Part shown: piece after piece, positions 1 to 64,000 of the stretch
Layout of the letters: each line of letters begins with the position of its first letter
How positions within the stretch are numbered: position 1 is the first letter of the stretch
Origin: an uncultured Acidobacteriota bacterium
GTDB taxonomy: Bacteria > Acidobacteriota > Thermoanaerobaculia > UBA5066 > Gp7-AA6
Assembly (NCBI GenBank): GCA_963742245.1
Contig: CAVULG010000006.1
Coordinates: 36,962 to 100,961, forward strand
Reading direction: 5' to 3'
Length of the DNA stretch: 64,000 nucleotides
Program-made: the position numbers and the translations under genes
Notes under the pieces: generated by a model
What the model was told of the DNA's origin: nothing
What the model saw: the letters and a program-made list of their open reading frames with translations, nothing else
Database searches by the model: none

Positions 1-1278
1 ATGTCGTCTTTGATCCTCCACCTGCGCCGCGGTTTCGCCGAGAACGTCCGTTTCGCGATGCTCGCCGTGCGCGCCCACAAGCTGCGGGCCTCGCTGACGG
101 TGCTCGGGATCGTCGTCGGCGTCGCCACGGTCATCGCGATGGTCTCGATCGTGACGGGCTTCAACAACAGCATGGTCCGGCAGTTCCAGAGCTTCGGCGC
201 GACGCTCGTGCAGTTCCAGAAGTTCTCGATGCGCTTCGGGCCGGGGCATCGCTCGGACGACGAGCGCAACCGCAAGGACCTCACTCTCGATGACGCGCTC
301 GCCCTGAAGGCGCAGATCCCGGAGATCCGCGCCGTCTCGCCGGAGCGCTATCTCTTCGACGGGACCCAAACCACCGTGAAGTACCGGGATCGCGAAGCCA
401 AGGACCCGACCGTCGCGGGTGTCTACCCGGACTACTCGCTCGCGAACAACCACTTCATCGAGCAGGGACGCTTCTTCACGGACCCCGACATCGAGCACGG
501 CTCGCAGGTTGCGGTCATCGGCCAGGACGTCCAGAAGGCGCTCTTTCCGAACGAGAGCGCGCTCAACAAGACCGTCGAGCTGAACGGCTGGAAGTACACC
601 GTCATCGGGGTCCTCGAGGAGAAGGGCGACTTCGGCGGCGGCTCGAGCAACCACTGGTACCTGATTCCGTTCTCGACCTTCGACCACCAGTTCCCCCAGA
701 TCAAGGTCAGCCGCGGCGACACGATCCACATCGCGACGGTGCCGTACCGGCCGGACCAGGTGCCCATCGTCGTCGAGAAGGGCCGGGCCCTGCTGCGCGC
801 CCGACGCCACGTGCCGTTCAACGCGGAGGACGACTTCTACATCCTCACGCCCGACAAGATGATCGAGAGCTTCCAGGGCATCACCAACGGCATCACGGGC
901 GCCATGATCTTCATCGCGATGATCTCGCTTCTGATCGGGGGCGTGGGCGTGATGAACATCATGCTCGTCTCGGTCACCGAGCGCACGCGCGAGATCGGCG
1001 TGCGCAAGGCCGTGGGCGCGTTCCGCCGCGACATCGTGCTGCAGTTTCTGACCGAGGCGACGACGCTGGCGCTTCTCGGCGGTGTGATCGGCGTCATCGT
1101 CGGGATCGCCGTTCCCGCCCTCATCAAGCTGGCCTTCGCGGCGCTGCCGGCGGAGACACCGATCTGGTCGGTCCTCGTCGGCCTGCTCGTGTCGATGTCC
1201 GTCGGGATCTTCTTCGGCCTCTACCCGGCCGTGAAGGCCTCCCGTCTCGATCCGATCGAAGCCCTCCGCTACGAGTAG
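1..1278 (+). CDS. ABC transporter permease, MacB/FtsX family
   Basis: 425-aa ORF. N-terminal TM helix (LTVLGIVVGVATVIAMVSIV), large periplasmic domain, C-terminal FtsX-type helices with the TERTREIGVRKAVGA motif typical of MacB/LolCE-type permeases. Confidence 0.85.
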   Translation: MSSLILHLRRGFAENVRFAMLAVRAHKLRASLTVLGIVVGVATVIAMVSIVTGFNNSMVRQFQSFGATLVQFQKFSMRFGPGHRSDDERNRKDLTLDDALALKAQIPEIRAVSPERYLFDGTQTTVKYRDREAKDPTVAGVYPDYSLANNHFIEQGRFFTDPDIEHGSQVAVIGQDVQKALFPNESALNKTVELNGWKYTVIGVLEEKGDFGGGSSNHWYLIPFSTFDHQFPQIKVSRGDTIHIATVPYRPDQVPIVVEKGRALLRARRHVPFNAEDDFYILTPDKMIESFQGITNGITGAMIFIAMISLLIGGVGVMNIMLVSVTERTREIGVRKAVGAFRRDIVLQFLTEATTLALLGGVIGVIVGIAVPALIKLAFAALPAETPIWSVLVGLLVSMSVGIFFGLYPAVKASRLDPIEALRYE

Positions 1279-1296
1279 GCCCGGCGCCGGAGCCGA

Positions 1297-3495
1297 TTAG
1301 AGCGACCGCTTCCAGAACTCGAGCACCTTCTCGAACAGGTGCGCCCGGGCGGCGCGGTCGTCGATCCCGTGCTTGCGCATCGGGTAGGCCATCATGTCGA
1401 AGGGCTTCCCGGCAGCGATCAGGGCGTCGATGAAGGCCAGGCTGTTCTGCGGATGCACGTTGTCGTCGTACGTGCCGTAGACGATCAGCAGCCGCCCGTG
1501 GAGGTCTTTCGCGAGCGGCACGAGGTTCGTCGCTTCGTAGCCCTCCGCGTTGTCCTCGGGCAGCTTCATGTAGGCCTCGGTGGACTTGCTGTCGTAGTAG
1601 CGCCAGTCCGTCACCGGCGCGATCGAGACGCCGGCGCGAAACTCCGCCGACTTCGTCATCAAGGCCAGCGTGAAATATCCGCCGCCGCTGCGGCCCCAGA
1701 CGCCGACGCGGGCGGGGTCGGCCCAGGGTTGGGCCTTCAGCCAGCGCACGCCGTCCAGGAGGTCGCCGACCGCACCGGCGCCCCACTCGTCTTTGAGCGA
1801 GAGATTCTCGATGGTCTTGCTCGCCGCCGTGGCCATGCGGTTGTCGATCGAGGCGACGACGTAGCCGCGCTGCGCCAGGAGCTGATCGAAGAGGGCCGCC
1901 CGGTCCCACTCGTCCTTGACGAGGGGCACGCCGGTGCCGCCGTAGACGCGGAGGACGACCGGATGGCGCACGCCGGCGTCGAAGCCGCGCGCCTGGAGGA
2001 TCCGGGCCTGCAACGGGTATCCGTCCGAGGCCGGGATGGTCCGGAGCTCGTAGCTCGGGAGACCGAAGCGCGCGAGGAGGTCGGTGCGCGGCCGCGCGAT
2101 CACGGTGCGCAGCGCCCCGTCCGCCGCATGGAGCGAGAGGGACGGCGGGACGGCGTGGCTCGAATGCGCGTCGAGGTAGAAGCGCCGGTTCGGTGAGAAC
2201 GAGATCCGGTGAACGCCGTCCTCGCGGCTCACACGCTTCATGCCCGAGCCGTCGAGGCGCACGCGATACAGGTGCCGCTCGATCGGCGACTTCTCCATCG
2301 CCGTGAAATAGACCGAGCCTCCCCGCTCGTCGACGAAGGCCGAGCCCATCGGCGCGGCATAGAAGGCGCTCGGTCCCCGCACGGACCAGGCGCCCTTCGT
2401 GACCGGACCGACGAGCGACCCGTCGGCGCGGTACCGGTAGAGATGCGTCCACCCGTCGCGCTCGGAGGAGACCAGTACCTCGCGGCCGCCGCCGAGAAAC
2501 TGGATCTCCTTCTGGTTGACCCACGCGGCGTCGAGGTCCGTCAGGACCCGGCGCGTCGCGCCCGTCGCGCGGTCGACGAGGAGGAGATCGAGGCGGTCCT
2601 GGGCGCGGTTGGTGGTCTGAACCGCGACGGCGCGGCTGTCGGGCTGCCAGGTCAGACCGATGACGTATTCGTAGCCGGGAGCGGGGGCGTCCATCCAGAC
2701 GGTGCGTCCGGTCCCCAGGCTCGCGACGCCGAGCCGCACCGCGGGGTTGGGCCGCCCCACGCGCGGATAGCGCTGGGTGATGACCTTCGGCAGGGCCGGT
2801 TCGAAGCTCGTGAAGGTCGCGACGTCGACGCCGGATTCGTCGCTTCGCAGAAACGCGATCGCCTGCGAGTCGTCGGACCACCAGAACGCGTCGTCGTCGT
2901 GGTGGAAGATCTCTTCCCAGTAGACGAACGAGAGGACGCCGTTCAGGATCGCGGGCCCTCCGTCGGAAGTGAGGCGCGTCTCCCGACGGGAGGCGAGGTC
3001 GAGGACCCAGAGGTCGTTGTCGCGGGCGAAGGCGACGCGGCGGCCGTCCGGGGACAGGCGCGCGTTGATCTCGCGCGCCGGGCTCACCGTGAGCCGCTCG
3101 AAGCGCGAGCGCGCGAAGTCGAGGAGGTAGAGGTCGTCGCCGAAGGCGTAGAGCCCGAACGCGCCGCTCCGGTCGAAGGAGATCGGCCAGGTCAGGGCGT
3201 CCGCACTCGGTGTGTCCGGACCGAGCGCGGCGAGGCTCGCGAGCGCGGCCGGCCGGTCGACGGCCGCCCGGCGCAATCCGGTCTCGGGATCGAGGCGCTC
3301 GAAGGTGCGCTCGGCCGGGGGCTTGCGCTCGTCGAAGAGCAGAACGGCTCCATCCGCCATCCAGAAGTGCTTCGGCAGACGGATGATCGCGTCGGCCTCG
3401 GGGCTCGTGATCCAGTCGACGGTCAGCGCCTCGGAAGGCTGCGCGAGAAGGCGCAGCGCCGCGAAAAGGAACGAGGCCGCGAAGACGCGTTTCAT
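1297..3495 (-). CDS. S9 family serine peptidase, dipeptidyl-peptidase IV-like (beta-propeller + alpha/beta hydrolase), secreted
   Basis: Lower part of the 1297..5847 ORF starting at MKRVFAASFLFAALRLLAQ (signal peptide). DPP-IV-type N-terminal region. C-terminal GRSGGG nucleophile elbow, YGTYDDNVH and PMRKHG triad motifs. The ATG overlaps the upstream stop (ATGA at 3492-3495). Confidence 0.85.
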   Translation of the reverse strand: MKRVFAASFLFAALRLLAQPSEALTVDWITSPEADAIIRLPKHFWMADGAVLLFDERKPPAERTFERLDPETGLRRAAVDRPAALASLAALGPDTPSADALTWPISFDRSGAFGLYAFGDDLYLLDFARSRFERLTVSPAREINARLSPDGRRVAFARDNDLWVLDLASRRETRLTSDGGPAILNGVLSFVYWEEIFHHDDDAFWWSDDSQAIAFLRSDESGVDVATFTSFEPALPKVITQRYPRVGRPNPAVRLGVASLGTGRTVWMDAPAPGYEYVIGLTWQPDSRAVAVQTTNRAQDRLDLLLVDRATGATRRVLTDLDAAWVNQKEIQFLGGGREVLVSSERDGWTHLYRYRADGSLVGPVTKGAWSVRGPSAFYAAPMGSAFVDERGGSVYFTAMEKSPIERHLYRVRLDGSGMKRVSREDGVHRISFSPNRRFYLDAHSSHAVPPSLSLHAADGALRTVIARPRTDLLARFGLPSYELRTIPASDGYPLQARILQARGFDAGVRHPVVLRVYGGTGVPLVKDEWDRAALFDQLLAQRGYVVASIDNRMATAASKTIENLSLKDEWGAGAVGDLLDGVRWLKAQPWADPARVGVWGRSGGGYFTLALMTKSAEFRAGVSIAPVTDWRYYDSKSTEAYMKLPEDNAEGYEATNLVPLAKDLHGRLLIVYGTYDDNVHPQNSLAFIDALIAAGKPFDMMAYPMRKHGIDDRAARAHLFEKVLEFWKRSL

Positions 3496-5723
3496 GGCGT
3501 GAGCGCGAGCTTCCAGAACTCCAGCATCTTGTGCGCGCGATGCCTGATCGCGGCCTTGTCGGTGAACGTGTGCTTCTGCATGGGGTACACCATGATGTCG
3601 AAGGGCTTCCCGGCGGCAATCAACGCGTCGGCGAACGCCCAGCCGTTCTGCGGGTGGACGTTGTCGTCGTAGCTTCCGAAGATCAGCAGGAGGCGTCCCG
3701 AAAGGTCCTTCGCGCGCTTGACGAACGACGTCCATTCGTAGCCTTCGGGGTTCGTCTCCGCCGTCTTCATGTAGGCCTCGCCGAACTTCGTGTCGTAGAA
3801 GTGCCAGTCGGTCACCGGCGCGCCGGAGATGCCCGCCTTGAATTCCTTCGTGCGCGTCATGGCGAGGAGGGTGTACGAGCCGCCGCCGCTCCATCCCCAG
3901 ATGCCGAAACGCGCGGGGTCGGCCCAGCTCTGCGCCTTGAGCCACTTCACGGCCGCCTCGAGGTCTGCGAGCTCGCTGTCGCTCATCATCTTTCCGACCA
4001 CGGCGTCCTCGAGCTTCTTGTCTGCGACCGGTGGCGCTGCGCGGATCGATCGCGGCGACGATGTAGCCCTGCTGGACGAGCAGGTGCTCGAAGAGCTCGT
4101 CGCGGCCCCAGCCGGTCGAGGACGATCGGGGATCCCGGGCCGCCGTAGACGTGCACGAGGACGGGGTATTTCCGTGCGGGATCGAAGTCCGCGCGGCTTG
4201 AGCAGGCTCGCCGAAAGGGCGAAGCCGTCGCCGGCCGGGATCGTGAGGAGCTCCCGGCGCGTCAGACCGTAGGGCGCGAGGAAGTCTTTCGGGTTCTCCC
4301 ACAGCGTCGCGACGCGCGTTCCCGCTGCGTCGTAGAGAGCGAGCGAAGGAAGGGTGTTCGCGTTCGAGTAGGTGTCGACGAAGGCGCGCCGGTCCGGAGA
4401 GAAGGAGATCTTGTGCGTTCCGGTCTCCTTCGTGATCTGCACCTTGCCGGTGCCGTCGGGCCGGACGCGATAGAGGTGGGACTCGAGGGGCGACTTCTCG
4501 ATCGACGTGAAATAGATGAAGCCGCCGATGTCGTCGACGAAGGTCGAGCCCTGCGGCGCGCCGTAGCTGCTGCTGCCGCGCACCGACCAGGGGCCCTGCG
4601 TCACGGCGTTCCGGCGCTTGCCGTCCGCCGCGTAGCGGAAGAGGTGCGGGTGCCCGTCGACCTCGAACGACACGATCCACGTCTTGCCGCCCTCGGCGAA
4701 CTGGAGCTCCTTCTGGTAGACGAGCGCGGGGTCGGTGTCGGAGAGGACCAGCGAAGCGCGACCCGCGGCGACGTCGAAGCGCCAGATGTCGAGCTTCGTC
4801 TGCGCGCGGTTGGTCGTCTGCACGGCGAGGGCGCGGCCGTCGGGCATCCATTCGACGCCGAGGATGTACTCGTAGGGAGCCGCCGCCGGGTCCATCCAAA
4901 CCGAGGTCCCTCCGCCGGCGGGGACGACGCCGAGGCGGACGGTCGGATTCGGGCGCCCCGTCCTCGGGTACCGCTGGCGGATTTCCCGCGGCACGGCGGG
5001 CGCGATGTCGGTGAACGTGGTGACGTCGACGGGGGAGTCGTCGGTCTTGAGGTACGCGATCGAGCGCGAGTCCGGCGCCCACCAGTACCCGGTGTCGCCG
5101 CGGTCGAAGACCTCTTCCCAGTAGACCCAGGAGAGCGTGCCGTTGAGGGTCGTCTCGCTGCCGTCGGAGGTGAGGCGCGTCTCGCTCTTCGAGGCCAGGT
5201 CGAGCACCCAGAGGTCGTTGTCGCGGACGAAGGCCAGCTTGCGACCGTCGGGCGAGAAACGCGGCAGGGTTTCCTTCGCACCGGTCGAGGTGAGTCGGAC
5301 GAAGCGCGCCGTGGCGAAATCGAGCGCATAGAGGTCGTCGCCGAAGAGGTAGACGCCGGTCGTTCCCGCGGCGTCGAGCGCCTCGGGCCAGGGCAGCGAC
5401 TTCGGCGAAGCGCCGGGAGCGCCGGGAGAGAGAGCCGCGAGGCTCGCGAGGGCCGCGGCGGCGTCGACGGCGGCGCGGCGCTGACCGGTCTTCGCGTCGA
5501 CGCGCTCGATCGTCCGCGCCGCAGGTGGCTTGTGGTCGTCGAGGAGAAGGAGCGCGGAGCCCGAGGTCCACGCGAACTTCGGAAGCCGCGAGGCCGCGAC
5601 GGCTTCCTCCCCGTAGATCCAGTCGACGGTCAACGGGCGCGGTGTCTGGGCCGCGAGGGTTCGGGCGCAGAGGACGCTTCCCAGGGCGATGAGCGCGAGG
5701 CGATGCCGCGTTTCGGTTCTCAT
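3492..5723 (-). pseudogene. S9 family peptidase paralog (DPP-IV-like), frameshifted as assembled
   Basis: Starts MRTETRHRLALIALGSVLCARTLAAQ and ends with the GWSGGG...YDDNVH...PMQKH motifs. Between ~4030 and ~4200 the conserved segment DFDPARKYPVLVHVYGGPG / WGRDELFEHLLVQQGYIVAAIDPRSA is readable only in the other two frames. Three single-nt shifts restore the original frame. Confidence 0.75.
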
Positions 5724-5807
5724 GTCCGCCTTTCGAGTCGAGGGCACGGGAGTCGCGGCAAAGGATATTCCACGACTGCTCGAGGATGCGCCAGCGGGCG
5801 CGAAGGG

Positions 5808-5813
5808 TAGAAT
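5808..5813 (+). promoter_or_regulatory. candidate -10 box TAGAAT upstream of kinase 1
   Basis: TAGAAT lies in a GC-rich background 14 nt upstream of the ATG at 5828. The same hexamer recurs before many genes in this window. Confidence 0.5.
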
Positions 5814-5827
5814 CCGCACATTGCCCG

Positions 5828-8506
5828 ATGAGACTTCCTACGGGCACCCAGCTCGGACATTACGAGGTCCTCGCGCCGCTCGGCGCCGGAGGCATGGGGG
5901 AGATTTACCGCGCCCGTGACGCGGCGCTCGATCGCGAAGTCGCGATCAAGGTCCTCCCCGAAAATCTCTCTCTCGACCCGGATGCGTTCGCGCGCTTCGA
6001 GCGCGAAGCCAAGGCGGTCGCGGCGCTGTCCCATCCGAACATCCTCGCGATCCACGAGTTCGGCATCTCCCAGGGCGTCGCCTACGCCGTCACGGAGCTT
6101 CTCGAGGGCGACACGCTGCGCGAGCGGCTGGACGCCGGGCCCCTCCTCGAGGCCCAGGCCGTCGAGTACGGGCTGCAGATCGCCCGTGGCCTGTCGGCCG
6201 CGCACGAGAGAGGCGTCATCCATCGCGATCTCAAGCCCGAAAACATCTTCGTAACCAATGCCGGCCACCTGAAGATCCTGGACTTCGGGATCGCCAAGCG
6301 GGTCGACATCGAGGCCGGGGCGGCCCGGGCCGAGGCCGGCTACACCGAGCCCGGAATGGTCGTCGGCACGGCCGGCTACATGTCGCCCGAGCAGGTGCGC
6401 GCCGCCAAGGTGGACCAGCGGTCGGACATCTTCTCCTTCGGCGCGATCCTCTACGAGATGCTCTCCGGCCGCCGCGCTTTCTACCGGGCCTCGGCCGCCG
6501 ACACGATGACGGCGATCCTGCGCGACGAACCGACGGACCCGGGGGAGTTCGGACGGATCGTCTCGGGGCCGCGTCGACCACGTCATGCGCCACTGCCTCG
6601 AGAAGAATCCGAGCCACCGGTTCGAGTCGGCCAAGGACATCGTCTTCGCGCTGTCGGAGGCCTCGCACGGTCCCGGGAGCGGGCCTCGTCCGCAGTCCGC
6701 CATTTCCGCGGGAGAAGCGCCCTCGGCGGTTCCGGCCCCGCGGCGCCGGCGGTCGGGCATTCCGAAAATTGCGATCGCGCTGGTGCTGCTCGCTGGGGTG
6801 GCCGCTGGTGTCCTTCTCCTGCGCCGCGGGAAGCCCCCGGTCGCCGCCGTCCGCCCCGCGCCGGCGGTCCGCCTGGCGGTCCTCCCGTTCGAGAATCTCG
6901 GCGCGCCCGAGGACGAGTACTTCGCCGACGGCATCGCCGACGAGGTGCGCGGAAAGCTGACCCTCCTTCCCGGGCTCCAGGTGATCGCGCGCGGCAGCTC
7001 GACGCCCTACCGCAAGACTTCGAAGACGCCGCAGGAGATTGCCAAGGAGCTCGGCGTGACCTACCTCCTGACGGCCCGGGTCCGGTGGGACAAGTCGGCC
7101 GCCAGAACCGCGTCCACGTCGCGCCCGAGCTCGTCGAGGTCTCGGGGTCGCAGGCGCCGGCCTCGAAGTGGCAGCAGCCCTTCGAAGCGCCGCTGACCAA
7201 CGTGTTCCAGGTGCAGGCGGACATCGCGGCGCGCGTGGCCCAGGAGCTCGGCGTCGTTCTGCGGCCGTCCGAGGCGCAGAGGCTGCAGGAGCGGCCGACG
7301 AAGGACCTCGCCGCCTACGACGAGTTTCTGCGCGGGGAGCAGGTTTCCCGCGGCATGAGCGTCCAGGATCCGCCGAGCCTGCGCCAGGCGCTGACTTTCT
7401 ACGAGCGCGCGGTGGCGCTCGACGCGGGATTCGCGCAGGCCTGGGCGCGGGTCGCGCGGGCCGATGCGATGCTGTACGGCAACAGCACGCCGTCGCCTGC
7501 ACTTTCCGAGGCCGCGCGGCGGGCCGCGGAGCGCGCGATCGAGCTCGCTCCCGAGCACCCCGACGGCTACATCGCGATGGGCCAGTTCGAGCGCATCGTC
7601 GCCAAGGACGCGGACCGAGCCCTCGAGCAGTTTGCGCGCGCTCGCAAGATCGCTCCGGGAAGCGCCGACCTGCTCTCCGCGATCGCGGTGGCCGACGTGG
7701 CGAAGGGCCATTGGGACGCCGCACTCGCCACGCTGCAGGAGGCCCAGCGCTTCGATCCGCGCTCGGTATCCGTCCTGCGCCGGCTCGGCGACGCGTATTT
7801 CTGGCTGCGCCGCTACGCGCCGGCGCGGGAGACGTTCGATCGGGCCCTCGTCCTGGCCCCGACGCATCTGGGCTTGATCGAGACCAAGGCCATGACGTTC
7901 CTCGGGCAAGGCGACCTGACCGGCGCCCGGGCGGTTCTCGCGGCTGCGCCTCGCGAGGTCGCGCCATCGGCCCTCGTGGCGTATGTCGCGGCGTACTGGG
8001 ACGTCGTCTGGCTTCTCGACGACAAGCAGCAGGACCTGCTCGTTGGTCTGGCTCCGAGCGCTTTCGACGGCGATCAGGCGACCTGGGGGCTCTGCCTCGC
8101 CCAGGCCTACGGGCTGCGCGGCGACACGGCGAAAGCCCGCGCGACGGCCGGCGAGGCGAAGAAGGCGATCGACGAGCAGTTGAAGTCCGCGCCCGAAGAC
8201 GCGCAGCGTCGCGTGGGCCTCGGTCTGGCCCTCGCCTACATGGGCGATACGGCGGGCGGTATCCGCGAGGCGCAGACGGGCGTCGCGATGCTCCCGATCG
8301 CCAAGGATGGGTTCACCGGGCCGTTCCTCCAGCACCAGCTCGCCCGCATCTACGTGCTCGCGGGGGAGCCGGAGAAGGCGATCGATCAGCTCGAGCCGCT
8401 CCTGAAGATCCCGTACATCCTCTCGCCGGGCTGGCTCCGGATCGATCCCAACTTCGCGCCGCTGCGCGAAAACCCCCGGTTCCAGAAGCTCGTGGCGGGC
8501 GTCTAG
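5828..8506 (+). pseudogene. Ser/Thr protein kinase with TM segment, TolB-N-like periplasmic module and C-terminal TPR repeats; two compensating frameshifts as assembled
   Basis: Hanks kinase motifs ([35 protein letters not shown]). The segment [13 protein letters not shown]...IAIALVLLAGVAAGVLLL...LAVLPFENLGAPEDEYFADGIADE is readable only in frame 3 (6585..~7090). The original frame resumes with a TPR-rich tail. The start at 5828 matches the paralog N-termini better than 5786. Confidence 0.75.
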
Positions 8507-8525
8507 GAGAAACGGCGCGCCGTCG

Positions 8526-8531
8526 TAGAAT
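8526..8531 (+). promoter_or_regulatory. candidate -10 box TAGAAT upstream of kinase 2
   Basis: TAGAAT lies 9 nt upstream of the TTG start at 8541. Confidence 0.45.
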
Positions 8532-8540
8532 CCTCCCGAT

Positions 8541-11200
8541 TTGACCCTTCCCAGCGGTACGCGTCTCGGTCCGTACGAGATCCTCGCGCCGATCGGCGCC
8601 GGAGGCATGGGCGAGGTGTATCGCGCGCGGGACGAAAGGCTCAAGCGCGACGTCGCCGTGAAGGTGCTGCCGGCTTCCTACTCGGCGGACGGGGAGCGCC
8701 TGCGACGCTTCGAGCAGGAGGCGCAGGCGGCCGGCGCCCTGAACCATCCCAACATCACGTCGGTCTACGAGCTCGGCTCGCACGACGGGTCGCCGTACAT
8801 CGTGACGGAATTGCTCGAAGGCGAGACGCTCCGCGGCCGGCTCTCGGGCGGCGCGCTCTCGGTGCGCAAGGCGACGGACTACGCGATCCAGACGGCCAAG
8901 GGTCTGGCCGCGGCGCACGAGAAGGGGATCGTGCACCGGGACCTGAAGCCCGAGAACCTCTTCGTCACCAATGACGGGCGGGTCAAGATTCTCGACTTCG
9001 GCCTGGCGAAGCTGACGCAGGCCGACGGCGCCATGCGGGCCCGCAGACCAACCTGCCCACGGCGGCGGGCACCGAGCCCGGCGTCGTCATGGGAACGCTC
9101 GGCTACATGTCGCCCGAGCAGGTGAAGGGCAAGCCCGCCGACGCGCGGTCGGACATCTTTTCTTTCGGCGCGATCCTCCACGAGATGCTTTCGGGCTCGC
9201 GCGCGTTCTACCGGGACACGGCGGCCGAGACGATGTCGGCGATCCTGCGCGAGGAGCCGCCCGGACCTCTCGGCCACCAACAAGAACGTCCAGCCGGGGC
9301 TCGAGCGGGTGGTGCGGCACTGCCTGGAGAAGAGCCCCGAGGAGCGGTTCCACTCGGCGCACGACCTGGCGTTCGACCTCGGAGGCGTTGTCGGGAACGA
9401 CGGGCGTCACGGCCGATTGCGGGGAGCCCGCGGAGCGAAAAGGCGCTGCGGTCGCGCGTGCTTCCGCTGGGTCGCGGGCGCCGCGCGCTCTCGCAGCGGC
9501 CCTCGCGCGCGGCTACTTCCTGGGGCGCGGCAAGGGGGATCCTCGGAGCCGGCGACGTTCAGGCAGCTCACGTTCCGGCAAGCGGCGCCATCTGGAGCGC
9601 CCGATTCGGCGTCCGACGGCAAGACGATGCTGACGACGGCCGCCTGGGACGGAAAGCCGGCGGAGATCTACGTCAGCCGGCCGGAGAGCGCCCGAGTCGC
9701 GGCCCTTCGGGAGCGCGCGGGCGCGGACGTGGCCGCCGTCTCCGCAGACCGGGGAGGTCGCCGTGCTTCTGAAGGCCGACTTCAACGGGGCGTTCACGCG
9801 AGAGCCGGGACGCTGGCGCGCGTCAATGCCGACCGGGGGCGCGCCGCGCGAGCTCCTCGAGAGGGTGCGAGTACGGCGGACTGGTCGCCCGATGGCAAGG
9901 AGCTCGCTGATCGTCCGCAACGAGAACGGCAAGTGCCTCGCTCGAATTTCCCGCCGGAAAGGTGCTCTACGAGACCGGCGGATTGGATCGGCAACCCGCG
10001 GTTCTCGCCGGAGCGGCGACCGGATCGCATTCTTCGAACATCCCGTCATCGAACGATGACGGCGGCACCGTCGCGCTCGTCGACCTGGCGGGGAAGAAGA
10101 AGACGATTTCCGCGGCTCTACGCGACCATCGAGCGGCCTCGCGTGGTCGCCGGACGGATCGGGAGCGTCTGGTACACGGCGCGCGGAAGTCGGCGCCAAC
10201 CGCGCCCTCCACGCCGTCGACGGCCTCCGGCGGAGAGGCTCGCACGCTCGCGCGCGTCGCGGGCTCCCTCACGCTGCGGGATGTGGCGCCGGACGGGCGC
10301 GACGCTGGTCACGCACGAGGCTCACGTCAACCTCGGCATCGTCGCGCGCCGGGCCGGCGGCGCGCACGGAAGAGATCGATCATGACGTGGTTCGACTGGA
10401 GCCTGTCTCGGACGATCTTTCAGAGGACGGACGGTTCGTCCTGTTCACGGAGACCGGGGAAGGGGGCGGGGCGGGCTATTCCACGTACGTGCGCGCCCTC
10501 GACGGCTCGCCCGCGGTCCGGATGGGAGAAGGGACCGCTCGGGTTTGAATTCTCTGCCAGACGGGAAGAGCGTTCTGGCATTCGCTCGGATCGCGCGAGA
10601 CCAACCGCGAGATCGTCATCTATCCGACGGGGCCCGGCGAGACGAGGAAGATCTCCTGCCGGCGGGCTGAAGCCGCGGGCGCGCCGGCTGGCTGGCGGAT
10701 GACCGGACGCATTCCTGGCGACCGCCCGGGAAGGCGACGAGTCCTCCACGCGACTATGTGCTGGATCTTTCGACGCGGAGCGCATCGGGCCCGTCGTCGC
10801 CGGAGGGTTATCGGGGAGTGAGCGATCTCCGGCGACGGGAAGCGTTTCATCACGCGCGAGGCCTGGAGGGCGTGTTCTACGTCGGCTCGATCGAGGGCGG
10901 GGAACTGAGTCCCGATCCCGGTCTCGATCCGATCGATGTCCGTGGCGGGACTGGGACGCCGGACGGACGCCTCTACGTCCGCCAGAGGCGCGTTCCACGG
11001 ACGGTGCCGGCGCTGCGATTCGTCGACACTCGACCTGGCCACCGGCAAGCAAGCAGCCCTGGAGCGGACCTTCGCCCGCGGACACGTCAGGCGTCAACGG
11101 CATGGTCTGCGGTATCGCAACGTCTCCGCAGACGGCGCCTATGCGTATAGCGTCTACCGGAGCGCTGTCGACGTTGTTTCTGGTTGGAGGCGCCCAGTGA
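8541..11200 (+). pseudogene. Ser/Thr kinase - TM - TolB-like (PD40) beta-propeller protein, heavily frameshifted
   Basis: The kinase N-terminus is intact to ~9040 ([31 protein letters not shown]...[10 protein letters not shown]...DFGLAKL). After that, homologous pieces are scattered over all three frames ([15 protein letters not shown]; [23 protein letters not shown]; TFRQLTFR; [17 protein letters not shown]; WIGNPRFSP...). The reconstructed C-terminus [14 protein letters not shown] ends at the TGA at 11198-11200. Confidence 0.7.
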
Positions 11201-13775
11201 CTCTGGAGCGCGGGACGAAGCTCGGCCCTTACGAGATCGTCGCGCCGATCGGCGCCGGCGGGATGGGCGAGGTTTACCGCGCACGGGACGAACGGCTCGA
11301 GCGCGACGTCGCCATGAAGGTGCTGCCGGCGACCTACTCGCCGGATGCGGAGCGGCTGCGGCGCTTCGAGCAGGAGGCGCGGGCGGCCTCCGCCCTGAAC
11401 CATCCCAACATCACGTCGGTCTACGATCTCGGGCTCGCACGACGGGTCGCCCTACATCGTGACGGAATTGCTCGAAGGCGAGACGCTGCGCGGCCGGCTC
11501 TCGGGCGGGCGCGCTGCTCGGTGCGCAAGGCGATCGGACTACGCGATCCAGATCGGCCGACGGGTCTCGCCGCGGCCCACGAGAAGGGGATCGTGCACCG
11601 GGACCTCAAGCCCGAGAACCTGTTCGTCACGAATGACGGGCGCGTCAAGATTCTCGACTTCGGCCTGGCGAAGCTGACGCAGGCCGACGGCGCGATGAGC
11701 GCCGCAGACGAACCTGCCCACGGCCGAGGGCACGCGAGCCCGGCGTCGTGCATGGGCACGCTCGGCTACATGTCGCCCGAGCAGGTGCGAGGGCAAGCCG
11801 GCGGACGCGCGCTCGGACATCTTCTCGTTCGGCGCGGTCCTCTACGAGATGCTCTCGGGCGCACGCGCGTTCAACCGGGACACGGCGGCCGAGACGATGT
11901 CGGCGATCATGCGCGAAGAGCCGCCGGACCTGTCGGCGACCAACAGGAACGTCCAGCCGGGCGCTCGAGCGGGTGGTGCGGCACTGCCTGGAGAAGAACC
12001 CCGAGGAGCGATTCCACTCGGCGCACGACCTGGCGTTCGACCTGGAGGCGCTGTCGGGAACGTCGGCCTCCGCCATCACGGCGCGTCCGGCCGCCGCTTC
12101 GCGCTTCCGTGCTCTCCCGCTCATCGCCGGAGCGCTGGCCGCGATCGCGCTGCTCGCCGCCGGCTACTTCTTTGGCAAGTCGAAGGGTGTCTCGGAGCCG
12201 CCGACGTTCAAGCAGCTGACGTTTCGCCGCGGAGCGATCTGGAGCGCCCGCTTCGGCTCCGACGGCAAGACGATCCTGACGACCGCCGCCTGGGACGGCA
12301 AGCCCGCCGAGATTTACGTCAGCCGTCCGGAATCCCCGGAGTCGCAGCCCTTCGGAATCGGCGACGCGGACGTCGCCGCGGTCTCGAGCACCGGCGAGAT
12401 CGCGGTCATTCTCAAGGCCGACTGGAACACCGCGTTCACGCGCCAGGGGACGCTGGCGCGCGTCGGCGCCACCGGGGGCGCTCCGCGCGAGCTGCTGGAG
12501 AAAGTCGAGGCCGTGGACTGGAGTCCCGACGGCAAGGACTTCCTGGTCGTCCGGTCCGACCAGGGCCAGAGCCGGCTCGAGTACCCGGCCGGAAAGGTCC
12601 TCTACGAGACCCGCGGCTGGATCGGGAACCCGCGGTTCTCTCGCGGCGGCGACCGCATCGCGTTCCTCGACCATCCGGCCATCAACGACGACGGCGGAAA
12701 GGTCGCGATCGTCGACCTCGCCGGGAAGAAAACCACGATCTCCCCCGTCTTCGCGACATCCTCGGGCCTCGCGTGGTCGCCCGACGGCTCGGAGGTCTGG
12801 TACACGGCCGCGGAGGTCGGCGGCAACCGCACCCTCCACTCCTCGACGCCTTCGGGACGGACGCGCATCATCGCGCGCGTCGCCGGCACGCTCACCCTGT
12901 ACGACGTGTCGGCGGACGGCCGCGTCCTGATCTCGCACGACGCGCAGCAGCAGGGGCTCGTCGCGCTCGGTCCTGGCGCGAGCCGGGAGGTCGATCTGTC
13001 CTGGCTCGACTGGAGCCTGCTGAGCGGTCTCTCGGCCGACGGCCAGACGGTCATCTTCACGGAGACGGGAGAAGGGGGAGGCCGCGGCTACTCGGTGTAC
13101 TTGCGCCGCCTCGACGGGTCGCCGGCCGTTCGGCTGGGCCAGGGCAGCGCTCAGTCGCTTTCCCCGGACGGGAAGCGCGTGCTGGCGTTCACCAAGTCGG
13201 GCGAAGCGCCCGAAATGGTGATCTATCCGACCGGAGCGGGCGAGCCGACGACGATTCCCGCAGGCGGGCTCGTTCTCCGCAACGCGCGGTGGATGCCCGA
13301 CGGGACGCGAATCCTGGCGGTCGCCTCCGAAGGCGACAAGCCCCTGCGCACGTGGCTCTTCGACACGCAGGGTGGCAAGCCCCGTGCGATCACGCCGGAG
13401 GGCTCTCGAGGGATCGGCCTCTCGCCGGACGGCCGGCGTTTCGTCGGGCGCACGCCGGAGAATCCGGCCGTCATCTTCTCGATCGACGGCGGCGAGCCGA
13501 CTCCCATCGTCGGTCTCGACGGATCGGATCAGGTGGCGGGATGGGCGCCCGATGGCCGCCTCTACGTCCGCCAGGGCGGCCCGTCGGCGGTCCCGGTGCC
13601 GGTCGTCCTCCACGACCCGGCGACCGGGAAGCAGGAGGCCTGGCGCACCTTCGTTCCCGCCGACGCGACCGGCGTCAACAACATCGTCACGATGCGGATC
13701 GCGCCCAACGGCGCCTACGCGTACAGCTACTACCGCCAGCTCTCGACGCTGTTTCTCGTCGAAGGGGTCCGATGA
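11197..13775 (+). pseudogene. Ser/Thr kinase - TM - PD40 beta-propeller protein; kinase domain carries multiple 1-nt indels, propeller part intact
   Basis: The GTG start overlaps the kinase-2 stop (GTGA). The kinase domain (11197..~11960) switches frame at least 6 times relative to kinase 2, with almost unchanged residues after correction. From [17 protein letters not shown] to ...[15 protein letters not shown] it is one uninterrupted frame (ORF 11748..13775). Confidence 0.7.
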
Positions 13776-16361
13776 CGCTGGCTGCCGGAACGAAGCTCGG
13801 TCCCTACGAGGTCCTCGCGCCGATCGGGGCGGGCGGCATGGGCGAGGTCTATCGCGCGCGGGATCCGCGACTGACGCGCGACGTGGCGATCAAGGTGCTG
13901 CCGGCGACGTTCTCGCAGGACCCGGATCGTTTGAAGCGGTTCGAGGCGCGAGGCGCGCGCGGCGGGAGTCCTGAACCATCCGAACATCACGGCGGTCTAC
14001 GACTTCGGGACGCACGACAACGCGCCGTACATCGTGACCGAGCTGCTGGAGGGCGAGACGCTGCGCAGCCGGCTCGGACCGGGCGCGATCTCGCCGCGCA
14101 AGGCGATCGACTACGCGGTGCAGATCGCGAAGGGGCTCGCGGCGGCGCACGAGAAGGGGATCGTCCACCGGGACCTGAAACCCGAGAACGTCTTTCTGAC
14201 GAAGGATGGGCGCGTCAAGATTCTCGACTTCGGCCTCGCGAAGCTCAAGCTCGACGGCGCCGAGAGCGGCGAGACGGACGCGGGGACGGTTTCCGGCGGG
14301 ACGCAGCCCGGTGTGGTGCTCGGGACGATGGGCTACATGGCGCCCGAGCAGGTGCGCGGGAAGGTCGCCGACAAGCGCAGCGACCTCTTCTCGTTCGGGA
14401 CGATCCTGTACGAGATGCTGTCGGGCCAGCGGGCATTCCGCGGGGACACCGCCGCCGACACGATCACGGCGATCCTGTCGAAGGAGCCGCCGGACCTTTC
14501 CCAGACGAACAGGGACATTCCGCCGGGCCTCGACCGGATCGTGCGGCACTGCCTCGAGAAGAACCCCGAGGAACGGTTCGAGTCGGCGCGCGACGTCGCC
14601 TTCGACCTCGACGCACTCTCGAGCGTCTCCACGCCGACGGGCGTGACGTCGATCCCGGCGCCTGCGAAACGCGCGCGGTGGATCGGTCCGGCGCTCATCG
14701 CGGCGGCGATCGCGCTCGCCGCGGGCCTGGCGGCGGGCTACCGCTACGGTAAGAAGGCCGGCTTCGTTCCGCCTCCGGCTTTCCAGCAGCTCACGTTCCG
14801 GCGCGGCGAGGTCTATGCGGCGCGCTTCGCTCCGGACGGCCAGACGGTCATCTACGCGGCGGCCTGGGACGGGCGGCCGGTCGAGCTCTTCGCGACGCGG
14901 ACGGACCGTCCCGAGTCGCGCGTCTTCGGCCTCGTCGGCGCGGATCTCCTCTCGATCTCGCACCAGGGCGAGATGGCCGTCTCTCTCGATCGCCACAACT
15001 TCTCGGCCTTTCTGCGCAGCGGAACGCTGGCGGAGATCGGAGTCAGCGGAGGCGTGGCGCCCCGTGCGATCGCCGACGACGTGCAGTGGGCCGACTGGGC
15101 TCCGGGCGGCAAGGAGCTCGCGATCGTGCGCGAGGTGAACCAGCAGAGCCGGCTCGAATATCCGATCGGAAAGACGCTCTTCGAGACTGCGGGCTGGATC
15201 AGTCATGCGCGCGTCTCGCCCGACGGGAAGCACGTCGCGTTCATGGAGCATCCGGTGCGCGGCGACGACGGCGGGTTCGTCGCCGTGGTGGACCGGGAAG
15301 GCAAGAAGCGGACGCTGACGGAACGCTACGCTTCCGAATGGGGCCTCGCCTGGACAGCGAGAGGCGACGAGATCTGGCTCACGGCCGCGAAGGTCGGCGC
15401 GAACCGCGCGCTGCACGGCGTTTCGCTGTCCGGCGCGGAGCGCATGCTGGCGCGCGTGACGCAGAGCCTGACCCTCCAGGATATTTCCGCGGACGGGCGG
15501 GCCCTCGTGGCGCACGACTCGATCCGCATCGGCATCATGGCGGGCGCCGAAGGCCAGGCGCGGGAACGTGAGCTCGCCTGGCTCGACTGGTCGTCGCTCT
15601 TCGATCTCTCGAGCGACGGCAAGACGATCCTTTTCTCCGAGACCGGCGAAGGATCGGGTCCGGCGTACTCGACGTTCATCCGAACGATCGACGGGGCTCC
15701 TCCCGTGCGCATCGGCGAAGGCGGCGGACAGGCGCTCTCGCCCGACGGACGGTGGGCAGCCGTGCAGGGCACGACGGAGGGGAAGCGCGGCGTCCTGCTC
15801 TACCCGACGGGTTCCGGCGAGACGATCGTTCTCAAGCTCGGCAATCTCGAGTATCAGGGGTCCGGAACGTTCACCCCGGACGGGAAGCGCTTCGTGTTCA
15901 GCGCCAACGAGCCCGGCCGCGGGTCGCGCATCTACTCCATCGACATTCCCGATGGGACGCCCAGGGCGGTGTCGCCCGAGGGCTATCGGACGTTCTCGGG
16001 CGGCGTTTCGCCCGACGGGAAGGGCGTCCTCGCCGCCGGGCCCGACCGAAAGCGCTACTTCTACCCGCTCGCGGGAGGCGAGCCGACGGCGGTCCCGGGA
16101 CTTGCGGCCGACGAGGGACCGGCCGGCTGGACCGACGACGGACGATTCCTGTACGTCTCACGGCGGCGCGACCTTCCGGGCCGCGTCTTTCGCCTCGAGC
16201 TCGCCACGGGAAAGAGAGAGCTCGCGCGCGAGGTGATGCCCGCCGACGGCTCGGGCATCGTGGACATCGCACCCATCCTCATCACCCCGGACGGGAAGTC
16301 GTATGTGTACGGATTCCAACGGACACTCTCTGATCTGTACATACTCGACGGGGTCAAATGA
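13772..16361 (+). pseudogene. Ser/Thr kinase - TM - PD40 beta-propeller protein; single frameshift near 13950 as assembled
   Basis: The ATG overlaps the kinase-3 stop (ATGA). [31 protein letters not shown]...RFEA, then a 1-nt insertion relative to kinase 5 (cgaggcgcgcgcggcgggagtc versus gaagcgcgggcggcgggggtg). The rest is intact in ORF 14034..16361. Confidence 0.8.
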
Positions 16362-16547
16362 GCCGTCGCTACGCGCCGCGCTCCGGGTCTGCGCCTGCGG
16401 CGCACCGGCCGTCGGCTCGCGCGGATGCGCGCTCGACCGCCGGCTTGACCCTGCGCTCCGCGCTTCGCTCCCGCGGCGCGAACCTCCTCCCTCCCTTCGG
16501 TCGGGAGACTATTCGCGCCGCGAACCGATCGGGCAGGGCGGCCTGAC

Positions 16548-19129
16548 GTGACTCTCGCCGCCGGAACGAAGCTCGGCCCGTACGAGATCCTCGCGCCCAT
16601 CGGCGCGGGTGGGATGGGCGAGGTCTACCGGGCGCGGGATCCGCGGCTGACGCGGGACGTCGCGATCAAGGTGCTGCCGGCGACGTTCTCGCAGGATCCG
16701 GACCGCCTCAAGCGCTTCGAGGCGGAAGCGCGGGCGGCGGGGGTGCTGAACCACCCGAACATCACGGCGGTCTACGACTTCGGGACGCATGACAACGCGC
16801 CGTACATCGTCACCGAGCTGCTCGAGGGCGAGACGCTGCGCAGCCGCCTGGGGCCCGGCGCCATTTCGCCGCGCAAGTCCATCGACTACGCGGTGCAGAT
16901 CGCGAAGGGGCTCGCCGCCGCGCACGAGAAGGGGATCGTCCACCGGGACCTGAAGCCCGAGAACGTGTTCCTGACGAAGGACGGGCGGGTCAAGATCCTG
17001 GACTTCGGCCTGGCGAAGCTCAAAACCGAGGGCGGGGAGGGCGGCCAGACCGAGGTGGGCACGGTCTCCGGAGGGACGCAGCCGGGCGTCGTCCTCGGAA
17101 CGATGGGCTACATGTCGCCCGAGCAGGTACGCGGGAAGGCGGCCGACAAGCGATCGGACCTCTTCTCGTTCGGGACGATCCTGTACGAGATGCTCTCGGG
17201 CCAACGCGCGTTCCGCGGCGACACGGCAGCGGACACGATTACGGCGATCCTGACGAAGGAGCCGCCGGATCTCTCGCAGACGAACCAGGACATCCATCCG
17301 GGGCTCGATCGCATCGTGCGGCACTGCCTCGAGAAGAACCCGGAGGAGCGCTTCGAGTCCGCGCGCGACCTCGCGTTCGACCTCGAGGCGCTGTCCGGCG
17401 TTTCCGTCACCTCGACGACCGGGATCAAGCCTCTCCCGGCGCTGACGCGCCGCCGCTTCCTGCCGATCGTGGCCGCCGGCCTCGGCGGCCTCGCCGTGGG
17501 CGCTGCGGGCGGCCTCTACGCGGGACGCAGGCTCTTCGAGCGGGGCAACGCGACCTTTCGGCAACTCACGTTCCGCAACGGACTCATGCAGGCCGCACGG
17601 TTCGGCCCCGACGGGCAGTCGATTTACTACGGCGCGGCCTGGGAAGGGCAGCGTCTCGAGATCTACCAGACGCGCCTCGACAGCCCCGACTCCCGGCTGT
17701 TCGGGCTTCCGGGCGCCGCGGTCCTGTCGATCTCTTCGGCGGGCGAGATGGCCGTTGGCCTGAACAGCCGCTCCACCGGAGGCTTCATCCGCACCGGGAC
17801 GCTCGCGCGTATCGGGATCACGGGCGGAGGGGCGCCCCGCGAGCTCGCGAGCGACATTCAGGGCGCGGACTGGTCCGCGGACGGCCAGACCCTCGCGATC
17901 ACGCGCGACCACGGCGGCAAGACCGACCTCGAGTACCCGCTCGGCAAGCCGATCTACTCGGTGCCCGGATGGCTGAGCCATCCCCGGATCGCCCCCGACG
18001 GAAAATCGATCGCCGTGCTCCATCACCCTGTCCGCGGCGACGACGGCGGGTACGTCGAGGTCGTGGATCTCGCGGGCAAGCCCACGGTCCTCACCAAGCC
18101 GTACGCGAGCATCGGCGGGCTCGCGTGGCGGCCCGACGGCCGGGAGATCTGGTTCGCCGGCGCCCGCATCGGATTCAACCGGTACCTCAACGCCGTGTCG
18201 ACCGGAGGGCGCACGCGCAGTCTCGCCGAAGCCACGGGCGGCCTCACGGTCGAAGACATCTCCAAAGAGGGACGCACGCTCGTCGTGCAGGACAAGGCCC
18301 GGCAGGGGATGCTCGGGCTCGCTCCCGGCGCCACGAAGGAGATCGAGATGTCCTGGCTCGACTGGGGCCTGCCGGCCGACATCTCCAATGACGGCCGGCT
18401 CCTGCTCTTCGACGAAAGCGGCGAAGGCGGCGGGTCGGGCTATTCCGTCTACGTGCGCAAGCTCGACGGCTCTCCGGCCGTCCGCCTGGGAGAAGGCTCG
18501 GCGCAGTTCCTTTCGCCGGACGCGTCGCAGGCCGGGGCGGTTCTCCAGCGCGAGGGCCGTGGCGTGATCCGGATCTATCCGACGGGGATCGGGGAGCCGA
18601 CGACGCTCGAGATCCCGGAGATCTCCGTCGACCAGTTCCAGTGGACCGACGACGGAAAGTCGCTGATCATCAGCGGGACCGAGCCCGGCCGCGGCCACCG
18701 CCTGTATCGTCCGTGACTTGGTTTCCGGAAAGCCCCGTGCGTTTTCTCCCGAGGGCTATCGGATCGCCGGAAGCCAGACCTATCCCGGCCGCGCGGTGCT
18801 CGCGTCCGGCCCGGACCGGAAGCGCTACCTCTACTCACTGGATGGCGGCGAGCCGACGGCCCTGCCGTTCGAGGCCACCGAACGCGTCGCGGGATGGAGC
18901 GCCGACGGGAAGTCCGCCTACATGCAGCCGATCTCGACGCTTCCCGCGACGATCACGGTCGTTGAGCTGGCATCGGGAAATCGGGACCCCTGGAGGAGCC
19001 TTGATGCCGACCGACGCGTCCGGGGTGACCACGATCGGCGGTGTGCGGGTCGCTCGTGGCGGCATCGCGTACGTGTATTCCTTCGTCCGCAACCTCGCCG
19101 ATCTCTACGTCGTCGAAGGCTTGAAGTGA
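16548..19129 (+). pseudogene. Ser/Thr kinase - TM - PD40 beta-propeller protein; two or more frameshifts in the last ~420 nt as assembled
   Basis: GTG start. Intact to ~18710 (ORF 16548..18716). Homology to kinase 4 continues in frame 1 (VSGKPRAFSPEGYRI...GGEPTALP...) and then in frame 2 from ~19000 (MPTDASGVTTIGG...YVYSFVRNLADLYVVEGLK*). Confidence 0.75.
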
Positions 19130-19443
19130 TCGCCGTCCCCAAGGCCGTCATGGTCGTCGGGTCCGAGCTCGCAATCGTCTGGGACGACGGACGGGAGGAC
19201 TATCTGCCGCTCGCGAAGCTCCGTCGCGACTGCCCCTGCGCGATGTGCAAGGGGGAGCCGGACCTCTTCGGGAAGATCTACCGCGGACCGGATCGCCCGC
19301 TGACGCCCCTGTCGGTCCAGGCCGCCGCGCATCGGTGGGTCGGGTCGTACGCGCTCCAGATCGACTGGGCCGACGGCCACAACGACGGGATCTACAGCTT
19401 CGAGACGCTGCGAAGAATGGGGTCGGAGGCGGGAGGGGTCTGA
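19126..19443 (+). CDS. DUF971 domain protein (gamma-butyrobetaine hydroxylase-like N-terminal domain)
   Basis: Tail of ORF 18718..19443: LAIVWDDGREDYLPLAKLRRDCPCAMC...ALQIDWADGHNDGIYSFETLR is typical DUF971. The GTG at 19126 overlaps the kinase-5 stop; an alternative ATG is at 19150. Confidence 0.7.
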   Translation: MIAVPKAVMVVGSELAIVWDDGREDYLPLAKLRRDCPCAMCKGEPDLFGKIYRGPDRPLTPLSVQAAAHRWVGSYALQIDWADGHNDGIYSFETLRRMGSEAGGV

Positions 19444-19456
19444 GAAGACGGGGTCA

Positions 19457-19473
19457 GACCCCCTTCGGGGGTC
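19457..19473. terminator. short GC hairpin between convergent genes
   Basis: gaccccc-ttc-gggggtc lies between the DUF971 stop (19443) and the CGNR stop (19482). It is embedded in a direct repeat ggggtcagaccc x2. Confidence 0.4.
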
Positions 19474-19481
19474 AGACCCTG

Positions 19482-20090
19482 CTAGGACTTTTTGCGGTGC
19501 CGCTTCCGGAAGGCCCGCACCTTCATCAGGTTTCCGCAGGTCCCCATCGCGCACCACTGGCGGCGATGGTTGCGGGTCGCGTCGAAGAAGTAGAGGACGC
19601 AGTCCGGGTTGCCGCAGCGGCGGACGAGGCCGAGGTTCCGGTTCGCCAGCAGGTCCGCGGCCGCTTCCGCGACGTGCCCGAGAAGCGCGATCGGATGCGT
19701 CGGCCGTGACGTGAAGCGGGTACGGAACCCGCCGCCCTGCCTCTCGAGCCGGAGATTCCCGTCGTTCTCGGCGAGGATGAAGTTGACGGCCGCGAGACCC
19801 TCCGTCGATACTCCGCGCCCCTTGACGATGCCGTCGACCATGTTGCGGAGCGTCTCGCGCAGCCCCCGCGCACGCTCGGCGATCCGTGCTCCTTCGGCGC
19901 CGTCGTTCCAGCGGCGGACCGCCTCGGCGCCGGCGCGCGGGTCGAGAGAGCCGACGCGGCAGAGCCAGCGAACGAAGTCCTCGAGCGTGGCGAGGAGCTC
20001 GACCGGTTGCCCCTTGACCAGCGGACGCGTGTTCAGGAAGTCCAGCGCGGGATGCCCGGCGAGCAGGGGAGAGTCGGCCTTCTCGTTCAC
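19482..20090 (-). CDS. CGNR zinc-finger domain protein (ABATE + zf-CGNR)
   Basis: N-terminal LDFLNT motif. C-terminal RRCGNPDCVLYFFDATRNHRRQWCAMGTCGN matches the CGNR zinc-finger signature. Confidence 0.85.
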   Translation of the reverse strand: MNEKADSPLLAGHPALDFLNTRPLVKGQPVELLATLEDFVRWLCRVGSLDPRAGAEAVRRWNDGAEGARIAERARGLRETLRNMVDGIVKGRGVSTEGLAAVNFILAENDGNLRLERQGGGFRTRFTSRPTHPIALLGHVAEAAADLLANRNLGLVRRCGNPDCVLYFFDATRNHRRQWCAMGTCGNLMKVRAFRKRHRKKS

Positions 20091-20147
20091 CCCGCGAGTG
20101 TAACCCTTCTCAGCCTCGAACGACGGATAGGTGGTGTCTGACCTGCC

Positions 20148-20480
20148 TCAACGCGTCGTGCGCGAGGCGGCGAAGAGGATGACGAGCGCCCCGGCCACGG
20201 CAAGGGCGGAGCCGAGCAGGTCGCTCCGCGTCGGCTTCTGGTGCTCGACGGCCCACAGCCAGACGAGGGAAGCCGCGATGTAGATCCCACCGTAGGCGGC
20301 GTAGGCGCGTCCGGCGAATGCGACCTGGACACGCGTGAGGACGACGGCAAAACCGACGAGACTGCCGCAGCCGAGGATCGCGAACGCGGGCGACGCGCCG
20401 CGGCGGAGCCAGGACCAGAACGCGAAGCAGCCTGCAATCTCGAGCACCGCGGCCAGGAGGAAAGCGGCGAGGCTTCTCAT
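20148..20480 (-). CDS. ynfA: YnfA family (UPF0060) small inner-membrane protein
   Basis: 110 aa with 4 TM helices. [28 protein letters not shown]...[17 protein letters not shown] is the characteristic YnfA sequence. Confidence 0.85.
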
Positions 20481-20794
20481 CGCGACCTGCCGAACGTCTC
20501 GTGGATGAACGCCGCCGCGGCCGGGCCGTCGCCGCTCACGTCGAGGTGGACCGGTCCAAGACCCGACGCGACGGTGAGCTCGAAGCGGAGAAACGGGCAG
20601 CAGAGGCGCTCCAGGGCGAGGAGCTCTCCCAGGTCGGCGAGGATCGCGGGTTCCGCGGGGACCTCGAAGCGGTATCCGCCTTCGGTCGGGGCCGCTGCAT
20701 ACCCGGCCGCCTGGAATGCGGCAAGGAGCGCCTGCTCGCGGCGTTGCTGCTCGGCCGTGAGAGAGGAGAGGTCGCAGGCGACGGGGAGAGTCAT
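20477..20794 (-). CDS. hypothetical small protein with LERLCCPF motif, translationally coupled to ynfA
   Basis: 105-107 aa ORF. The stop overlaps the ynfA ATG (ATGA at 20477-20480). No family recognised by eye. Confidence 0.5.
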
Positions 20795-20821
20795 GACCAA
20801 AGCGTAACCTCGTCAGAACTG

Positions 20822-20910
<89 letters not shown>

Positions 20911-20967
20911 GGGGTCGGGAATCCTACAACAGGGCCGGAGAAAGGGCCCTTTTCGCCCCGATTTCCC

Positions 20968-20993
20968 GAATCACCCCCGCTCGCGATAGCGTA
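20968..20993 (+). promoter_or_regulatory. possible ECF-type promoter (GAATC-N17-CGTA) upstream of the sigma factor gene
   Basis: The GAATC ... CGTA spacing resembles autoregulated ECF promoters. The CGTA box ends 6 nt before the ATG at 21000. Confidence 0.25.
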
Positions 20994-20999
20994 CTTTCG

Positions 21000-21629
21000 A
21001 TGGCTGACGATCCCAACGCCTCGGATCTCGAGCTCGTTCGGCGGATCAAGCGGGGCGACGACGAGGCTTTTCGGGAAATGGTCGACAGGTACCACACGCG
21101 CGTCTATTCGCTTTCCTACGGCGTCCTGCACAACGCGGAGGATGCGGAGGAGGCGACCCAGGACACGTTCCTGACGCTCTACCGGAAGATCGGGACCTTC
21201 GACGAGTCCAAGAAGTTCTTCTCCTGGTTCTACCGCGTCGCGCTCAACTCCGCCTACAGCCGCGCGCGCCGGCGCAAGCCCGCGATCACGGTTTCTCTCG
21301 ACGACTACACGCCGCGTCTCGGCAGCGACGGCTCCGAGGCCTCGCCCCAGTACCAGGCCTGGGTCAGCGGCGTGGAGGACGAGGTGATCGCGCGGGATCT
21401 CGCCGAGCGCGCCGAGGCCCACATCGCCGAGCTGCCGGATGCCTACCGGGATGCGATCTGGATGGTGGACGTCGAGGAGATGAAGCCGGCCGACGTGGCC
21501 GAGACGCTCGAGATCTCGCTGCCGGCCTTGAAGTCCCGCCTCCACCGCGCGCGTCTCTTCGTGCGCCAGAAGCTCGCCGAGGCCGCTTCCGCGGCTCCCG
21601 CGCTGAGCGAGCGGAGGGCGGCCCCGTGA
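21000..21629 (+). CDS. ECF (sigma-70 family) RNA polymerase sigma factor
   Basis: Region 2 ([16 protein letters not shown]) and region 4 ([27 protein letters not shown]) motifs. Confidence 0.9.
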
Positions 21630-21883
21630 GCCACGACGAGATGAACTGCCGCAAGCTCATCCTCGACTACCTCGCGGACTACGAGGATGGGTCCATGCCG
21701 GCGGCCGAGCGGCGGGACCTCGAGACGCACCTCTCGCACTGCCCGCCCTGCGTCCTCTTCCTCCACAGCTATCGCGCGACCGGACGCACGCTGCGGGCGT
21801 TGAAGCCGCGGGACATTCCGCGGAACCTCGCGGACGCGGTCGTCAAGTTCGTCAAGGCGCGCTGCAACAAGGACAAGGAGTGA
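21626..21883 (+). CDS. anti-sigma factor, zf-HC2 (ZAS) family
   Basis: 85 aa with an H-x3-C-x2-C motif (HLSHCPPC). The start overlaps the sigma gene stop. Confidence 0.75.
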
Positions 21884-22086
21884 CCGCTCCGGCCCGCGTC
21901 GCCGCGGCGGGCGCCCTCTTCCTGGCCCTCTTCGCCGTGATCTTCACGGCCGGTTCCGCGCTCGGCGTCTGGCCGCAGCCGCCCGCGGGCGGGTTCCGCG
22001 GAACGGATCTCGCGGCGGGTTTCGCGTTCGCGCTGGCGCTGCTGGTCAGCCTGCGCGCGCCGCGCCGGCCCGTTTCGCTGGGGTAG
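21880..22086 (+). CDS. small hydrophobic protein (2 predicted TM helices), coupled to the anti-sigma gene
   Basis: 68-aa ORF overlapping the upstream stop by 4 nt. Hydrophobic composition only. Confidence 0.4.
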   Translation: MTAPARVAAAGALFLALFAVIFTAGSALGVWPQPPAGGFRGTDLAAGFAFALALLVSLRAPRRPVSLG

Positions 22087-22089
22087 AAT
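22084..22089 (+). promoter_or_regulatory. -10 box TAGAAT for the SRP RNA
   Basis: TAGAAT lies 7 nt before the first base of the SRP RNA terminal helix. Confidence 0.55.
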
Positions 22090-22096
22090 TCCGGGT

Positions 22097-22227
22097 CCGG
22101 CGGCCGAAGATGAGTTCGGGCCCTGTGCGACGGAAGTCTCCGAACCTCGTCAGGCCCGGAAGGGAGCAGCGATCAGGAGGCGCCCCCGTGCGCCGCAGGT
22201 CAACCTGAGCTCATCTTCGGCCGCCGG
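22097..22227 (+). ncRNA. ffs: signal recognition particle RNA (small bacterial 4.5S type)
   Basis: Conserved domain IV sequence GTCAGGCCCGGAAGGGAGCAGC. An 18-bp perfect terminal helix (ccggcggccgaagatgag / ctcatcttcggccgccgg). Classic position immediately upstream of dnaX. Confidence 0.85.
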
Positions 22228-22240
22228 AATCGCTCCCGCG

Positions 22241-22246
22241 TAGAAT
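22241..22246 (+). promoter_or_regulatory. -10 box TAGAAT, 7 nt before the dnaX ATG (leaderless arrangement)
   Basis: tagaat-gcccccg-ATG. Confidence 0.5.
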
Positions 22247-22253
22247 GCCCCCG

Positions 22254-23903
22254 ATGCACCTCGCGCTCCCTCGAAAGTGGCGTCCCCGCATCTTCGACGA
22301 CCTCGTCGGCCAGGAGGCCGTCGCGCGCACCCTCTCCAACGCAATCGCCGACGGACGGGTGGCGTCCGCGTACCTGCTGACCGGTCCCCGCGGCGTCGGG
22401 AAGACCTCGACCGCGCGGATGCTGGCCCGGGCGCTCAACTGCGACAAGGGTCCCACCGTCAAGCCCTGCGGCGAGTGCGCGTCGTGCCGCGAGATCCTGG
22501 AGCGCGGCGAGTCCCTCGACGTCCACGAGATGGACGGCGCGTCCAACCGCAAGATCGAGAACGCCCGGGAGCTCATCGAGACGGTGCGCTATGCCCCGCA
22601 GCGGGACCGTTTCCGGATCGCGATCATCGACGAAGTCCACATGCTGACGACCGAGGCCTTCAACGCGCTTCTGAAGACCCTCGAGGAGCCCCCGGCGCAC
22701 GCGCGGTTCATTCTCGCTTCGACCGAGCTCCACAAGATCCCGGCCACGATCGTCTCGCGCTGCCAGCGCTTCGCGTTCCGCGCCCTGACGATTCCCGAGA
22801 TCGCGGGGCAGCTCGCGAAAGTCGCCAAGGCCGAGAAGATCGTGGCGACGCCGGGCGCCCTGCGCCTTCTCGCCGGCGCGGCCGAGGGCAGCCTGCGGGA
22901 CGCGCTTTCGCTCCTCGACCAGGCCGCCACGAACGCCGGCGGAACCGTCGACGAGGCGCGCTGCTCCGAGATCCTCGCCCTCGTCGACAGCCGTGTCCTC
23001 GAGGGCATGTATTCCGCCGTCGCCGGGGGCGACCGCGCGGCCGCGATCTCGGCGCTGACGCGCCTGATCGAGGGCGGCTCGGATCCCCGGCACGTCCTCA
23101 AGGAATTCGTGGCGTTCCTGCGGCGGGCGCTGCTCGCCGCCGCGGGGGCCCCGTCGGATCTTCCGGCCGAGGACCGCGACCGGCTCACGGCGTTGTCGAA
23201 GGCGATGCCCTACGACAACCTGCTGCGCGCGGTCTCCCTGACGCTGCAGGCCGAAGAGCAGGTGCGGCGCGTGGACGACCCGGGTCTCGTCGTCCAGATG
23301 CTCGTCCTGAAGCTCGCGGAGCTGCCGCGCCTGCGCGACATCGAAGCCGCCATTTCGGGTGCGCCGGTCGCGCGTCCCGTGCCGGCCACGCCGGCGGCGC
23401 CGGAGCCCTCGCGGCCGGCCAACGCCGGGCCGCGGATCGTGTCCCTCGTGTCCGTGGAAGCCGAGCCCGAGCCCGCGGAGGCCGCTTCCGGCTCCGCGCC
23501 GGCTCCGGAAGGCGATCCCGTCGCGCGGTTCCACGAGATCCTCGACTCGAAGCGCCGCGTCACGGCGGCGCAGGTCAGCCTCGCCGAGTCGATCGGCGTC
23601 GTGGGGGAGGAACTCGTGCTGCGCTTCGGGATCGACCGCGCCGCGGCCAAGGAGGCGCTCGAGGAGCACGCCGCCAGGAAACTGCTCGCGGAAGTCGCGC
23701 GCGAGGCCTTCGGCCGGCCTCTGAAAATCGTGCTGAAGACGGGCCCTCCCGCCGATGGCGACCTCGGCAAGGTCGCGCGCGAGGTTCCACGCGCCACGAT
23801 CTCGCGCGAGCGCGCGAGCACGCGCGCCGAGTCCGATCCGATGGTGCGCTCGGCGATGGAGCTCTTCCACGGCGAGCTGACGGAGATCAAGGAAGAGGAA
23901 TAG
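22254..23903 (+). CDS. dnaX: DNA polymerase III subunit gamma/tau
   Basis: ALPRKWRPRIFDDLVGQEAV, Walker A GPRGVGKTSTARMLA, zinc module CGECASCREI, and sensor motifs. The start is set at 22254 (MHLAL) rather than 22245, which lies inside the -10 box. Confidence 0.9.
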   Translation: MHLALPRKWRPRIFDDLVGQEAVARTLSNAIADGRVASAYLLTGPRGVGKTSTARMLARALNCDKGPTVKPCGECASCREILERGESLDVHEMDGASNRKIENARELIETVRYAPQRDRFRIAIIDEVHMLTTEAFNALLKTLEEPPAHARFILASTELHKIPATIVSRCQRFAFRALTIPEIAGQLAKVAKAEKIVATPGALRLLAGAAEGSLRDALSLLDQAATNAGGTVDEARCSEILALVDSRVLEGMYSAVAGGDRAAAISALTRLIEGGSDPRHVLKEFVAFLRRALLAAAGAPSDLPAEDRDRLTALSKAMPYDNLLRAVSLTLQAEEQVRRVDDPGLVVQMLVLKLAELPRLRDIEAAISGAPVARPVPATPAAPEPSRPANAGPRIVSLVSVEAEPEPAEAASGSAPAPEGDPVARFHEILDSKRRVTAAQVSLAESIGVVGEELVLRFGIDRAAAKEALEEHAARKLLAEVAREAFGRPLKIVLKTGPPADGDLGKVAREVPRATISRERASTRAESDPMVRSAMELFHGELTEIKEEE

Positions 23904-23911
23904 GGCTCGTC

Positions 23912-24208
23912 ATGAACATTCAGAAAATGATGCAGCAGGCGCAGGCCATGCAGACCAAGATGCAGGCGGAGCTCGAGGCCATGCGCATCGAGGCGACCTC
24001 CGGCGGCGGCATGGTGAAGATCGAGATGTCGGGCACCAAGGAGGTCCTCGCCGTTTCGATCGAGAAGGCGGCCGTCGATCCCGCCGACGTCGAGACCCTT
24101 CAGGATCTCGTTCTCGCGGCCTGCCGCGAGGCCTCGCGCCGGGTGGATGAAGCCGTGCAGAAGAAGACGTCCTCGATGCTCGGCGGCATGATGCCGGGGA
24201 TGCGCTAG
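23912..24208 (+). CDS. ybaB: YbaB/EbfC family nucleoid-associated protein
   Basis: 98 aa: MNIQKMMQQAQAMQTKMQAELEAM...GGGMVKIEMSGTKEV. Conserved dnaX-ybaB-recR order. Confidence 0.9.
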   Translation: MNIQKMMQQAQAMQTKMQAELEAMRIEATSGGGMVKIEMSGTKEVLAVSIEKAAVDPADVETLQDLVLAACREASRRVDEAVQKKTSSMLGGMMPGMR

Positions 24209-24211
24209 CCG

Positions 24212-24808
24212 TTGCCGGGGACGCCCAAGAGCCTCGAGCGCCTCGCCTCCGAGTTCCAGCGCCTGCCGGGCATCGGAGCCAAGAGCGCCGCGCGCCTCGC
24301 GTACCACCTCCTCCGGTCGCCCGACGAGGACGCCGAGCGCCTCGCGCGGGCCATCTCCGAGTCCCGCGCCGCGGTCCGCCGCTGCTCGATCTGCAACACG
24401 CTGACCGAAGAAGACCCCTGCGAGATCTGCTCGGACCCGCAGCGCGACGCGGCGCTGCTCTGCGTCGTCGAAGAGCCGGGCAACCTCGCGGCCGTCGAGA
24501 AGACCCGCGAGTATCGCGGCAAGTACCACGTCCTCTGGGGCGCGCTCTCGCCGCTGAAGGGCATCGGGCCCGACGAGATCGACGTCGCGGGCCTCGTGTC
24601 GCGGGTCACCCCCGAGGTCCGCGAGGTCGTGATCGCCACCAACCCCAACGTCGAAGGCGAGGCGACCGCGCTGTACCTCGCCCGGCGGCTGAAGCCCTCG
24701 GGCGTGCGCGTCACCCGCATCGCCTTCGGGCTGCCGGTCGGCGGGGACATCGAATACGCCGACGAAGTCACGATGGCGCGCTCGCTGGAGAACCGCCGCG
24801 AGCTCTAG
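24212..24808 (+). CDS. recR: recombination protein RecR
   Basis: HhH motif LPGIGAKSAARLAYHLL, C4 zinc finger CSICNTLTEEDPCEIC, and a Toprim domain. Confidence 0.92.
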   Translation: MPGTPKSLERLASEFQRLPGIGAKSAARLAYHLLRSPDEDAERLARAISESRAAVRRCSICNTLTEEDPCEICSDPQRDAALLCVVEEPGNLAAVEKTREYRGKYHVLWGALSPLKGIGPDEIDVAGLVSRVTPEVREVVIATNPNVEGEATALYLARRLKPSGVRVTRIAFGLPVGGDIEYADEVTMARSLENRREL

Positions 24809-24832
24809 GGGAGGGCTTCGGGGGAATGCTGC

Positions 24833-24838
24833 TAGAAT
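24833..24838 (+). promoter_or_regulatory. -10 box TAGAAT upstream of mglB
   Basis: TAGAAT lies 28 nt before the ATG. An AGGAGA Shine-Dalgarno sits at ~24849. Confidence 0.5.
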
Positions 24839-24866
24839 AAGTCACACTAGGAGAACCAGTTAATCC

Positions 24867-25367
24867 ATGACGCTGCCTGACCTCGTCCTCTACGACGAGG
24901 AATTCCGGAAGATCAAAGACTCGCTCAACCGGCTGGCCTCGGACGCCAACGCGAACGTGGTGTTCCTGGTCGACAAGAACGGCCAGCAGATCGCAGCCGT
25001 CGGGGACCTCCAGTCGCTCGACACCACGTCGCTCGCCTCCCTGACGGCCGGCAACGTCGCCGCGACCGACGGGCTGGCGCGGCTGATCGGCGAGAAGGAG
25101 TTCTCGATCCTCTTCCACGAAGGGGAGCGCGACAACATCCACATCTCGATCGTGGCCCAGAGGGTCATCCTCGTCGTCATCTTCGACGAACGGACGTCTC
25201 TCGGTCTCGTGCGGCTGCGCGTCCGGCGGGCCATGGCGGAGCTCGACAAGATCTTCGAGGACATCGCCTCGAAGGCCGAGAAGGAAAAGCTGGCGCTGCA
25301 GGCGGATTTCGACTCGCCCTTCGCGGAAATCACGGACGAGGACATCGACCGCTTGTTTTCCGAGTAG
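24867..25367 (+). CDS. mglB: roadblock/LC7 domain protein, MglB-like GTPase-activating protein
   Basis: 166 aa with a Roadblock/LC7 fold signature (VVFLVDKNGQQIAAVGD...LTAGNVAAT). Located immediately upstream of mglA. Confidence 0.8.
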   Translation: MTLPDLVLYDEEFRKIKDSLNRLASDANANVVFLVDKNGQQIAAVGDLQSLDTTSLASLTAGNVAATDGLARLIGEKEFSILFHEGERDNIHISIVAQRVILVVIFDERTSLGLVRLRVRRAMAELDKIFEDIASKAEKEKLALQADFDSPFAEITDEDIDRLFSE

Positions 25368-25421
25368 ACGGCTGGCCAAGGGCTTCGACCGCACGAAGAC
25401 GAAGACGAAGACGGCGATTCC

Positions 25422-26006
25422 ATGACTTTCATCAACTACGCGGCTCGCGAGATCAACTGCAAGATCGTCTACTACGGTCCCGGGTTGTGCGGGAAGACGA
25501 CGAACCTCCAGTACATCTACGACCGCACGAATCCGTCGGCCAAGGGCAAGCTCATCTCGCTCGCGACCGAGACCGACCGGACGCTCTTCTTCGACTTCCT
25601 GCCGCTCGATCTCGGCACGGTCAAGGGCTTCAAGACGCGGTTCCACCTTTACACGGTGCCGGGCCAGGTCTTCTATGACGCGTCGCGCAAGCTGATCCTC
25701 AAGGGGGTCGACGGCGTCGTCTTCGTCGCGGATTCCCAGGAAGCGCGGCTGGAGGCCAACATCGAGTCGATCCGCAACCTCGACAAGAACCTCAAGGAAC
25801 AGGGCTACGACATCGCGACGGTTCCCTACGTCCTCCAGTTCAACAAGCGGGACCTGCCCACGGCGATGCCGGCCGACGAGCTCTATCGGCGCCTCAACAT
25901 CAAGCGCGAGCCGACGTTCGAGGGCGTGGCGACGACGGGCGCCGGGGTGTTCGACACGCTCAAGGCCGTGGCGCGCCAGGTGCTGATGGATCTGAAGAAA
26001 AGATAG
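25422..26006 (+). CDS. mglA: Ras-like small GTPase MglA (polarity/gliding motility regulator family)
   Basis: [45 protein letters not shown]: near-canonical MglA motifs. Confidence 0.9.
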
Positions 26007-26091
26007 GGTCAGGTCTCGTTTTTTCGGTTTTCAGGACGTACCGGCTGTGAGCCGCAGAGGAACCGAAAACCGAAAAAACGAGACCTGACCC
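26006..26091. terminator. 27-bp perfect inverted repeat (32-nt loop) between convergent genes; probable bidirectional terminator
   Basis: gggtcaggtctcgttttttcggttttc ... gaaaaccgaaaaaacgagacctgaccc. The left arm starts at the last base of the mglA stop. The right arm abuts the stop of the 26092 ORF. Confidence 0.6.
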
Positions 26092-26352
26092 TCAAGATTC
26101 CCCGGTTCGCCCCACCGTCGCCTCGAAGCAGATCCGCTCGTCGGTGCACTCCTCCGGAAGCGCGAGGTCCCCGTCGGGCCCGCTCGAGCGCATCGTCCGC
26201 AGGCACCAGTACTGGGCGATCGAGGGAGACTGACGCGGATCGCCCTCGCCGAAGGCGTCGGGCGAAAACCACGTCTTGGTGCGCAGATGTCGGCAGAGCA
26301 GCGGGTCGGCGTCCGACTCTCCCTCGCGCGGTTTGCGCGCGAAGCGCCGCAT
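26092..26352 (-). CDS. small conserved Cys-rich hypothetical protein
   Basis: MRRFARKP...LLCRHLRTKTWF...YWCLRTM..GPDG...PEECTDERICFE has a four-Cys pattern. The start is taken at the internal ATG because the upstream part of the ORF is made of REP-like repeat sequence. Confidence 0.5.
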   Translation of the reverse strand: MRRFARKPREGESDADPLLCRHLRTKTWFSPDAFGEGDPRQSPSIAQYWCLRTMRSSGPDGDLALPEECTDERICFEATVGRTGES

Positions 26353-26388
26353 CGGCGCCAGCGGGTCGTCGCTCACGAAACCAGTCGG

Positions 26389-26450
26389 CGTAGGGGCGGC
26401 CCTTGCGGCCGCCCTCCCGTGGAAGGGCGGGGACAAGCCCCGCCCCTACG
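26389..26450. repeat. inverted pair of ~29-nt REP-like palindromic units
   Basis: gtaggggcggcccttgcggccgccctcc / ggaagggcggggacaagccccgcccctac. Each unit is itself a hairpin. The same units recur at 41759-41829. Confidence 0.75.
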
Positions 26451-26482
26451 AATGCGATCGCGCATTCGCAGCGGGTCGTCGG

Positions 26483-27454
26483 TCAGGCGAAGGCCTCCCG
26501 GAGGGCCCTCTCGAGCTCCACCTTCGCCAGTCGCACTTTGTAGCCGCTCTGCGACAGGGGCTTCGCACCGGCGACCGCAGCCTCCGCGGCGCGTCGCGCG
26601 AGCTCGGCGCCGGGCGCTCCGCCGTTCAAGACCGCCTCGGCTTCCCGCGAGCGGATCGGCGTGGGCGCGACCGCGCCGAAGACGACGCGGGCGTCCCGCA
26701 CGACGCCGCCGGAGAGCGTCAGCGCGACGGCGACTTCGACGAGCGGCCAGTCGAACGACTCCTTCTCCTTGAGCTTGCGATACACCGAGCGCGCGCCGGC
26801 CGCGGGCGCGGGCAGCGAGATCGATTCGACGACGTCGCCCGCGACGAGGTTGTTCTCGCGGGTGGCATCTTCGGTGGGACGGTAGAAGAACTTCTCGATC
26901 GGCAGGGTCCGCTTGCCCTTCGTCGAAACGATTTCCAGGCTGGCGCCGTAGGCCGTGAGGGCCGTTCCGGCCGCCGACGGATGGACGCAGCAGCACAGAA
27001 GGTCCGTATCGAAGATCGCGAGATAGCGGTTCTCGCCTTCCTTCGCGAAGCAGTCCTTCCCGCCCTTCTTGCGGCAGTCGAACTCCTCGAGGCGGTAGTA
27101 CCAGCACCGCGGCCTCTGGCAGAGGTTCCCGCCGAGGGTCGCCATGTTCCGGATCTGCGGCGTCGCGGCGCCGGACGCCGCCTCGGCGAGCGCGGGGTAG
27201 TGCTTGCGCACTCCGGCGTCGGCGGCGATCGCGGCCAGGGTGGCGAGCGCGCCGAGCTTCGCCGGCGGGCCCACGTCGATGCGCGCGAGGCCCGGTACGG
27301 CGGAGATCGACACGACGACCTTCGGGGAGTCGTAGCCTTCCTTCATCCGGTCGAGCAGGTCGACGCCTCCGGCCTTCAGCTCCGAGTCCGGCTTGGCGGC
27401 TTCGCGGGAGGCCTCGGAAAGGGTCCGGGCCTGGACGAGCGTGAATGCCTTCAT
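26483..27454 (-). CDS. xanthine dehydrogenase family FAD-binding subunit (PaoB/YagS/CoxM-like)
   Basis: MKAFTLVQARTLSEA...LKAGGVDLLDRMKEG...ATPQIRNMATLGGNLCQRPRCWYYR is the typical FAD_binding_5 / CO dehydrogenase flavoprotein signature. Confidence 0.85.
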   Translation of the reverse strand: MKAFTLVQARTLSEASREAAKPDSELKAGGVDLLDRMKEGYDSPKVVVSISAVPGLARIDVGPPAKLGALATLAAIAADAGVRKHYPALAEAASGAATPQIRNMATLGGNLCQRPRCWYYRLEEFDCRKKGGKDCFAKEGENRYLAIFDTDLLCCCVHPSAAGTALTAYGASLEIVSTKGKRTLPIEKFFYRPTEDATRENNLVAGDVVESISLPAPAAGARSVYRKLKEKESFDWPLVEVAVALTLSGGVVRDARVVFGAVAPTPIRSREAEAVLNGGAPGAELARRAAEAAVAGAKPLSQSGYKVRLAKVELERALREAFA

Positions 27455-29742
27455 GACCGGCCTCCTGCCGCCTTGTCGGCCCTGTCGGCTTTGTCGACGG
27501 CGGCGAGCACCACCTCCGGCGTGATCGGCAGCTGCGTGATCCGCGCGCCGATCGCGTGCGAGACGGCATTGGCGATCGCGGCGGCGGTCGGGACCGTGGC
27601 GGGCTCGCCGATCCCCGTCGACTGGGTGTTGTTGACGCCCTCCCAGACGGGGACGAGCACGGTTTCGATGTCCGGGCAGTCGAGGGCTCCGGCGATCTTG
27701 TAGGACTCGACGTTGGGATTGAGCATGCGGCCGCTGCCCGGGTCCATGACCCGGTCCTCGAAGAGGGCGTACGAGAGACCCTGGATGACGCCGCCCTGGA
27801 TCTGGCTCTCGGTCGTCAGGGCGTTGACGGCCAGGCCGCAGTCGTGGACGGCGACGACGCGCTCGACACGGACCCGCCCGGTCGCCGTGTCGACTTCCAC
27901 CTCGGCGAACTGAGCGCCCGCCACGAAGCGCTTCCAGGCGCCCTCGTTGTTCTCGGCGCGGTCGGCGGTGGCCGACACGCCCTGGGGCGGCAGCAGCCGG
28001 CAGGCCTCGGTCCATGACACGGACTTTCCGGCGCCGGTGACCGTGCCCTTCTCGATCTTGATCGTCTCGGGCGCGACCTTCCAGCTTTTCGCGACGGCGG
28101 CGGCGAGGCCGAGCTTGGCCTGGTAGGCCGCGCGGCGGATCGTCGGCGCGCTGCAGGGCGTCGTCTTCGAGCCGCCCGAGGCGGGCCCGAACGGCAGCCG
28201 GGAATCGCCGATGCGGACGGCGACCCTCTCCAGCGGCAACGTGAGCTCCTCGGCCGCGATCATCCCGACGACCGTCCGGGAGCCCGTGCCGAGGTCCTGG
28301 ACGCCGTGCTCGACCTCGGCCGAGCCGTCGCGCAGGATCGTGACGGTCGCCCGCGAGCCGGGACCGCCGGTGTTGTACCAGACGGCCGCGCCCACGCCGA
28401 CGCCGCGGAAAATCGCCGGGTCCTTCGTCTTGCGCCGCGCGTCGCGCGTCTTCCAGCCGATCCTCTCCGCGCCGATGCGGAACTCCTCCTGGCGGACCTC
28501 CGACGGATCGTTCTGCATGCGCAGCTCGAGCGGGTCCATGCCGAGCTTCTTCGCGAGCTCGTCCATGGTGGCCTCGAGGGCGAACGCGCCCTGCGGGTGC
28601 CCGGGCGCGCGGAAGGCCGCGGAGGGCCCGGCGTTGGTGAAGACGTCGTACTCCTCGATCTTCAGATTCGGCCAGGCGTAGACGTTCTTGGCCGGACCCG
28701 AGGCTCCCGTGCCTCCGTTGGTGCCGCCCGTTCCATGACAGACGAGGTGAAGCGCCGTCAGCTTGCCGTCCTTCTTCGCGCCGGCCTTGATCCACTGCAC
28801 CGAGGAGGGGCGATTGCCGGTGGCGAGCTGCTCTTCCTTGCGCTCCAGGAAGAGCTTGACCGGAGCGCCGGCCGCCTTCGCCAGCCGCGCGGCGGCGAGA
28901 CCTTCGACCCCCGCGCCGAACTTGGCGCCGAAGCCGCCGCCCATGTATTCGGTGACGACCCGGACGCGCGAGGCCGGAATCTTCAGGGCTTCCGCGAGCT
29001 CGTCGCGAACGGAGTAGATGCCCTGGGTCGAGGCCCAGACCGTCAGGTCCTCGCCCTCCCACTGGGCGACGAGGCCGTGCGTCTCGAGCGCGGTGTGGAG
29101 CTGGACCTGCGTGACGTAGGTCGCCTCGACGATGGCCGCGGCTTCCTTGAATCCCTTCTCGACGTCTCCGTGGCCGCTCGCGCGCGGTCCGACGACGTTG
29201 CCCTTGCGCGCCAGGCCCTTGGAACGGTCCTCGACCTCGCCCGCCGACGTCTTGGTTTCGGCGCGGCCATCGAAGACGAGCGGGGCATTCGGCTTCTCCG
29301 CCGCGGCGATGCCGACCACGAAGGGCCGGGCCTCGTACGCGACCACGATTGCCCGGAGGGCATCGTCGGCCCGCTCGGGGGTATCCGCGGCCACGGCGGC
29401 GATCTCCTGGCCTGCGAAGCGGACCTTGTCGCCGGGCTCGGTCAGCACGAGCGCCGCTTTCACGCCGGGCATCGTCCGTGCCGGCACGAGGTCGACCGAC
29501 TTTACGGTCGCCGCCGCGAGCGGGCACCGGAGGATGCGGGCGTACAGGAGGCCCGGCAGCCGGACGTCGATCGAGTAGCGCGCCTCGCCGGTGACCTTGG
29601 CCTTGGCGTCGAGGCGGGGCACGCGCTTGCCGAGGATCGAGAACTGCGTCGACGGATCCCAGGGCGCCGGGTCGCCCGCCGCGACGGTGATCTCCTTGGT
29701 CTGGAAGTCGCCGTTGAAGCCGACACGGGTCTTCTCGGCCAT
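27451..29742 (-). CDS. xanthine dehydrogenase family molybdopterin-binding large subunit (PaoC/YagR-like aldehyde oxidoreductase)
   Basis: ~763 aa starting at MAEKTRVGFNG. KVTGEARYSIDV, TQGIYSVRDELA, GGGFGAKF and CGLAVNALTTESQIQGG motifs. Confidence 0.85.
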   Translation of the reverse strand: MAEKTRVGFNGDFQTKEITVAAGDPAPWDPSTQFSILGKRVPRLDAKAKVTGEARYSIDVRLPGLLYARILRCPLAAATVKSVDLVPARTMPGVKAALVLTEPGDKVRFAGQEIAAVAADTPERADDALRAIVVAYEARPFVVGIAAAEKPNAPLVFDGRAETKTSAGEVEDRSKGLARKGNVVGPRASGHGDVEKGFKEAAAIVEATYVTQVQLHTALETHGLVAQWEGEDLTVWASTQGIYSVRDELAEALKIPASRVRVVTEYMGGGFGAKFGAGVEGLAAARLAKAAGAPVKLFLERKEEQLATGNRPSSVQWIKAGAKKDGKLTALHLVCHGTGGTNGGTGASGPAKNVYAWPNLKIEEYDVFTNAGPSAAFRAPGHPQGAFALEATMDELAKKLGMDPLELRMQNDPSEVRQEEFRIGAERIGWKTRDARRKTKDPAIFRGVGVGAAVWYNTGGPGSRATVTILRDGSAEVEHGVQDLGTGSRTVVGMIAAEELTLPLERVAVRIGDSRLPFGPASGGSKTTPCSAPTIRRAAYQAKLGLAAAVAKSWKVAPETIKIEKGTVTGAGKSVSWTEACRLLPPQGVSATADRAENNEGAWKRFVAGAQFAEVEVDTATGRVRVERVVAVHDCGLAVNALTTESQIQGGVIQGLSYALFEDRVMDPGSGRMLNPNVESYKIAGALDCPDIETVLVPVWEGVNNTQSTGIGEPATVPTAAAIANAVSHAIGARITQLPITPEVVLAAVDKADRADKAAGGRS

Positions 29743-30465
29743 GTCAGGCCTCCTCGGGTTCGAGCTCGAGCGCTTCCGCCGTGGCGCTCGAGACGCGGGG
29801 GTCATCGAAGAGATGGCCGAGACGGCTCGAGAGCGTCGCGGCTCGTGCACATGCATAGGAATGTCCTCGTGGGCCGCCGTCCGGGTCCCGGCGACGCGCT
29901 CGACCGCGTCGACGACGTGGGGATAGGTGCCGCAGCGGCAGAGGTTGCCCGCGACCGCCGCCTTGATCTCCGGGCGGGTCGGCTTCGGGTTGGCGTCGAG
30001 CAGGACCTTGCAGGAGAGGATCATTCCGGACGTGCAGAAGCCGCACTGGAGGGCGTCGGCTTCGAGGAAGGCCTGCTGGAGGGGGGAGAGGCGTCCGTCG
30101 GTCGCCAGCGCCTCGATCGTGGTGACCTCCCGGGAGCCGACCTCGTGGGCGAGCGTCAGGCAGGAGCAGACCGGCGTCCCCGCGAGAAGGACCGTGCACG
30201 ACCCGCACGCGCCGCGGCCGCAGACGACCTTGGTGCCCGTCAGACCCAGCCGGTCCCGCAGCGCGCTCACGAGCGTCACGCGGGGCTCCAGGTTGAGCTT
30301 GTGGACCTGACCGTTGACCTTCAGAGACAGTGGAGACGGACCCGGTCCGAGAATCGCCTCGTCGGCCGCGGCGTGTTTCGTTCCGGTGCCCGCCGCGATC
30401 GCCCCCACCAGCGTGCCGCGAACCAGATCCCGCCGCGTGAAGCCGCCTTTCGGCTCGTCGCCCAT
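29743..30465 (-). CDS. (2Fe-2S)-binding small subunit with Tat signal (PaoA/YagT-like); reads in-frame into the large subunit as assembled
   Basis: Twin-arginine signal FTRRDLVRGTLVGAIAAG. CGRGACGSCTV and CGFCTSGM/CRCGTY clusters. There is no stop in this frame before the large-subunit ATG. A TGAcATG junction exists in another frame at 29740-29746. Confidence 0.7.
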
Positions 30466-30480
30466 GGCTCCTCCCTCGCG

Positions 30481-31089
30481 TCAGCGATCATACGTCCGGC
30501 GGGCGGCACGCGACGGCGCGCGCGCTGCTTTTTGCGACGAGTCGGGGCGCGTGCGCGGCCGGATGCCGCGCGCGGCGGTCCGGGCTGTGCTGACCGCGCC
30601 GACGGCGCCGGCGCTCCGCAGGAAATCAAGCAGGGCCCGCCGCGCGTGGACGACGGCGGCGCGCGCGAGACCGCGCGAGCCGTCCGCGGCAGGCAGCGCC
30701 TCGATCCGCGAGGTCTCGGCCTCGATCGCCGCCGCGAGCGCCGCGGCCGTCTCCCGGCGTGCGGCGGGCGCGAGGGCGTCGAGGAAGGCGATCCGGACGA
30801 GCTCCGGGTCGTTCCGGCGCGCCGCCGCCGGCGGCTCCGCCAGCCACCGCGCGAGCTCCCGGCGGCCGGCGGCCGTCGCCCGGTAGAGGAGGCGCCGCGG
30901 CCCGCGGCCGGGCCCGAGAACCCTCTGGACGACCCAGCCGCGGCGGCGCAGTCCCGCCAGGGCGGGGTAGATCTGGGAGTACCCGGCGGCCCATGCGGGA
31001 TCGATCTCGTCGCGAAGCCGGCGCGCGAGCGCGTATCCGGTCGCGGGCTCGGCGTGGAGCAGACCGAGGATCACGTGGGGAAGCGACAT
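30481..31089 (-). CDS. PadR family transcriptional regulator
   Basis: LPHVILGLLHAEPATGYALARRL...YSQIYPALAGLRRRGWV is a winged-helix PadR signature. Confidence 0.85.
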   Translation of the reverse strand: MSLPHVILGLLHAEPATGYALARRLRDEIDPAWAAGYSQIYPALAGLRRRGWVVQRVLGPGRGPRRLLYRATAAGRRELARWLAEPPAAARRNDPELVRIAFLDALAPAARRETAAALAAAIEAETSRIEALPAADGSRGLARAAVVHARRALLDFLRSAGAVGAVSTARTAARGIRPRTRPDSSQKAARAPSRAARRTYDR

Positions 31090-31095
31090 GCGTCA

Positions 31096-31117
31096 ACTAT
31101 ATCTATGTAGATATAGT
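31096..31117. promoter_or_regulatory. perfect 10-2-10 palindrome (ACTATATCTA-TG-TAGATATAGT): putative PadR operator overlapping the padR -10 box
   Basis: Located 7-28 nt upstream of the padR ATG (31089). On the minus strand, TATAGT lies 6 nt before the ATG. Confidence 0.6.
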
Positions 31118-31166
31118 CGGGGCCGGGCCGGCGCCCGGAGCGTCCTCAGGCGGGGACTGTAAAGGG

Positions 31167-31193
31167 ATAAAAAAAGGGGGCCCGCAGGCCCCC
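31167..31193 (-). terminator. rho-independent terminator of the micro-ORF transcript
   Basis: The minus strand reads gggggcc-tgcg-ggccccc followed by a run of seven T (TTTTTTTAT). Confidence 0.8.
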
Positions 31194-31226
31194 GAGAAAC
31201 CGTGTTCGAAGCTGTAAGTCGTTGAC

Positions 31227-31286
31227 TTACTTCTTCTTCTTAGTCGCCTTCTTCGCTTTCTTAGCAGCCTTCTTCTTCGTGGCCAT
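31227..31286 (-). CDS. 19-aa polylysine micro-protein MATKKKAAKKAKKATKKKK
   Basis: ATG preceded by GGGAGGGAGGTGAcgta (strong SD, 4-nt spacer). Has its own promoter and terminator. It is the lowest-GC stretch of the window. Confidence 0.55.
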   Translation of the reverse strand: MATKKKAAKKAKKATKKKK

Positions 31287-31450
31287 TACGTCACCTCCCT
31301 CCCGACAGCTGATTGACAGCCCGCGGGCGAGGTGCTACTTTTTCCGCCCCCGTCAAAGGGCGTATCGCCTTCGGTCTGTCGCTGTCGAACGATTGATAGG
31401 ACATACGCTCGTCAAATCGCCGGGTGGGCGCCAACCCATCCGGCGATTTC

Positions 31451-31480
31451 ATTCTAGGAGAGTCCCTCGTAAGCGTTCAA
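31451..31480 (-). promoter_or_regulatory. sigma70-like promoter TTGAAC-N18-TAGAAT driving the micro-ORF unit
   Basis: The minus strand reads ttgaac gcttacgagggactctcc tagaat. Confidence 0.6.
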
Positions 31481-31572
31481 GAATTTTTCCCCTGATCTCT
31501 CTTGACTTCATTGTGGCGATGCGCGAGACGCAAGTCAAGTCGCCGACGCCTCCGCCGCCTCCCGAGCGGCCG

Positions 31573-31578
31573 TAGAAT
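31573..31578 (+). promoter_or_regulatory. -10 box TAGAAT 6 nt before the GTG start (leaderless arrangement)
   Basis: tagaat-ccgccc-GTG at 31585. Confidence 0.5.
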
Positions 31579-31584
31579 CCGCCC

Positions 31585-32448
31585 GTGACGAGCTCCGAGA
31601 CCATCACCGTCGCGCACAGTCCCGACTCCGACGACGCCTTCATGTTCTACGCGCTCGCCGAAGGACGCGTCGAGACCGAGGGCCTCGAGTTCCGCCACGA
31701 GCTCTCCGACATCGAGTCGCTCAACCGCCGCGCGATGGCGGGGGAGCTCGCGGTGACCGCCGTCTCCTTCCACGCGTACGCGCATCTCGCCGCCCGGTAC
31801 CTCCTCCTTCCGCACGGCGCGTCCTTCGGCGACGGCTACGGTCCCGTCCTGGTCGCACGAGAGATCGCTGCGCGCGCGCCGATCTCCCGCGAGGCCATCG
31901 CGTCCGGACGGATCGTCGTCGCCTCGCCGGGTCCGTGGACGACGGCGGCGCTCGCGCTCTCGCTCTGGGCGCCGGGTGTCGCGACGCGCGCGATGCCGTT
32001 CGACCGCATCCAGGAGGCCGTCGCTTCCGGAGAAGTCGAAGCGGGCCTGCTCATCCACGAGGGGCAGCTCACCTTCGGCGAGGAAGGCCTCACCGGGATC
32101 GTGGACCTGGGCCGCTGGTGGAAAGAGGAGACGGGTCTCCCGCTTCCCCTCGGCGGCAACGTCGTGCGCCGCGACCTCGGACCCGAGCGGATCGGGCGGA
32201 TCTCGCGGGCGCTCTCGCGGTCGATCGAATACGGCCTCGCGCACCGTTCCGCGGCCCTCGATCACGCCATGAAGTACGCCCGGGGCCTCCCGCGCGCGAA
32301 GGCGGACGAGTTCGTCGGGATGTACGTCAATGCCTGGACGCAGGACTACGGCGAGACGGGCCGCCGGGCGGTCCAGACCCTGCTCGATCGGGCGCACGCG
32401 GCGGGCCTGACGCCCCCGGTGCGGGCCGAGTGGGTCGAGCGGGACTGA
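31585..32448 (+). CDS. MqnA/MqnD/SBP family protein (futalosine-pathway menaquinone biosynthesis family)
   Basis: ITVAHSPDSDDAFMFYALAEGR and LLIHEGQLTF resemble the PF02621 family. The exact enzyme is not assignable by eye. Confidence 0.65.
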   Translation: MTSSETITVAHSPDSDDAFMFYALAEGRVETEGLEFRHELSDIESLNRRAMAGELAVTAVSFHAYAHLAARYLLLPHGASFGDGYGPVLVAREIAARAPISREAIASGRIVVASPGPWTTAALALSLWAPGVATRAMPFDRIQEAVASGEVEAGLLIHEGQLTFGEEGLTGIVDLGRWWKEETGLPLPLGGNVVRRDLGPERIGRISRALSRSIEYGLAHRSAALDHAMKYARGLPRAKADEFVGMYVNAWTQDYGETGRRAVQTLLDRAHAAGLTPPVRAEWVERD

Positions 32449-32464
32449 CCCTCAGGGTGCGGGC

Positions 32465-33028
32465 TTGAAGTCGGCCGGCCGCCTCGACACCCTCGTCCTG
32501 ACGCTGCACCTGGCGGCGCTCTCGCTGGCCCTGGCGCCCCCGATCTTCTTCGGGGCCGTCATCGCCCCGACGGTCTTCCGGGTGCTGCCGACCCGCGATC
32601 TGGCCGGAGCGCTCCAGAGCCCCATCCTCTCCAAGCTGTGCCTGCTCGCGGAAGTGAGCTTCGCGGTCCTGTTCGTGACCGCCTGGTGGCTGACGCGGCG
32701 GGACGCTCCCCGTTCGGCGCGCGCCTTCCTGACGCGGCTCCCGGTCCTCGGCTTCTTCGCCGCGCTCGTGATCCGCCAGCTCCTCATCCCTCCGATCGAC
32801 CGCATCCGCGAAGAGGCGCCGGGTCTCATCGACAGCCTCGCCGCCTCGGATCCCTCGAGGATCCTCCTCGACCGCTATCACCGCCTGGCGACCGGATTCT
32901 TCTCGCTGGAGATCGCGGCCGCGGCGCTGATCCTCGTCGCCACCGCGGGTCTTCTCACCGCGCGCCGCTCCGCGCCCCCGCCGCCGGAGAAGCCGAAGGT
33001 GGCTGCAAAGGTCCTCGACCTCGAGTAG
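32465..33028 (+). CDS. DUF4149 domain membrane protein
   Basis: Four TM helices. LHLAALSLALAPPIFFGAVIAPTVFRVLP is a typical DUF4149 N-terminus. Confidence 0.65.
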   Translation: MKSAGRLDTLVLTLHLAALSLALAPPIFFGAVIAPTVFRVLPTRDLAGALQSPILSKLCLLAEVSFAVLFVTAWWLTRRDAPRSARAFLTRLPVLGFFAALVIRQLLIPPIDRIREEAPGLIDSLAASDPSRILLDRYHRLATGFFSLEIAAAALILVATAGLLTARRSAPPPPEKPKVAAKVLDLE

Positions 33029-33047
33029 CCGCGGCGTCGCGTAATCG

Positions 33048-33201
33048 GGCCTGCGGCGCCTCCCTGCGTCGGCACGCGGCGGCCTTTCTCGAAACAAGCG
33101 ACCGGCCGCCGCTGACTGCGTCGGCCCACGCGCCGCGGTGCGCGAGGCGGACTTCTGTGTGGGCCGCCGCAGACCACCTCCTCCGGGAGGCGCCGCAGGC
33201 C
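33048..33201. repeat. solo, diverged copy of the multi-hairpin element that is tandemly repeated at 36289-37336
   Basis: A perfect 17-bp outer stem (ggcctgcggcgcctccc / gggaggcgccgcaggcc) encloses hairpins gcggcggcc/ggccgccgc and cggccca/tgggccg. It fills the convergent spacer between 33028 and 33206. Confidence 0.8.
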
Positions 33202-33205
33202 AGGT

Positions 33206-34105
33206 TCAGTGTTTTTTCGCCAGCTCCGCCGCGCGTTTCCCGGGTCCCGCGGTTTTATCGCCCTCCCAGCGGTAGAACCCCTCGCCGGATTTCCGACCGG
33301 TGTGTCCCTCGGCGACGAGCTCGCGCAGGATCTCCGGCGGCGTGAACCGGTCGGAGGGCAGCTCGGCGGCGAGCGTCTCGGCGATCGCGAGGCGCACGTC
33401 GAGGCCGACGAGGTCGGTCGTCTTCAGGGGGCCCATCCGGTGGCCGTAGCCGAGCTCGAGGGCGCGATCGATGTCCTCGGCGCTCGCGACGCCCTCCTCG
33501 ACCATCCGCATGGCCTCGAGCCCCAGGGCGACCCCGAGGCGCGAGGTCGCGAAACCCGGAGAGTCGCGCACCCGCACCGCTTCCTTGCCGAGCGACCGGA
33601 CGAGCTCGAGGGCGCGGGCTTCCGTCTCCGGTGAGGTCTCCTTGCCGCGGACGATCTCGACGAGCGGCATCGCGGCGACCGGGTTGAAGAAGTGGATGCC
33701 GATGACCCGGTCCCGCCGGCCGGTCGACCGGGCGATCCGGGTGATCGAGAGAGAAGAGGTGTTCGAAGCGAAGATGGTCCGCTCCGGGCACAGATCGTCG
33801 AGCTCCGAGAAGAGCATCGTCTTCAGCTCCAGGGCCTCCGGAACCGCCTCGATCGCGAGGTCGACCTCGGTGGCGTCCTTGAGTCTCTGAACGATCTTGA
33901 GCCGGTGCCGCGCCGCCTCGGCGGCCTCGGTCGTGAGCTTGCCCTTCGCGACGGCCCGCGCCCAGGATCCCTCCACGTGCCCGCGCACGGCCCGCTGGGC
34001 GTCGGGATCCGCGTCGAACACCCGCGTGTCGTGCCCGGCGAGCGCGCACGCCCCCGCGATCCCGCGGCCCATGGTGCCCGCGCCGATCACGAGAACGGAG
34101 GACAT
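33206..34105 (-). CDS. hbd: 3-hydroxyacyl-CoA / 3-hydroxybutyryl-CoA dehydrogenase
   Basis: MSSVLVIGAGTMGRGIA Rossmann motif. FASNTSSLSITRIA, IGIHFFNPV and GFATSRL motifs. Confidence 0.88.
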   Translation of the reverse strand: MSSVLVIGAGTMGRGIAGACALAGHDTRVFDADPDAQRAVRGHVEGSWARAVAKGKLTTEAAEAARHRLKIVQRLKDATEVDLAIEAVPEALELKTMLFSELDDLCPERTIFASNTSSLSITRIARSTGRRDRVIGIHFFNPVAAMPLVEIVRGKETSPETEARALELVRSLGKEAVRVRDSPGFATSRLGVALGLEAMRMVEEGVASAEDIDRALELGYGHRMGPLKTTDLVGLDVRLAIAETLAAELPSDRFTPPEILRELVAEGHTGRKSGEGFYRWEGDKTAGPGKRAAELAKKH

Positions 34106-34111
34106 GGCCGG

Positions 34112-34117
34112 ATTATC
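34112..34117 (-). promoter_or_regulatory. possible -10 box GATAAT 6 nt before the hbd ATG
   Basis: The minus strand reads gataat-ccggcc-ATG. It overlaps the stop of the upstream gene. Confidence 0.3.
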
Positions 34118-34960
34118 TACCCGATGACGCGCTCGGCGTTGTCCCAGAGGATCTTCTGCTTCGCCGCTTCCGAGAGCGGCAGCGCGCGGAACTCCTCGAG
34201 GTTCTGCTTCATCGAGGGCACGCCGGGGCTGGGATAGTCCGTTCCCCACAGGCAGCGGTCCGCGAGCTCCTCCAGGCGCGGCAGGTACTCGAGGAGCTTC
34301 TTCGGCGGGATGCCGGAGAGATCGATGTGGACGTTGGGATGGCGGCGCACGAGGAAGACCGCCGTCTCCATGTAGAGCGGGCGGCCCGCGTGGGCGAGGA
34401 GGATCTTGAGCTTCGGGAAATCGACCGCGACGTCGTCGACCGGCATCGGGTCGGCGAAGCGGTTGCGCGCGCCCGGAAAGATCGAGGTTCCCGTGTGGAT
34501 CGTGACGGGGCGTCCCCGCTCCTCGGCGGCGCGGTAGACCTCCGCGAGGCCCGGCGCGTCCGACGAGGTAGGCGTTGGCGGCGTAGAGCTGGTGGGGAGG
34601 ATGGATCTTGAGGAGCCGGATGCCCGCGTCGAAGAGGCGCCGCGTGTCGCCGCCGGGGTCCGTCGTGTGGAGCGGATGGACCGACCCGACCGCGTAAAGG
34701 CGCTCCTCGTGCCCGCGCACGTAGCGCAGGATCCACTCGTTGACCGAGGGCGGAAAACCCATGACCGCGGGCGCGACGTAGTTGATGAGAGCCGCCTTCT
34801 CGACGCCCTCGCGGTCCATCAGGTCGAGGAGGGCGCGCGGATCCGCGAGGGCTTCCTGGATCTGTCCGAGGTCCTTGCGGCCCGCCGCCATCCGGGCGCG
34901 CACGTCGGGCCGCATTTCCTCCCAGGGTTGAACGTGCACGTGACAGTCGAAGACCCGCAT
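34117..34960 (-). pseudogene. amidohydrolase-2 family metal-dependent hydrolase; one frameshift near 34565 as assembled
   Basis: MRVFDCHVHVQPWE... is in one frame. ...DAPGLAEVYRAAEERGRPVTIHTGTS...LLAHAGRPLYMETAV...WGTDYP is in another frame. Confidence 0.7.
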
Positions 34961-35025
34961 CGGCGCGCTAGCGTATGGCACGCGGGCCGCGGCCGACTCT
35001 TTTCGATGGTAGATTCCTCCAAACG

Positions 35026-36250
35026 ATGCGCCCCGCCAGAAAAGCGGTCCTCCTCGGCGCTTGCGCCCTGGCCGCGGGCCTGCGCGGCGGCCTCGCGGTT
35101 CCCTCGGCCTTTGCCTCGGCCTCTGCCTCCGCGAGCGCCCAGACGCCGCGCGCGACTCCGACGTCCGCCCGACGGCCTCCGACCGCCGCTCCGACGGCGA
35201 TCCCCACGCCCGTACCACCCGAGCGGGAGGGGCGCCAGAACCGGGGCGCCGCACCGGCGCCGGATCGCCGCGGGGCCCGATACGAGAACCGGAGCGTCCG
35301 CTACTCGAAGGTCACGCGCGTGGAGGAAGTCGACCTCGACCGCGACGGCGTCTTCGAAGCCCTGGTCGAGGGCGTCGGCACGGTCCGCAGCCTGCCGCCG
35401 GACATCCCGGCCGTCGGCTTCGTGTCGCGCGCGCGTCTGCCGTTCGAGAACCCCATCCTCTCCGTCTTCAAGCGCGCGCCCGGCGGCGATTGGGATCTGC
35501 TGCTGGCCGCCCATCTTCCGCAACAGTGCACGCAGAGCGCCGACACGGCCCGCTGCGACGAGCTGCTGGCGTTTCGCAGCGTCGACTTCCGCTTCGACGA
35601 CCGGCCGCAGGTGGCGCTCCAGATCGTCCGGGCGGGCGAGCCGCGCCTCTCCGAGACGTACATGTACCGGCTGGACAAGGGGCGTTTCGACACCACGTTC
35701 TCCGCGGTGCTCCCGCGGGCGGCGGTGGAGGTCGACTTCGGGCCCGCGGGCATCACGCGCCGCATCGCGGTCGACACGTTCATCAACAGTGCGCTGCCGC
35801 CGCGCTATCGCAGCTTCACGCTGACGACGAGCTACGTGTTCGGCGAGCGGCGCTTCCGGATCGTTTCCGAGAGCGTCGAGCCGGAGTGGGCCGACCGCGG
35901 CGTCCTCGACCTCTCGTACTGGGGGCTCGTCCATCAGCCGACGTTCTCGGAAGACCTCGTGAAGCTGAAGGAGCGGCAGGCGAAAGTTTCCGGGGGAGCC
36001 CTGGGCGCTCGACCCGGTGGAGCTCGTCAAAAGGAAGTATCCGGACGCGAAGGGCACGCGGGTCTTCGTCAAGCAGCCGGGGCTGGCCGTCGTGACGTTC
36101 GAGCGCGCGGGATGCATCGCGCACCTCGTCGTGTTCCAGCCGCTGCGGGAGTGGGACGGGGAGAAGAGTCTCTGGGATTTCGGGACGATCCGGTCGACGG
36201 AGAGTTCCGACTACGAGTGTCTGCCGGAGCCTCCGGTTTCGAAGCCGTAG
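35026..36250 (+). pseudogene. hypothetical secreted protein; one frameshift near 35995 (G-run) as assembled
   Basis: Signal-like MRPARKAVLLGACALAAGL. The frame changes at tccgggggagcc. The tail ...PWALDPVELVKRKYPDAKGTRVFVKQPG...ECLPEPPVSKP* is in ORF 36017..36250. Confidence 0.5.
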
Positions 36251-36288
36251 AGAGAGTCCTCGTTCGCCGATCCTTGGCGATCCGAGCT

Positions 36289-37336
36289 GCATCCCGGCCT
36301 GCGGCGTCTCCCTCGTCGGCACGCGGCGGCCGGCCGTTGAGAGGGAGTTCCGGCCGCCGCTGACTGCGTCGGCCCATTTGCCGCGCTGCGAGAGTCGGAG
36401 TGTGGTGTGGGCCGCCGCAGATCACCTCCTCCGGGAGACGCCTCCGGCCGGGTGGCGGATTTCGCGGGGATGCGCTTAGCGGATCGTTGCGGCTGTGCGG
36501 GTCGCATCCCGGCCTGCGGCGTCTTCCTCGTCGGCACGCGGCGGCCGGCCGTTGAGAGGGAGTTCCGGCCGCCGCTGACTGCGTCGGCCCATTTGCCGCG
36601 CTGCGAGAGTCGGAGCGTGGTGTGGGCCGCCGCAGATCACCTCCTCCGGGAGACGCCTCCGGCCGGGTGGCGGATGTTGCGGGGCTGCGCTTAGCGGGTT
36701 CGTTGCGGCTGTGCGGGCTGCATCCCGGCCTGCGGCGTCTTCCTCGTCGGCACGCGGCGGCCGGCCGTTGAGAGGGAATTCCGGCCGCCGCTGACTGCGT
36801 CGGCCCATTTGCCGCGCTGCGAAAGTCGGAGCGTGGTGTGGGCCGCCGCAGATCACCTCCTCCGGGAGACGCCTCCGGCCGGGTGGCGGATGTTGCGGGG
36901 CTGCGCTTAGCGGGTTCGTTGCGGCTGTGCGGGCTGCATCCCGGCCTGCGGCGTCTCCCTCGTCGGCACGCGGCGGCCGGCCGTTGAGAGGGAATTCCGG
37001 CCGCCGCTGACTGCGTCGGCCCATTTGCCGCGCTGCGAGAGTCGGAGCGTGGTGTGGGCCGCCGCAGATCACCTCCTCCGGGAGACGCCTCCGGCCGGGT
37101 CGCGGATTTCGTGGGGATGCGCTTAGCGGATCGTTGCGGCTGTGCGAGTCGCATCCCGGCCTGCGGCGTCTCCCTCGTCGGCACGCGGCGGCCGGCCGTT
37201 GAGAGGGAGTTCCGGCCGCCGCTGACTGCGTCGGCCCATTTGCCGCGCTGCGAGAGTCGGAGCGTGGTGTGGGCCGCCGCAGATCACCTCCTCCGGGAGA
37301 CGCCTCCGGCCGGGTGCTGATGTCGCGGGGCTGCGC
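36289..37336. repeat. five head-to-tail copies (period 215/216 nt) of a GC-rich multi-hairpin element plus a symporter-gene-tail relic
   Basis: Unit starts are at 36289, 36504, 36720, 36936 and 37151. The units differ by a handful of substitutions. Confidence 0.9.
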
Positions 37337-38719
37337 TTAGCGGGGTGCTGCGGCTGGCGCGCGGCGCGCGGCGTAGGCGGCGGCGAGCACCAGCGCGTTG
37401 ACGGCCGTGCCGACGATTACGGGATCGTGGCCGCCGACGGCGGCGGGGACGAAGCGGCCGATCGCGGCCGTGGCGCCGCCGAGGATCATGGCGGCGATGG
37501 CGCCGGATCGGGGGATGCGCGTGGGGCCCGGGAGCAGGGCCGCCAGGACGGGAAGGATGAGGCCGGCGGCGAAAATGGAGTAGCCGAGGCGGAGGGTGGC
37601 GAGGACGTCGCGGTTGAGCAGCAGGGCGGTCGCGAGGCCGAGGGCGCCGTAGACGGGCGCGAGGAAGCGCGCGGCGGAGAGGGTCATCGGCCGGCCGAGG
37701 ATGGCGGGGGCGAGATCGCGGGAGGTGACGGCCGTCGCCGAGAGGAGCACGACGTCGGCCGAGGTCTGCATGGTCGCGACGAGGGCGACGAGGACGAGGG
37801 CGGCGAGCGCCGGCGGGGCGAATCCGAGAACGGCCGCGGGCAGCGCCTCGGCGGCGGGCACCGGCGGGAGGGCCTTGCGCGCCGCGAGGGCGATCGCCGC
37901 CACGGAAAGGCCGAAGAGGATCTTGGAGACCGAGGCGAGGAGGGCCGAGGTGCGCGCCGTCGACTCGTCGCGGCAGGAGAAGAGCTTCAGGTAGACGTCG
38001 CTGCCCACGAGGTGCGGCAGGCCGATCAGGACGAGCATCGCGAGGATGTCCGTGAAGTGAAACGTCGGCGAGGTCGGAAAGCTCCAGACCTCGGCGGGAA
38101 GCGCCGACAGGCCGCCGGAGCCCCGCAGAGCGCACACGAGGGCGATGCCGGGGATGCCGACGAGCATGAGGCCGTACTGGAGCAGGTCCGTCCGCACGAC
38201 GGCGAACTGGCCGCCGAGCGCGGTGTAGGTCACGAAGACCGCCGTCGCGAGGACGATGGCCCCGCGCGGCTCGAGGCCGAGCGCGGCCGTGAGGACGACC
38301 TGCGTGGTCTCGGTCAGGAGCGCGAACCACACGACCTCCGAGGCGAGCACGAGGGCCGCGGCGACACGCCGGGCGGCCGTGCCGTAGTAACGGCCGACGA
38401 TCTCGGGCAGCGTCACCGCGCCCTCGCGGCGGACGCGGCGCGCGAGAAAGAACCCGAGGGCCGCCAGGCCCAGGGCGCCCGCGAGGTCGAGCCACAGACC
38501 CGACACGCCGTGCGTGTAGACGAGCGCCGCGAGCGCGATCGTCGTCGAGCCGCCGGTCGTCAGCGAGGCGAGGCCCGTGAAGCCCCAGAAGACGCTGAGC
38601 GAGCGGTCGGCCAGGAAGAAGGACGCCTCGTCGCGGCCGGCGCGGCGCCTCCAGGCGAGGCCGATCGCGAGGACGGCCGCGAGGTACACGCCGAGGGCGG
38701 CGGCCGCGAGCGCGTGCAC
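37337..38719 (-). CDS. sodium:solute symporter (SSS) family transporter
   Basis: ~460 aa with more than 12 TM helices and an FFLADRSLSVFWGFTGLASLTTGGSTT motif. The GTG start at 38719 is inferred, as there is no ATG near TM1. Confidence 0.75.
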   Translation of the reverse strand: MHALAAAALGVYLAAVLAIGLAWRRRAGRDEASFFLADRSLSVFWGFTGLASLTTGGSTTIALAALVYTHGVSGLWLDLAGALGLAALGFFLARRVRREGAVTLPEIVGRYYGTAARRVAAALVLASEVVWFALLTETTQVVLTAALGLEPRGAIVLATAVFVTYTALGGQFAVVRTDLLQYGLMLVGIPGIALVCALRGSGGLSALPAEVWSFPTSPTFHFTDILAMLVLIGLPHLVGSDVYLKLFSCRDESTARTSALLASVSKILFGLSVAAIALAARKALPPVPAAEALPAAVLGFAPPALAALVLVALVATMQTSADVVLLSATAVTSRDLAPAILGRPMTLSAARFLAPVYGALGLATALLLNRDVLATLRLGYSIFAAGLILPVLAALLPGPTRIPRSGAIAAMILGGATAAIGRFVPAAVGGHDPVIVGTAVNALVLAAAYAARRAPAAAPR

Positions 38720-38735
38720 GGGTGGCGTCAGGCTT

Positions 38736-39914
38736 TCAGAGTCGTTTTCCGACCTCGCGCGCCGCGGCTTCCAGAACGACCGTGCCGATCGCGAGGGAGC
38801 GCTCGTCGAGGTCGAAGCGCGGAGAGTGGTGGGGCCGCGGCTCGCCCTCCCGCGCGCAGCCGACGAAGAAGAAGCAGCCGGGCACGCGGTCGAGGTATTC
38901 GCACATGTCCTCGCCGGCGAGGGTGCGCGTGTCCGTCTCGACGTTCTCCTCGCCGAGCAGGCGCGCCGCGGTCTCGATGACGATGTCGGCGATCCGGGGA
39001 TCGTTGACGGTCGCGCCGTTGTTGCGCTCGTAGCGGATCCGCGCCTCCACACCGCACGCCGCTGCCGTGCCGTGGACGATGCGGGCGATCTTCTCGGGCA
39101 GCGCCCGGCCGGTCTCCGCCGTGAAGGAGCGCGCGGTGCCCTCGAGCCGGACGGCGCCGGGGATGACGTTGAACGCCGTGCCGCCGTGAATGCTGCCGAT
39201 CGTGACGACGGCGGAGTCGAGCGGCGAGATCTCGCGCGAGACGACGGACTGGAGCGACTCGACGACCCGCGCGGCGGCGAGAATCGGGTCGGCGGCCTCG
39301 TGCGGCATCGCGCCGTGCCCGCCGCGGCCGACGATGTCGATGGAGAAGCTGTCGACGGCGGCCATGAGCGCGCCGCGGTTGATGCCGATCGTGCCCACGG
39401 GAAGGGCGCTCCAGAGATGGAGACCCAGGGCCGCGCCGACGCCCTCGAGCGCGCCGTCTTTCACGCAGGACTCGGCGCCGCCGCCGCCCTCCTCGGCGGG
39501 CTGGTAGAGGAAGCGCAGCCCGCGCTCGGGGGCGCTGCGCACGAGGCGCTCCGCGACGCCGAGGGCGATCGCCATGTGGCCGTCGTGTCCGCAGGCGTGC
39601 ATGCGGCCGGACTCGCGCGAGGCGTACGGCTCGCCGCTGTCTTCCTCGAGCGGCAGGGCGTCCATGTCGGCGCGGAGCAGGAGGCGCGCTCCGGAGGGCC
39701 CCGCGTCGGCCCAGAGACCGGTCCGGCCGATGCCGGTCGCGGGGGCGAGTCCGAGATCCGCGAGGCGCCGGGCGACGGCGGCGGCGGTGCGCCGCTCCTC
39801 GAAGGCGATCTCGGGATGCGCGTGGAAGTCGCGGCGCGTGGCGGAGAGCCGGGCGGCCTCCTCGGCGGGAAATCCCGCCAGCAGCGCGGCGGCGCGCGGA
39901 GGAAGCGTCGGCAC
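38736..39914 (-). CDS. M20 family amidohydrolase (N-acyl-L-amino acid amidohydrolase / hippurate hydrolase-like)
   Basis: FHAHPEIAFEE, MHACGHDGH, QPAEEGGGGA, GGHGAMPH and GGTAFNVIP motifs. Confidence 0.88.
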   Translation of the reverse strand: MPTLPPRAAALLAGFPAEEAARLSATRRDFHAHPEIAFEERRTAAAVARRLADLGLAPATGIGRTGLWADAGPSGARLLLRADMDALPLEEDSGEPYASRESGRMHACGHDGHMAIALGVAERLVRSAPERGLRFLYQPAEEGGGGAESCVKDGALEGVGAALGLHLWSALPVGTIGINRGALMAAVDSFSIDIVGRGGHGAMPHEAADPILAAARVVESLQSVVSREISPLDSAVVTIGSIHGGTAFNVIPGAVRLEGTARSFTAETGRALPEKIARIVHGTAAACGVEARIRYERNNGATVNDPRIADIVIETAARLLGEENVETDTRTLAGEDMCEYLDRVPGCFFFVGCAREGEPRPHHSPRFDLDERSLAIGTVVLEAAAREVGKRL

Positions 39915-39920
39915 GCGCGG

Positions 39921-39926
39921 ATTATA
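39921..39926 (-). promoter_or_regulatory. -10 box TATAAT 6 nt before the GTG start of the M20 gene (leaderless arrangement)
   Basis: The minus strand reads tataat-ccgcgc-GTG (39914). Confidence 0.5.
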
Positions 39927-39943
39927 GAAGCGCCCGGGGGCGA

Positions 39944-39949
39944 TAAGAT
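39944..39949 (+). promoter_or_regulatory. -10 box TAAGAT 6 nt before the GTG start of the O-methyltransferase gene
   Basis: taagat-cggcgc-GTG (39956). Confidence 0.45.
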
Positions 39950-39955
39950 CGGCGC

Positions 39956-40591
39956 GTGAACCTCATCGCGCCGGAGCTCGACCGCTACATCCTCGATCTG
40001 CTTCCGCCGCGCGACCCCGTCATCGCCGAGATGGAGGCGTACGCCGCCGAGCACGACGTGCCGATCGTCGGCCCGGCCGTCGGCACGCTGCTCGAGACCC
40101 TCGCGCGCTCGATCTCCGCGGAGCGCGTCTTCGAGATGGGCAGCGCGATCGGATATTCAACGGCCTTCTTCGCCCGGGCCGTGGGACGCGGCGGACAGGT
40201 CGTCTACACCGACGGCAGCGCCGAGAAGGCGGAGCAGGCGCGGGGCTATCTCTCCCGCATGGAGGGCGACGTGCTCGACCGCGTCCAGATCCGCGTCGGC
40301 GACGCCGCGGCCTTGCTCGACGCCACGACGGGCTACTACGACGTGATCTTCATCGACGTGGACAAGGACGGCTATCCCCGCTGCCTCCAGTCGGCGGCGC
40401 CGCGGGTGCGCCGCGGCGGATACCTCGTGGCCGACAACGTCCTGTGGTCGGGCAAGGTCGTCGATCCCGCCGTGCAGGACGCCGCGACCGAGGGCATCCG
40501 CCAGTTCAACAAGCGCCTCTTCGCCCTCCAGGAGTTCCGGACCGTGATCGTGCCCCTGCGCGACGGCGTCGCGATCGCGAGGCGGGAGTAG
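39956..40591 (+). CDS. class I SAM-dependent O-methyltransferase (caffeoyl-CoA OMT-like, family 3)
   Basis: VFEMGSAIGYST (motif I), IFIDVDKDGY and GGYLVADNVLWSG are typical of Methyltransf_3. Confidence 0.85.
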   Translation: MNLIAPELDRYILDLLPPRDPVIAEMEAYAAEHDVPIVGPAVGTLLETLARSISAERVFEMGSAIGYSTAFFARAVGRGGQVVYTDGSAEKAEQARGYLSRMEGDVLDRVQIRVGDAAALLDATTGYYDVIFIDVDKDGYPRCLQSAAPRVRRGGYLVADNVLWSGKVVDPAVQDAATEGIRQFNKRLFALQEFRTVIVPLRDGVAIARRE

Positions 40592-40593
40592 CC

Positions 40594-41740
40594 GTGCGGG
40601 AGCTCGAAGCGCGGTTCGCGCGGCTTTCCGGAGAAGCCGACCTCGACCTCTTCGAGGGCGCGCTCCTCGTGTCCCTGCTCGTCGATCCGGACGAAGACCT
40701 CGACGCCGCGCGGCAGGAGGTCGCCGCGCTCGCCGCCCGCGTCGCGACGAGCGTCGCCGGGGGAGAAGCCCCCTACGCGGCGCTCGCGGAGGTGCTCTTC
40801 GTCGAGGAAGCCTGGGGCGGCGACGAGGAGGACTACGACCAGCCCTCGAACTCCTCGGTCGCGCGGGTCGTCGCCCGCCGGCAAGGGCATGCCGATCACG
40901 CTCTCGATCCTGGCGATCGAAGTCGGCCGCCTCGCGGGCATGCGCCTGACGGGGATCGGCCTTCCCGGGCACTTCGTCGTGGGAGGCCCGGACCTGCCGG
41001 AGGGGATGTACCTCGATCCCTTCGACGGCGGAACGCTGCACGATTCCGGCGGGCTCGCCCGGCGTCTCGCGTCGATCTTCGGGCAGCCGATGGCCGTCGG
41101 CCGCGAGGCGCTCGAGCCGGACCCTCCGCGCGCGATCCTGGCGCGCGTGCTCCTCAACCTGCGGCGGTCCTACGAGCGGCGCGACCGCTGGGAGGAGGCC
41201 CTCGAGGCGCTCACGTGCGCCGAGGCGCTCCTGGGCGAGGACGCCGGCCTTCTGCGCGAGCGCGGAATGCTGCTCTTGAAGTGCGGGCGTCCCGAAGAGG
41301 CGCTGCCCGTGCTCGAGATGGCCGCGGAGGCGGCGGAGGGCAACGACGCCGAGATGCTCCTGCGGCTCGTCGAAGCCGTGCGCGCCCGCGGCGCTGAGGC
41401 CCTCGACGCGCTCGACGACACGGGCGAGGCTGCGGAGGCCGGCGAGAAGCGGATCTTCACGCTCGAGGAGGCCCGCGCGCTCATGCCGCAGGTCCGCGAA
41501 CGGACGAACGAGGCGGTGGAGCAGTACGCGCGCCTCTCGGGCGACCTCGAGGACGCGCGGATGGAGATCGTCCGCGCCTGGGCCGAGGAGATGCAGGCGC
41601 TCGGCGCCGAGATCAAGGGCCTCTGGCTCGTCGACTTCGACTCGGGGGCGGGGTACTACTGCTGGAAGTATCCGGAGGTCTCGCTCAACCACTTCCACTC
41701 GTACGAGGAAGGGTTCGGGGGACGGCTGCCGCTCAACTAG
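40594..41740 (+). pseudogene. SirB1-like transglutaminase-fold/TPR protein fused to a DUF2203 domain; one frameshift near 40885 as assembled
   Basis: N-terminal LDLFEGALLVS...EEAWGGDEEDYDQPSNSSV, then a frame change to ...PITLSILAIEVGRLAGMRLTGIGLPGHFVV... (SirB1/UPF0162 signature). C-terminal IFTLEEARALMP...LVDFDSGAGYYCWKYPE..HFH is DUF2203-like. Confidence 0.6.
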
Positions 41741-41758
41741 GAAGGGCGGCCGCGGTCC

Positions 41759-41829
41759 TGAAGAGGGCGGCCGCAAGGGCCGCCCCTACGAGGGTTCGGC
41801 GTAGGGGCGGGGCTCGTCCCCGCCCTTCC
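41759..41829. repeat. second locus of the REP-like palindromic unit pair
   Basis: gagggcggccgcaagggccgcccctac is the reverse complement of the 26390 unit. It is followed by gtaggggcggggctcgtccccgcccttcc. A partial third unit is at 41740-41758. Confidence 0.75.
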
Positions 41830-42326
41830 TACACCGTCCCCCAGTCCACCCGCGGCGTCAGGACGCGCACGAACTCTTCGAGCCCCGCGCGATCCACCTC
41901 GTCGAAGCGATCTTTCTCCGGCGCGTCGACGTCGAGCACGCCGACGAGCTTCCCGCCTACGACGATCGGCACGACGATCTCGGAGCGCGACGCCGCATCG
42001 CAGGCGATGTGTCCGGGGAAAGCGAGGACGTCGGGGACGACGAGCGTCTCGCGGCGCGCGGCCGCCGTGCCGCACACGCCCTTGCCGAGGGCGATGCGCA
42101 CGCACGCGGGCTTGCCCTGAAACGGCCCCAGCACGAGCTCGCCGCCGCGCAGCAGGTAGAAGCCGCACCAGTTGATCCCCTCGAGGGCCTGGGCGAGCAG
42201 GCCCGAGGAGTTCGCCAGGTTCGCGAGCCCGTCGGTCTCGCCTTCGAGCAGCGACGCGAGCGAAGCGGCGAGATCCCGATAGAGCGCGGGTTTCGGGAGA
42301 CCGCGGTCGATCGAAGCCTCGAACAC
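41829..42326 (-). CDS. GAF domain protein, free methionine-(R)-sulfoxide reductase-like (MsrC/YebR family)
   Basis: LVLGPFQGKPACVRIALGKGVCGTAA and SEIVVPI motifs. The GTG start at 42326 was chosen by family length (~165 aa). Confidence 0.75.
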   Translation of the reverse strand: MFEASIDRGLPKPALYRDLAASLASLLEGETDGLANLANSSGLLAQALEGINWCGFYLLRGGELVLGPFQGKPACVRIALGKGVCGTAAARRETLVVPDVLAFPGHIACDAASRSEIVVPIVVGGKLVGVLDVDAPEKDRFDEVDRAGLEEFVRVLTPRVDWGTV

Positions 42327-42333
42327 GAGGCGA

Positions 42334-42339
42334 ATTCTA
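42334..42339 (-). promoter_or_regulatory. -10 box TAGAAT 7 nt before the GTG start (leaderless arrangement)
   Basis: The minus strand reads tagaat-tcgcctc-GTG. Confidence 0.5.
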
Positions 42340-42354
42340 TAGGATGCGCGCGCG

Positions 42355-43266
42355 ATGTCCGTGCTCGCCGGCCGCACTCTCCTGACGTACATCGCCCTGT
42401 GCGCCGTCTGGGGCTCGACGTGGCTCGTGATCAAGATCGGCCTGAGGGACCTGCCGCCCCTCTGGTTCGGCGCGATCCGGATGACGCTCGCGTGCGCCCT
42501 GATCGCGCCCTTCGCGTTCGCCCGCGGCGCGCGGGAAGCCGCGCGCGGCCGGAGCGGACGCATCGCGTTCTCCGGCTTCCTGCAGATCGGCGTCAACTAC
42601 GCCTGCGTCTTCGTCGCCGAGCAGTGGATCGAGTCGGGTCTCGCGGCCATGCTCTTCGCGACGTTCCCGCTCTTTGCGGGTCTCTTCGCGCATGCGATGC
42701 TGCCGAACGAGCCGCTCACGCGCCGCGCCCTCGGCTCGGCCGGGCTCGGCATCCTCGGCGTGGTGATCATCGAGTGGCATTCGCTCGTGCGCCTCTTTTC
42801 GGGCGAGCCCGGGATGCGCGTGGCCGGCAGCGCGCTCGCCCTGCTCGCGTCGCTGACCGCCGCCTACGCCAACGTCTTCAACAAGCGCTATCTCCAGGGG
42901 GTGCCGGCGGCATGGAACGTCTGGCTCCAGACGCTCTCGGGCTCCGGGCTGCTGCTCGTCCTGGCGCTCGGGTTCGAGCGCCACGCCGCCCTGCGCTGGA
43001 CGCCGTCCTCGGTCTCCGCGCTCCTCTATCTCTCGATCTTCGGGACGGTGCTGCCTTTCGCAGGGCTCTTCTGGCTCATCCACCGCGTGCCGGTCTCGGT
43101 CATCGGGACGATCCCGATCGTCGACACGGTCATCGCCGTCATCCTCGGCAACCTGATCCTCCACGAGAGCTTCTCGCCGCGGGTCCTGGCGGGGGCCGCG
43201 CTGATCCTCGGGGCCGTGCTGCTCGCTTCGACCCGGCGATCCCGGTTGGCCGCCCCGGCGCACTGA
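42355..43266 (+). CDS. EamA family (DMT superfamily) transporter
   Basis: 303 aa with 10 TM helices and two EamA repeats. Confidence 0.85.
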   Translation: MSVLAGRTLLTYIALCAVWGSTWLVIKIGLRDLPPLWFGAIRMTLACALIAPFAFARGAREAARGRSGRIAFSGFLQIGVNYACVFVAEQWIESGLAAMLFATFPLFAGLFAHAMLPNEPLTRRALGSAGLGILGVVIIEWHSLVRLFSGEPGMRVAGSALALLASLTAAYANVFNKRYLQGVPAAWNVWLQTLSGSGLLLVLALGFERHAALRWTPSSVSALLYLSIFGTVLPFAGLFWLIHRVPVSVIGTIPIVDTVIAVILGNLILHESFSPRVLAGAALILGAVLLASTRRSRLAAPAH

Positions 43267-43336
43267 GTCGAAAGCGGGCCTCCTTCTTGCAGTGTCTGGC
43301 CCGGGCGGCACCCGTGCGCCCGGAGGAACACCAGAC

Positions 43337-44329
43337 ATGTCGAGCCCCATGGCCCTGCGCCTGCGTCCGCCCTTCCGGCAGGCGAAGCCGCAGCCGGAAG
43401 CCGGGTCGGCGCCGGGGCTGCAGGAGGCCCCGGAGCGGATTCCCGTCCGCGCCGGCCGCTTCGCCGTGGTCGGAGACCTCCAGCCGACTTCGGCCTTCGA
43501 GGTGTGGAGGGAGTCCAACCACGCCGAGCGCCGGGAAATCGTGCGCGCGATCGCGCGCGAGAGGCCCGATTTCCTGGCGATGATGGGCGACCTCGTCTTC
43601 TGCGGCTCCTCGGCGGACGCGTGGTCGGATTTCGACCGCCTCTGCGCGCCGCTCTCCTCGGCCGGCGTGCCGATGTACCCGGTTCTCGGCAACCACGAGC
43701 ACTGGATTCGCCAGCGCGCCGCGCTGCCGAACTTCTTCGCGCGCTTCCCGCACCTGCGCGGCCGGCACTGGTACGCCGCGACGTACGGTCCGGTCGGCCT
43801 CGTCTTCCTCGACTCGAACTTCCACTGGCTGCCGCCCGCGCGCTGGAACGCGCAGAAGGCCTGGTTAGCCGACGTCCTCCGGCGTTTCGACGCCGCCGCG
43901 GAGATCCGCAGCGTTCTCGTCTTCCTCCATCACCCGCCCTTCACGAACAGCCGTGTCACCTCCGACACCGCGCACGTGCAGCGCTATCTTCTCGAGCCCT
44001 TCACGTCGGCGAGAAAGACTGCCGCGATGTTCTCCGGCCACGTGCACAGCTACGAACGGTTCCTCCGCGGGGGCAAGAACCTGATCGTCACCGGCGGCGG
44101 GGGAGGACCGCGTGTCTCTCTGGCGGAGGGCGCGCGCCGGCGCCACGCCGACGACGCCTTCCCGGGCCCTCCCGTGCGCGCCTTTCACTACCTGGTGCTG
44201 GCCCTCGGCGACGAGGGGCTCGACGTCGAGGTCCGCGGTCTGGCCAAGGGCGGCGCGGTCTTCGAGCCGATGGACCGGTTCCGCCTCGACTGGCCGGACA
44301 TGGCCGCGACTCCCGCGGTGCCGCGATGA
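43337..44329 (+). CDS. metallophosphoesterase (calcineurin-like)
   Basis: GDLQ, MGDLVF, GNHE, HHPPF and GHVHSYE motifs. The alternative start at 43292 is less likely. Confidence 0.8.
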   Translation: MSSPMALRLRPPFRQAKPQPEAGSAPGLQEAPERIPVRAGRFAVVGDLQPTSAFEVWRESNHAERREIVRAIARERPDFLAMMGDLVFCGSSADAWSDFDRLCAPLSSAGVPMYPVLGNHEHWIRQRAALPNFFARFPHLRGRHWYAATYGPVGLVFLDSNFHWLPPARWNAQKAWLADVLRRFDAAAEIRSVLVFLHHPPFTNSRVTSDTAHVQRYLLEPFTSARKTAAMFSGHVHSYERFLRGGKNLIVTGGGGGPRVSLAEGARRRHADDAFPGPPVRAFHYLVLALGDEGLDVEVRGLAKGGAVFEPMDRFRLDWPDMAATPAVPR

Positions 44330-45356
44330 CCTACCTCGGCGAGGAGGGTGTGCGCGCGCGGGTCCGCAGCCTCTCGCGAGGATGGTTCCGGACGCGCGAT
44401 GCGGGCCCGCGGCTTCCGCGGGCGCTTCTGGTCGTCGGGCACCGCGGCTCGCCCCGCTTCGCCGCGGAGAACACGCTGGCGTCGTTTCGCTGCGCGGTCG
44501 CCGAGGGCGCCGACGCGATCGAGGCCGACGTCTGCGCCACGGCCGACGGCGAGTTCCTTCTCTGGCACGACGCGGATCCGAACGACCCCGTCGCGCTCGT
44601 TCGCCAGGTGGGCGGGGAGGGCCTCCTGTACCAGCCCGACGTCCCTCCGCCCGGCGACGCCGGCCGGCGTCCCGTGCGCGAACAGACTTCCGAGGCGTTC
44701 CGGGCACGCCATCGGTACGTGCGCCGCCGCGACTCCGCACCGGGTGATGGCATCGTCCCCCCCGAGGAAGCCGCCGGTCGCCGCCCTCGCGGAGTTGCTC
44801 GTCTGGGCCGCCGGCGAGGAGCGCCTGACCGACGTGCTCCTCGACCTCAAGCTCGGCCCGGAGAGAGACAGGCGCGGCCCGCGAGCTCGTGGCGTTCCTG
44901 AAGGAGCTCGAAGCGACCGAGGCGCTCGACGGGCTCATCGTGCGGCTGCTCTCCCCGCAGGCCGAGATCGTCGCGGCCCTGCGGGACGCCGGCGCGGATT
45001 CCGGCGGATCGATCCGCATCAGCGCGGATTTCGAGCTGCCCGGCGCGCCCGAGCTCGCGCCCGGGATCGGCGTGCGCGACGTGAGCCTCGGCCTCGGAAG
45101 ACGGCTGTGGCCGGGCTTCCGCGGCGACGTCGAGCGCTGCGTGGCGCTGCGTCAGCGCGGCATCGTCGGCGCCGTCGTCGCCTGGACGATCCAGGATGCC
45201 ACGCGCCTGCAGGAGCTCGCCAACATCGGCGTCGACGGCATCCTGACCGACGACGTCCCTTCGCTGCGGCGGATCGCCGGGCCGCGGCCGCCACGGCGCT
45301 TCGTGCCGTGGGCGCCTTCCGTCGGCCGCGCTCAGGCCGGGTTGGGCAGGAAGTAG
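44326..45356 (+). pseudogene. glycerophosphodiester phosphodiesterase family protein; two frameshifts (~44745, ~44875) as assembled
   Basis: VGHRGSPRFAAENTLASF...ADAIEADV is the GDPD signature. It continues in a second frame ([24 protein letters not shown]) and a third frame (...[27 protein letters not shown]). The ATG overlaps the upstream stop. Confidence 0.65.
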
Positions 45357-46391
45357 AAGGCGATCGAGGCGATCAGATACAGGGCGAGCAGCTGCACGCC
45401 CTCGAGCCAGTTCGTTTCGCCGTCGAGCGACACGTAGGCGAAGATCGCCGACGAGGCGAAGAGCGTCACGAGCTCGATCGGCTGGAAGATCAGGTCCATC
45501 GGGTGGATGAAGAGGCTCAGCAGCACCAGGAAGGGCGCGACGAACATCGCGATCTGGGTCGAGGAGTTCGCCGCGATCGAGATTGACAGGTCCATCTGGT
45601 TGCGCCGCGCGAACGTGATCGCGCCGTAGTGCTCCGCCACGTTGCCCACGATCGGGATCACGATCAGTCCCACGAAGAACTGCGACAGCCCCAGGGATCG
45701 CGAAACCGGCTCGACGGCGTGGACGAGCAGCTCGCTCGCCACGGCCGTCCCGACGACCGCCGCCGAGAGGACTCCGAGGGACTTCGCGAGGGTCCAGTGC
45801 TTTCCCGGCGGGTGGGCGTGCGCGTCGGGGGAGTCCTTCTTCGAGCGCGCCTCCCGGGAGAAGTAGGAGTAGTAGAGGTAGGCGGCGTACGTGAGGAGCA
45901 GGAGGATCGAGACGCCGATCGAGACCTCCTCGCGCACCCAGGCGTCCTTCTCGACCGTCGCGAAGACGGCCGGCAGGGCCATCGCCGACACCGCCAGGAT
46001 CATCATCGCGGCATGCCGTCCGGTCGATCTTCACGTCGAAGCGCTGTGTGCCGTGCTTGACGCCGCCGGCGAGCGCCGAAAGCCCCAGGATCAAGAGCGT
46101 GTTGCCGATGATCGAGCCGGTGATCGAGGCCTTCACGAGGTCCGTCAGGCCCTGGCGGAGGGCAAAGAACGTGATGATGAGCTCGGCGGCGTTGCCGAAG
46201 GTCGCGTTGAGCAGTCCCCCGAGAGAGCTGCCCAGGCGCGTGGCCGCGTGCTCGGTCGCGAGACCGATCCAGCCCGCGAGCGGCAGGAGCGCGAGCGCCG
46301 AGAACAGGAAGATCGTCCACTCCGGCGCGTGAAGAATCCGGCAGAGGATCGCCGCCGGAAGCCCGAGGATCAGGAAGGCGAGAAAGCGCAT
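45332..46391 (-). pseudogene. Ca2+/H+ antiporter (CaCA family, ChaA/Cax-like); one frameshift near 46015 as assembled
   Basis: [13 protein letters not shown] alpha-1 repeat in the N-terminal part. [13 protein letters not shown] alpha-2 repeat in ORF 45332..46006. Confidence 0.75.
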
Positions 46392-46408
46392 GCGCTTCCG
46401 TCAGTTCC

Positions 46409-47062
46409 TCAATCCCGCACCGGAGGCTTCACGCCGCACGGCTCGACGCCGTGCAGGATGGAGTCCTCGAAGGTGTCGCCGGACGGCTGCAGGCGGATGT
46501 CGAGCGTCGTCTCGAGGATGGCGTCCTTTCCCGGGCCGGGGCTCTTCACGAAGCCGAACTGGCCGAGCGCGTCCGACTCGGCGCGCTCGCCGGGGCGGAG
46601 CAGCGGATCGTCCGCGAAGAGCAGCGTGACGTTCGAATGGGGCGGAACGTCCTTTCCGCCGGCACCCCAGAGCTGGGTGTGGATGTGCGCGGGCTCGGTC
46701 CGGTTGGGATACGGCCCGGGCCGGATCGTGAGGAACTCGAAGCGGCCCTCGGAGTCCGTGAGCATCCACCCCTTGATGCGGGGGCTCCTCGACGACGACG
46801 AAGCGCCCGCCGGCACGTACAGGCCCGTGGCGTCGGTCTGGTAGACGTAGAGGATGACTCCCGCGGCGGGCGTCACGCCGTCCGGGCGGTAGACGCGGCC
46901 GCGGACGCGCAGGGGCGTTCCGGGCTCGCCCTTCGCGACGAGGACGGCGCTCGACTTCGCCGTGGCACAGGGATTCGCGGTCTGCGCCTGGGCGCCTGCG
47001 GCCACGAGAACGGCCGCGAGGACCGCGCCGGCGCCGCCTAGCGCGCGTAGATCGGCAGCCAC
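46409..47062 (-). CDS. intradiol ring-cleavage dioxygenase-like protein, secreted
   Basis: GRVYRPDG...TDSEGRFEFLTIRPGPYP....PAHIH is the dioxygenase-fold signature. The GTG start at 47062 is inferred and gives a signal-like AVLAAVLVAAGAQA. Confidence 0.55.
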   Translation of the reverse strand: MAADLRALGGAGAVLAAVLVAAGAQAQTANPCATAKSSAVLVAKGEPGTPLRVRGRVYRPDGVTPAAGVILYVYQTDATGLYVPAGASSSSRSPRIKGWMLTDSEGRFEFLTIRPGPYPNRTEPAHIHTQLWGAGGKDVPPHSNVTLLFADDPLLRPGERAESDALGQFGFVKSPGPGKDAILETTLDIRLQPSGDTFEDSILHGVEPCGVKPPVRD

Positions 47063-47343
47063 GGTCGCGTCAGGTAGTCCGAAGCCGTGATCAGGATCAG
47101 GAACGCGAGCCAGAGCACGCTCGCCGAGACGATGAAGAGCGTCAGCTTCGGCGAGCCGCGCAGATGCATGAAGATCCAGGCGACCATCAGGGCTTTCGTC
47201 ACCGCGATCGCGAGCGCCAGCGGCGTGTTCCAGACTCCGAGGTGCTGGAACGCGGCCCACACCGTCAGCGCGGTCAACGCCATGAGGGCCGTGAAGACGG
47301 CGAGGTAGGGGCGGATCGACGAACTGTGTTCTTTCGCGCTCAC
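47038..47343 (-). CDS. cytochrome c oxidase subunit IV (small, prokaryotic type)
   Basis: 101 aa with 3 TM helices. The GTG start overlaps the subunit III stop (GTGA). Position is within the cox operon. Confidence 0.75.
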   Translation of the reverse strand: MSAKEHSSSIRPYLAVFTALMALTALTVWAAFQHLGVWNTPLALAIAVTKALMVAWIFMHLRGSPKLTLFIVSASVLWLAFLILITASDYLTRPWLPIYAR

Positions 47344-48030
47344 AGCGTGTGCCTCCCCAGCAGGTACAGCAGCGGGAACAGAAAGATCCAGACGACGTCG
47401 ACGAAGTGCCAGTACAGCCCGACCATGTCGACCGGCGTGTTGTAGCGCGGCGTGAAGTCTCCGCGCTGGGCGCGGCGGACGAGCCACAACAGGAGCCCGA
47501 TCCCGATGATCATGTGGAGCGCGTGGAGCCCCGTCATGCAGAAGTAGAGCGAGAAGAAGAGCTCGGTCTGCGGCGGCAGGCCGTCGGGGGAGACGAAGTG
47601 CGGCCCGGGGACCTCGTGGTGGTCGAACTTCTGCTTGTACTCGATCACCTTGACGCCGAGAAACGTCGCGCCGAGAACGATCGTCAGCAGGAGAAAGAGG
47701 ACAATGAGCTTCTTGCGCCCGAGCGACGACGCCCAGACGGCGAGCGCCATCGTCAGCGAGGAGAGGATGAGCACCGCCGTGTTGAAGGCCCCGAGCCTGA
47801 TGTCGAGCAGGTTCGAGGCGCCCTCGAACGCCGTCCGGTAGGTCGCGCGGTAGATCACGTAGGCCGTGAACATTCCGCCGAAGAAGAGGACCTCGGTGAC
47901 GAGAAACACCCACATGCCGAGCGTCGAGGCCTCCTTCTGGGCCGCGAGGTTGACGAAGTGGTGCTGGAGCTCCGGGGCGTCGCCCGAGCCGTGAGGCGCC
48001 GCGTGGGCTGCCTGCGCTTGCGTCAGCCCG

Positions 48031-48038
<8 letters not shown>
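47340..48038 (-). CDS. ctaE: cytochrome c oxidase subunit III
   Basis: [17 protein letters not shown] and [15 protein letters not shown]...[13 protein letters not shown] motifs. Confidence 0.9.
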
Positions 48039-49671
<1,633 letters not shown>

Positions 49672-49675
<4 letters not shown>

Positions 49676-50637
49676 GGCTGGACGGGTTTCCTTTCCGCGG
49701 CGGCTCCCGGAGTCGCAGCCGGAGAGAGCGATTTGATGTACGCCGTCAGCTGCAGCAGGCCTTCCTCGCTGATGAGGCCCTGGAAGGTCGGCATGATCGG
49801 CGGGTAGCCCTCGACGAGCCGCGCCTGCGGATTGGTGATCGATTCGCGGATGTAGGTCTCGTCGGCGACCACGATCTGGCCGTTGGCGAGGCGCACTGGG
49901 TTTCCGTAGAGGCCGTTGAGCGACGGGCCGCGCGCGCCCTTCTGCTCGCCGTGACAGGTGTTGCAGGCATGCTCGACGAAGCGCTTGGCCCCGGCCGAGG
50001 CGAGCGATTCGCCGGCCTCGCCTCCCGCGAGCCAGGCCTGGTACTCCGCCGGCGACATCGCGTAGACCCAGCCGATCATCCCGGAGTGCCGCGTCCCGCA
50101 GAACTCGGCGCAGAAGAGGTGGTACTTGCCGGGCTTCGTCGCCTCGAACCACGCGGTCGAGAACCGGCCCGGGACCACGTCCCGCTTGAAGCGGAAGGCC
50201 GGCACGAAGAAGGAGTGGATGACGTCCTCGGAGGCCATCGTGAGGCGCACCGGCTGGCCGACGGGAACGTGCAGCTCGTTCATCTCGCGCTGGCCGTCGG
50301 CGTGCTGGATCTTCCACATCCACTGCTTGCCGGTGACGTAGACCTCGAGGGCGTCCGCGGGCGGGCGCGTGATGCGGAAGAAGACCTGCGCGCCCCACCA
50401 GAACATGACGAGGACGATCGCGAACGGCACGATCGTCCACCCGATCTCGAGCGCCACGGACTCGTGGATCTCGGTTGCGACCTCGTCGACGGAGCGGCGG
50501 CGGTACTTGATGGCGAAGACGACGACGAGCGTGCCGATCAACAGCGAGAAGAACGCGGTGACGGCGATCATGAAGCCGTACAGCGCGTCGACGTGCGGCG
50601 CGAACGAGGAGGCCTGCTCGGGGAAGATCGGCGGCAT
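49672..50637 (-). CDS. ctaC: cytochrome c oxidase subunit II with C-terminal cytochrome c domain (caa3 type)
   Basis: CuA site [15 protein letters not shown] and heme c site CNTCHG. Confidence 0.9.
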
Positions 50638-51485
50638 CAGCGGGAGGCTCCTGCATGGACGGCGCGGGCGCGGCGGCGGGACATGACGATCACGGCGCCG
50701 GCGATCAGGGCTAGCGTCGCGAGCCCCGCCAGCCGCACGATGTTGACGATGACCGGCCCGTACTTGCCGCTCGCCGGGTCGTAGTGGAAGCAGTAGAGGA
50801 GGATCTGGTCGACGGGCGTGCCGATCTTTCCGGCCGAGGCCTCGACGAGGCCGAGGCGCAGGTCCCGCGGGGCGTACTCGATCCCGTAGAAATAGCGCGC
50901 GAGGCGTCCGGCGGGGGTCGCGACCATGATCGCGCTCGCGTGCGCGAACTGGTCGAGCTGCTCGTCGTAGCGGTAACGAAACCCCACGGCCTGCGTCAGC
51001 GCCGCCACGGACTCGGGGCTGCCGGTCAGGAAGTGCCAGCCGTTCTCCGAGGCCGGGTGCTTGTACCGGCCGAGGTAGGCGTCCTTCTTGGCCGCGGCCA
51101 TCGCCGGCGTCTCGCGCGTGTCGAAGGAGACCGCGACGATGTCGAAGTCGCGCCCCGCCTCGAGCGACATGACGTTCAACGACGCGACGAGGCCGTTCAA
51201 GACCTGCGTGCAGAGCATCGGGCAGTTGTAATAGACGAGCGCGAGGATGACCGGCCGCTTGCCGAAGTAGTCGCCGAGCACGACGCTGCGCCCCGCCTCG
51301 TCCCGCAGGGGCAGCGCGAGCGGGAGCTGTTCGTCGAGGCGCTGGTCGATGCCGATCTCCTTCAGGATGTCCGGCTTCTGGTCCGCGCGCACGATCTCGT
51401 TGGGCGGCGGCGCCATGGACCCCTGCGCGAGGAGGGGGACGCTCATCGTCAGGGCGAGGGCGAAACCCGCCGTGACCGCTCTCAC
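50637..51485 (-). CDS. SCO family copper chaperone (Sco1/SenC) with C-terminal TM anchor
   Basis: Thioredoxin-like fold with a CPMLC motif and a conserved His (FAHASAI). Confidence 0.85.
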
Positions 51486-51946
51486 TGCTTGACCTCGGGC
51501 GCCGCTCCGGGAGCCGCCGGGACCGTCATCGGCGCCGGCGGAAGCGGCCCGACGCCGCGTTCGACGACGAGCTCGATCGCGCGCTCGATCGGCACGTGGA
51601 CGGCGCCCGCCGAGCGATCCATCCAGCCGTAGCGCGACATCTGCGCGGACTCGGCGGAGCGGAACCGTGCCCAGCTCGCCACGGGATCGATCTGGAGGCG
51701 CGGGGCCGGGGGCGGTTCCTCCCGCGGCCTCTCGAGGCCGGCGGCCGCGATCTCGCGCCGATCCTTCGCGTCGGCGCGCTTCTGCAGGCCGCGGAAGATC
51801 AGCAGCACCGCGAGCGCGGAGAGCAGCAGCGACACGACGAGCATCAGTCCGAGGGCGACCGGGACCGAGGTCGGAATGCGGTCCGGCTCGGCCGCCACGC
51901 CGTGGGCGTTTCGTTCGGCGCCTTCCAGCGGCTTATTCGCGTCCAT
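51482..51946 (-). CDS. hypothetical single-pass membrane protein between ACIII and SCO/cox genes
   Basis: 154 aa with one TM helix ([24 protein letters not shown]). Overlaps both neighbours. No family recognised by eye. Confidence 0.5.
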
Positions 51947-53134
51947 GCGCGACCGCCTCCTCGAATCCGGGATCGTGCGGGGGCAGGAGCGGCCGGCTGG
52001 CGAGATTGCGCGCGTAGAGCGCGAGCCACAGGCCGCCGAGGCCGATCGGCAGAGTCAGGTCGAGCCAGTGGATGTCGGAAGTTGCCGGGCGGAGAACGCC
52101 GGCAGCGACGAGCCACGCGACGTCGAGCAGGCGCATCGAAGATGAGCAGCAGCGGCAGCGCCGGCGAGCAGGCGCGGGTTCCGGTTCGCGTGCCGGGAAA
52201 GAGCAGCAGGAACGGCAGCATGAAGTGGAACAGCAGGATCGCGAGCCCGACCGCGCCCCATCCGCCGCGGAAGCGCGCGAGGTACCAGTGGATCTCCTCG
52301 GGAAGATTGCCGGACCAGATGATCAGGTACTGGGAGAAGTTGACGTAGGCCCAGATCATCACGAAGGCGAACATCATCTTGCCGAGGTCGTGCGAGATGC
52401 CGCGGCCCGAGGAACGGCGCATCGGCGCGCGCTGCGAAAGCCGAGGACGGCGAGCGACGCGAGCGCGAGCGCGCCGAGGGCCTGGCTGACCATGAAGATG
52501 ACGCCGTACATCGTCGAGTACCAGTGCGGCTCGAGCGACATGACCCAGTCGACCGAGGTCCACGTCACCGTCAGCGCGTAGAGCACAGGCCGCCGCCGGC
52601 GAGATCAGCTGGAGCTTCCGGTCGATTGCACGGTGCTCGTCGGCGGCGTCCTGCTGCGCGCGACCACCGGGCGAGGAAGCGCGCGAGGAGGATCCAGCCG
52701 GCAAACGCCGCGGCGGCGCGGAGGAAGAAGAACGGCTCGTTCAGGTACAACGCCTTCTTCTGGAGGAGCTCGTCCTTCGCGACGACGTCCTCGTGCGTCC
52801 ACTCGTAGACCTTGTGGATGCCGAGGGCGACCGGGAGGAAGAAGAGCGCGCAGAGCGGGAGCGTGCGCGCCGCGGCCTCGAGCTGACGGCGGATCGCGAT
52901 GCCCCAGGCGCCGCCCGTGAGGTACTGGAGCATCAGGATCGGCGAGCGAGCCGACCGCGAGGCCCGTCCAGAAGACGAACGCCGCCAGGTACGAGCGGTG
53001 GAACTGCTCGTGGTGGCGAACCCGCAGAACGGCCGAGACGGCCAGCGCGAGGACGCCCACGGCGAGCGCGCGCTTGGCGACGCGCGCCGGTCGTCCCGGA
53101 AGGCCGCGCGGTCGGAATGTCCGTCGACGTTCAT
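51933..53134 (-). pseudogene. actF: alternative complex III subunit ActF (NrfD-like membrane subunit); multiple frameshifts as assembled
   Basis: Pieces lie in three frames: MNVDGHSDRAAF..., LMLQYLTGGAWGIAIRRQLEAAARTLP..., [65 protein letters not shown], and ...[17 protein letters not shown]. Confidence 0.65.
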
Positions 53135-53830
53135 CAGTCTTGGTGCTCCGCGGGGGACTTCGACTTCGAGGCGGCGTCGACAGCTCTTTCTCGATCGCGA
53201 GCGCCTCCGCCAGTCGTCCGAGTCGATCCGGGCAGGGGCGCGGGCTTTCGGCGCGCGCCCGGGGCGCTCGAGGCGGGCCGCGTCCGCCTCCGGCGGGACG
53301 TCGCCGACCGTCGCGCGCTGCGAGAGCTGGAGGGCGCGCACGTACGCCGAGATCGCCCAGCGGTCCGCGGCCGGGATCTGCGCCTCGTAATCCATCATCG
53401 AGCCGAAACCGTTCGTCTGGACGTCGAAGAAGTAGCCCACCGGCGCCGCGCGCAGCCGGTCGATGTTGAAGGCCGGCGGCTGGCGGATAACCGCGCTGCA
53501 CGACGATGCCGAGGCCGTTGCCCGTCAGTCCGTGGCAGGGCGTGCAGAAGATGCCGTAGCGGTCGCGTCCGCGCTCGAGCAGCTCGCGGGTGAGAGGCAC
53601 GGGAGCGCCGCCACGGGCTGGCCGTTCTCCTTGCCCGTCAGGAACGGCGTATCGCCGTACGGGAGCTCGCGCGGCACGGTGCCGTCGACCTTGGGCCGCG
53701 CCGAGCGGTGGTCCGTCGAAGAACGCGGACCCGCGCAGGTCCTTGTACTTCGGCTGGTCCTGCATGTCCTGGCGGCACGGCCAGGGCGAACGCCGCGAGC
53801 GCGGCGGCTCCGAGCAGGCGAACGGCAGAC
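53131..53830 (-). pseudogene. actE: alternative complex III subunit ActE (monoheme cytochrome c lipoprotein); multiple frameshifts, start uncertain
   Basis: [71 protein letters not shown] (CxxCH), and GYFFDVQTNGFGSMMDYEAQIPAADRWAISAYVRALQLSQ are spread over the frames. Confidence 0.6.
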
Positions 53831-53834
53831 TTGG

Positions 53835-54396
53835 CTATTCTTCGACGTCCATCACGACGAGCGGACCGAGCCGGGAGAGAAACTCCCAGGTCGCGTCGTG
53901 CTCGAACTTCGGGATCCTTCGCCTCGATGCAGAGGAAGAAGCGGTCGCGCGAGGCGAGCGCGAAGCGCGGCGCGTTGAAGACGGGGTGGTACGGCATGGG
54001 CAGGCCGTTCAGGGCCAGCATGCCGAGGACCGCGGCGAAGGCCGCGAAGAGGATCGTGGTCTCGAAGGCGGGCACGATGAAGGCCGGGACGCTGTGGAAG
54101 GGCTTGCCGCCGACGTTCAACGGATACGCGATGACGGAGGTCCAGTAGCAGAGCGCGTAGCCGAGCAGGCCGCCGACGATCCCGCCGGCGAGCACGAGCG
54201 CCGGGAGCTTGCGGTCGTGGATGTCGAGCGCCTCCGACAGCGCCTCGATCGGGTACGGCGAGTAGGCGTCGAGCTTCGTGAACCCGGCTTCGCGGGCCTG
54301 GCGCGCCGCGTCGACGAGCGCGGCGGGATTGTCGAACTCGGCCATGAGACCGTACAGGGGGCTCGCGCCCGCGCCCTGCGGCACCGGGGCCGTCAC
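53835..54396 (-). pseudogene. actD: alternative complex III subunit ActD (DUF3341 membrane protein); one frameshift near 53912
   Basis: [38 protein letters not shown]... has two TM helices. The tail [24 protein letters not shown] is in another frame. The GTG start overlaps the ActC stop. Confidence 0.7.
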
Positions 54397-55841
54397 GCCT
54401 TCGCCTCGCTCGCGTGTCCGCTCTCGCCCTTGTGCTCGTCTTCGTCCACCTTCGCCTCCGGCAGGATCGCCCGCATCTCGAAGATCGAGATCATCGGGAG
54501 GATCCGGATGAAGAGGAAGAGCAGGGCGATGAAGAGGCCGATCGAACCGATGAACATGGACCAGTCGAACACCGTCCCCTTGTACTGGCCCCAGGAGGAC
54601 GGCAGGAAGTCGCGCGAGAGGCTGACGACGATGATCACGTAGCGCTCGAGCCACATGCCGACGTTCACGATCATTGCCATGATGAAGAGCACCGGGATGT
54701 TGTGGCGCACGTTTCCGGAACCACATGAGCTGCGGCGCGAGCACGTTGCAGAAGATGAGGGCCCAGTACATGTGCTTGTACGGCCCGTGCATCCGGTTCC
54801 AGATCATGAAGCGCTCGTAGACGTTGCCGCTGTAGAACGCCATGAACGCCTCGACGGCGTATCCGTACGCGACGATGAGGCTCGTCGCGAGCAGGATCTT
54901 CGCCATGTTGTCGAGGTGCTTCATCGTGATGAAGTCCTGGAGGCCGTAGACCTTCCGGAGCGGAATCGCCAGCGTCAGCACCATCGCGAAGCCCGCGTAG
55001 ATCGCGCCGGCGACGAAGTACGGCGGGAAGATCGTCGCGTGCCAGCCGGGGACGATGCCCGCCGCGAAGTCGAACGAAACGACCGTGTGGACGGAAATGA
55101 CGAGGGGGGTCGCGAGACCGGCGAGGAGCAGCGATGCGGTCTCGTAGCGCTGCCAGTGCCGCGCCGAGCCGCGCCAGCCCATCGCGAGCGAGCCGTAGAG
55201 GATCTTCGCCCACAGTTTCTTCGCGCGGTCCCGGAGCGTCGCGAGGTCCGGGATCATGCCGACGTACCAGAAGAGCAGCGACACGGTCGCGTACGTCGAG
55301 ACGGCGAAGACGTCCCAGATCAGCGGGCTGCGGAAGTTCGGCCACATCCCCATCGTGTTCGGATAGGGGATGAGCCAGTAGTCGAGCCACGGCCGGCCCG
55401 TGTGGAGGAGCGGATAGAGGCCCGCGCACGAGACGGCGAAGATCGTCATCGCCTCGGCGAACCGGTTGATCGAGTTGCGCCACGGCTGGCGCAGGAGCAG
55501 CAGGATCGCCGAGATGAGCGTGCCGGCGTGGCCGATGCCGATCCACCACACGAAGTTCAGGATGTCGAAGCCCCAGCCCACGGGCACGTTGACGCCGAAG
55601 ATGCCGACGCCCCGGAAGACGAGCCAGGTGATGGTCGCGAGCAGCATCATCGTCAGCGACGAAGCCGACGGCGGCGCCGAAGAACCAGACGATCGGCGTG
55701 CGGCGCGAGAGCGCGATCGAGGCCAGCTTGTCGGTGAGCGTGGTGAAGGAGTAGCCCGGCGCGAGGATCGCGCCCGAGGGCGTCGCGCTTCTCGCCGGTC
55801 CGCGGCGGCGGAGTCGTTCCGGGCAGCTGAGGCGTGCTCAT
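54393..55841 (-). pseudogene. actC: alternative complex III subunit ActC (NrfD/PsrC-like quinol-interacting membrane subunit); at least 3 frameshifts
   Basis: The core is intact in ORF 53638..55878 ([18 protein letters not shown]...[11 protein letters not shown]...). The N-terminus MSTPQLPG and the C-terminus [28 protein letters not shown] are in other frames. Confidence 0.7.
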
Positions 55842-58800
55842 GCGCCGTGCTTCTCCGGCTCCTTCGCGGGAGCGGCAACCTCGAGCGCCGGGTTCGGGTT
55901 CGACAGCGACGCCAGGTAGCTCGTTCGCGGGCGCGTCCCGAGCTCGACGAGCAGGCCGTAGTCGCGCTTCTCGGCCTTGGCCTTCGACACGGCGCTCAGC
56001 GGATCGTCGACGTTGCCGAACGTGATCGCCCGCGCCGGGCACGCCTGCTGGCAGGCCGTCACGATCTCGCCGTCCTTGATCGGCCGGTTCTCCTTCTCCG
56101 CCGTGTAGCGCGCGCGGTTGATGCGCTGCACGCAGTACGAGCACTTCTCCATGACCCCGCGGCTGCGCACCGTGACCTCGGGGTTGTTGACCATCTTGTG
56201 GATCTCGGTCGTGAAGTCCGCGTAGAGGAAGAAGTTGAAACGCCGCACCTTGTACGGGCAGTTGTTCGAGCAGTACCGCGTGCCGACGCAGCGGTTGTAG
56301 ACCATCTGGTTCAGGCCTTCGGCCGAGTGGACCGTGGCGTTGACGGGACAGACGACCTCGCACGGCGCGTTCTCGCAGTGCATGCACGTGACCGGCTGGT
56401 GGAAGGTCTCCGGCGCGTCGAGACTTCCCTTGTAGTAGCGGTCGATGCGGATCCACTGCATCGCGCGGCCGCGCTGGACCTGCTCCTTGCCGACGACCGG
56501 GATGTTGTTCTCCGACTGGCACGCGATGACGCAGGCGTTGCAGCCCACGCAGGTCGACAGGTCGATCGCCATGCCCCACGCGTAGCTGCCGCGCGGAAGC
56601 TGCGGGTACATCGTGTCGTGCGGCCCGGGGGGAGGCTCGCCCATGTGCGCGACGACGCCGGGGTTCTCGCGATACGCCGCGGCGGTGACCGCGCGGACCG
56701 GATCGCGGCCCTCCATGGAGTGCTGGTGCTGCGTCGTCGCGAGCGCGAAGCGCTTCAGGGTCTTCGCCACCTCGAGCCCCGGCCGCCCCACGGCGCCTCG
56801 GAAACGCGCAGCGCGTACGCGTCGAAGCCGAGCGCCGTCGGCGACGCGCCCGCCGCGGGCGCGGCCGTAGCCGAAATTGACCGTGACGCAGCCCTCCGCC
56901 TGGCCCGGCATGACCCAGACGGGCGCCGCGACCTTGCGGCCCTTCGAGTTGAGCTCGACGACGTCCTCGGTCGTCACGCCGAGCTTCTGGGCGGTCGCGG
57001 GAGCGATCAGCGCGGCGTTGTCCCAGGTCAGCTTCGTCAGCGGCTTCGCGAGCTCCTGCAGCCAGCCGTTGTTGGCGTACGAGCCGTCCCAGATCGTCGG
57101 GTCGGGACGGAACAGGAGTCGTCAGGCCCGCCTCGGCGACTGCGAGCGCCGGCCGCATCGGCCTCCGCGGGGAGACCGCGCGCGGTCACCGGCCGCGCGG
57201 GGAAGGCGCTGCCCTCGACGAGGCCGTCGTGGAGGCGCCTTCTGCCAGGCGGCTTCGAAGTGCGCCAGGTAACTTGCCGCGCCAGTACTCGCGGACGATG
57301 TCGTGCGAGGTCTTCTCCGGCTCCGCGGAGAACGCGGCGAGCAGCTCGTGGCACGTCTTGCCCGAGAAGAGCGGCGCGATCAGGGGCTGGAAGATCGTGA
57401 CGGTGCCGTCCTCGGAGCGGGCGTCGCTCCAGCTCTCCAGCGGATGCGCCTCGGCGATGTGCCAGTGGGAGAGGCGCGAGGTCTCGTCGTTGTAGAGGCC
57501 CAGCCGGATGCGCAGCGGCACGTTGCCCAGCGTCCGGCCGAAGTCGAGATCCGCCGGCGCGGTGAAGACGGGATTGCCGCCGACGATCACGAGCGTCTCG
57601 ACGCGGCCTCCGACCATCTCCCGGGTGAGCTCGGCGAGCGCGGCGGTCTGGGCCGCCGGAGCGCCGGCGGCCGGCGCGACGTACTGGACGGTTCCCGACG
57701 CGCCGATGTTGCCGAGGGCCGCGTTCATCGCATGGGCGAGCGCGTGCACGGAGGCCGGCTGGGTCTCGCCGGCGACGACGAGACTCTTGACCGCGGTGCG
57801 CCCGCAGCTCCGCCGCGACGGCCGTCGCGAACGGCTCGGGCGCCCTGCCCGTCAGGCCGTCCGCGAGCCCGGCCGGCCGAGGCCGACCTCTTCGGCGACC
57901 GCGGCGGCGAAGGCGGCGATCGCGGAGGGCGACATAGGCCGGCGGTGATCGGCGCGCGCGCCCGTCAGGGTCGGCGTCGACTCGACGACGTAGAGGCGGT
58001 TCATCGTGTCGGCCGCGGCGGCGCGAGATGAAGTCGCGGACGTGGCGCGGCATCGAGGGGCCGCTGCCGAGGAAGTCCGCCTCGAGCGAGAGGACGACGT
58101 CGGCGTTGGCGAAGGCGTAGACCGGCTCGCAGCTCCTCGCCGAACGCGAGGCTTCGTTCCCGCGAAGACGTTCTCGCGGCCCGCCGGCTCCCACGCGACC
58201 CACTTCGCCTCCGGGTACGCGGCGCGGACGGCGTCGATCTGGGCTGCGAGCGTGGGCGACGTGACGGTCGTCGTCAGGAAGCGCAGGCCCGCGCCCTTGC
58301 GCGGCTGCTCCTCTCGAGCGCCAGCTTCACCGCGGCGTAGCAGGGCGCTCCACGGCCGGATCGTGCCGCGCTCGGTCAGCGCCTGCGACCGGTCGGGGTC
58401 GTAGAGATTGAGGATGTGCGCCTGCGCGAAGACGTCCGTGCCGCCGAGGCTCGCGGGGTGGAGCTCGTTGCCCTCGATCTTGACGGGGCGGCCCTCGTAG
58501 CTCTTGGCCAGGATGCCGCGCGCGTAGCCGCCGTGCAGGTGGGCCGTCGCGTAGAACAGGGCCTCGCCCGGGACGATGTCCTCGGGCGGCGTGACGTAGG
58601 GGTAGATGCGCTCGGTCGGCTGGCGCGTGCAGCCCGTCAGGCCCGCGAGCGCGATCGACGCGCCCATGAGGGAGAGGAGCTCCCGGCGGTCCACGCCCGT
58701 GTCGATCGGGACGCGGAACTCGCGGTGGAGGTGCTCCTTGAAGTCGTCCGTGTCGAGCAGCTCCTCGAGCGAGCGCCAGTACTCGCGGCCCTGGAGCTCG

Positions 58801-58850
58801 CCCAGGCGCGTCCGCGCCGCGGCGATGTCGAGTGTTCTCGCGTCGCTCAT
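55838..58850 (-). pseudogene. actB: alternative complex III subunit ActB (Tat-signal molybdopterin-oxidoreductase-like + 4Fe-4S ferredoxin domains); at least 8 frameshifts
   Basis: Tat signal [22 protein letters not shown]. MopB-like pieces lie in all three frames. The C-terminal FeS domain is intact (CVGCNACVIACQSENN, CMHCENAPCEVVCP, CVGTRYCSNNCPYKVRRFN, CSYC...CQQACP). Confidence 0.7.
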
Positions 58851-59510
58851 CGGTGGCACGTCGTGCAGTCCGTCAGCTCGATCGCCGGACGGATGCTGGT
58901 ATTGCGCCATGAGCAGCCTTCCCGAGCTCGTCCTGGCTCGTCGCCGGCACGTAGCCCATCGTGAAAATCGCGTCCTGCGGCCGCAGGTGCTGCTGCGGGC
59001 GTCGCGGTGGCAGTCGAGGCACCACGCCATCTGGAGGGTCGGGTGCTGCGCGACGAGCGGCATCTTGTCCACGCGGCCGTGGCAGGTCTCGCAGCCGACG
59101 CCCTTGGCCACGTGGATCGAGTGATTGAAGTAGACGTAGTCCGGCAGGTCGTAGACCTTCACCCACGGGATCGACTCGTTCGTCTGCCAGCTCTCCCGCA
59201 CGGGCTCGAGCTCCGGCGACTGCGCCCAGATCTGGGAGTGGCAGTTCATGCAGGTCTTCGTGGGCGGGATGTTGGCGAAGGCCGCGCGCTCGACGGTCGT
59301 GTGGCAGTAGCGGCAGTCGATGCCCATGGCCCCGGCGTGGTGCTGGTGGGAGAACTGGACCGGCTGGACGCGCGCGACGCCCTGCTGCGTCGTGTACGGG
59401 GAGCGGTTGAGGGCGTCGAAGAGCCAGAGGAGGAGAGCGAGAAAGAAGACGGCCCCGAAAACGGACACACGGGAAACCGTGTTCGTGCTGCGGTGGAATA
59501 TCTGGGCCAT
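58847..59510 (-). pseudogene. actA: alternative complex III subunit ActA (pentaheme cytochrome c); at least 2 frameshifts near the 3' end
   Basis: CRYCH, CMNCH, CETCH and CLDCH are in the first frame. The last heme site, [11 protein letters not shown], is in another frame ending at the TGA overlapping the actB ATG. Confidence 0.7.
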
Positions 59511-59574
59511 GCGAGCTGGCGCCGAGCATATTGCAAAGAAGTTGAAGGCTGGAAGGAGGAGCCAAGATAAGGCT

Positions 59575-59580
59575 TAGAAT
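59575..59580 (+). promoter_or_regulatory. -10 box TAGAAT upstream of GWxTD-type paralog 1
   Basis: 17 nt before the ATG at 59598, in the divergent region shared with actA. Confidence 0.5.
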
Positions 59581-59597
59581 CCGCCAAGAGGTTCCCG

Positions 59598-60713
59598 ATG
59601 AGACGACTCGGTGCGTTCGCCGCCGTTTCGCTCCTTGTAGGCGTCGGTGTCGGTGTCGGTGCCGCCGCGTCCCCCGCTTGCGCCCAGACCCTCCCGGATC
59701 TCTTCCAGAAAGCCAAGGCGCAGGTCCGCGGGCAGTCCTGGACGCAGGCGCTGAAGACCCTTGCGACTCTCGAAGCCGAGGCGGACAAGCCCGGCCACGA
59801 AAGCGCCCGCGAGCAGCTTGCGGCGCCGATGGCGTTCTACCGCGCGGTTTGCGACTCGAACCTCGGCAACGCCGACGCGGCCCGGCGGGACTTCGCGGTG
59901 TACCTCGCGGAGTACCCGACCGCCTCGATGGACCCGTCGATGTACTCGAAGAAGGCGATCGCGGCATTTGAGGCTGCGCGACGCGATGGCGCGACGAGCG
60001 TTGCGCCGGGCGAGGACGGCCCCTCCGTCTTCCTCGCGTTCCAGGAATTCAGGATGCGGCCCAATTCGAGCGAGCCGGTCGACGCGGACTGGGCCCACGG
60101 GCCCGTGAAATGGATCATGACGGTCGAAGAGCGGCGCCGCTGGGAGGACCTCACGCCAGGCGGGGAGTGGGCGGAGTTCGTGGACCGCTTCTGGGAGGCC
60201 CGCAATCCGAATCCCGGCAACCCGGACAACGTCGCCCGCACCACCTTCGAGCGCCGCGTCGCCTTCGCCGACACGCATTTCGTCGAGGCCGAGAGGATCC
60301 GCGGCAGCCTGACCGAGCGCGGGATGGTCTTCGTGCTCCTCGGGCCGCCGACCTACGTCGGCAGGAAGCCGATCCGGTCCGGCGAGGACGTGAACGAGGC
60401 GGCCGGCATGTCGACCGTGAGCACGCGCGGCGAGAACGTCGCGCAGCGTGCCCTGGCGGCGGCCGGCGAGCCGGCGGGCTCGACCGGGGCCTCGGCCGCG
60501 GACGCCGTTTTCGGTCCGGGCGCCCGGGTCCTGGACACGAGCCCCAGCTGGCGCGAGGTCTGGCACTACCGCCGGGAGCTTCTGCCGAAGGCGCTGCGGT
60601 ACCACCAGGTCGACCTCGAGTTCATCACCCGCCGGGGGGCCGGGAGCGCCGTCCTCCAGCGCGACCCGCCCGCCCTCGCGACCCTCGACGCGGCCCGCGC
60701 CCGCGCGCGCTAG
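59598..60713 (+). CDS. secreted GWxTD-type domain protein, paralog 1
   Basis: 371 aa. Signal peptide, TPR-like N-terminal region, and FWEARNPNPGNPDN...FERRVAFADTHF...GSLTERGMVFVLLGPP core. Confidence 0.7.
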   Translation: MRRLGAFAAVSLLVGVGVGVGAAASPACAQTLPDLFQKAKAQVRGQSWTQALKTLATLEAEADKPGHESAREQLAAPMAFYRAVCDSNLGNADAARRDFAVYLAEYPTASMDPSMYSKKAIAAFEAARRDGATSVAPGEDGPSVFLAFQEFRMRPNSSEPVDADWAHGPVKWIMTVEERRRWEDLTPGGEWAEFVDRFWEARNPNPGNPDNVARTTFERRVAFADTHFVEAERIRGSLTERGMVFVLLGPPTYVGRKPIRSGEDVNEAAGMSTVSTRGENVAQRALAAAGEPAGSTGASAADAVFGPGARVLDTSPSWREVWHYRRELLPKALRYHQVDLEFITRRGAGSAVLQRDPPALATLDAARARAR

Positions 60714-60716
60714 AAT
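60711..60716 (+). promoter_or_regulatory. -10 box TAGAAT upstream of paralog 2 (shares the TAG stop of paralog 1)
   Basis: 17 nt before the ATG at 60734. Confidence 0.5.
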
Positions 60717-60733
60717 CCCGCCCGGGGGCGCTC

Positions 60734-61768
60734 ATGCGTCGACTCGCCGCGTTTCTGGCCGGTTCTCTCCTTCTCGCCGCAGCCTCCGCGGGCGCGCAGG
60801 CCCAGACCCTCCCGGAGCTCTTTCAGCAGGCCAAGGCCCAGGTGAAAAGCGAGTCCTGGAAGGAGGCCCTGAAGACGCTCGACGCCCTCGAGGCCGAGGC
60901 GAACCGTCCCGGCAACGACGAGGCGAAGAAGCAGCTCGCCGCGCCGATGGCCTTCTACCGCGGCGTCTGCGAAGCCAACCTCGACATGGCCGAGAAGGCG
61001 CAGGCCGACTTCGCGACTTTCCAGACGGAGAAGCCGGGCTCGACGATCGACACGGCGATGTACTCGAAGAAGGCGGTCCTGGCTTTCGAGGCCGCCGCGC
61101 GCAGGGGAGCGGCGCCGGCCGGCTCGCTCTCGCTCTTCCAGAGGTTCGAGCAGTTCCCGTCCCCGCCCGACATGGGCGAGAAGCCCGACGAGCGGTGGGC
61201 CGACGGACCGGTGAAGTGGATCCTGACGGGCGAGGAAAAGGGGGCCTGGGGCGGGCTGGCGGGCGCAGGCGAGCGCGCCGAGTTCGTCGAGCAGTTCTGG
61301 GAGCGGCGCAACCCGAAGCCGGGATCCGACGACAACACCGCGCGCACCGGCTTCGATCGGCGGGTCGCCTTCGCGGACGCCTATTTCGTCCTCGACGAGA
61401 AGCAGCGCGGCAGCCTGACGGACACGGGGATGGTGTTCATCCTGCTCGGACCGCCGAGCTGGACCGGCCGCAAGCCGATCCTGGCGGGCGAGGACCGCTC
61501 CGTCTCGGACGGCATGTCCCTCGACGAGCAATGGTTCATGGCCTCTCGGAATTCGGTTCACATCGATGGCGCTCAGGCCCCGGAAGCGTCCGGCGCCTTT
61601 CGCGAGGTCTGGCGCTACCGGCGGGAAGCCCTGCCGAAAGGAGTCTCTGCGAACCAGGTGAACGTCGTTTTCGTCACCAAGAAGGGTTACGGGCGATCGG
61701 TCCTCATGCGCGATCCCGCGACCGTCGCCGCGCTCGATGCGGCACGCGCAGGAAGAACCAAGAATTGA
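60734..61768 (+). CDS. secreted GWxTD-type domain protein, paralog 2
   Basis: 344 aa. MRRLAAFLAGSLLLAAASAGAQA signal peptide. FWERRNPKPGSDDN...RRVAFADAYF...GSLTDTGMVFILLGPP core. Confidence 0.7.
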   Translation: MRRLAAFLAGSLLLAAASAGAQAQTLPELFQQAKAQVKSESWKEALKTLDALEAEANRPGNDEAKKQLAAPMAFYRGVCEANLDMAEKAQADFATFQTEKPGSTIDTAMYSKKAVLAFEAAARRGAAPAGSLSLFQRFEQFPSPPDMGEKPDERWADGPVKWILTGEEKGAWGGLAGAGERAEFVEQFWERRNPKPGSDDNTARTGFDRRVAFADAYFVLDEKQRGSLTDTGMVFILLGPPSWTGRKPILAGEDRSVSDGMSLDEQWFMASRNSVHIDGAQAPEASGAFREVWRYRREALPKGVSANQVNVVFVTKKGYGRSVLMRDPATVAALDAARAGRTKN

Positions 61769-61784
61769 CCGAGTCGGCCGCGAC

Positions 61785-61790
61785 TAGAAT
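61785..61790 (+). promoter_or_regulatory. -10 box TAGAAT upstream of paralog 3
   Basis: 19 nt before the GTG at 61810. Confidence 0.45.
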
Positions 61791-61809
61791 CACCGCCGGA
61801 GGGCGTGGC

Positions 61810-62901
61810 GTGCAACGACCCGGTATCAGTCTCGCCGTTCTTCTCGTTTCGGCGAGCCTCGCCGCGCAGTCCCTCCCGGAGCTCTTCCACAAGGCCAAGG
61901 CCCAGGTGAAGGGCGAGTCCTGGGCGGCAGCGTTGAAGACCCTCGACGCGCTCGAAGCCGAGGCGAACCGTCCCGGCAACGACGACGAAAGGCAGCAGCT
62001 CGCCGCGCCGCTCGCGTTCTACCGCGGCGTCTGCGACGCGAACCTCGGCAACGCGGAAAGGGCCCAGGCAGACTTCGAGACCTTCCTCGCGCTCAAGCCC
62101 TCCGCCACGATGGACCCGTCGATGTACTCGAAGAAAGCCCTCGCGGCGTTCGAAGCCGCGCGCAAGACCGCCGCGCCGGATGTTCCGGCCGAAGACCGGG
62201 AAGACCGGCACCCGATGTTCCAGGTCTTCCAGGAATTCAAGCTCCCGGCGAACTCGACCGAGCAGATCAACGCGGTCTGGGCGGACGGACCGGTGCAATG
62301 GATCATGACGCCGGAAGAGCGGCGCGGCTGGGACGAGCTCGCCGCCGGCTCCGAGTGGCAGGACTTCGTCGATCGCTTCTGGGAGGCGCGCAACCCGCGC
62401 CCGGGAAATCCCGACAACGTCTTCAAGACGACCTTCGAGCGCCGCGTCGCGTTCGCCGACGCGCACTTCGTCCAGGTCGAGGGAAGGCGCGGCAGCCTGA
62501 CGGATCGCGGGATGGTCTTCGTGCTTCTGGGGCCGCCGTCCTACATCGGCCGCCGGCCCATCCGGGCGGGCGAGGACTCGACGACCGAAGGCGGCCTGTC
62601 GGCCGTCGGTTCGCGGGCCTCGATTTACGCGCAGCGCATGATGACCTCCGCCGGGGAGCCCTCCGGCTCTTCGAGCACCGCGGCCACCGACGCGGTCTTC
62701 GGCCCGGGCTGGAAGGCCGCGGACTCGAGCTCCGACTGGCGCGAGATCTGGCACTACCCGAGCGAGGTCCTGCCCAGGGGGGTCTCGTACCAGAAGCTCG
62801 ACGTCGACTTCGTGACGAAGAAGGGCTACGGCAAGTACGTCATCCAGCGAGATCACAAGACCGTCGCCGCCCTCGAAGCCGCCCGGGCTCGCGCCAACTA
62901 G
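61810..62901 (+). CDS. secreted GWxTD-type domain protein, paralog 3
   Basis: 363 aa from the in-frame GTG. FWEARNPRPGNPDN...GSLTDRGMVFVLLGPP core. Confidence 0.65.
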   Translation: MQRPGISLAVLLVSASLAAQSLPELFHKAKAQVKGESWAAALKTLDALEAEANRPGNDDERQQLAAPLAFYRGVCDANLGNAERAQADFETFLALKPSATMDPSMYSKKALAAFEAARKTAAPDVPAEDREDRHPMFQVFQEFKLPANSTEQINAVWADGPVQWIMTPEERRGWDELAAGSEWQDFVDRFWEARNPRPGNPDNVFKTTFERRVAFADAHFVQVEGRRGSLTDRGMVFVLLGPPSYIGRRPIRAGEDSTTEGGLSAVGSRASIYAQRMMTSAGEPSGSSSTAATDAVFGPGWKAADSSSDWREIWHYPSEVLPRGVSYQKLDVDFVTKKGYGKYVIQRDHKTVAALEAARARAN

Positions 62902-62928
62902 CCCCGTCGCCCGCGGGCCGATCAGTCA

Positions 62929-62934
62929 TAGAAT
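62929..62934 (+). promoter_or_regulatory. -10 box TAGAAT upstream of paralog 4
   Basis: 18 nt before the ATG at 62953. Confidence 0.5.
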
Positions 62935-62952
62935 CGCGTTCGGAGGCCCGCC

Positions 62953-64000
62953 ATGCGTCGACTTTGCGCTGTTCTCGCCGTCTCGGTCCTGCTCCTCGTC
63001 GCGGCTCCCGCGATCTCCCAGACCCAGCCCGCCCCCGCCCCCTCCGCGCTCGGCCAGCTCTTTCAGAAGGCCAAGGCGCAGGTGAAGGGCGAGTCCTGGG
63101 CGGAAGCCCTGAAGACTCTCGACGCCCTCGACACCGAGTCGGCCAAGGTCGGCAACGAGGCGGCCCGGGAGCAGCTCGCCGCGCCGCTCGCGTTCTACCG
63201 CGCCGTCTGCGAGGCCAACGTCGGGCAGGCCGAGAAGGCCACCGCCGACTTCGAGATTTACCTGCAGGCGCAGCCCAACGCCACGCTCGACCCGTCGATG
63301 TACTCGAAGAAGGCGATCGCGGCCTTCGAAGCGGCCCGTCAGAACGTGGCGCCGCCGCCGACCTCGGCCAGCGACGGCAAGCCCTCGATCTTCAACGCGT
63401 TTCAGGAATTCAAGACTCCGGTCAACTCCGGCGAGCAGGTCGGCGCGGCCTGGGGCGACGGACCGGTCCGCTGGATCATGACGGCCAACGAGAAGAAGCG
63501 CTGGGCGGAGCTCGCGGCCGGGACCGACTGGCAGGAGTTCGTCGATCAGTTCTGGGAGAGGCGCAATCCCCAGCCTGGAAACCCGGACAACATCGCGAAG
63601 ACGACCTTCGACCGGCGCGTCGCGTTCGCGGACGCCTATTTCGTGCAGGCCGAGGAAACGCGCGGCAGCATGACGGACCGCGGAATGGTCTTCGTCCTTC
63701 TCGGCCCGCCGACCTACGGCGGCAAGAAGCCGCTGCGGACGGGCGACGACGTCAACGACTCCGCAGGAATGTCGACGGTCGGCTCGCACGACGCGTCCAT
63801 CGCCCAGAACTCGCTGACGGCCGGCGGGAAGCCCTCGGGGGCCACGCGCGCCATCGTGTCGGACCAGTTCCACGGACCGGGGACCAAGGTCCTCGACTCC
63901 AACCCCAACTGGCGCGAGGTCTGGCACTACCGCAAGGAGCTGCTGCCCAAGGGCGTCGGCTACCAGCAGGTCGACGTCGAGTTCATCACCAAGAAGGGCT
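62953..64000 (+). CDS. secreted GWxTD-type domain protein, paralog 4 (3' end beyond the window)
   Basis: Own translation: MRRLCAVLAVSVLLLVAAPAISQ...FWERRNPQPGNPDN...GSMTDRGMVFVLLGPP...WREVWHYRKELLPKG. Not in the ORF track because no stop is reached. Confidence 0.7.
   Translation, partial: MRRLCAVLAVSVLLLVAAPAISQTQPAPAPSALGQLFQKAKAQVKGESWAEALKTLDALDTESAKVGNEAAREQLAAPLAFYRAVCEANVGQAEKATADFEIYLQAQPNATLDPSMYSKKAIAAFEAARQNVAPPPTSASDGKPSIFNAFQEFKTPVNSGEQVGAAWGDGPVRWIMTANEKKRWAELAAGTDWQEFVDQFWERRNPQPGNPDNIAKTTFDRRVAFADAYFVQAEETRGSMTDRGMVFVLLGPPTYGGKKPLRTGDDVNDSAGMSTVGSHDASIAQNSLTAGGKPSGATRAIVSDQFHGPGTKVLDSNPNWREVWHYRKELLPKGVGYQQVDVEFITKKG

Follow-up and report, generated by a model that had tools for sequence, protein, structure and literature searches.

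We consider it probable that the spacer between two convergent genes in the window (the whole 64-kb stretch of DNA analyzed here) is the product of a fivefold local amplification of a 216-bp segment, in which an orphan module of an IS1-type MITE family is joined to a spacer and to the tail of a symporter gene. The module is a GC-rich element of ~160 nt, with a 17-22-bp inverted repeat (P1) at its borders and two hairpins (P2 and P3) inside. Its relatives were found only in MAGs of Thermoanaerobaculia (Acidobacteriota), which to our knowledge are known nearly exclusively through metagenome-assembled genomes, and no earlier description of Thermoanaerobaculia repeat content was found in Rfam or in the literature searched. 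The family has not been described previously, but its kind is familiar (MITEs and REP/BIME-like mosaic repeats), and it is not a new class of RNA. The features on which the argument draws are as follows.

33048 to 33201, + strand: solo copy of the module, from repeat search, model match and alignment
35026 to 36250, + strand: conserved hypothetical gene, convergent with the symporter gene; the array lies 3' of it in sense orientation
36283 to 37356, + strand: tandem array in which a 216-bp unit, made up of core and linker, is present in 5.0 copies, from repeat detection and unit alignment
36293 to 36452, + strand: core of unit 1, 160 nt, folding as a three-way junction of P1 (outer stem), P2 and P3 (hairpins)
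36453 to 36507, + strand: linker 1, in which a decayed duplicate of the spacer and of the symporter gene's end (its last ~20 nt with the stop codon) abuts ~10-16 nt derived from the array's left border
36508 to 36667, + strand: core of unit 2, with a C-to-T change in P1 that gives G-U on the + strand
36668 to 36723: linker 2
36724 to 36883, + strand: core of unit 3, with a C-to-T change in P1 that gives G-U on the + strand
36884 to 36939: linker 3
36940 to 37099, + strand: core of unit 4
37100 to 37154: linker 4
37155 to 37314, + strand: core of unit 5, followed by a 22-nt spacer and then by the true stop codon of the symporter gene
37337 to 37356, - strand: true 3' end of the symporter gene (stop codon and last ~6 codons), from which the pseudo-tails of the linkers were copied
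37337 to 38719, - strand: sodium:solute symporter gene (Pfam SSF), start codon uncertain

An earlier, sequence-only reading of this DNA had placed five tandem copies of ~216 bp in the convergent spacer, with units starting at 36289, 36504, 36720, 36936, and 37151, and both the number and the starts hold when checked against the sequence and the unit alignment. Tandem Repeats Finder reports a single array (36286-37356, period 216, 5.0 copies, 95% matches, 0% indels, score 1946), and in the repeat search the start-to-start spacings of the units are 215, 216, 216, and 215. The units run head-to-tail with pairwise identities of 93-99%, their linkers measure 55-56 nt, and the array takes up the entire spacer that separates the symporter gene from the hypothetical gene, extending ~20 nt inside the coding sequence of the former. 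The same reading was right that this is not a CRISPR, in that repetition extends over all 216 bp of the unit and the linkers duplicate one another, with no unique spacers, and right to call the neighboring gene an SSS symporter, which is confirmed by a match to Pfam SSF. Its treatment of positions 35026-36250 as a single open frame did not stand, for a comparison with a 385-aa orthologue reveals a frameshift near 36000.

The linkers record how the array grew. Each is a decayed copy of the stretch found 3' of unit 5 (the 22-nt spacer, then the symporter's stop codon with ~20 nt of its coding sequence), and the likeness of the linkers to the real 3' end of the symporter gene, which had been noticed from the letters alone, is present both in the sequence and in the comparison with orthologues. 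Because the symporter C-terminus (..RRAPAAAPR) resembles that of the orthologues (..RRRGASPAPARA), the tail can be taken as native to the gene. Together, the native C-terminus and the decayed last ~20 nt and stop codon in every linker bear out the suggestion that what was duplicated was a gene tail plus the element. The array grew by local tandem duplication, not by transposition. Where a copy of the gene tail meets the left border of the array there is a 2-3-nt microhomology, at which the segment may have been joined as it multiplied by unequal recombination or replication slippage.

Comparison with relatives indicates that the module itself arrived from elsewhere. Orthologues of the symporter gene are found at 64 loci in Thermoanaerobaculia/Acidobacteriota MAGs (67-85% identity), and in five of these relatives the symporter gene faces the hypothetical gene's orthologue in convergent orientation, and the two are separated by anything from a 23-nt overlap to a 28-nt spacer, compared with 1086 nt in the window. 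Since the convergent genes nearly abut in relatives, the array is best read as an insertion that was later amplified. Across 1.1 Mb of syntenic DNA the module is missing at orthologous sites in 62 of the 64 relatives; the two syntenic loci that carry it are L025, with a pair, and L039, with one copy. The second module locus of the window, the solo copy, is likewise without a counterpart at the same site in relatives, though synteny there is conserved. Judging from these syntenic comparisons, both window loci are lineage-specific insertions. For the doublet at L025, an empty site offered no comparison, the neighboring gene not being syntenic in the other loci.

The module belongs to a dispersed family. 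A strict search pattern built on the two best-conserved motifs (CTCCCT..CGTCGGCACGCG, ~100 nt, then CCTCCTCCGGGAG) matches 54 loci in the genome collection, every one of them from a Thermoanaerobaculia/Acidobacteriota MAG. A looser pattern matches at least 117 loci, and among the matches listed the few outside Acidobacteriota have no profile match and are attributable to chance. A covariance-model search, which the sequence-only reading had proposed, did find further copies, 115 in all, and an nhmmer profile finds 274, spread over 128 loci, with 100 distinct doublets among them; these raw counts are upper bounds, and the loci examined can overlap. Distinct copies number at least 100, in about 11 MAGs. 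All copies are intergenic and flanked by unrelated ordinary genes, and by a crude purpose-made gene caller the copies in relatives lie in 15 convergent, 25 tandem, and 7 divergent contexts.

The six window copies match the family nhmmer HMM with E-values from 4e-23 to 3e-16, the alignment behind that HMM holding 115 copies from relatives and three of the six window copies. They also match the diagnostic pattern and have the P1-P2-P3 arrangement with both junction motifs. They form a separate subfamily, ~65% identical to the nearest relatives; neither the genome collection nor two metagenome scans gave an exact match to another copy of the window type, and two loci of this type are visible in the 64 kb. 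The element does not stand alone as a novel RNA of this 3' UTR but is an orphan copy of a dispersed family, which is now defined, supplied with a usable search pattern and model, and tied to IS1-type ends.

The tie to IS1-type ends comes from the way in which the family is organized in relatives. There the module is nearly always one half of a doublet. Neighboring copies follow each other in the order + then - 113 times and in the order - then + not once, so that they stand tail-to-tail and not head-to-head, with a gap of ~30 nt between two diverged modules; direct (+ +) neighbors occur only in the window array and in the nested copies of locus L118. Within a doublet the two modules are 61-75% alike, whereas entire doublets from different loci are 80-93% alike over 365-465 bp, which identifies the doublet as the unit that is copied. 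Doublets that preserve their ends lie in a MITE of roughly 440 bp with inverted ends GGTAGTGGGTCAGTTTG and target duplications of 8-9 bp. In L118, for instance, one doublet is nested within half of another, and it has the ends GGTAGTGGGTCAGTTTGC and GCAAAGTGACCCCACTAC and a 9-bp duplication, TGGGCTCTC. Ends of the TAGTGG type are found on both sides in only 15 of the 100 distinct doublets, and a clear target duplication accompanies six of these 15, with 9-mers that match at 7-9 of 9 positions (besides L118, at 9/9, 8/9, 8/9, 7/9, and 7/9). Because few doublets have legible ends, the MITE frame is established for a subset and extrapolated to the rest.

The same ends are found on transposons. 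In a 16-mer scan for the end motif, for which ~280 chance hits are expected and from which we therefore used only loci with two inverted exact matches, locus L220 has them as an exact inverted pair 3.2 kb apart, with an 8/9-bp duplication, around an element whose 289-aa ORF matches Pfam DDE_Tnp_IS1 (35.5 bits, cut-off 24.1). Locus L237 carries an ORF of the same DDE_Tnp_IS1 family, and 8-9-bp duplications are also seen in L229 and L232. MITEs of 125-150 bp that have the same ends and 8-9-bp duplications and lack the module occur in an Opitutaceae MAG and a Pyrinomonadaceae MAG. Ends of the form GGnnnTG are typical of the IS1 and IS6/IS26 families (PMC6807381). One subfamily, that of bin_228, has related ends (CTAGTGGCGTGTAACA...), with no long duplication seen. 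In Thermoanaerobaculia genomes the search turned up no transposase bearing these ends, and none lies between close copies, where the genes are ordinary. Seemingly gene-less gaps beside some copies were considered as sites for a transposase and rejected, as they contain ordinary genes with frameshifts, a BNR-repeat protein, and a xanthine-dehydrogenase-like protein.

The family in relatives thus resembles IS1-family MITEs in having doublets that are bracketed by inverted ends and short target duplications and that can nest, and in sharing identical ends with transposons that encode DDE_Tnp_IS1 proteins. It differs in that legible ends are kept by a minority of doublets and in that the interior consists of two branched, covarying 160-nt modules, which are absent from ordinary MITEs with the same ends. 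The window copies differ further. Within the 64 kb there is no match to GGTAGTGGGTCAGTTTG with three or fewer mismatches, an HMM of the flanks finds nothing, there are no direct repeats indicative of target duplication at the borders of either the solo copy or the array, and the modules stand singly or in direct tandem, with no partner in an inverted doublet. If the amplification of an orphan MITE module is the right explanation, the module would either have landed as such between the convergent genes or have remained there after a full MITE decayed, and, having lost or never had its ends and partner, it would have been unable to transpose. It sits awkwardly with a relic that both window loci end very nearly at P1 and retain no vestige of inverted ends or of a second module. 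There is no obvious reason to expect two separate decays to stop at identical boundaries, and the module may spread, or be retained, in a way of its own.

Folding reproduces the three-way junction proposed from the letters, with the named stems present. The core of unit 1 (36293-36452) has a minimum free energy of -112.5 kcal/mol, compared with a mean of -83.9 for shuffled sequences (z = -6.69; none of 200 shuffles is as stable), and its minus strand folds more weakly (-102.6 kcal/mol, z = -5.3). P1 pairs GGCCUGCGGCGUCUCCC with GGGAGACGCCUCCGGCC, P2 is a hairpin of 11-13 bp, and P3 is a long hairpin. Two conserved motifs of unit 1, TCGTCGGCAC (36313-36322) and CACCTCCTCC (36423-36432), are unpaired. 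The outer stem stood up to folding, although its supposed 3x3 internal loop is predicted instead as a mismatch, a G-C pair, and a second mismatch.

Covariation supports the fold in two alignments. In the alignment of 115 copies, which was fitted to the covariance model and so favors the structure, 84% of cells are paired (40-49% after the partners are slid by one to three columns), double changes occur in 49 of 60 pairs, and 745 cells hold double changes, against 241 in shuffles. An independent MAFFT/RNAalifold alignment of the six window copies contains four compensatory pairs. The fold is real in both the window and the family, and it is selected and kept by compensatory change. The most conserved bases in the 115-copy alignment are unpaired ones at the junction. 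We also considered a pseudoknot between the purine-rich loop of P2 and the CCUCCUCC junction; the case that suggested it, L095 (GAGUC with GACUC), is not general, and no consistent covariation was found.

Conservation of this kind invites a different explanation, in which the module is a functional structured RNA of + sense, working in cis within a 3' UTR or as a small RNA, for which the MITE is only a vehicle, and in which the array is maintained for the usefulness of multiple copies. All three stems covary strongly, and conservation is highest in two unpaired motifs of the junction, TCGTCGGCAC and the anti-Shine-Dalgarno-like CCTCCTCC; DNA-level hairpins, however, would also give compensatory change. 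The sequence-only reading had taken the C-to-T changes of units 2 and 3, which do leave G-U on the + strand (CG in four sequences of the alignment, UG in two), as a hint that the + strand is the transcript, and this hint survives in part. All four variable sites of the array cores are loop positions or G-U on the + strand, and family-wide P3 has 238 G-U pairs against 50 A-C pairs, but in the family alignment P1 and P2 show no bias toward G-U over A-C. Both window loci lie 13-40 nt past the stop of a + strand gene in sense orientation, and single copies in relatives are co-oriented with neighboring genes in seven of nine cases, a proportion that is not significant and depends on the crude gene caller.

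The distribution of variation along the array bears on the same question. In units 1-4, 4 of 164 core sites vary, compared with 10 of 54 linker sites (Fisher p = 1.9e-4), and over all units there are 17 variable linker columns against the four in the 164-nt core. Unequal crossing-over should homogenize core and linker alike, so the low variation of the core looks like constraint on the core, or like conversion from copies elsewhere in the genome. Conserved cores suggest a constraint that a dead relic should not have.

Several observations tell against a functional RNA. Presence is patchy, as the empty orthologous sites attest; the copies in relatives occupy all types of intergenic context beside unrelated genes; and target duplications, inverted ends, and nesting indicate that the module spreads as DNA. 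Further, searches for a known RNA family, of which the sequence-only reading had recognized none, found no Rfam match to the window region among 4227 families at E up to 10 and none to five doublet loci at E up to 1, and the module reaches no Rfam gathering threshold. No consensus promoter or terminator was found in the array region, and neither the array nor the solo copy has a site resembling an intrinsic terminator (a GC-rich hairpin with a U tract); nor does the proposed P2 loop-junction pseudoknot covary consistently. In size and covariation the module falls in the range of structured noncoding RNAs, such as the Rfam families that include the Acidobacteria motifs, but its distribution is that of a mobile repeat and not of a conserved gene. 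We therefore regard a functional RNA as unlikely. The core constraint, taken with the trimming of both window loci almost exactly to P1, is the main reason for keeping a place for an RNA or structured-DNA role. In its broader form, which we also hold to be doubtful, the 160-nt module would be a structured nucleic acid retained by the host, sense-stranded at the 3' ends of genes and exapted from or spread by IS1-type MITEs, and the TIR-less, P1-cut window copies, with the array cores under constraint, would be its functional form; the structure in question would be the three-way junction with its two conserved unpaired motifs, one of them the anti-Shine-Dalgarno-like CCUCCUCC.

An assembly artefact that accounts for the copy number, or for the array as a whole, is very unlikely. 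Conserved genes on the contig show apparent frameshifts, which related long-read MAGs show too, and the sequence quality of the contig is therefore imperfect. However, the substitutions among units follow an ordered pattern (unit 1 resembles unit 4, unit 2 resembles unit 3, and unit 5 is distinct) that collapse or stutter would not yield, and unit 5 merges gradually with the real end of the gene.

Mobilization of a REP/REPIN-type element by a RAYT (Y1/HUH) transposase seems to us highly improbable, even though the resemblances are real. As in proteobacterial REP, BIME, and REPIN elements, the sequences are extragenic, palindromic, and mosaic, and they often lie at gene ends; the copied unit in relatives is an inverted doublet; single copies look like remnants; and tandem clusters take in flanking sequence, as has been documented for REP/REPIN arrays in Pseudomonas fluorescens (PMC3116915). 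The tetranucleotide CGTC precedes hairpin P2, which is reminiscent of the CGTC-tagged REP families, but those have stems of 8-9 bp starting with A-T pairs, loops of 4-5 nt, and a CCA tail (PMC3733652), and P2 has none of these features. The GTAG tag is missing as well. At 160 nt the module is four to eight times larger than a REP hairpin of 20-40 nt, and it is branched into a three-way junction. The target duplications of 8-9 bp, with the inverted ends, point to a DDE transposase and not to a Y1 enzyme, and a tblastn search of 1.5 Mb of loci with two Y1 transposase queries, a weak probe, returned no RAYT. By the terms of the sequence-only reading a clear hit to a described REP/BIME family would count against it, and the result comes near to that: the repeat is REP/BIME-like, although no earlier description covers this family.

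That the array is a repetitive protein-coding region is extremely unlikely, for although the period of 216 equals 72 codons and long ORFs span the array on both strands (one, on the minus strand at 36069-37184, of 371 aa), the alternation of 215 and 216 shifts the frame, copies differ in length by amounts not divisible by three, none of the four longest ORFs over the array (two per strand) has a Pfam hit, substitutions in the family fall evenly over codon positions (941/865/994), and in-frame stops interrupt the only plausible frame in 27 of 65 copies, all in keeping with the earlier impression that no coding signal was convincing. An antisense small ORF following GGAGGAGG..ATG was likewise ruled out by the lack of codon-position bias and the frequent stops.

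With amplification of an orphan MITE module as the preferred explanation, the likeliest effect of the array, if it has any, would come from its acting as a highly stable 3'-end structure where the two convergent genes meet. If transcribed from the upstream + strand gene, each unit would be predicted to fold very stably, and by analogy with REP/BIME, ERIC, and Correia elements the folded units could bar 3' exonucleases or read-through between the two genes. The pneumococcal BOX (boxA-boxB(n)-boxC), enterobacterial ERIC, and Neisseria Correia elements are small noncoding mobile repeats with a stable fold when transcribed; they can change the stability or termination of neighboring mRNAs, as has been established experimentally, and BOX has a tandemly repeated inner module. 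Our module is likewise a small noncoding mobile repeat with a stable fold. It differs in that it has no sequence relation to any of these elements, in that effects on transcripts are suggested by analogy, and in that the amplified unit of the window contains a piece of a host gene.

For annotators, the practical consequence is that "structured" spacers of 0.2-1 kb in Thermoanaerobaculia should be read as mobile-element debris and not as new RNA genes, and that such spacers can assemble poorly. The family may nevertheless be more than junk, given that the interior of a MITE is here a covarying three-way junction and that the orphan cores are conserved while their linkers drift.

The solo copy, whose presence elsewhere in the window had also been claimed, is matched by the covariance model at 33042-33207 with 138.8 bits. 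It is squeezed between the stop of a DUF4149 gene (33028, + strand) and the stop of a 3-hydroxyacyl-CoA dehydrogenase gene (33206, - strand), and it is 78-85% identical to the array cores, with different loop sequences and a P1 that forms a perfect 17-bp stem.

Many apparently single copies of the module (a three-way-junction core of ~160 nt) in relatives have on their 3' side the usual gap and, beyond it, a conserved partner that is short and of another kind, GGGCCGACGGGTGGCGCCGGACGGAGACCTCGCGCGCGGG, as at L070, L092, L094, L102, L121, L145, L157, L189, and L190. Thus, the module family of the Thermoanaerobaculia is mosaic in make-up, with three or more types of module. The subfamily found in bin_228, the MAG of a relative (loci L025, L076, L082, L085-L089, L098, and L114), reaches 43 and 63 nt past the doublet of two tail-to-tail modules and ends in CTAGTGGCGTGTAACA / TGTTACACGGAACTAG, and no 8-9-bp duplication is visible at these loci. 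The CTAG found at each terminus of this subfamily may belong to the ends themselves or may reflect a TA/CTAG target.

The end sequence GGTAGTGGGTCAGTTTG is identical to the base in distant phyla, where it flanks 3-4-kb elements that encode an IS1-type transposase together with passenger genes (an XRE/ImmA-like pair in the L220 element), as well as MITEs of 125-150 bp that have 8-9-bp duplications. Elements ending in GGTAGTGGGTCAGTTTG, with positions counted within each locus, are as follows:

L220, 585-3790
L237, 519-4111
L273, 1752-5858
L229, 2486-2608
L232, 2265-2414

Nested MITE copies make up two ~900-bp inverted repeats in L118, a locus from another genome (1250-2150 and 6950-7810; 93-96% identical). 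The genes that lie between them, in a block of 4.7 kb, are leuC/leuD-like, PEP-mutase-like, and isocitrate/isopropylmalate-dehydrogenase-like, and this layout could permit inversion of the block.

Within the window, the conserved hypothetical gene beside the five-unit array changes frame near 36000 (35990-36020) relative to a 385-aa orthologue, and a second reading frame, amidohydrolase-like and located upstream of the dehydrogenase gene (window 34105-35254), is apparently broken as well, its ORF of 682 aa being nonsense in the middle part. These frame breaks represent either pseudogenes or indel errors of long-read assembly. One or two additional genes (~170 aa, sometimes one more) separate the dehydrogenase gene from the DUF4149 gene in the relatives' loci L001, L034, L058, and L022; the window (33028-33206) and L040 are without them, and the solo module occupies the 177-nt spacer of the window.

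Two sets of tandem paralogues are present: five genes of ~2.6-2.8 kb each at ~5800-18650 (block identity 62-100%), whose conserved parts resemble a protein-kinase domain and, after it, a region of beta-propeller type, and four of ~1.1 kb each at ~59680-64000 (repeat families D3-D5, D10, and D18). RNA genes of the window include:

20825-20910, tRNA gene
22114-22213, bacterial small SRP RNA (67.7 bits)

The GC-rich, hairpin-forming 30-nt sequence GGAAGGGCGGGGACAAGCCCCGCCCCTACG, which may be a second small repeat of REP-like or terminator-like character, occurs twice (26421-26450 and 41800-41829), the copies being 15 kb apart, inverted relative to each other, and 97% complementary.
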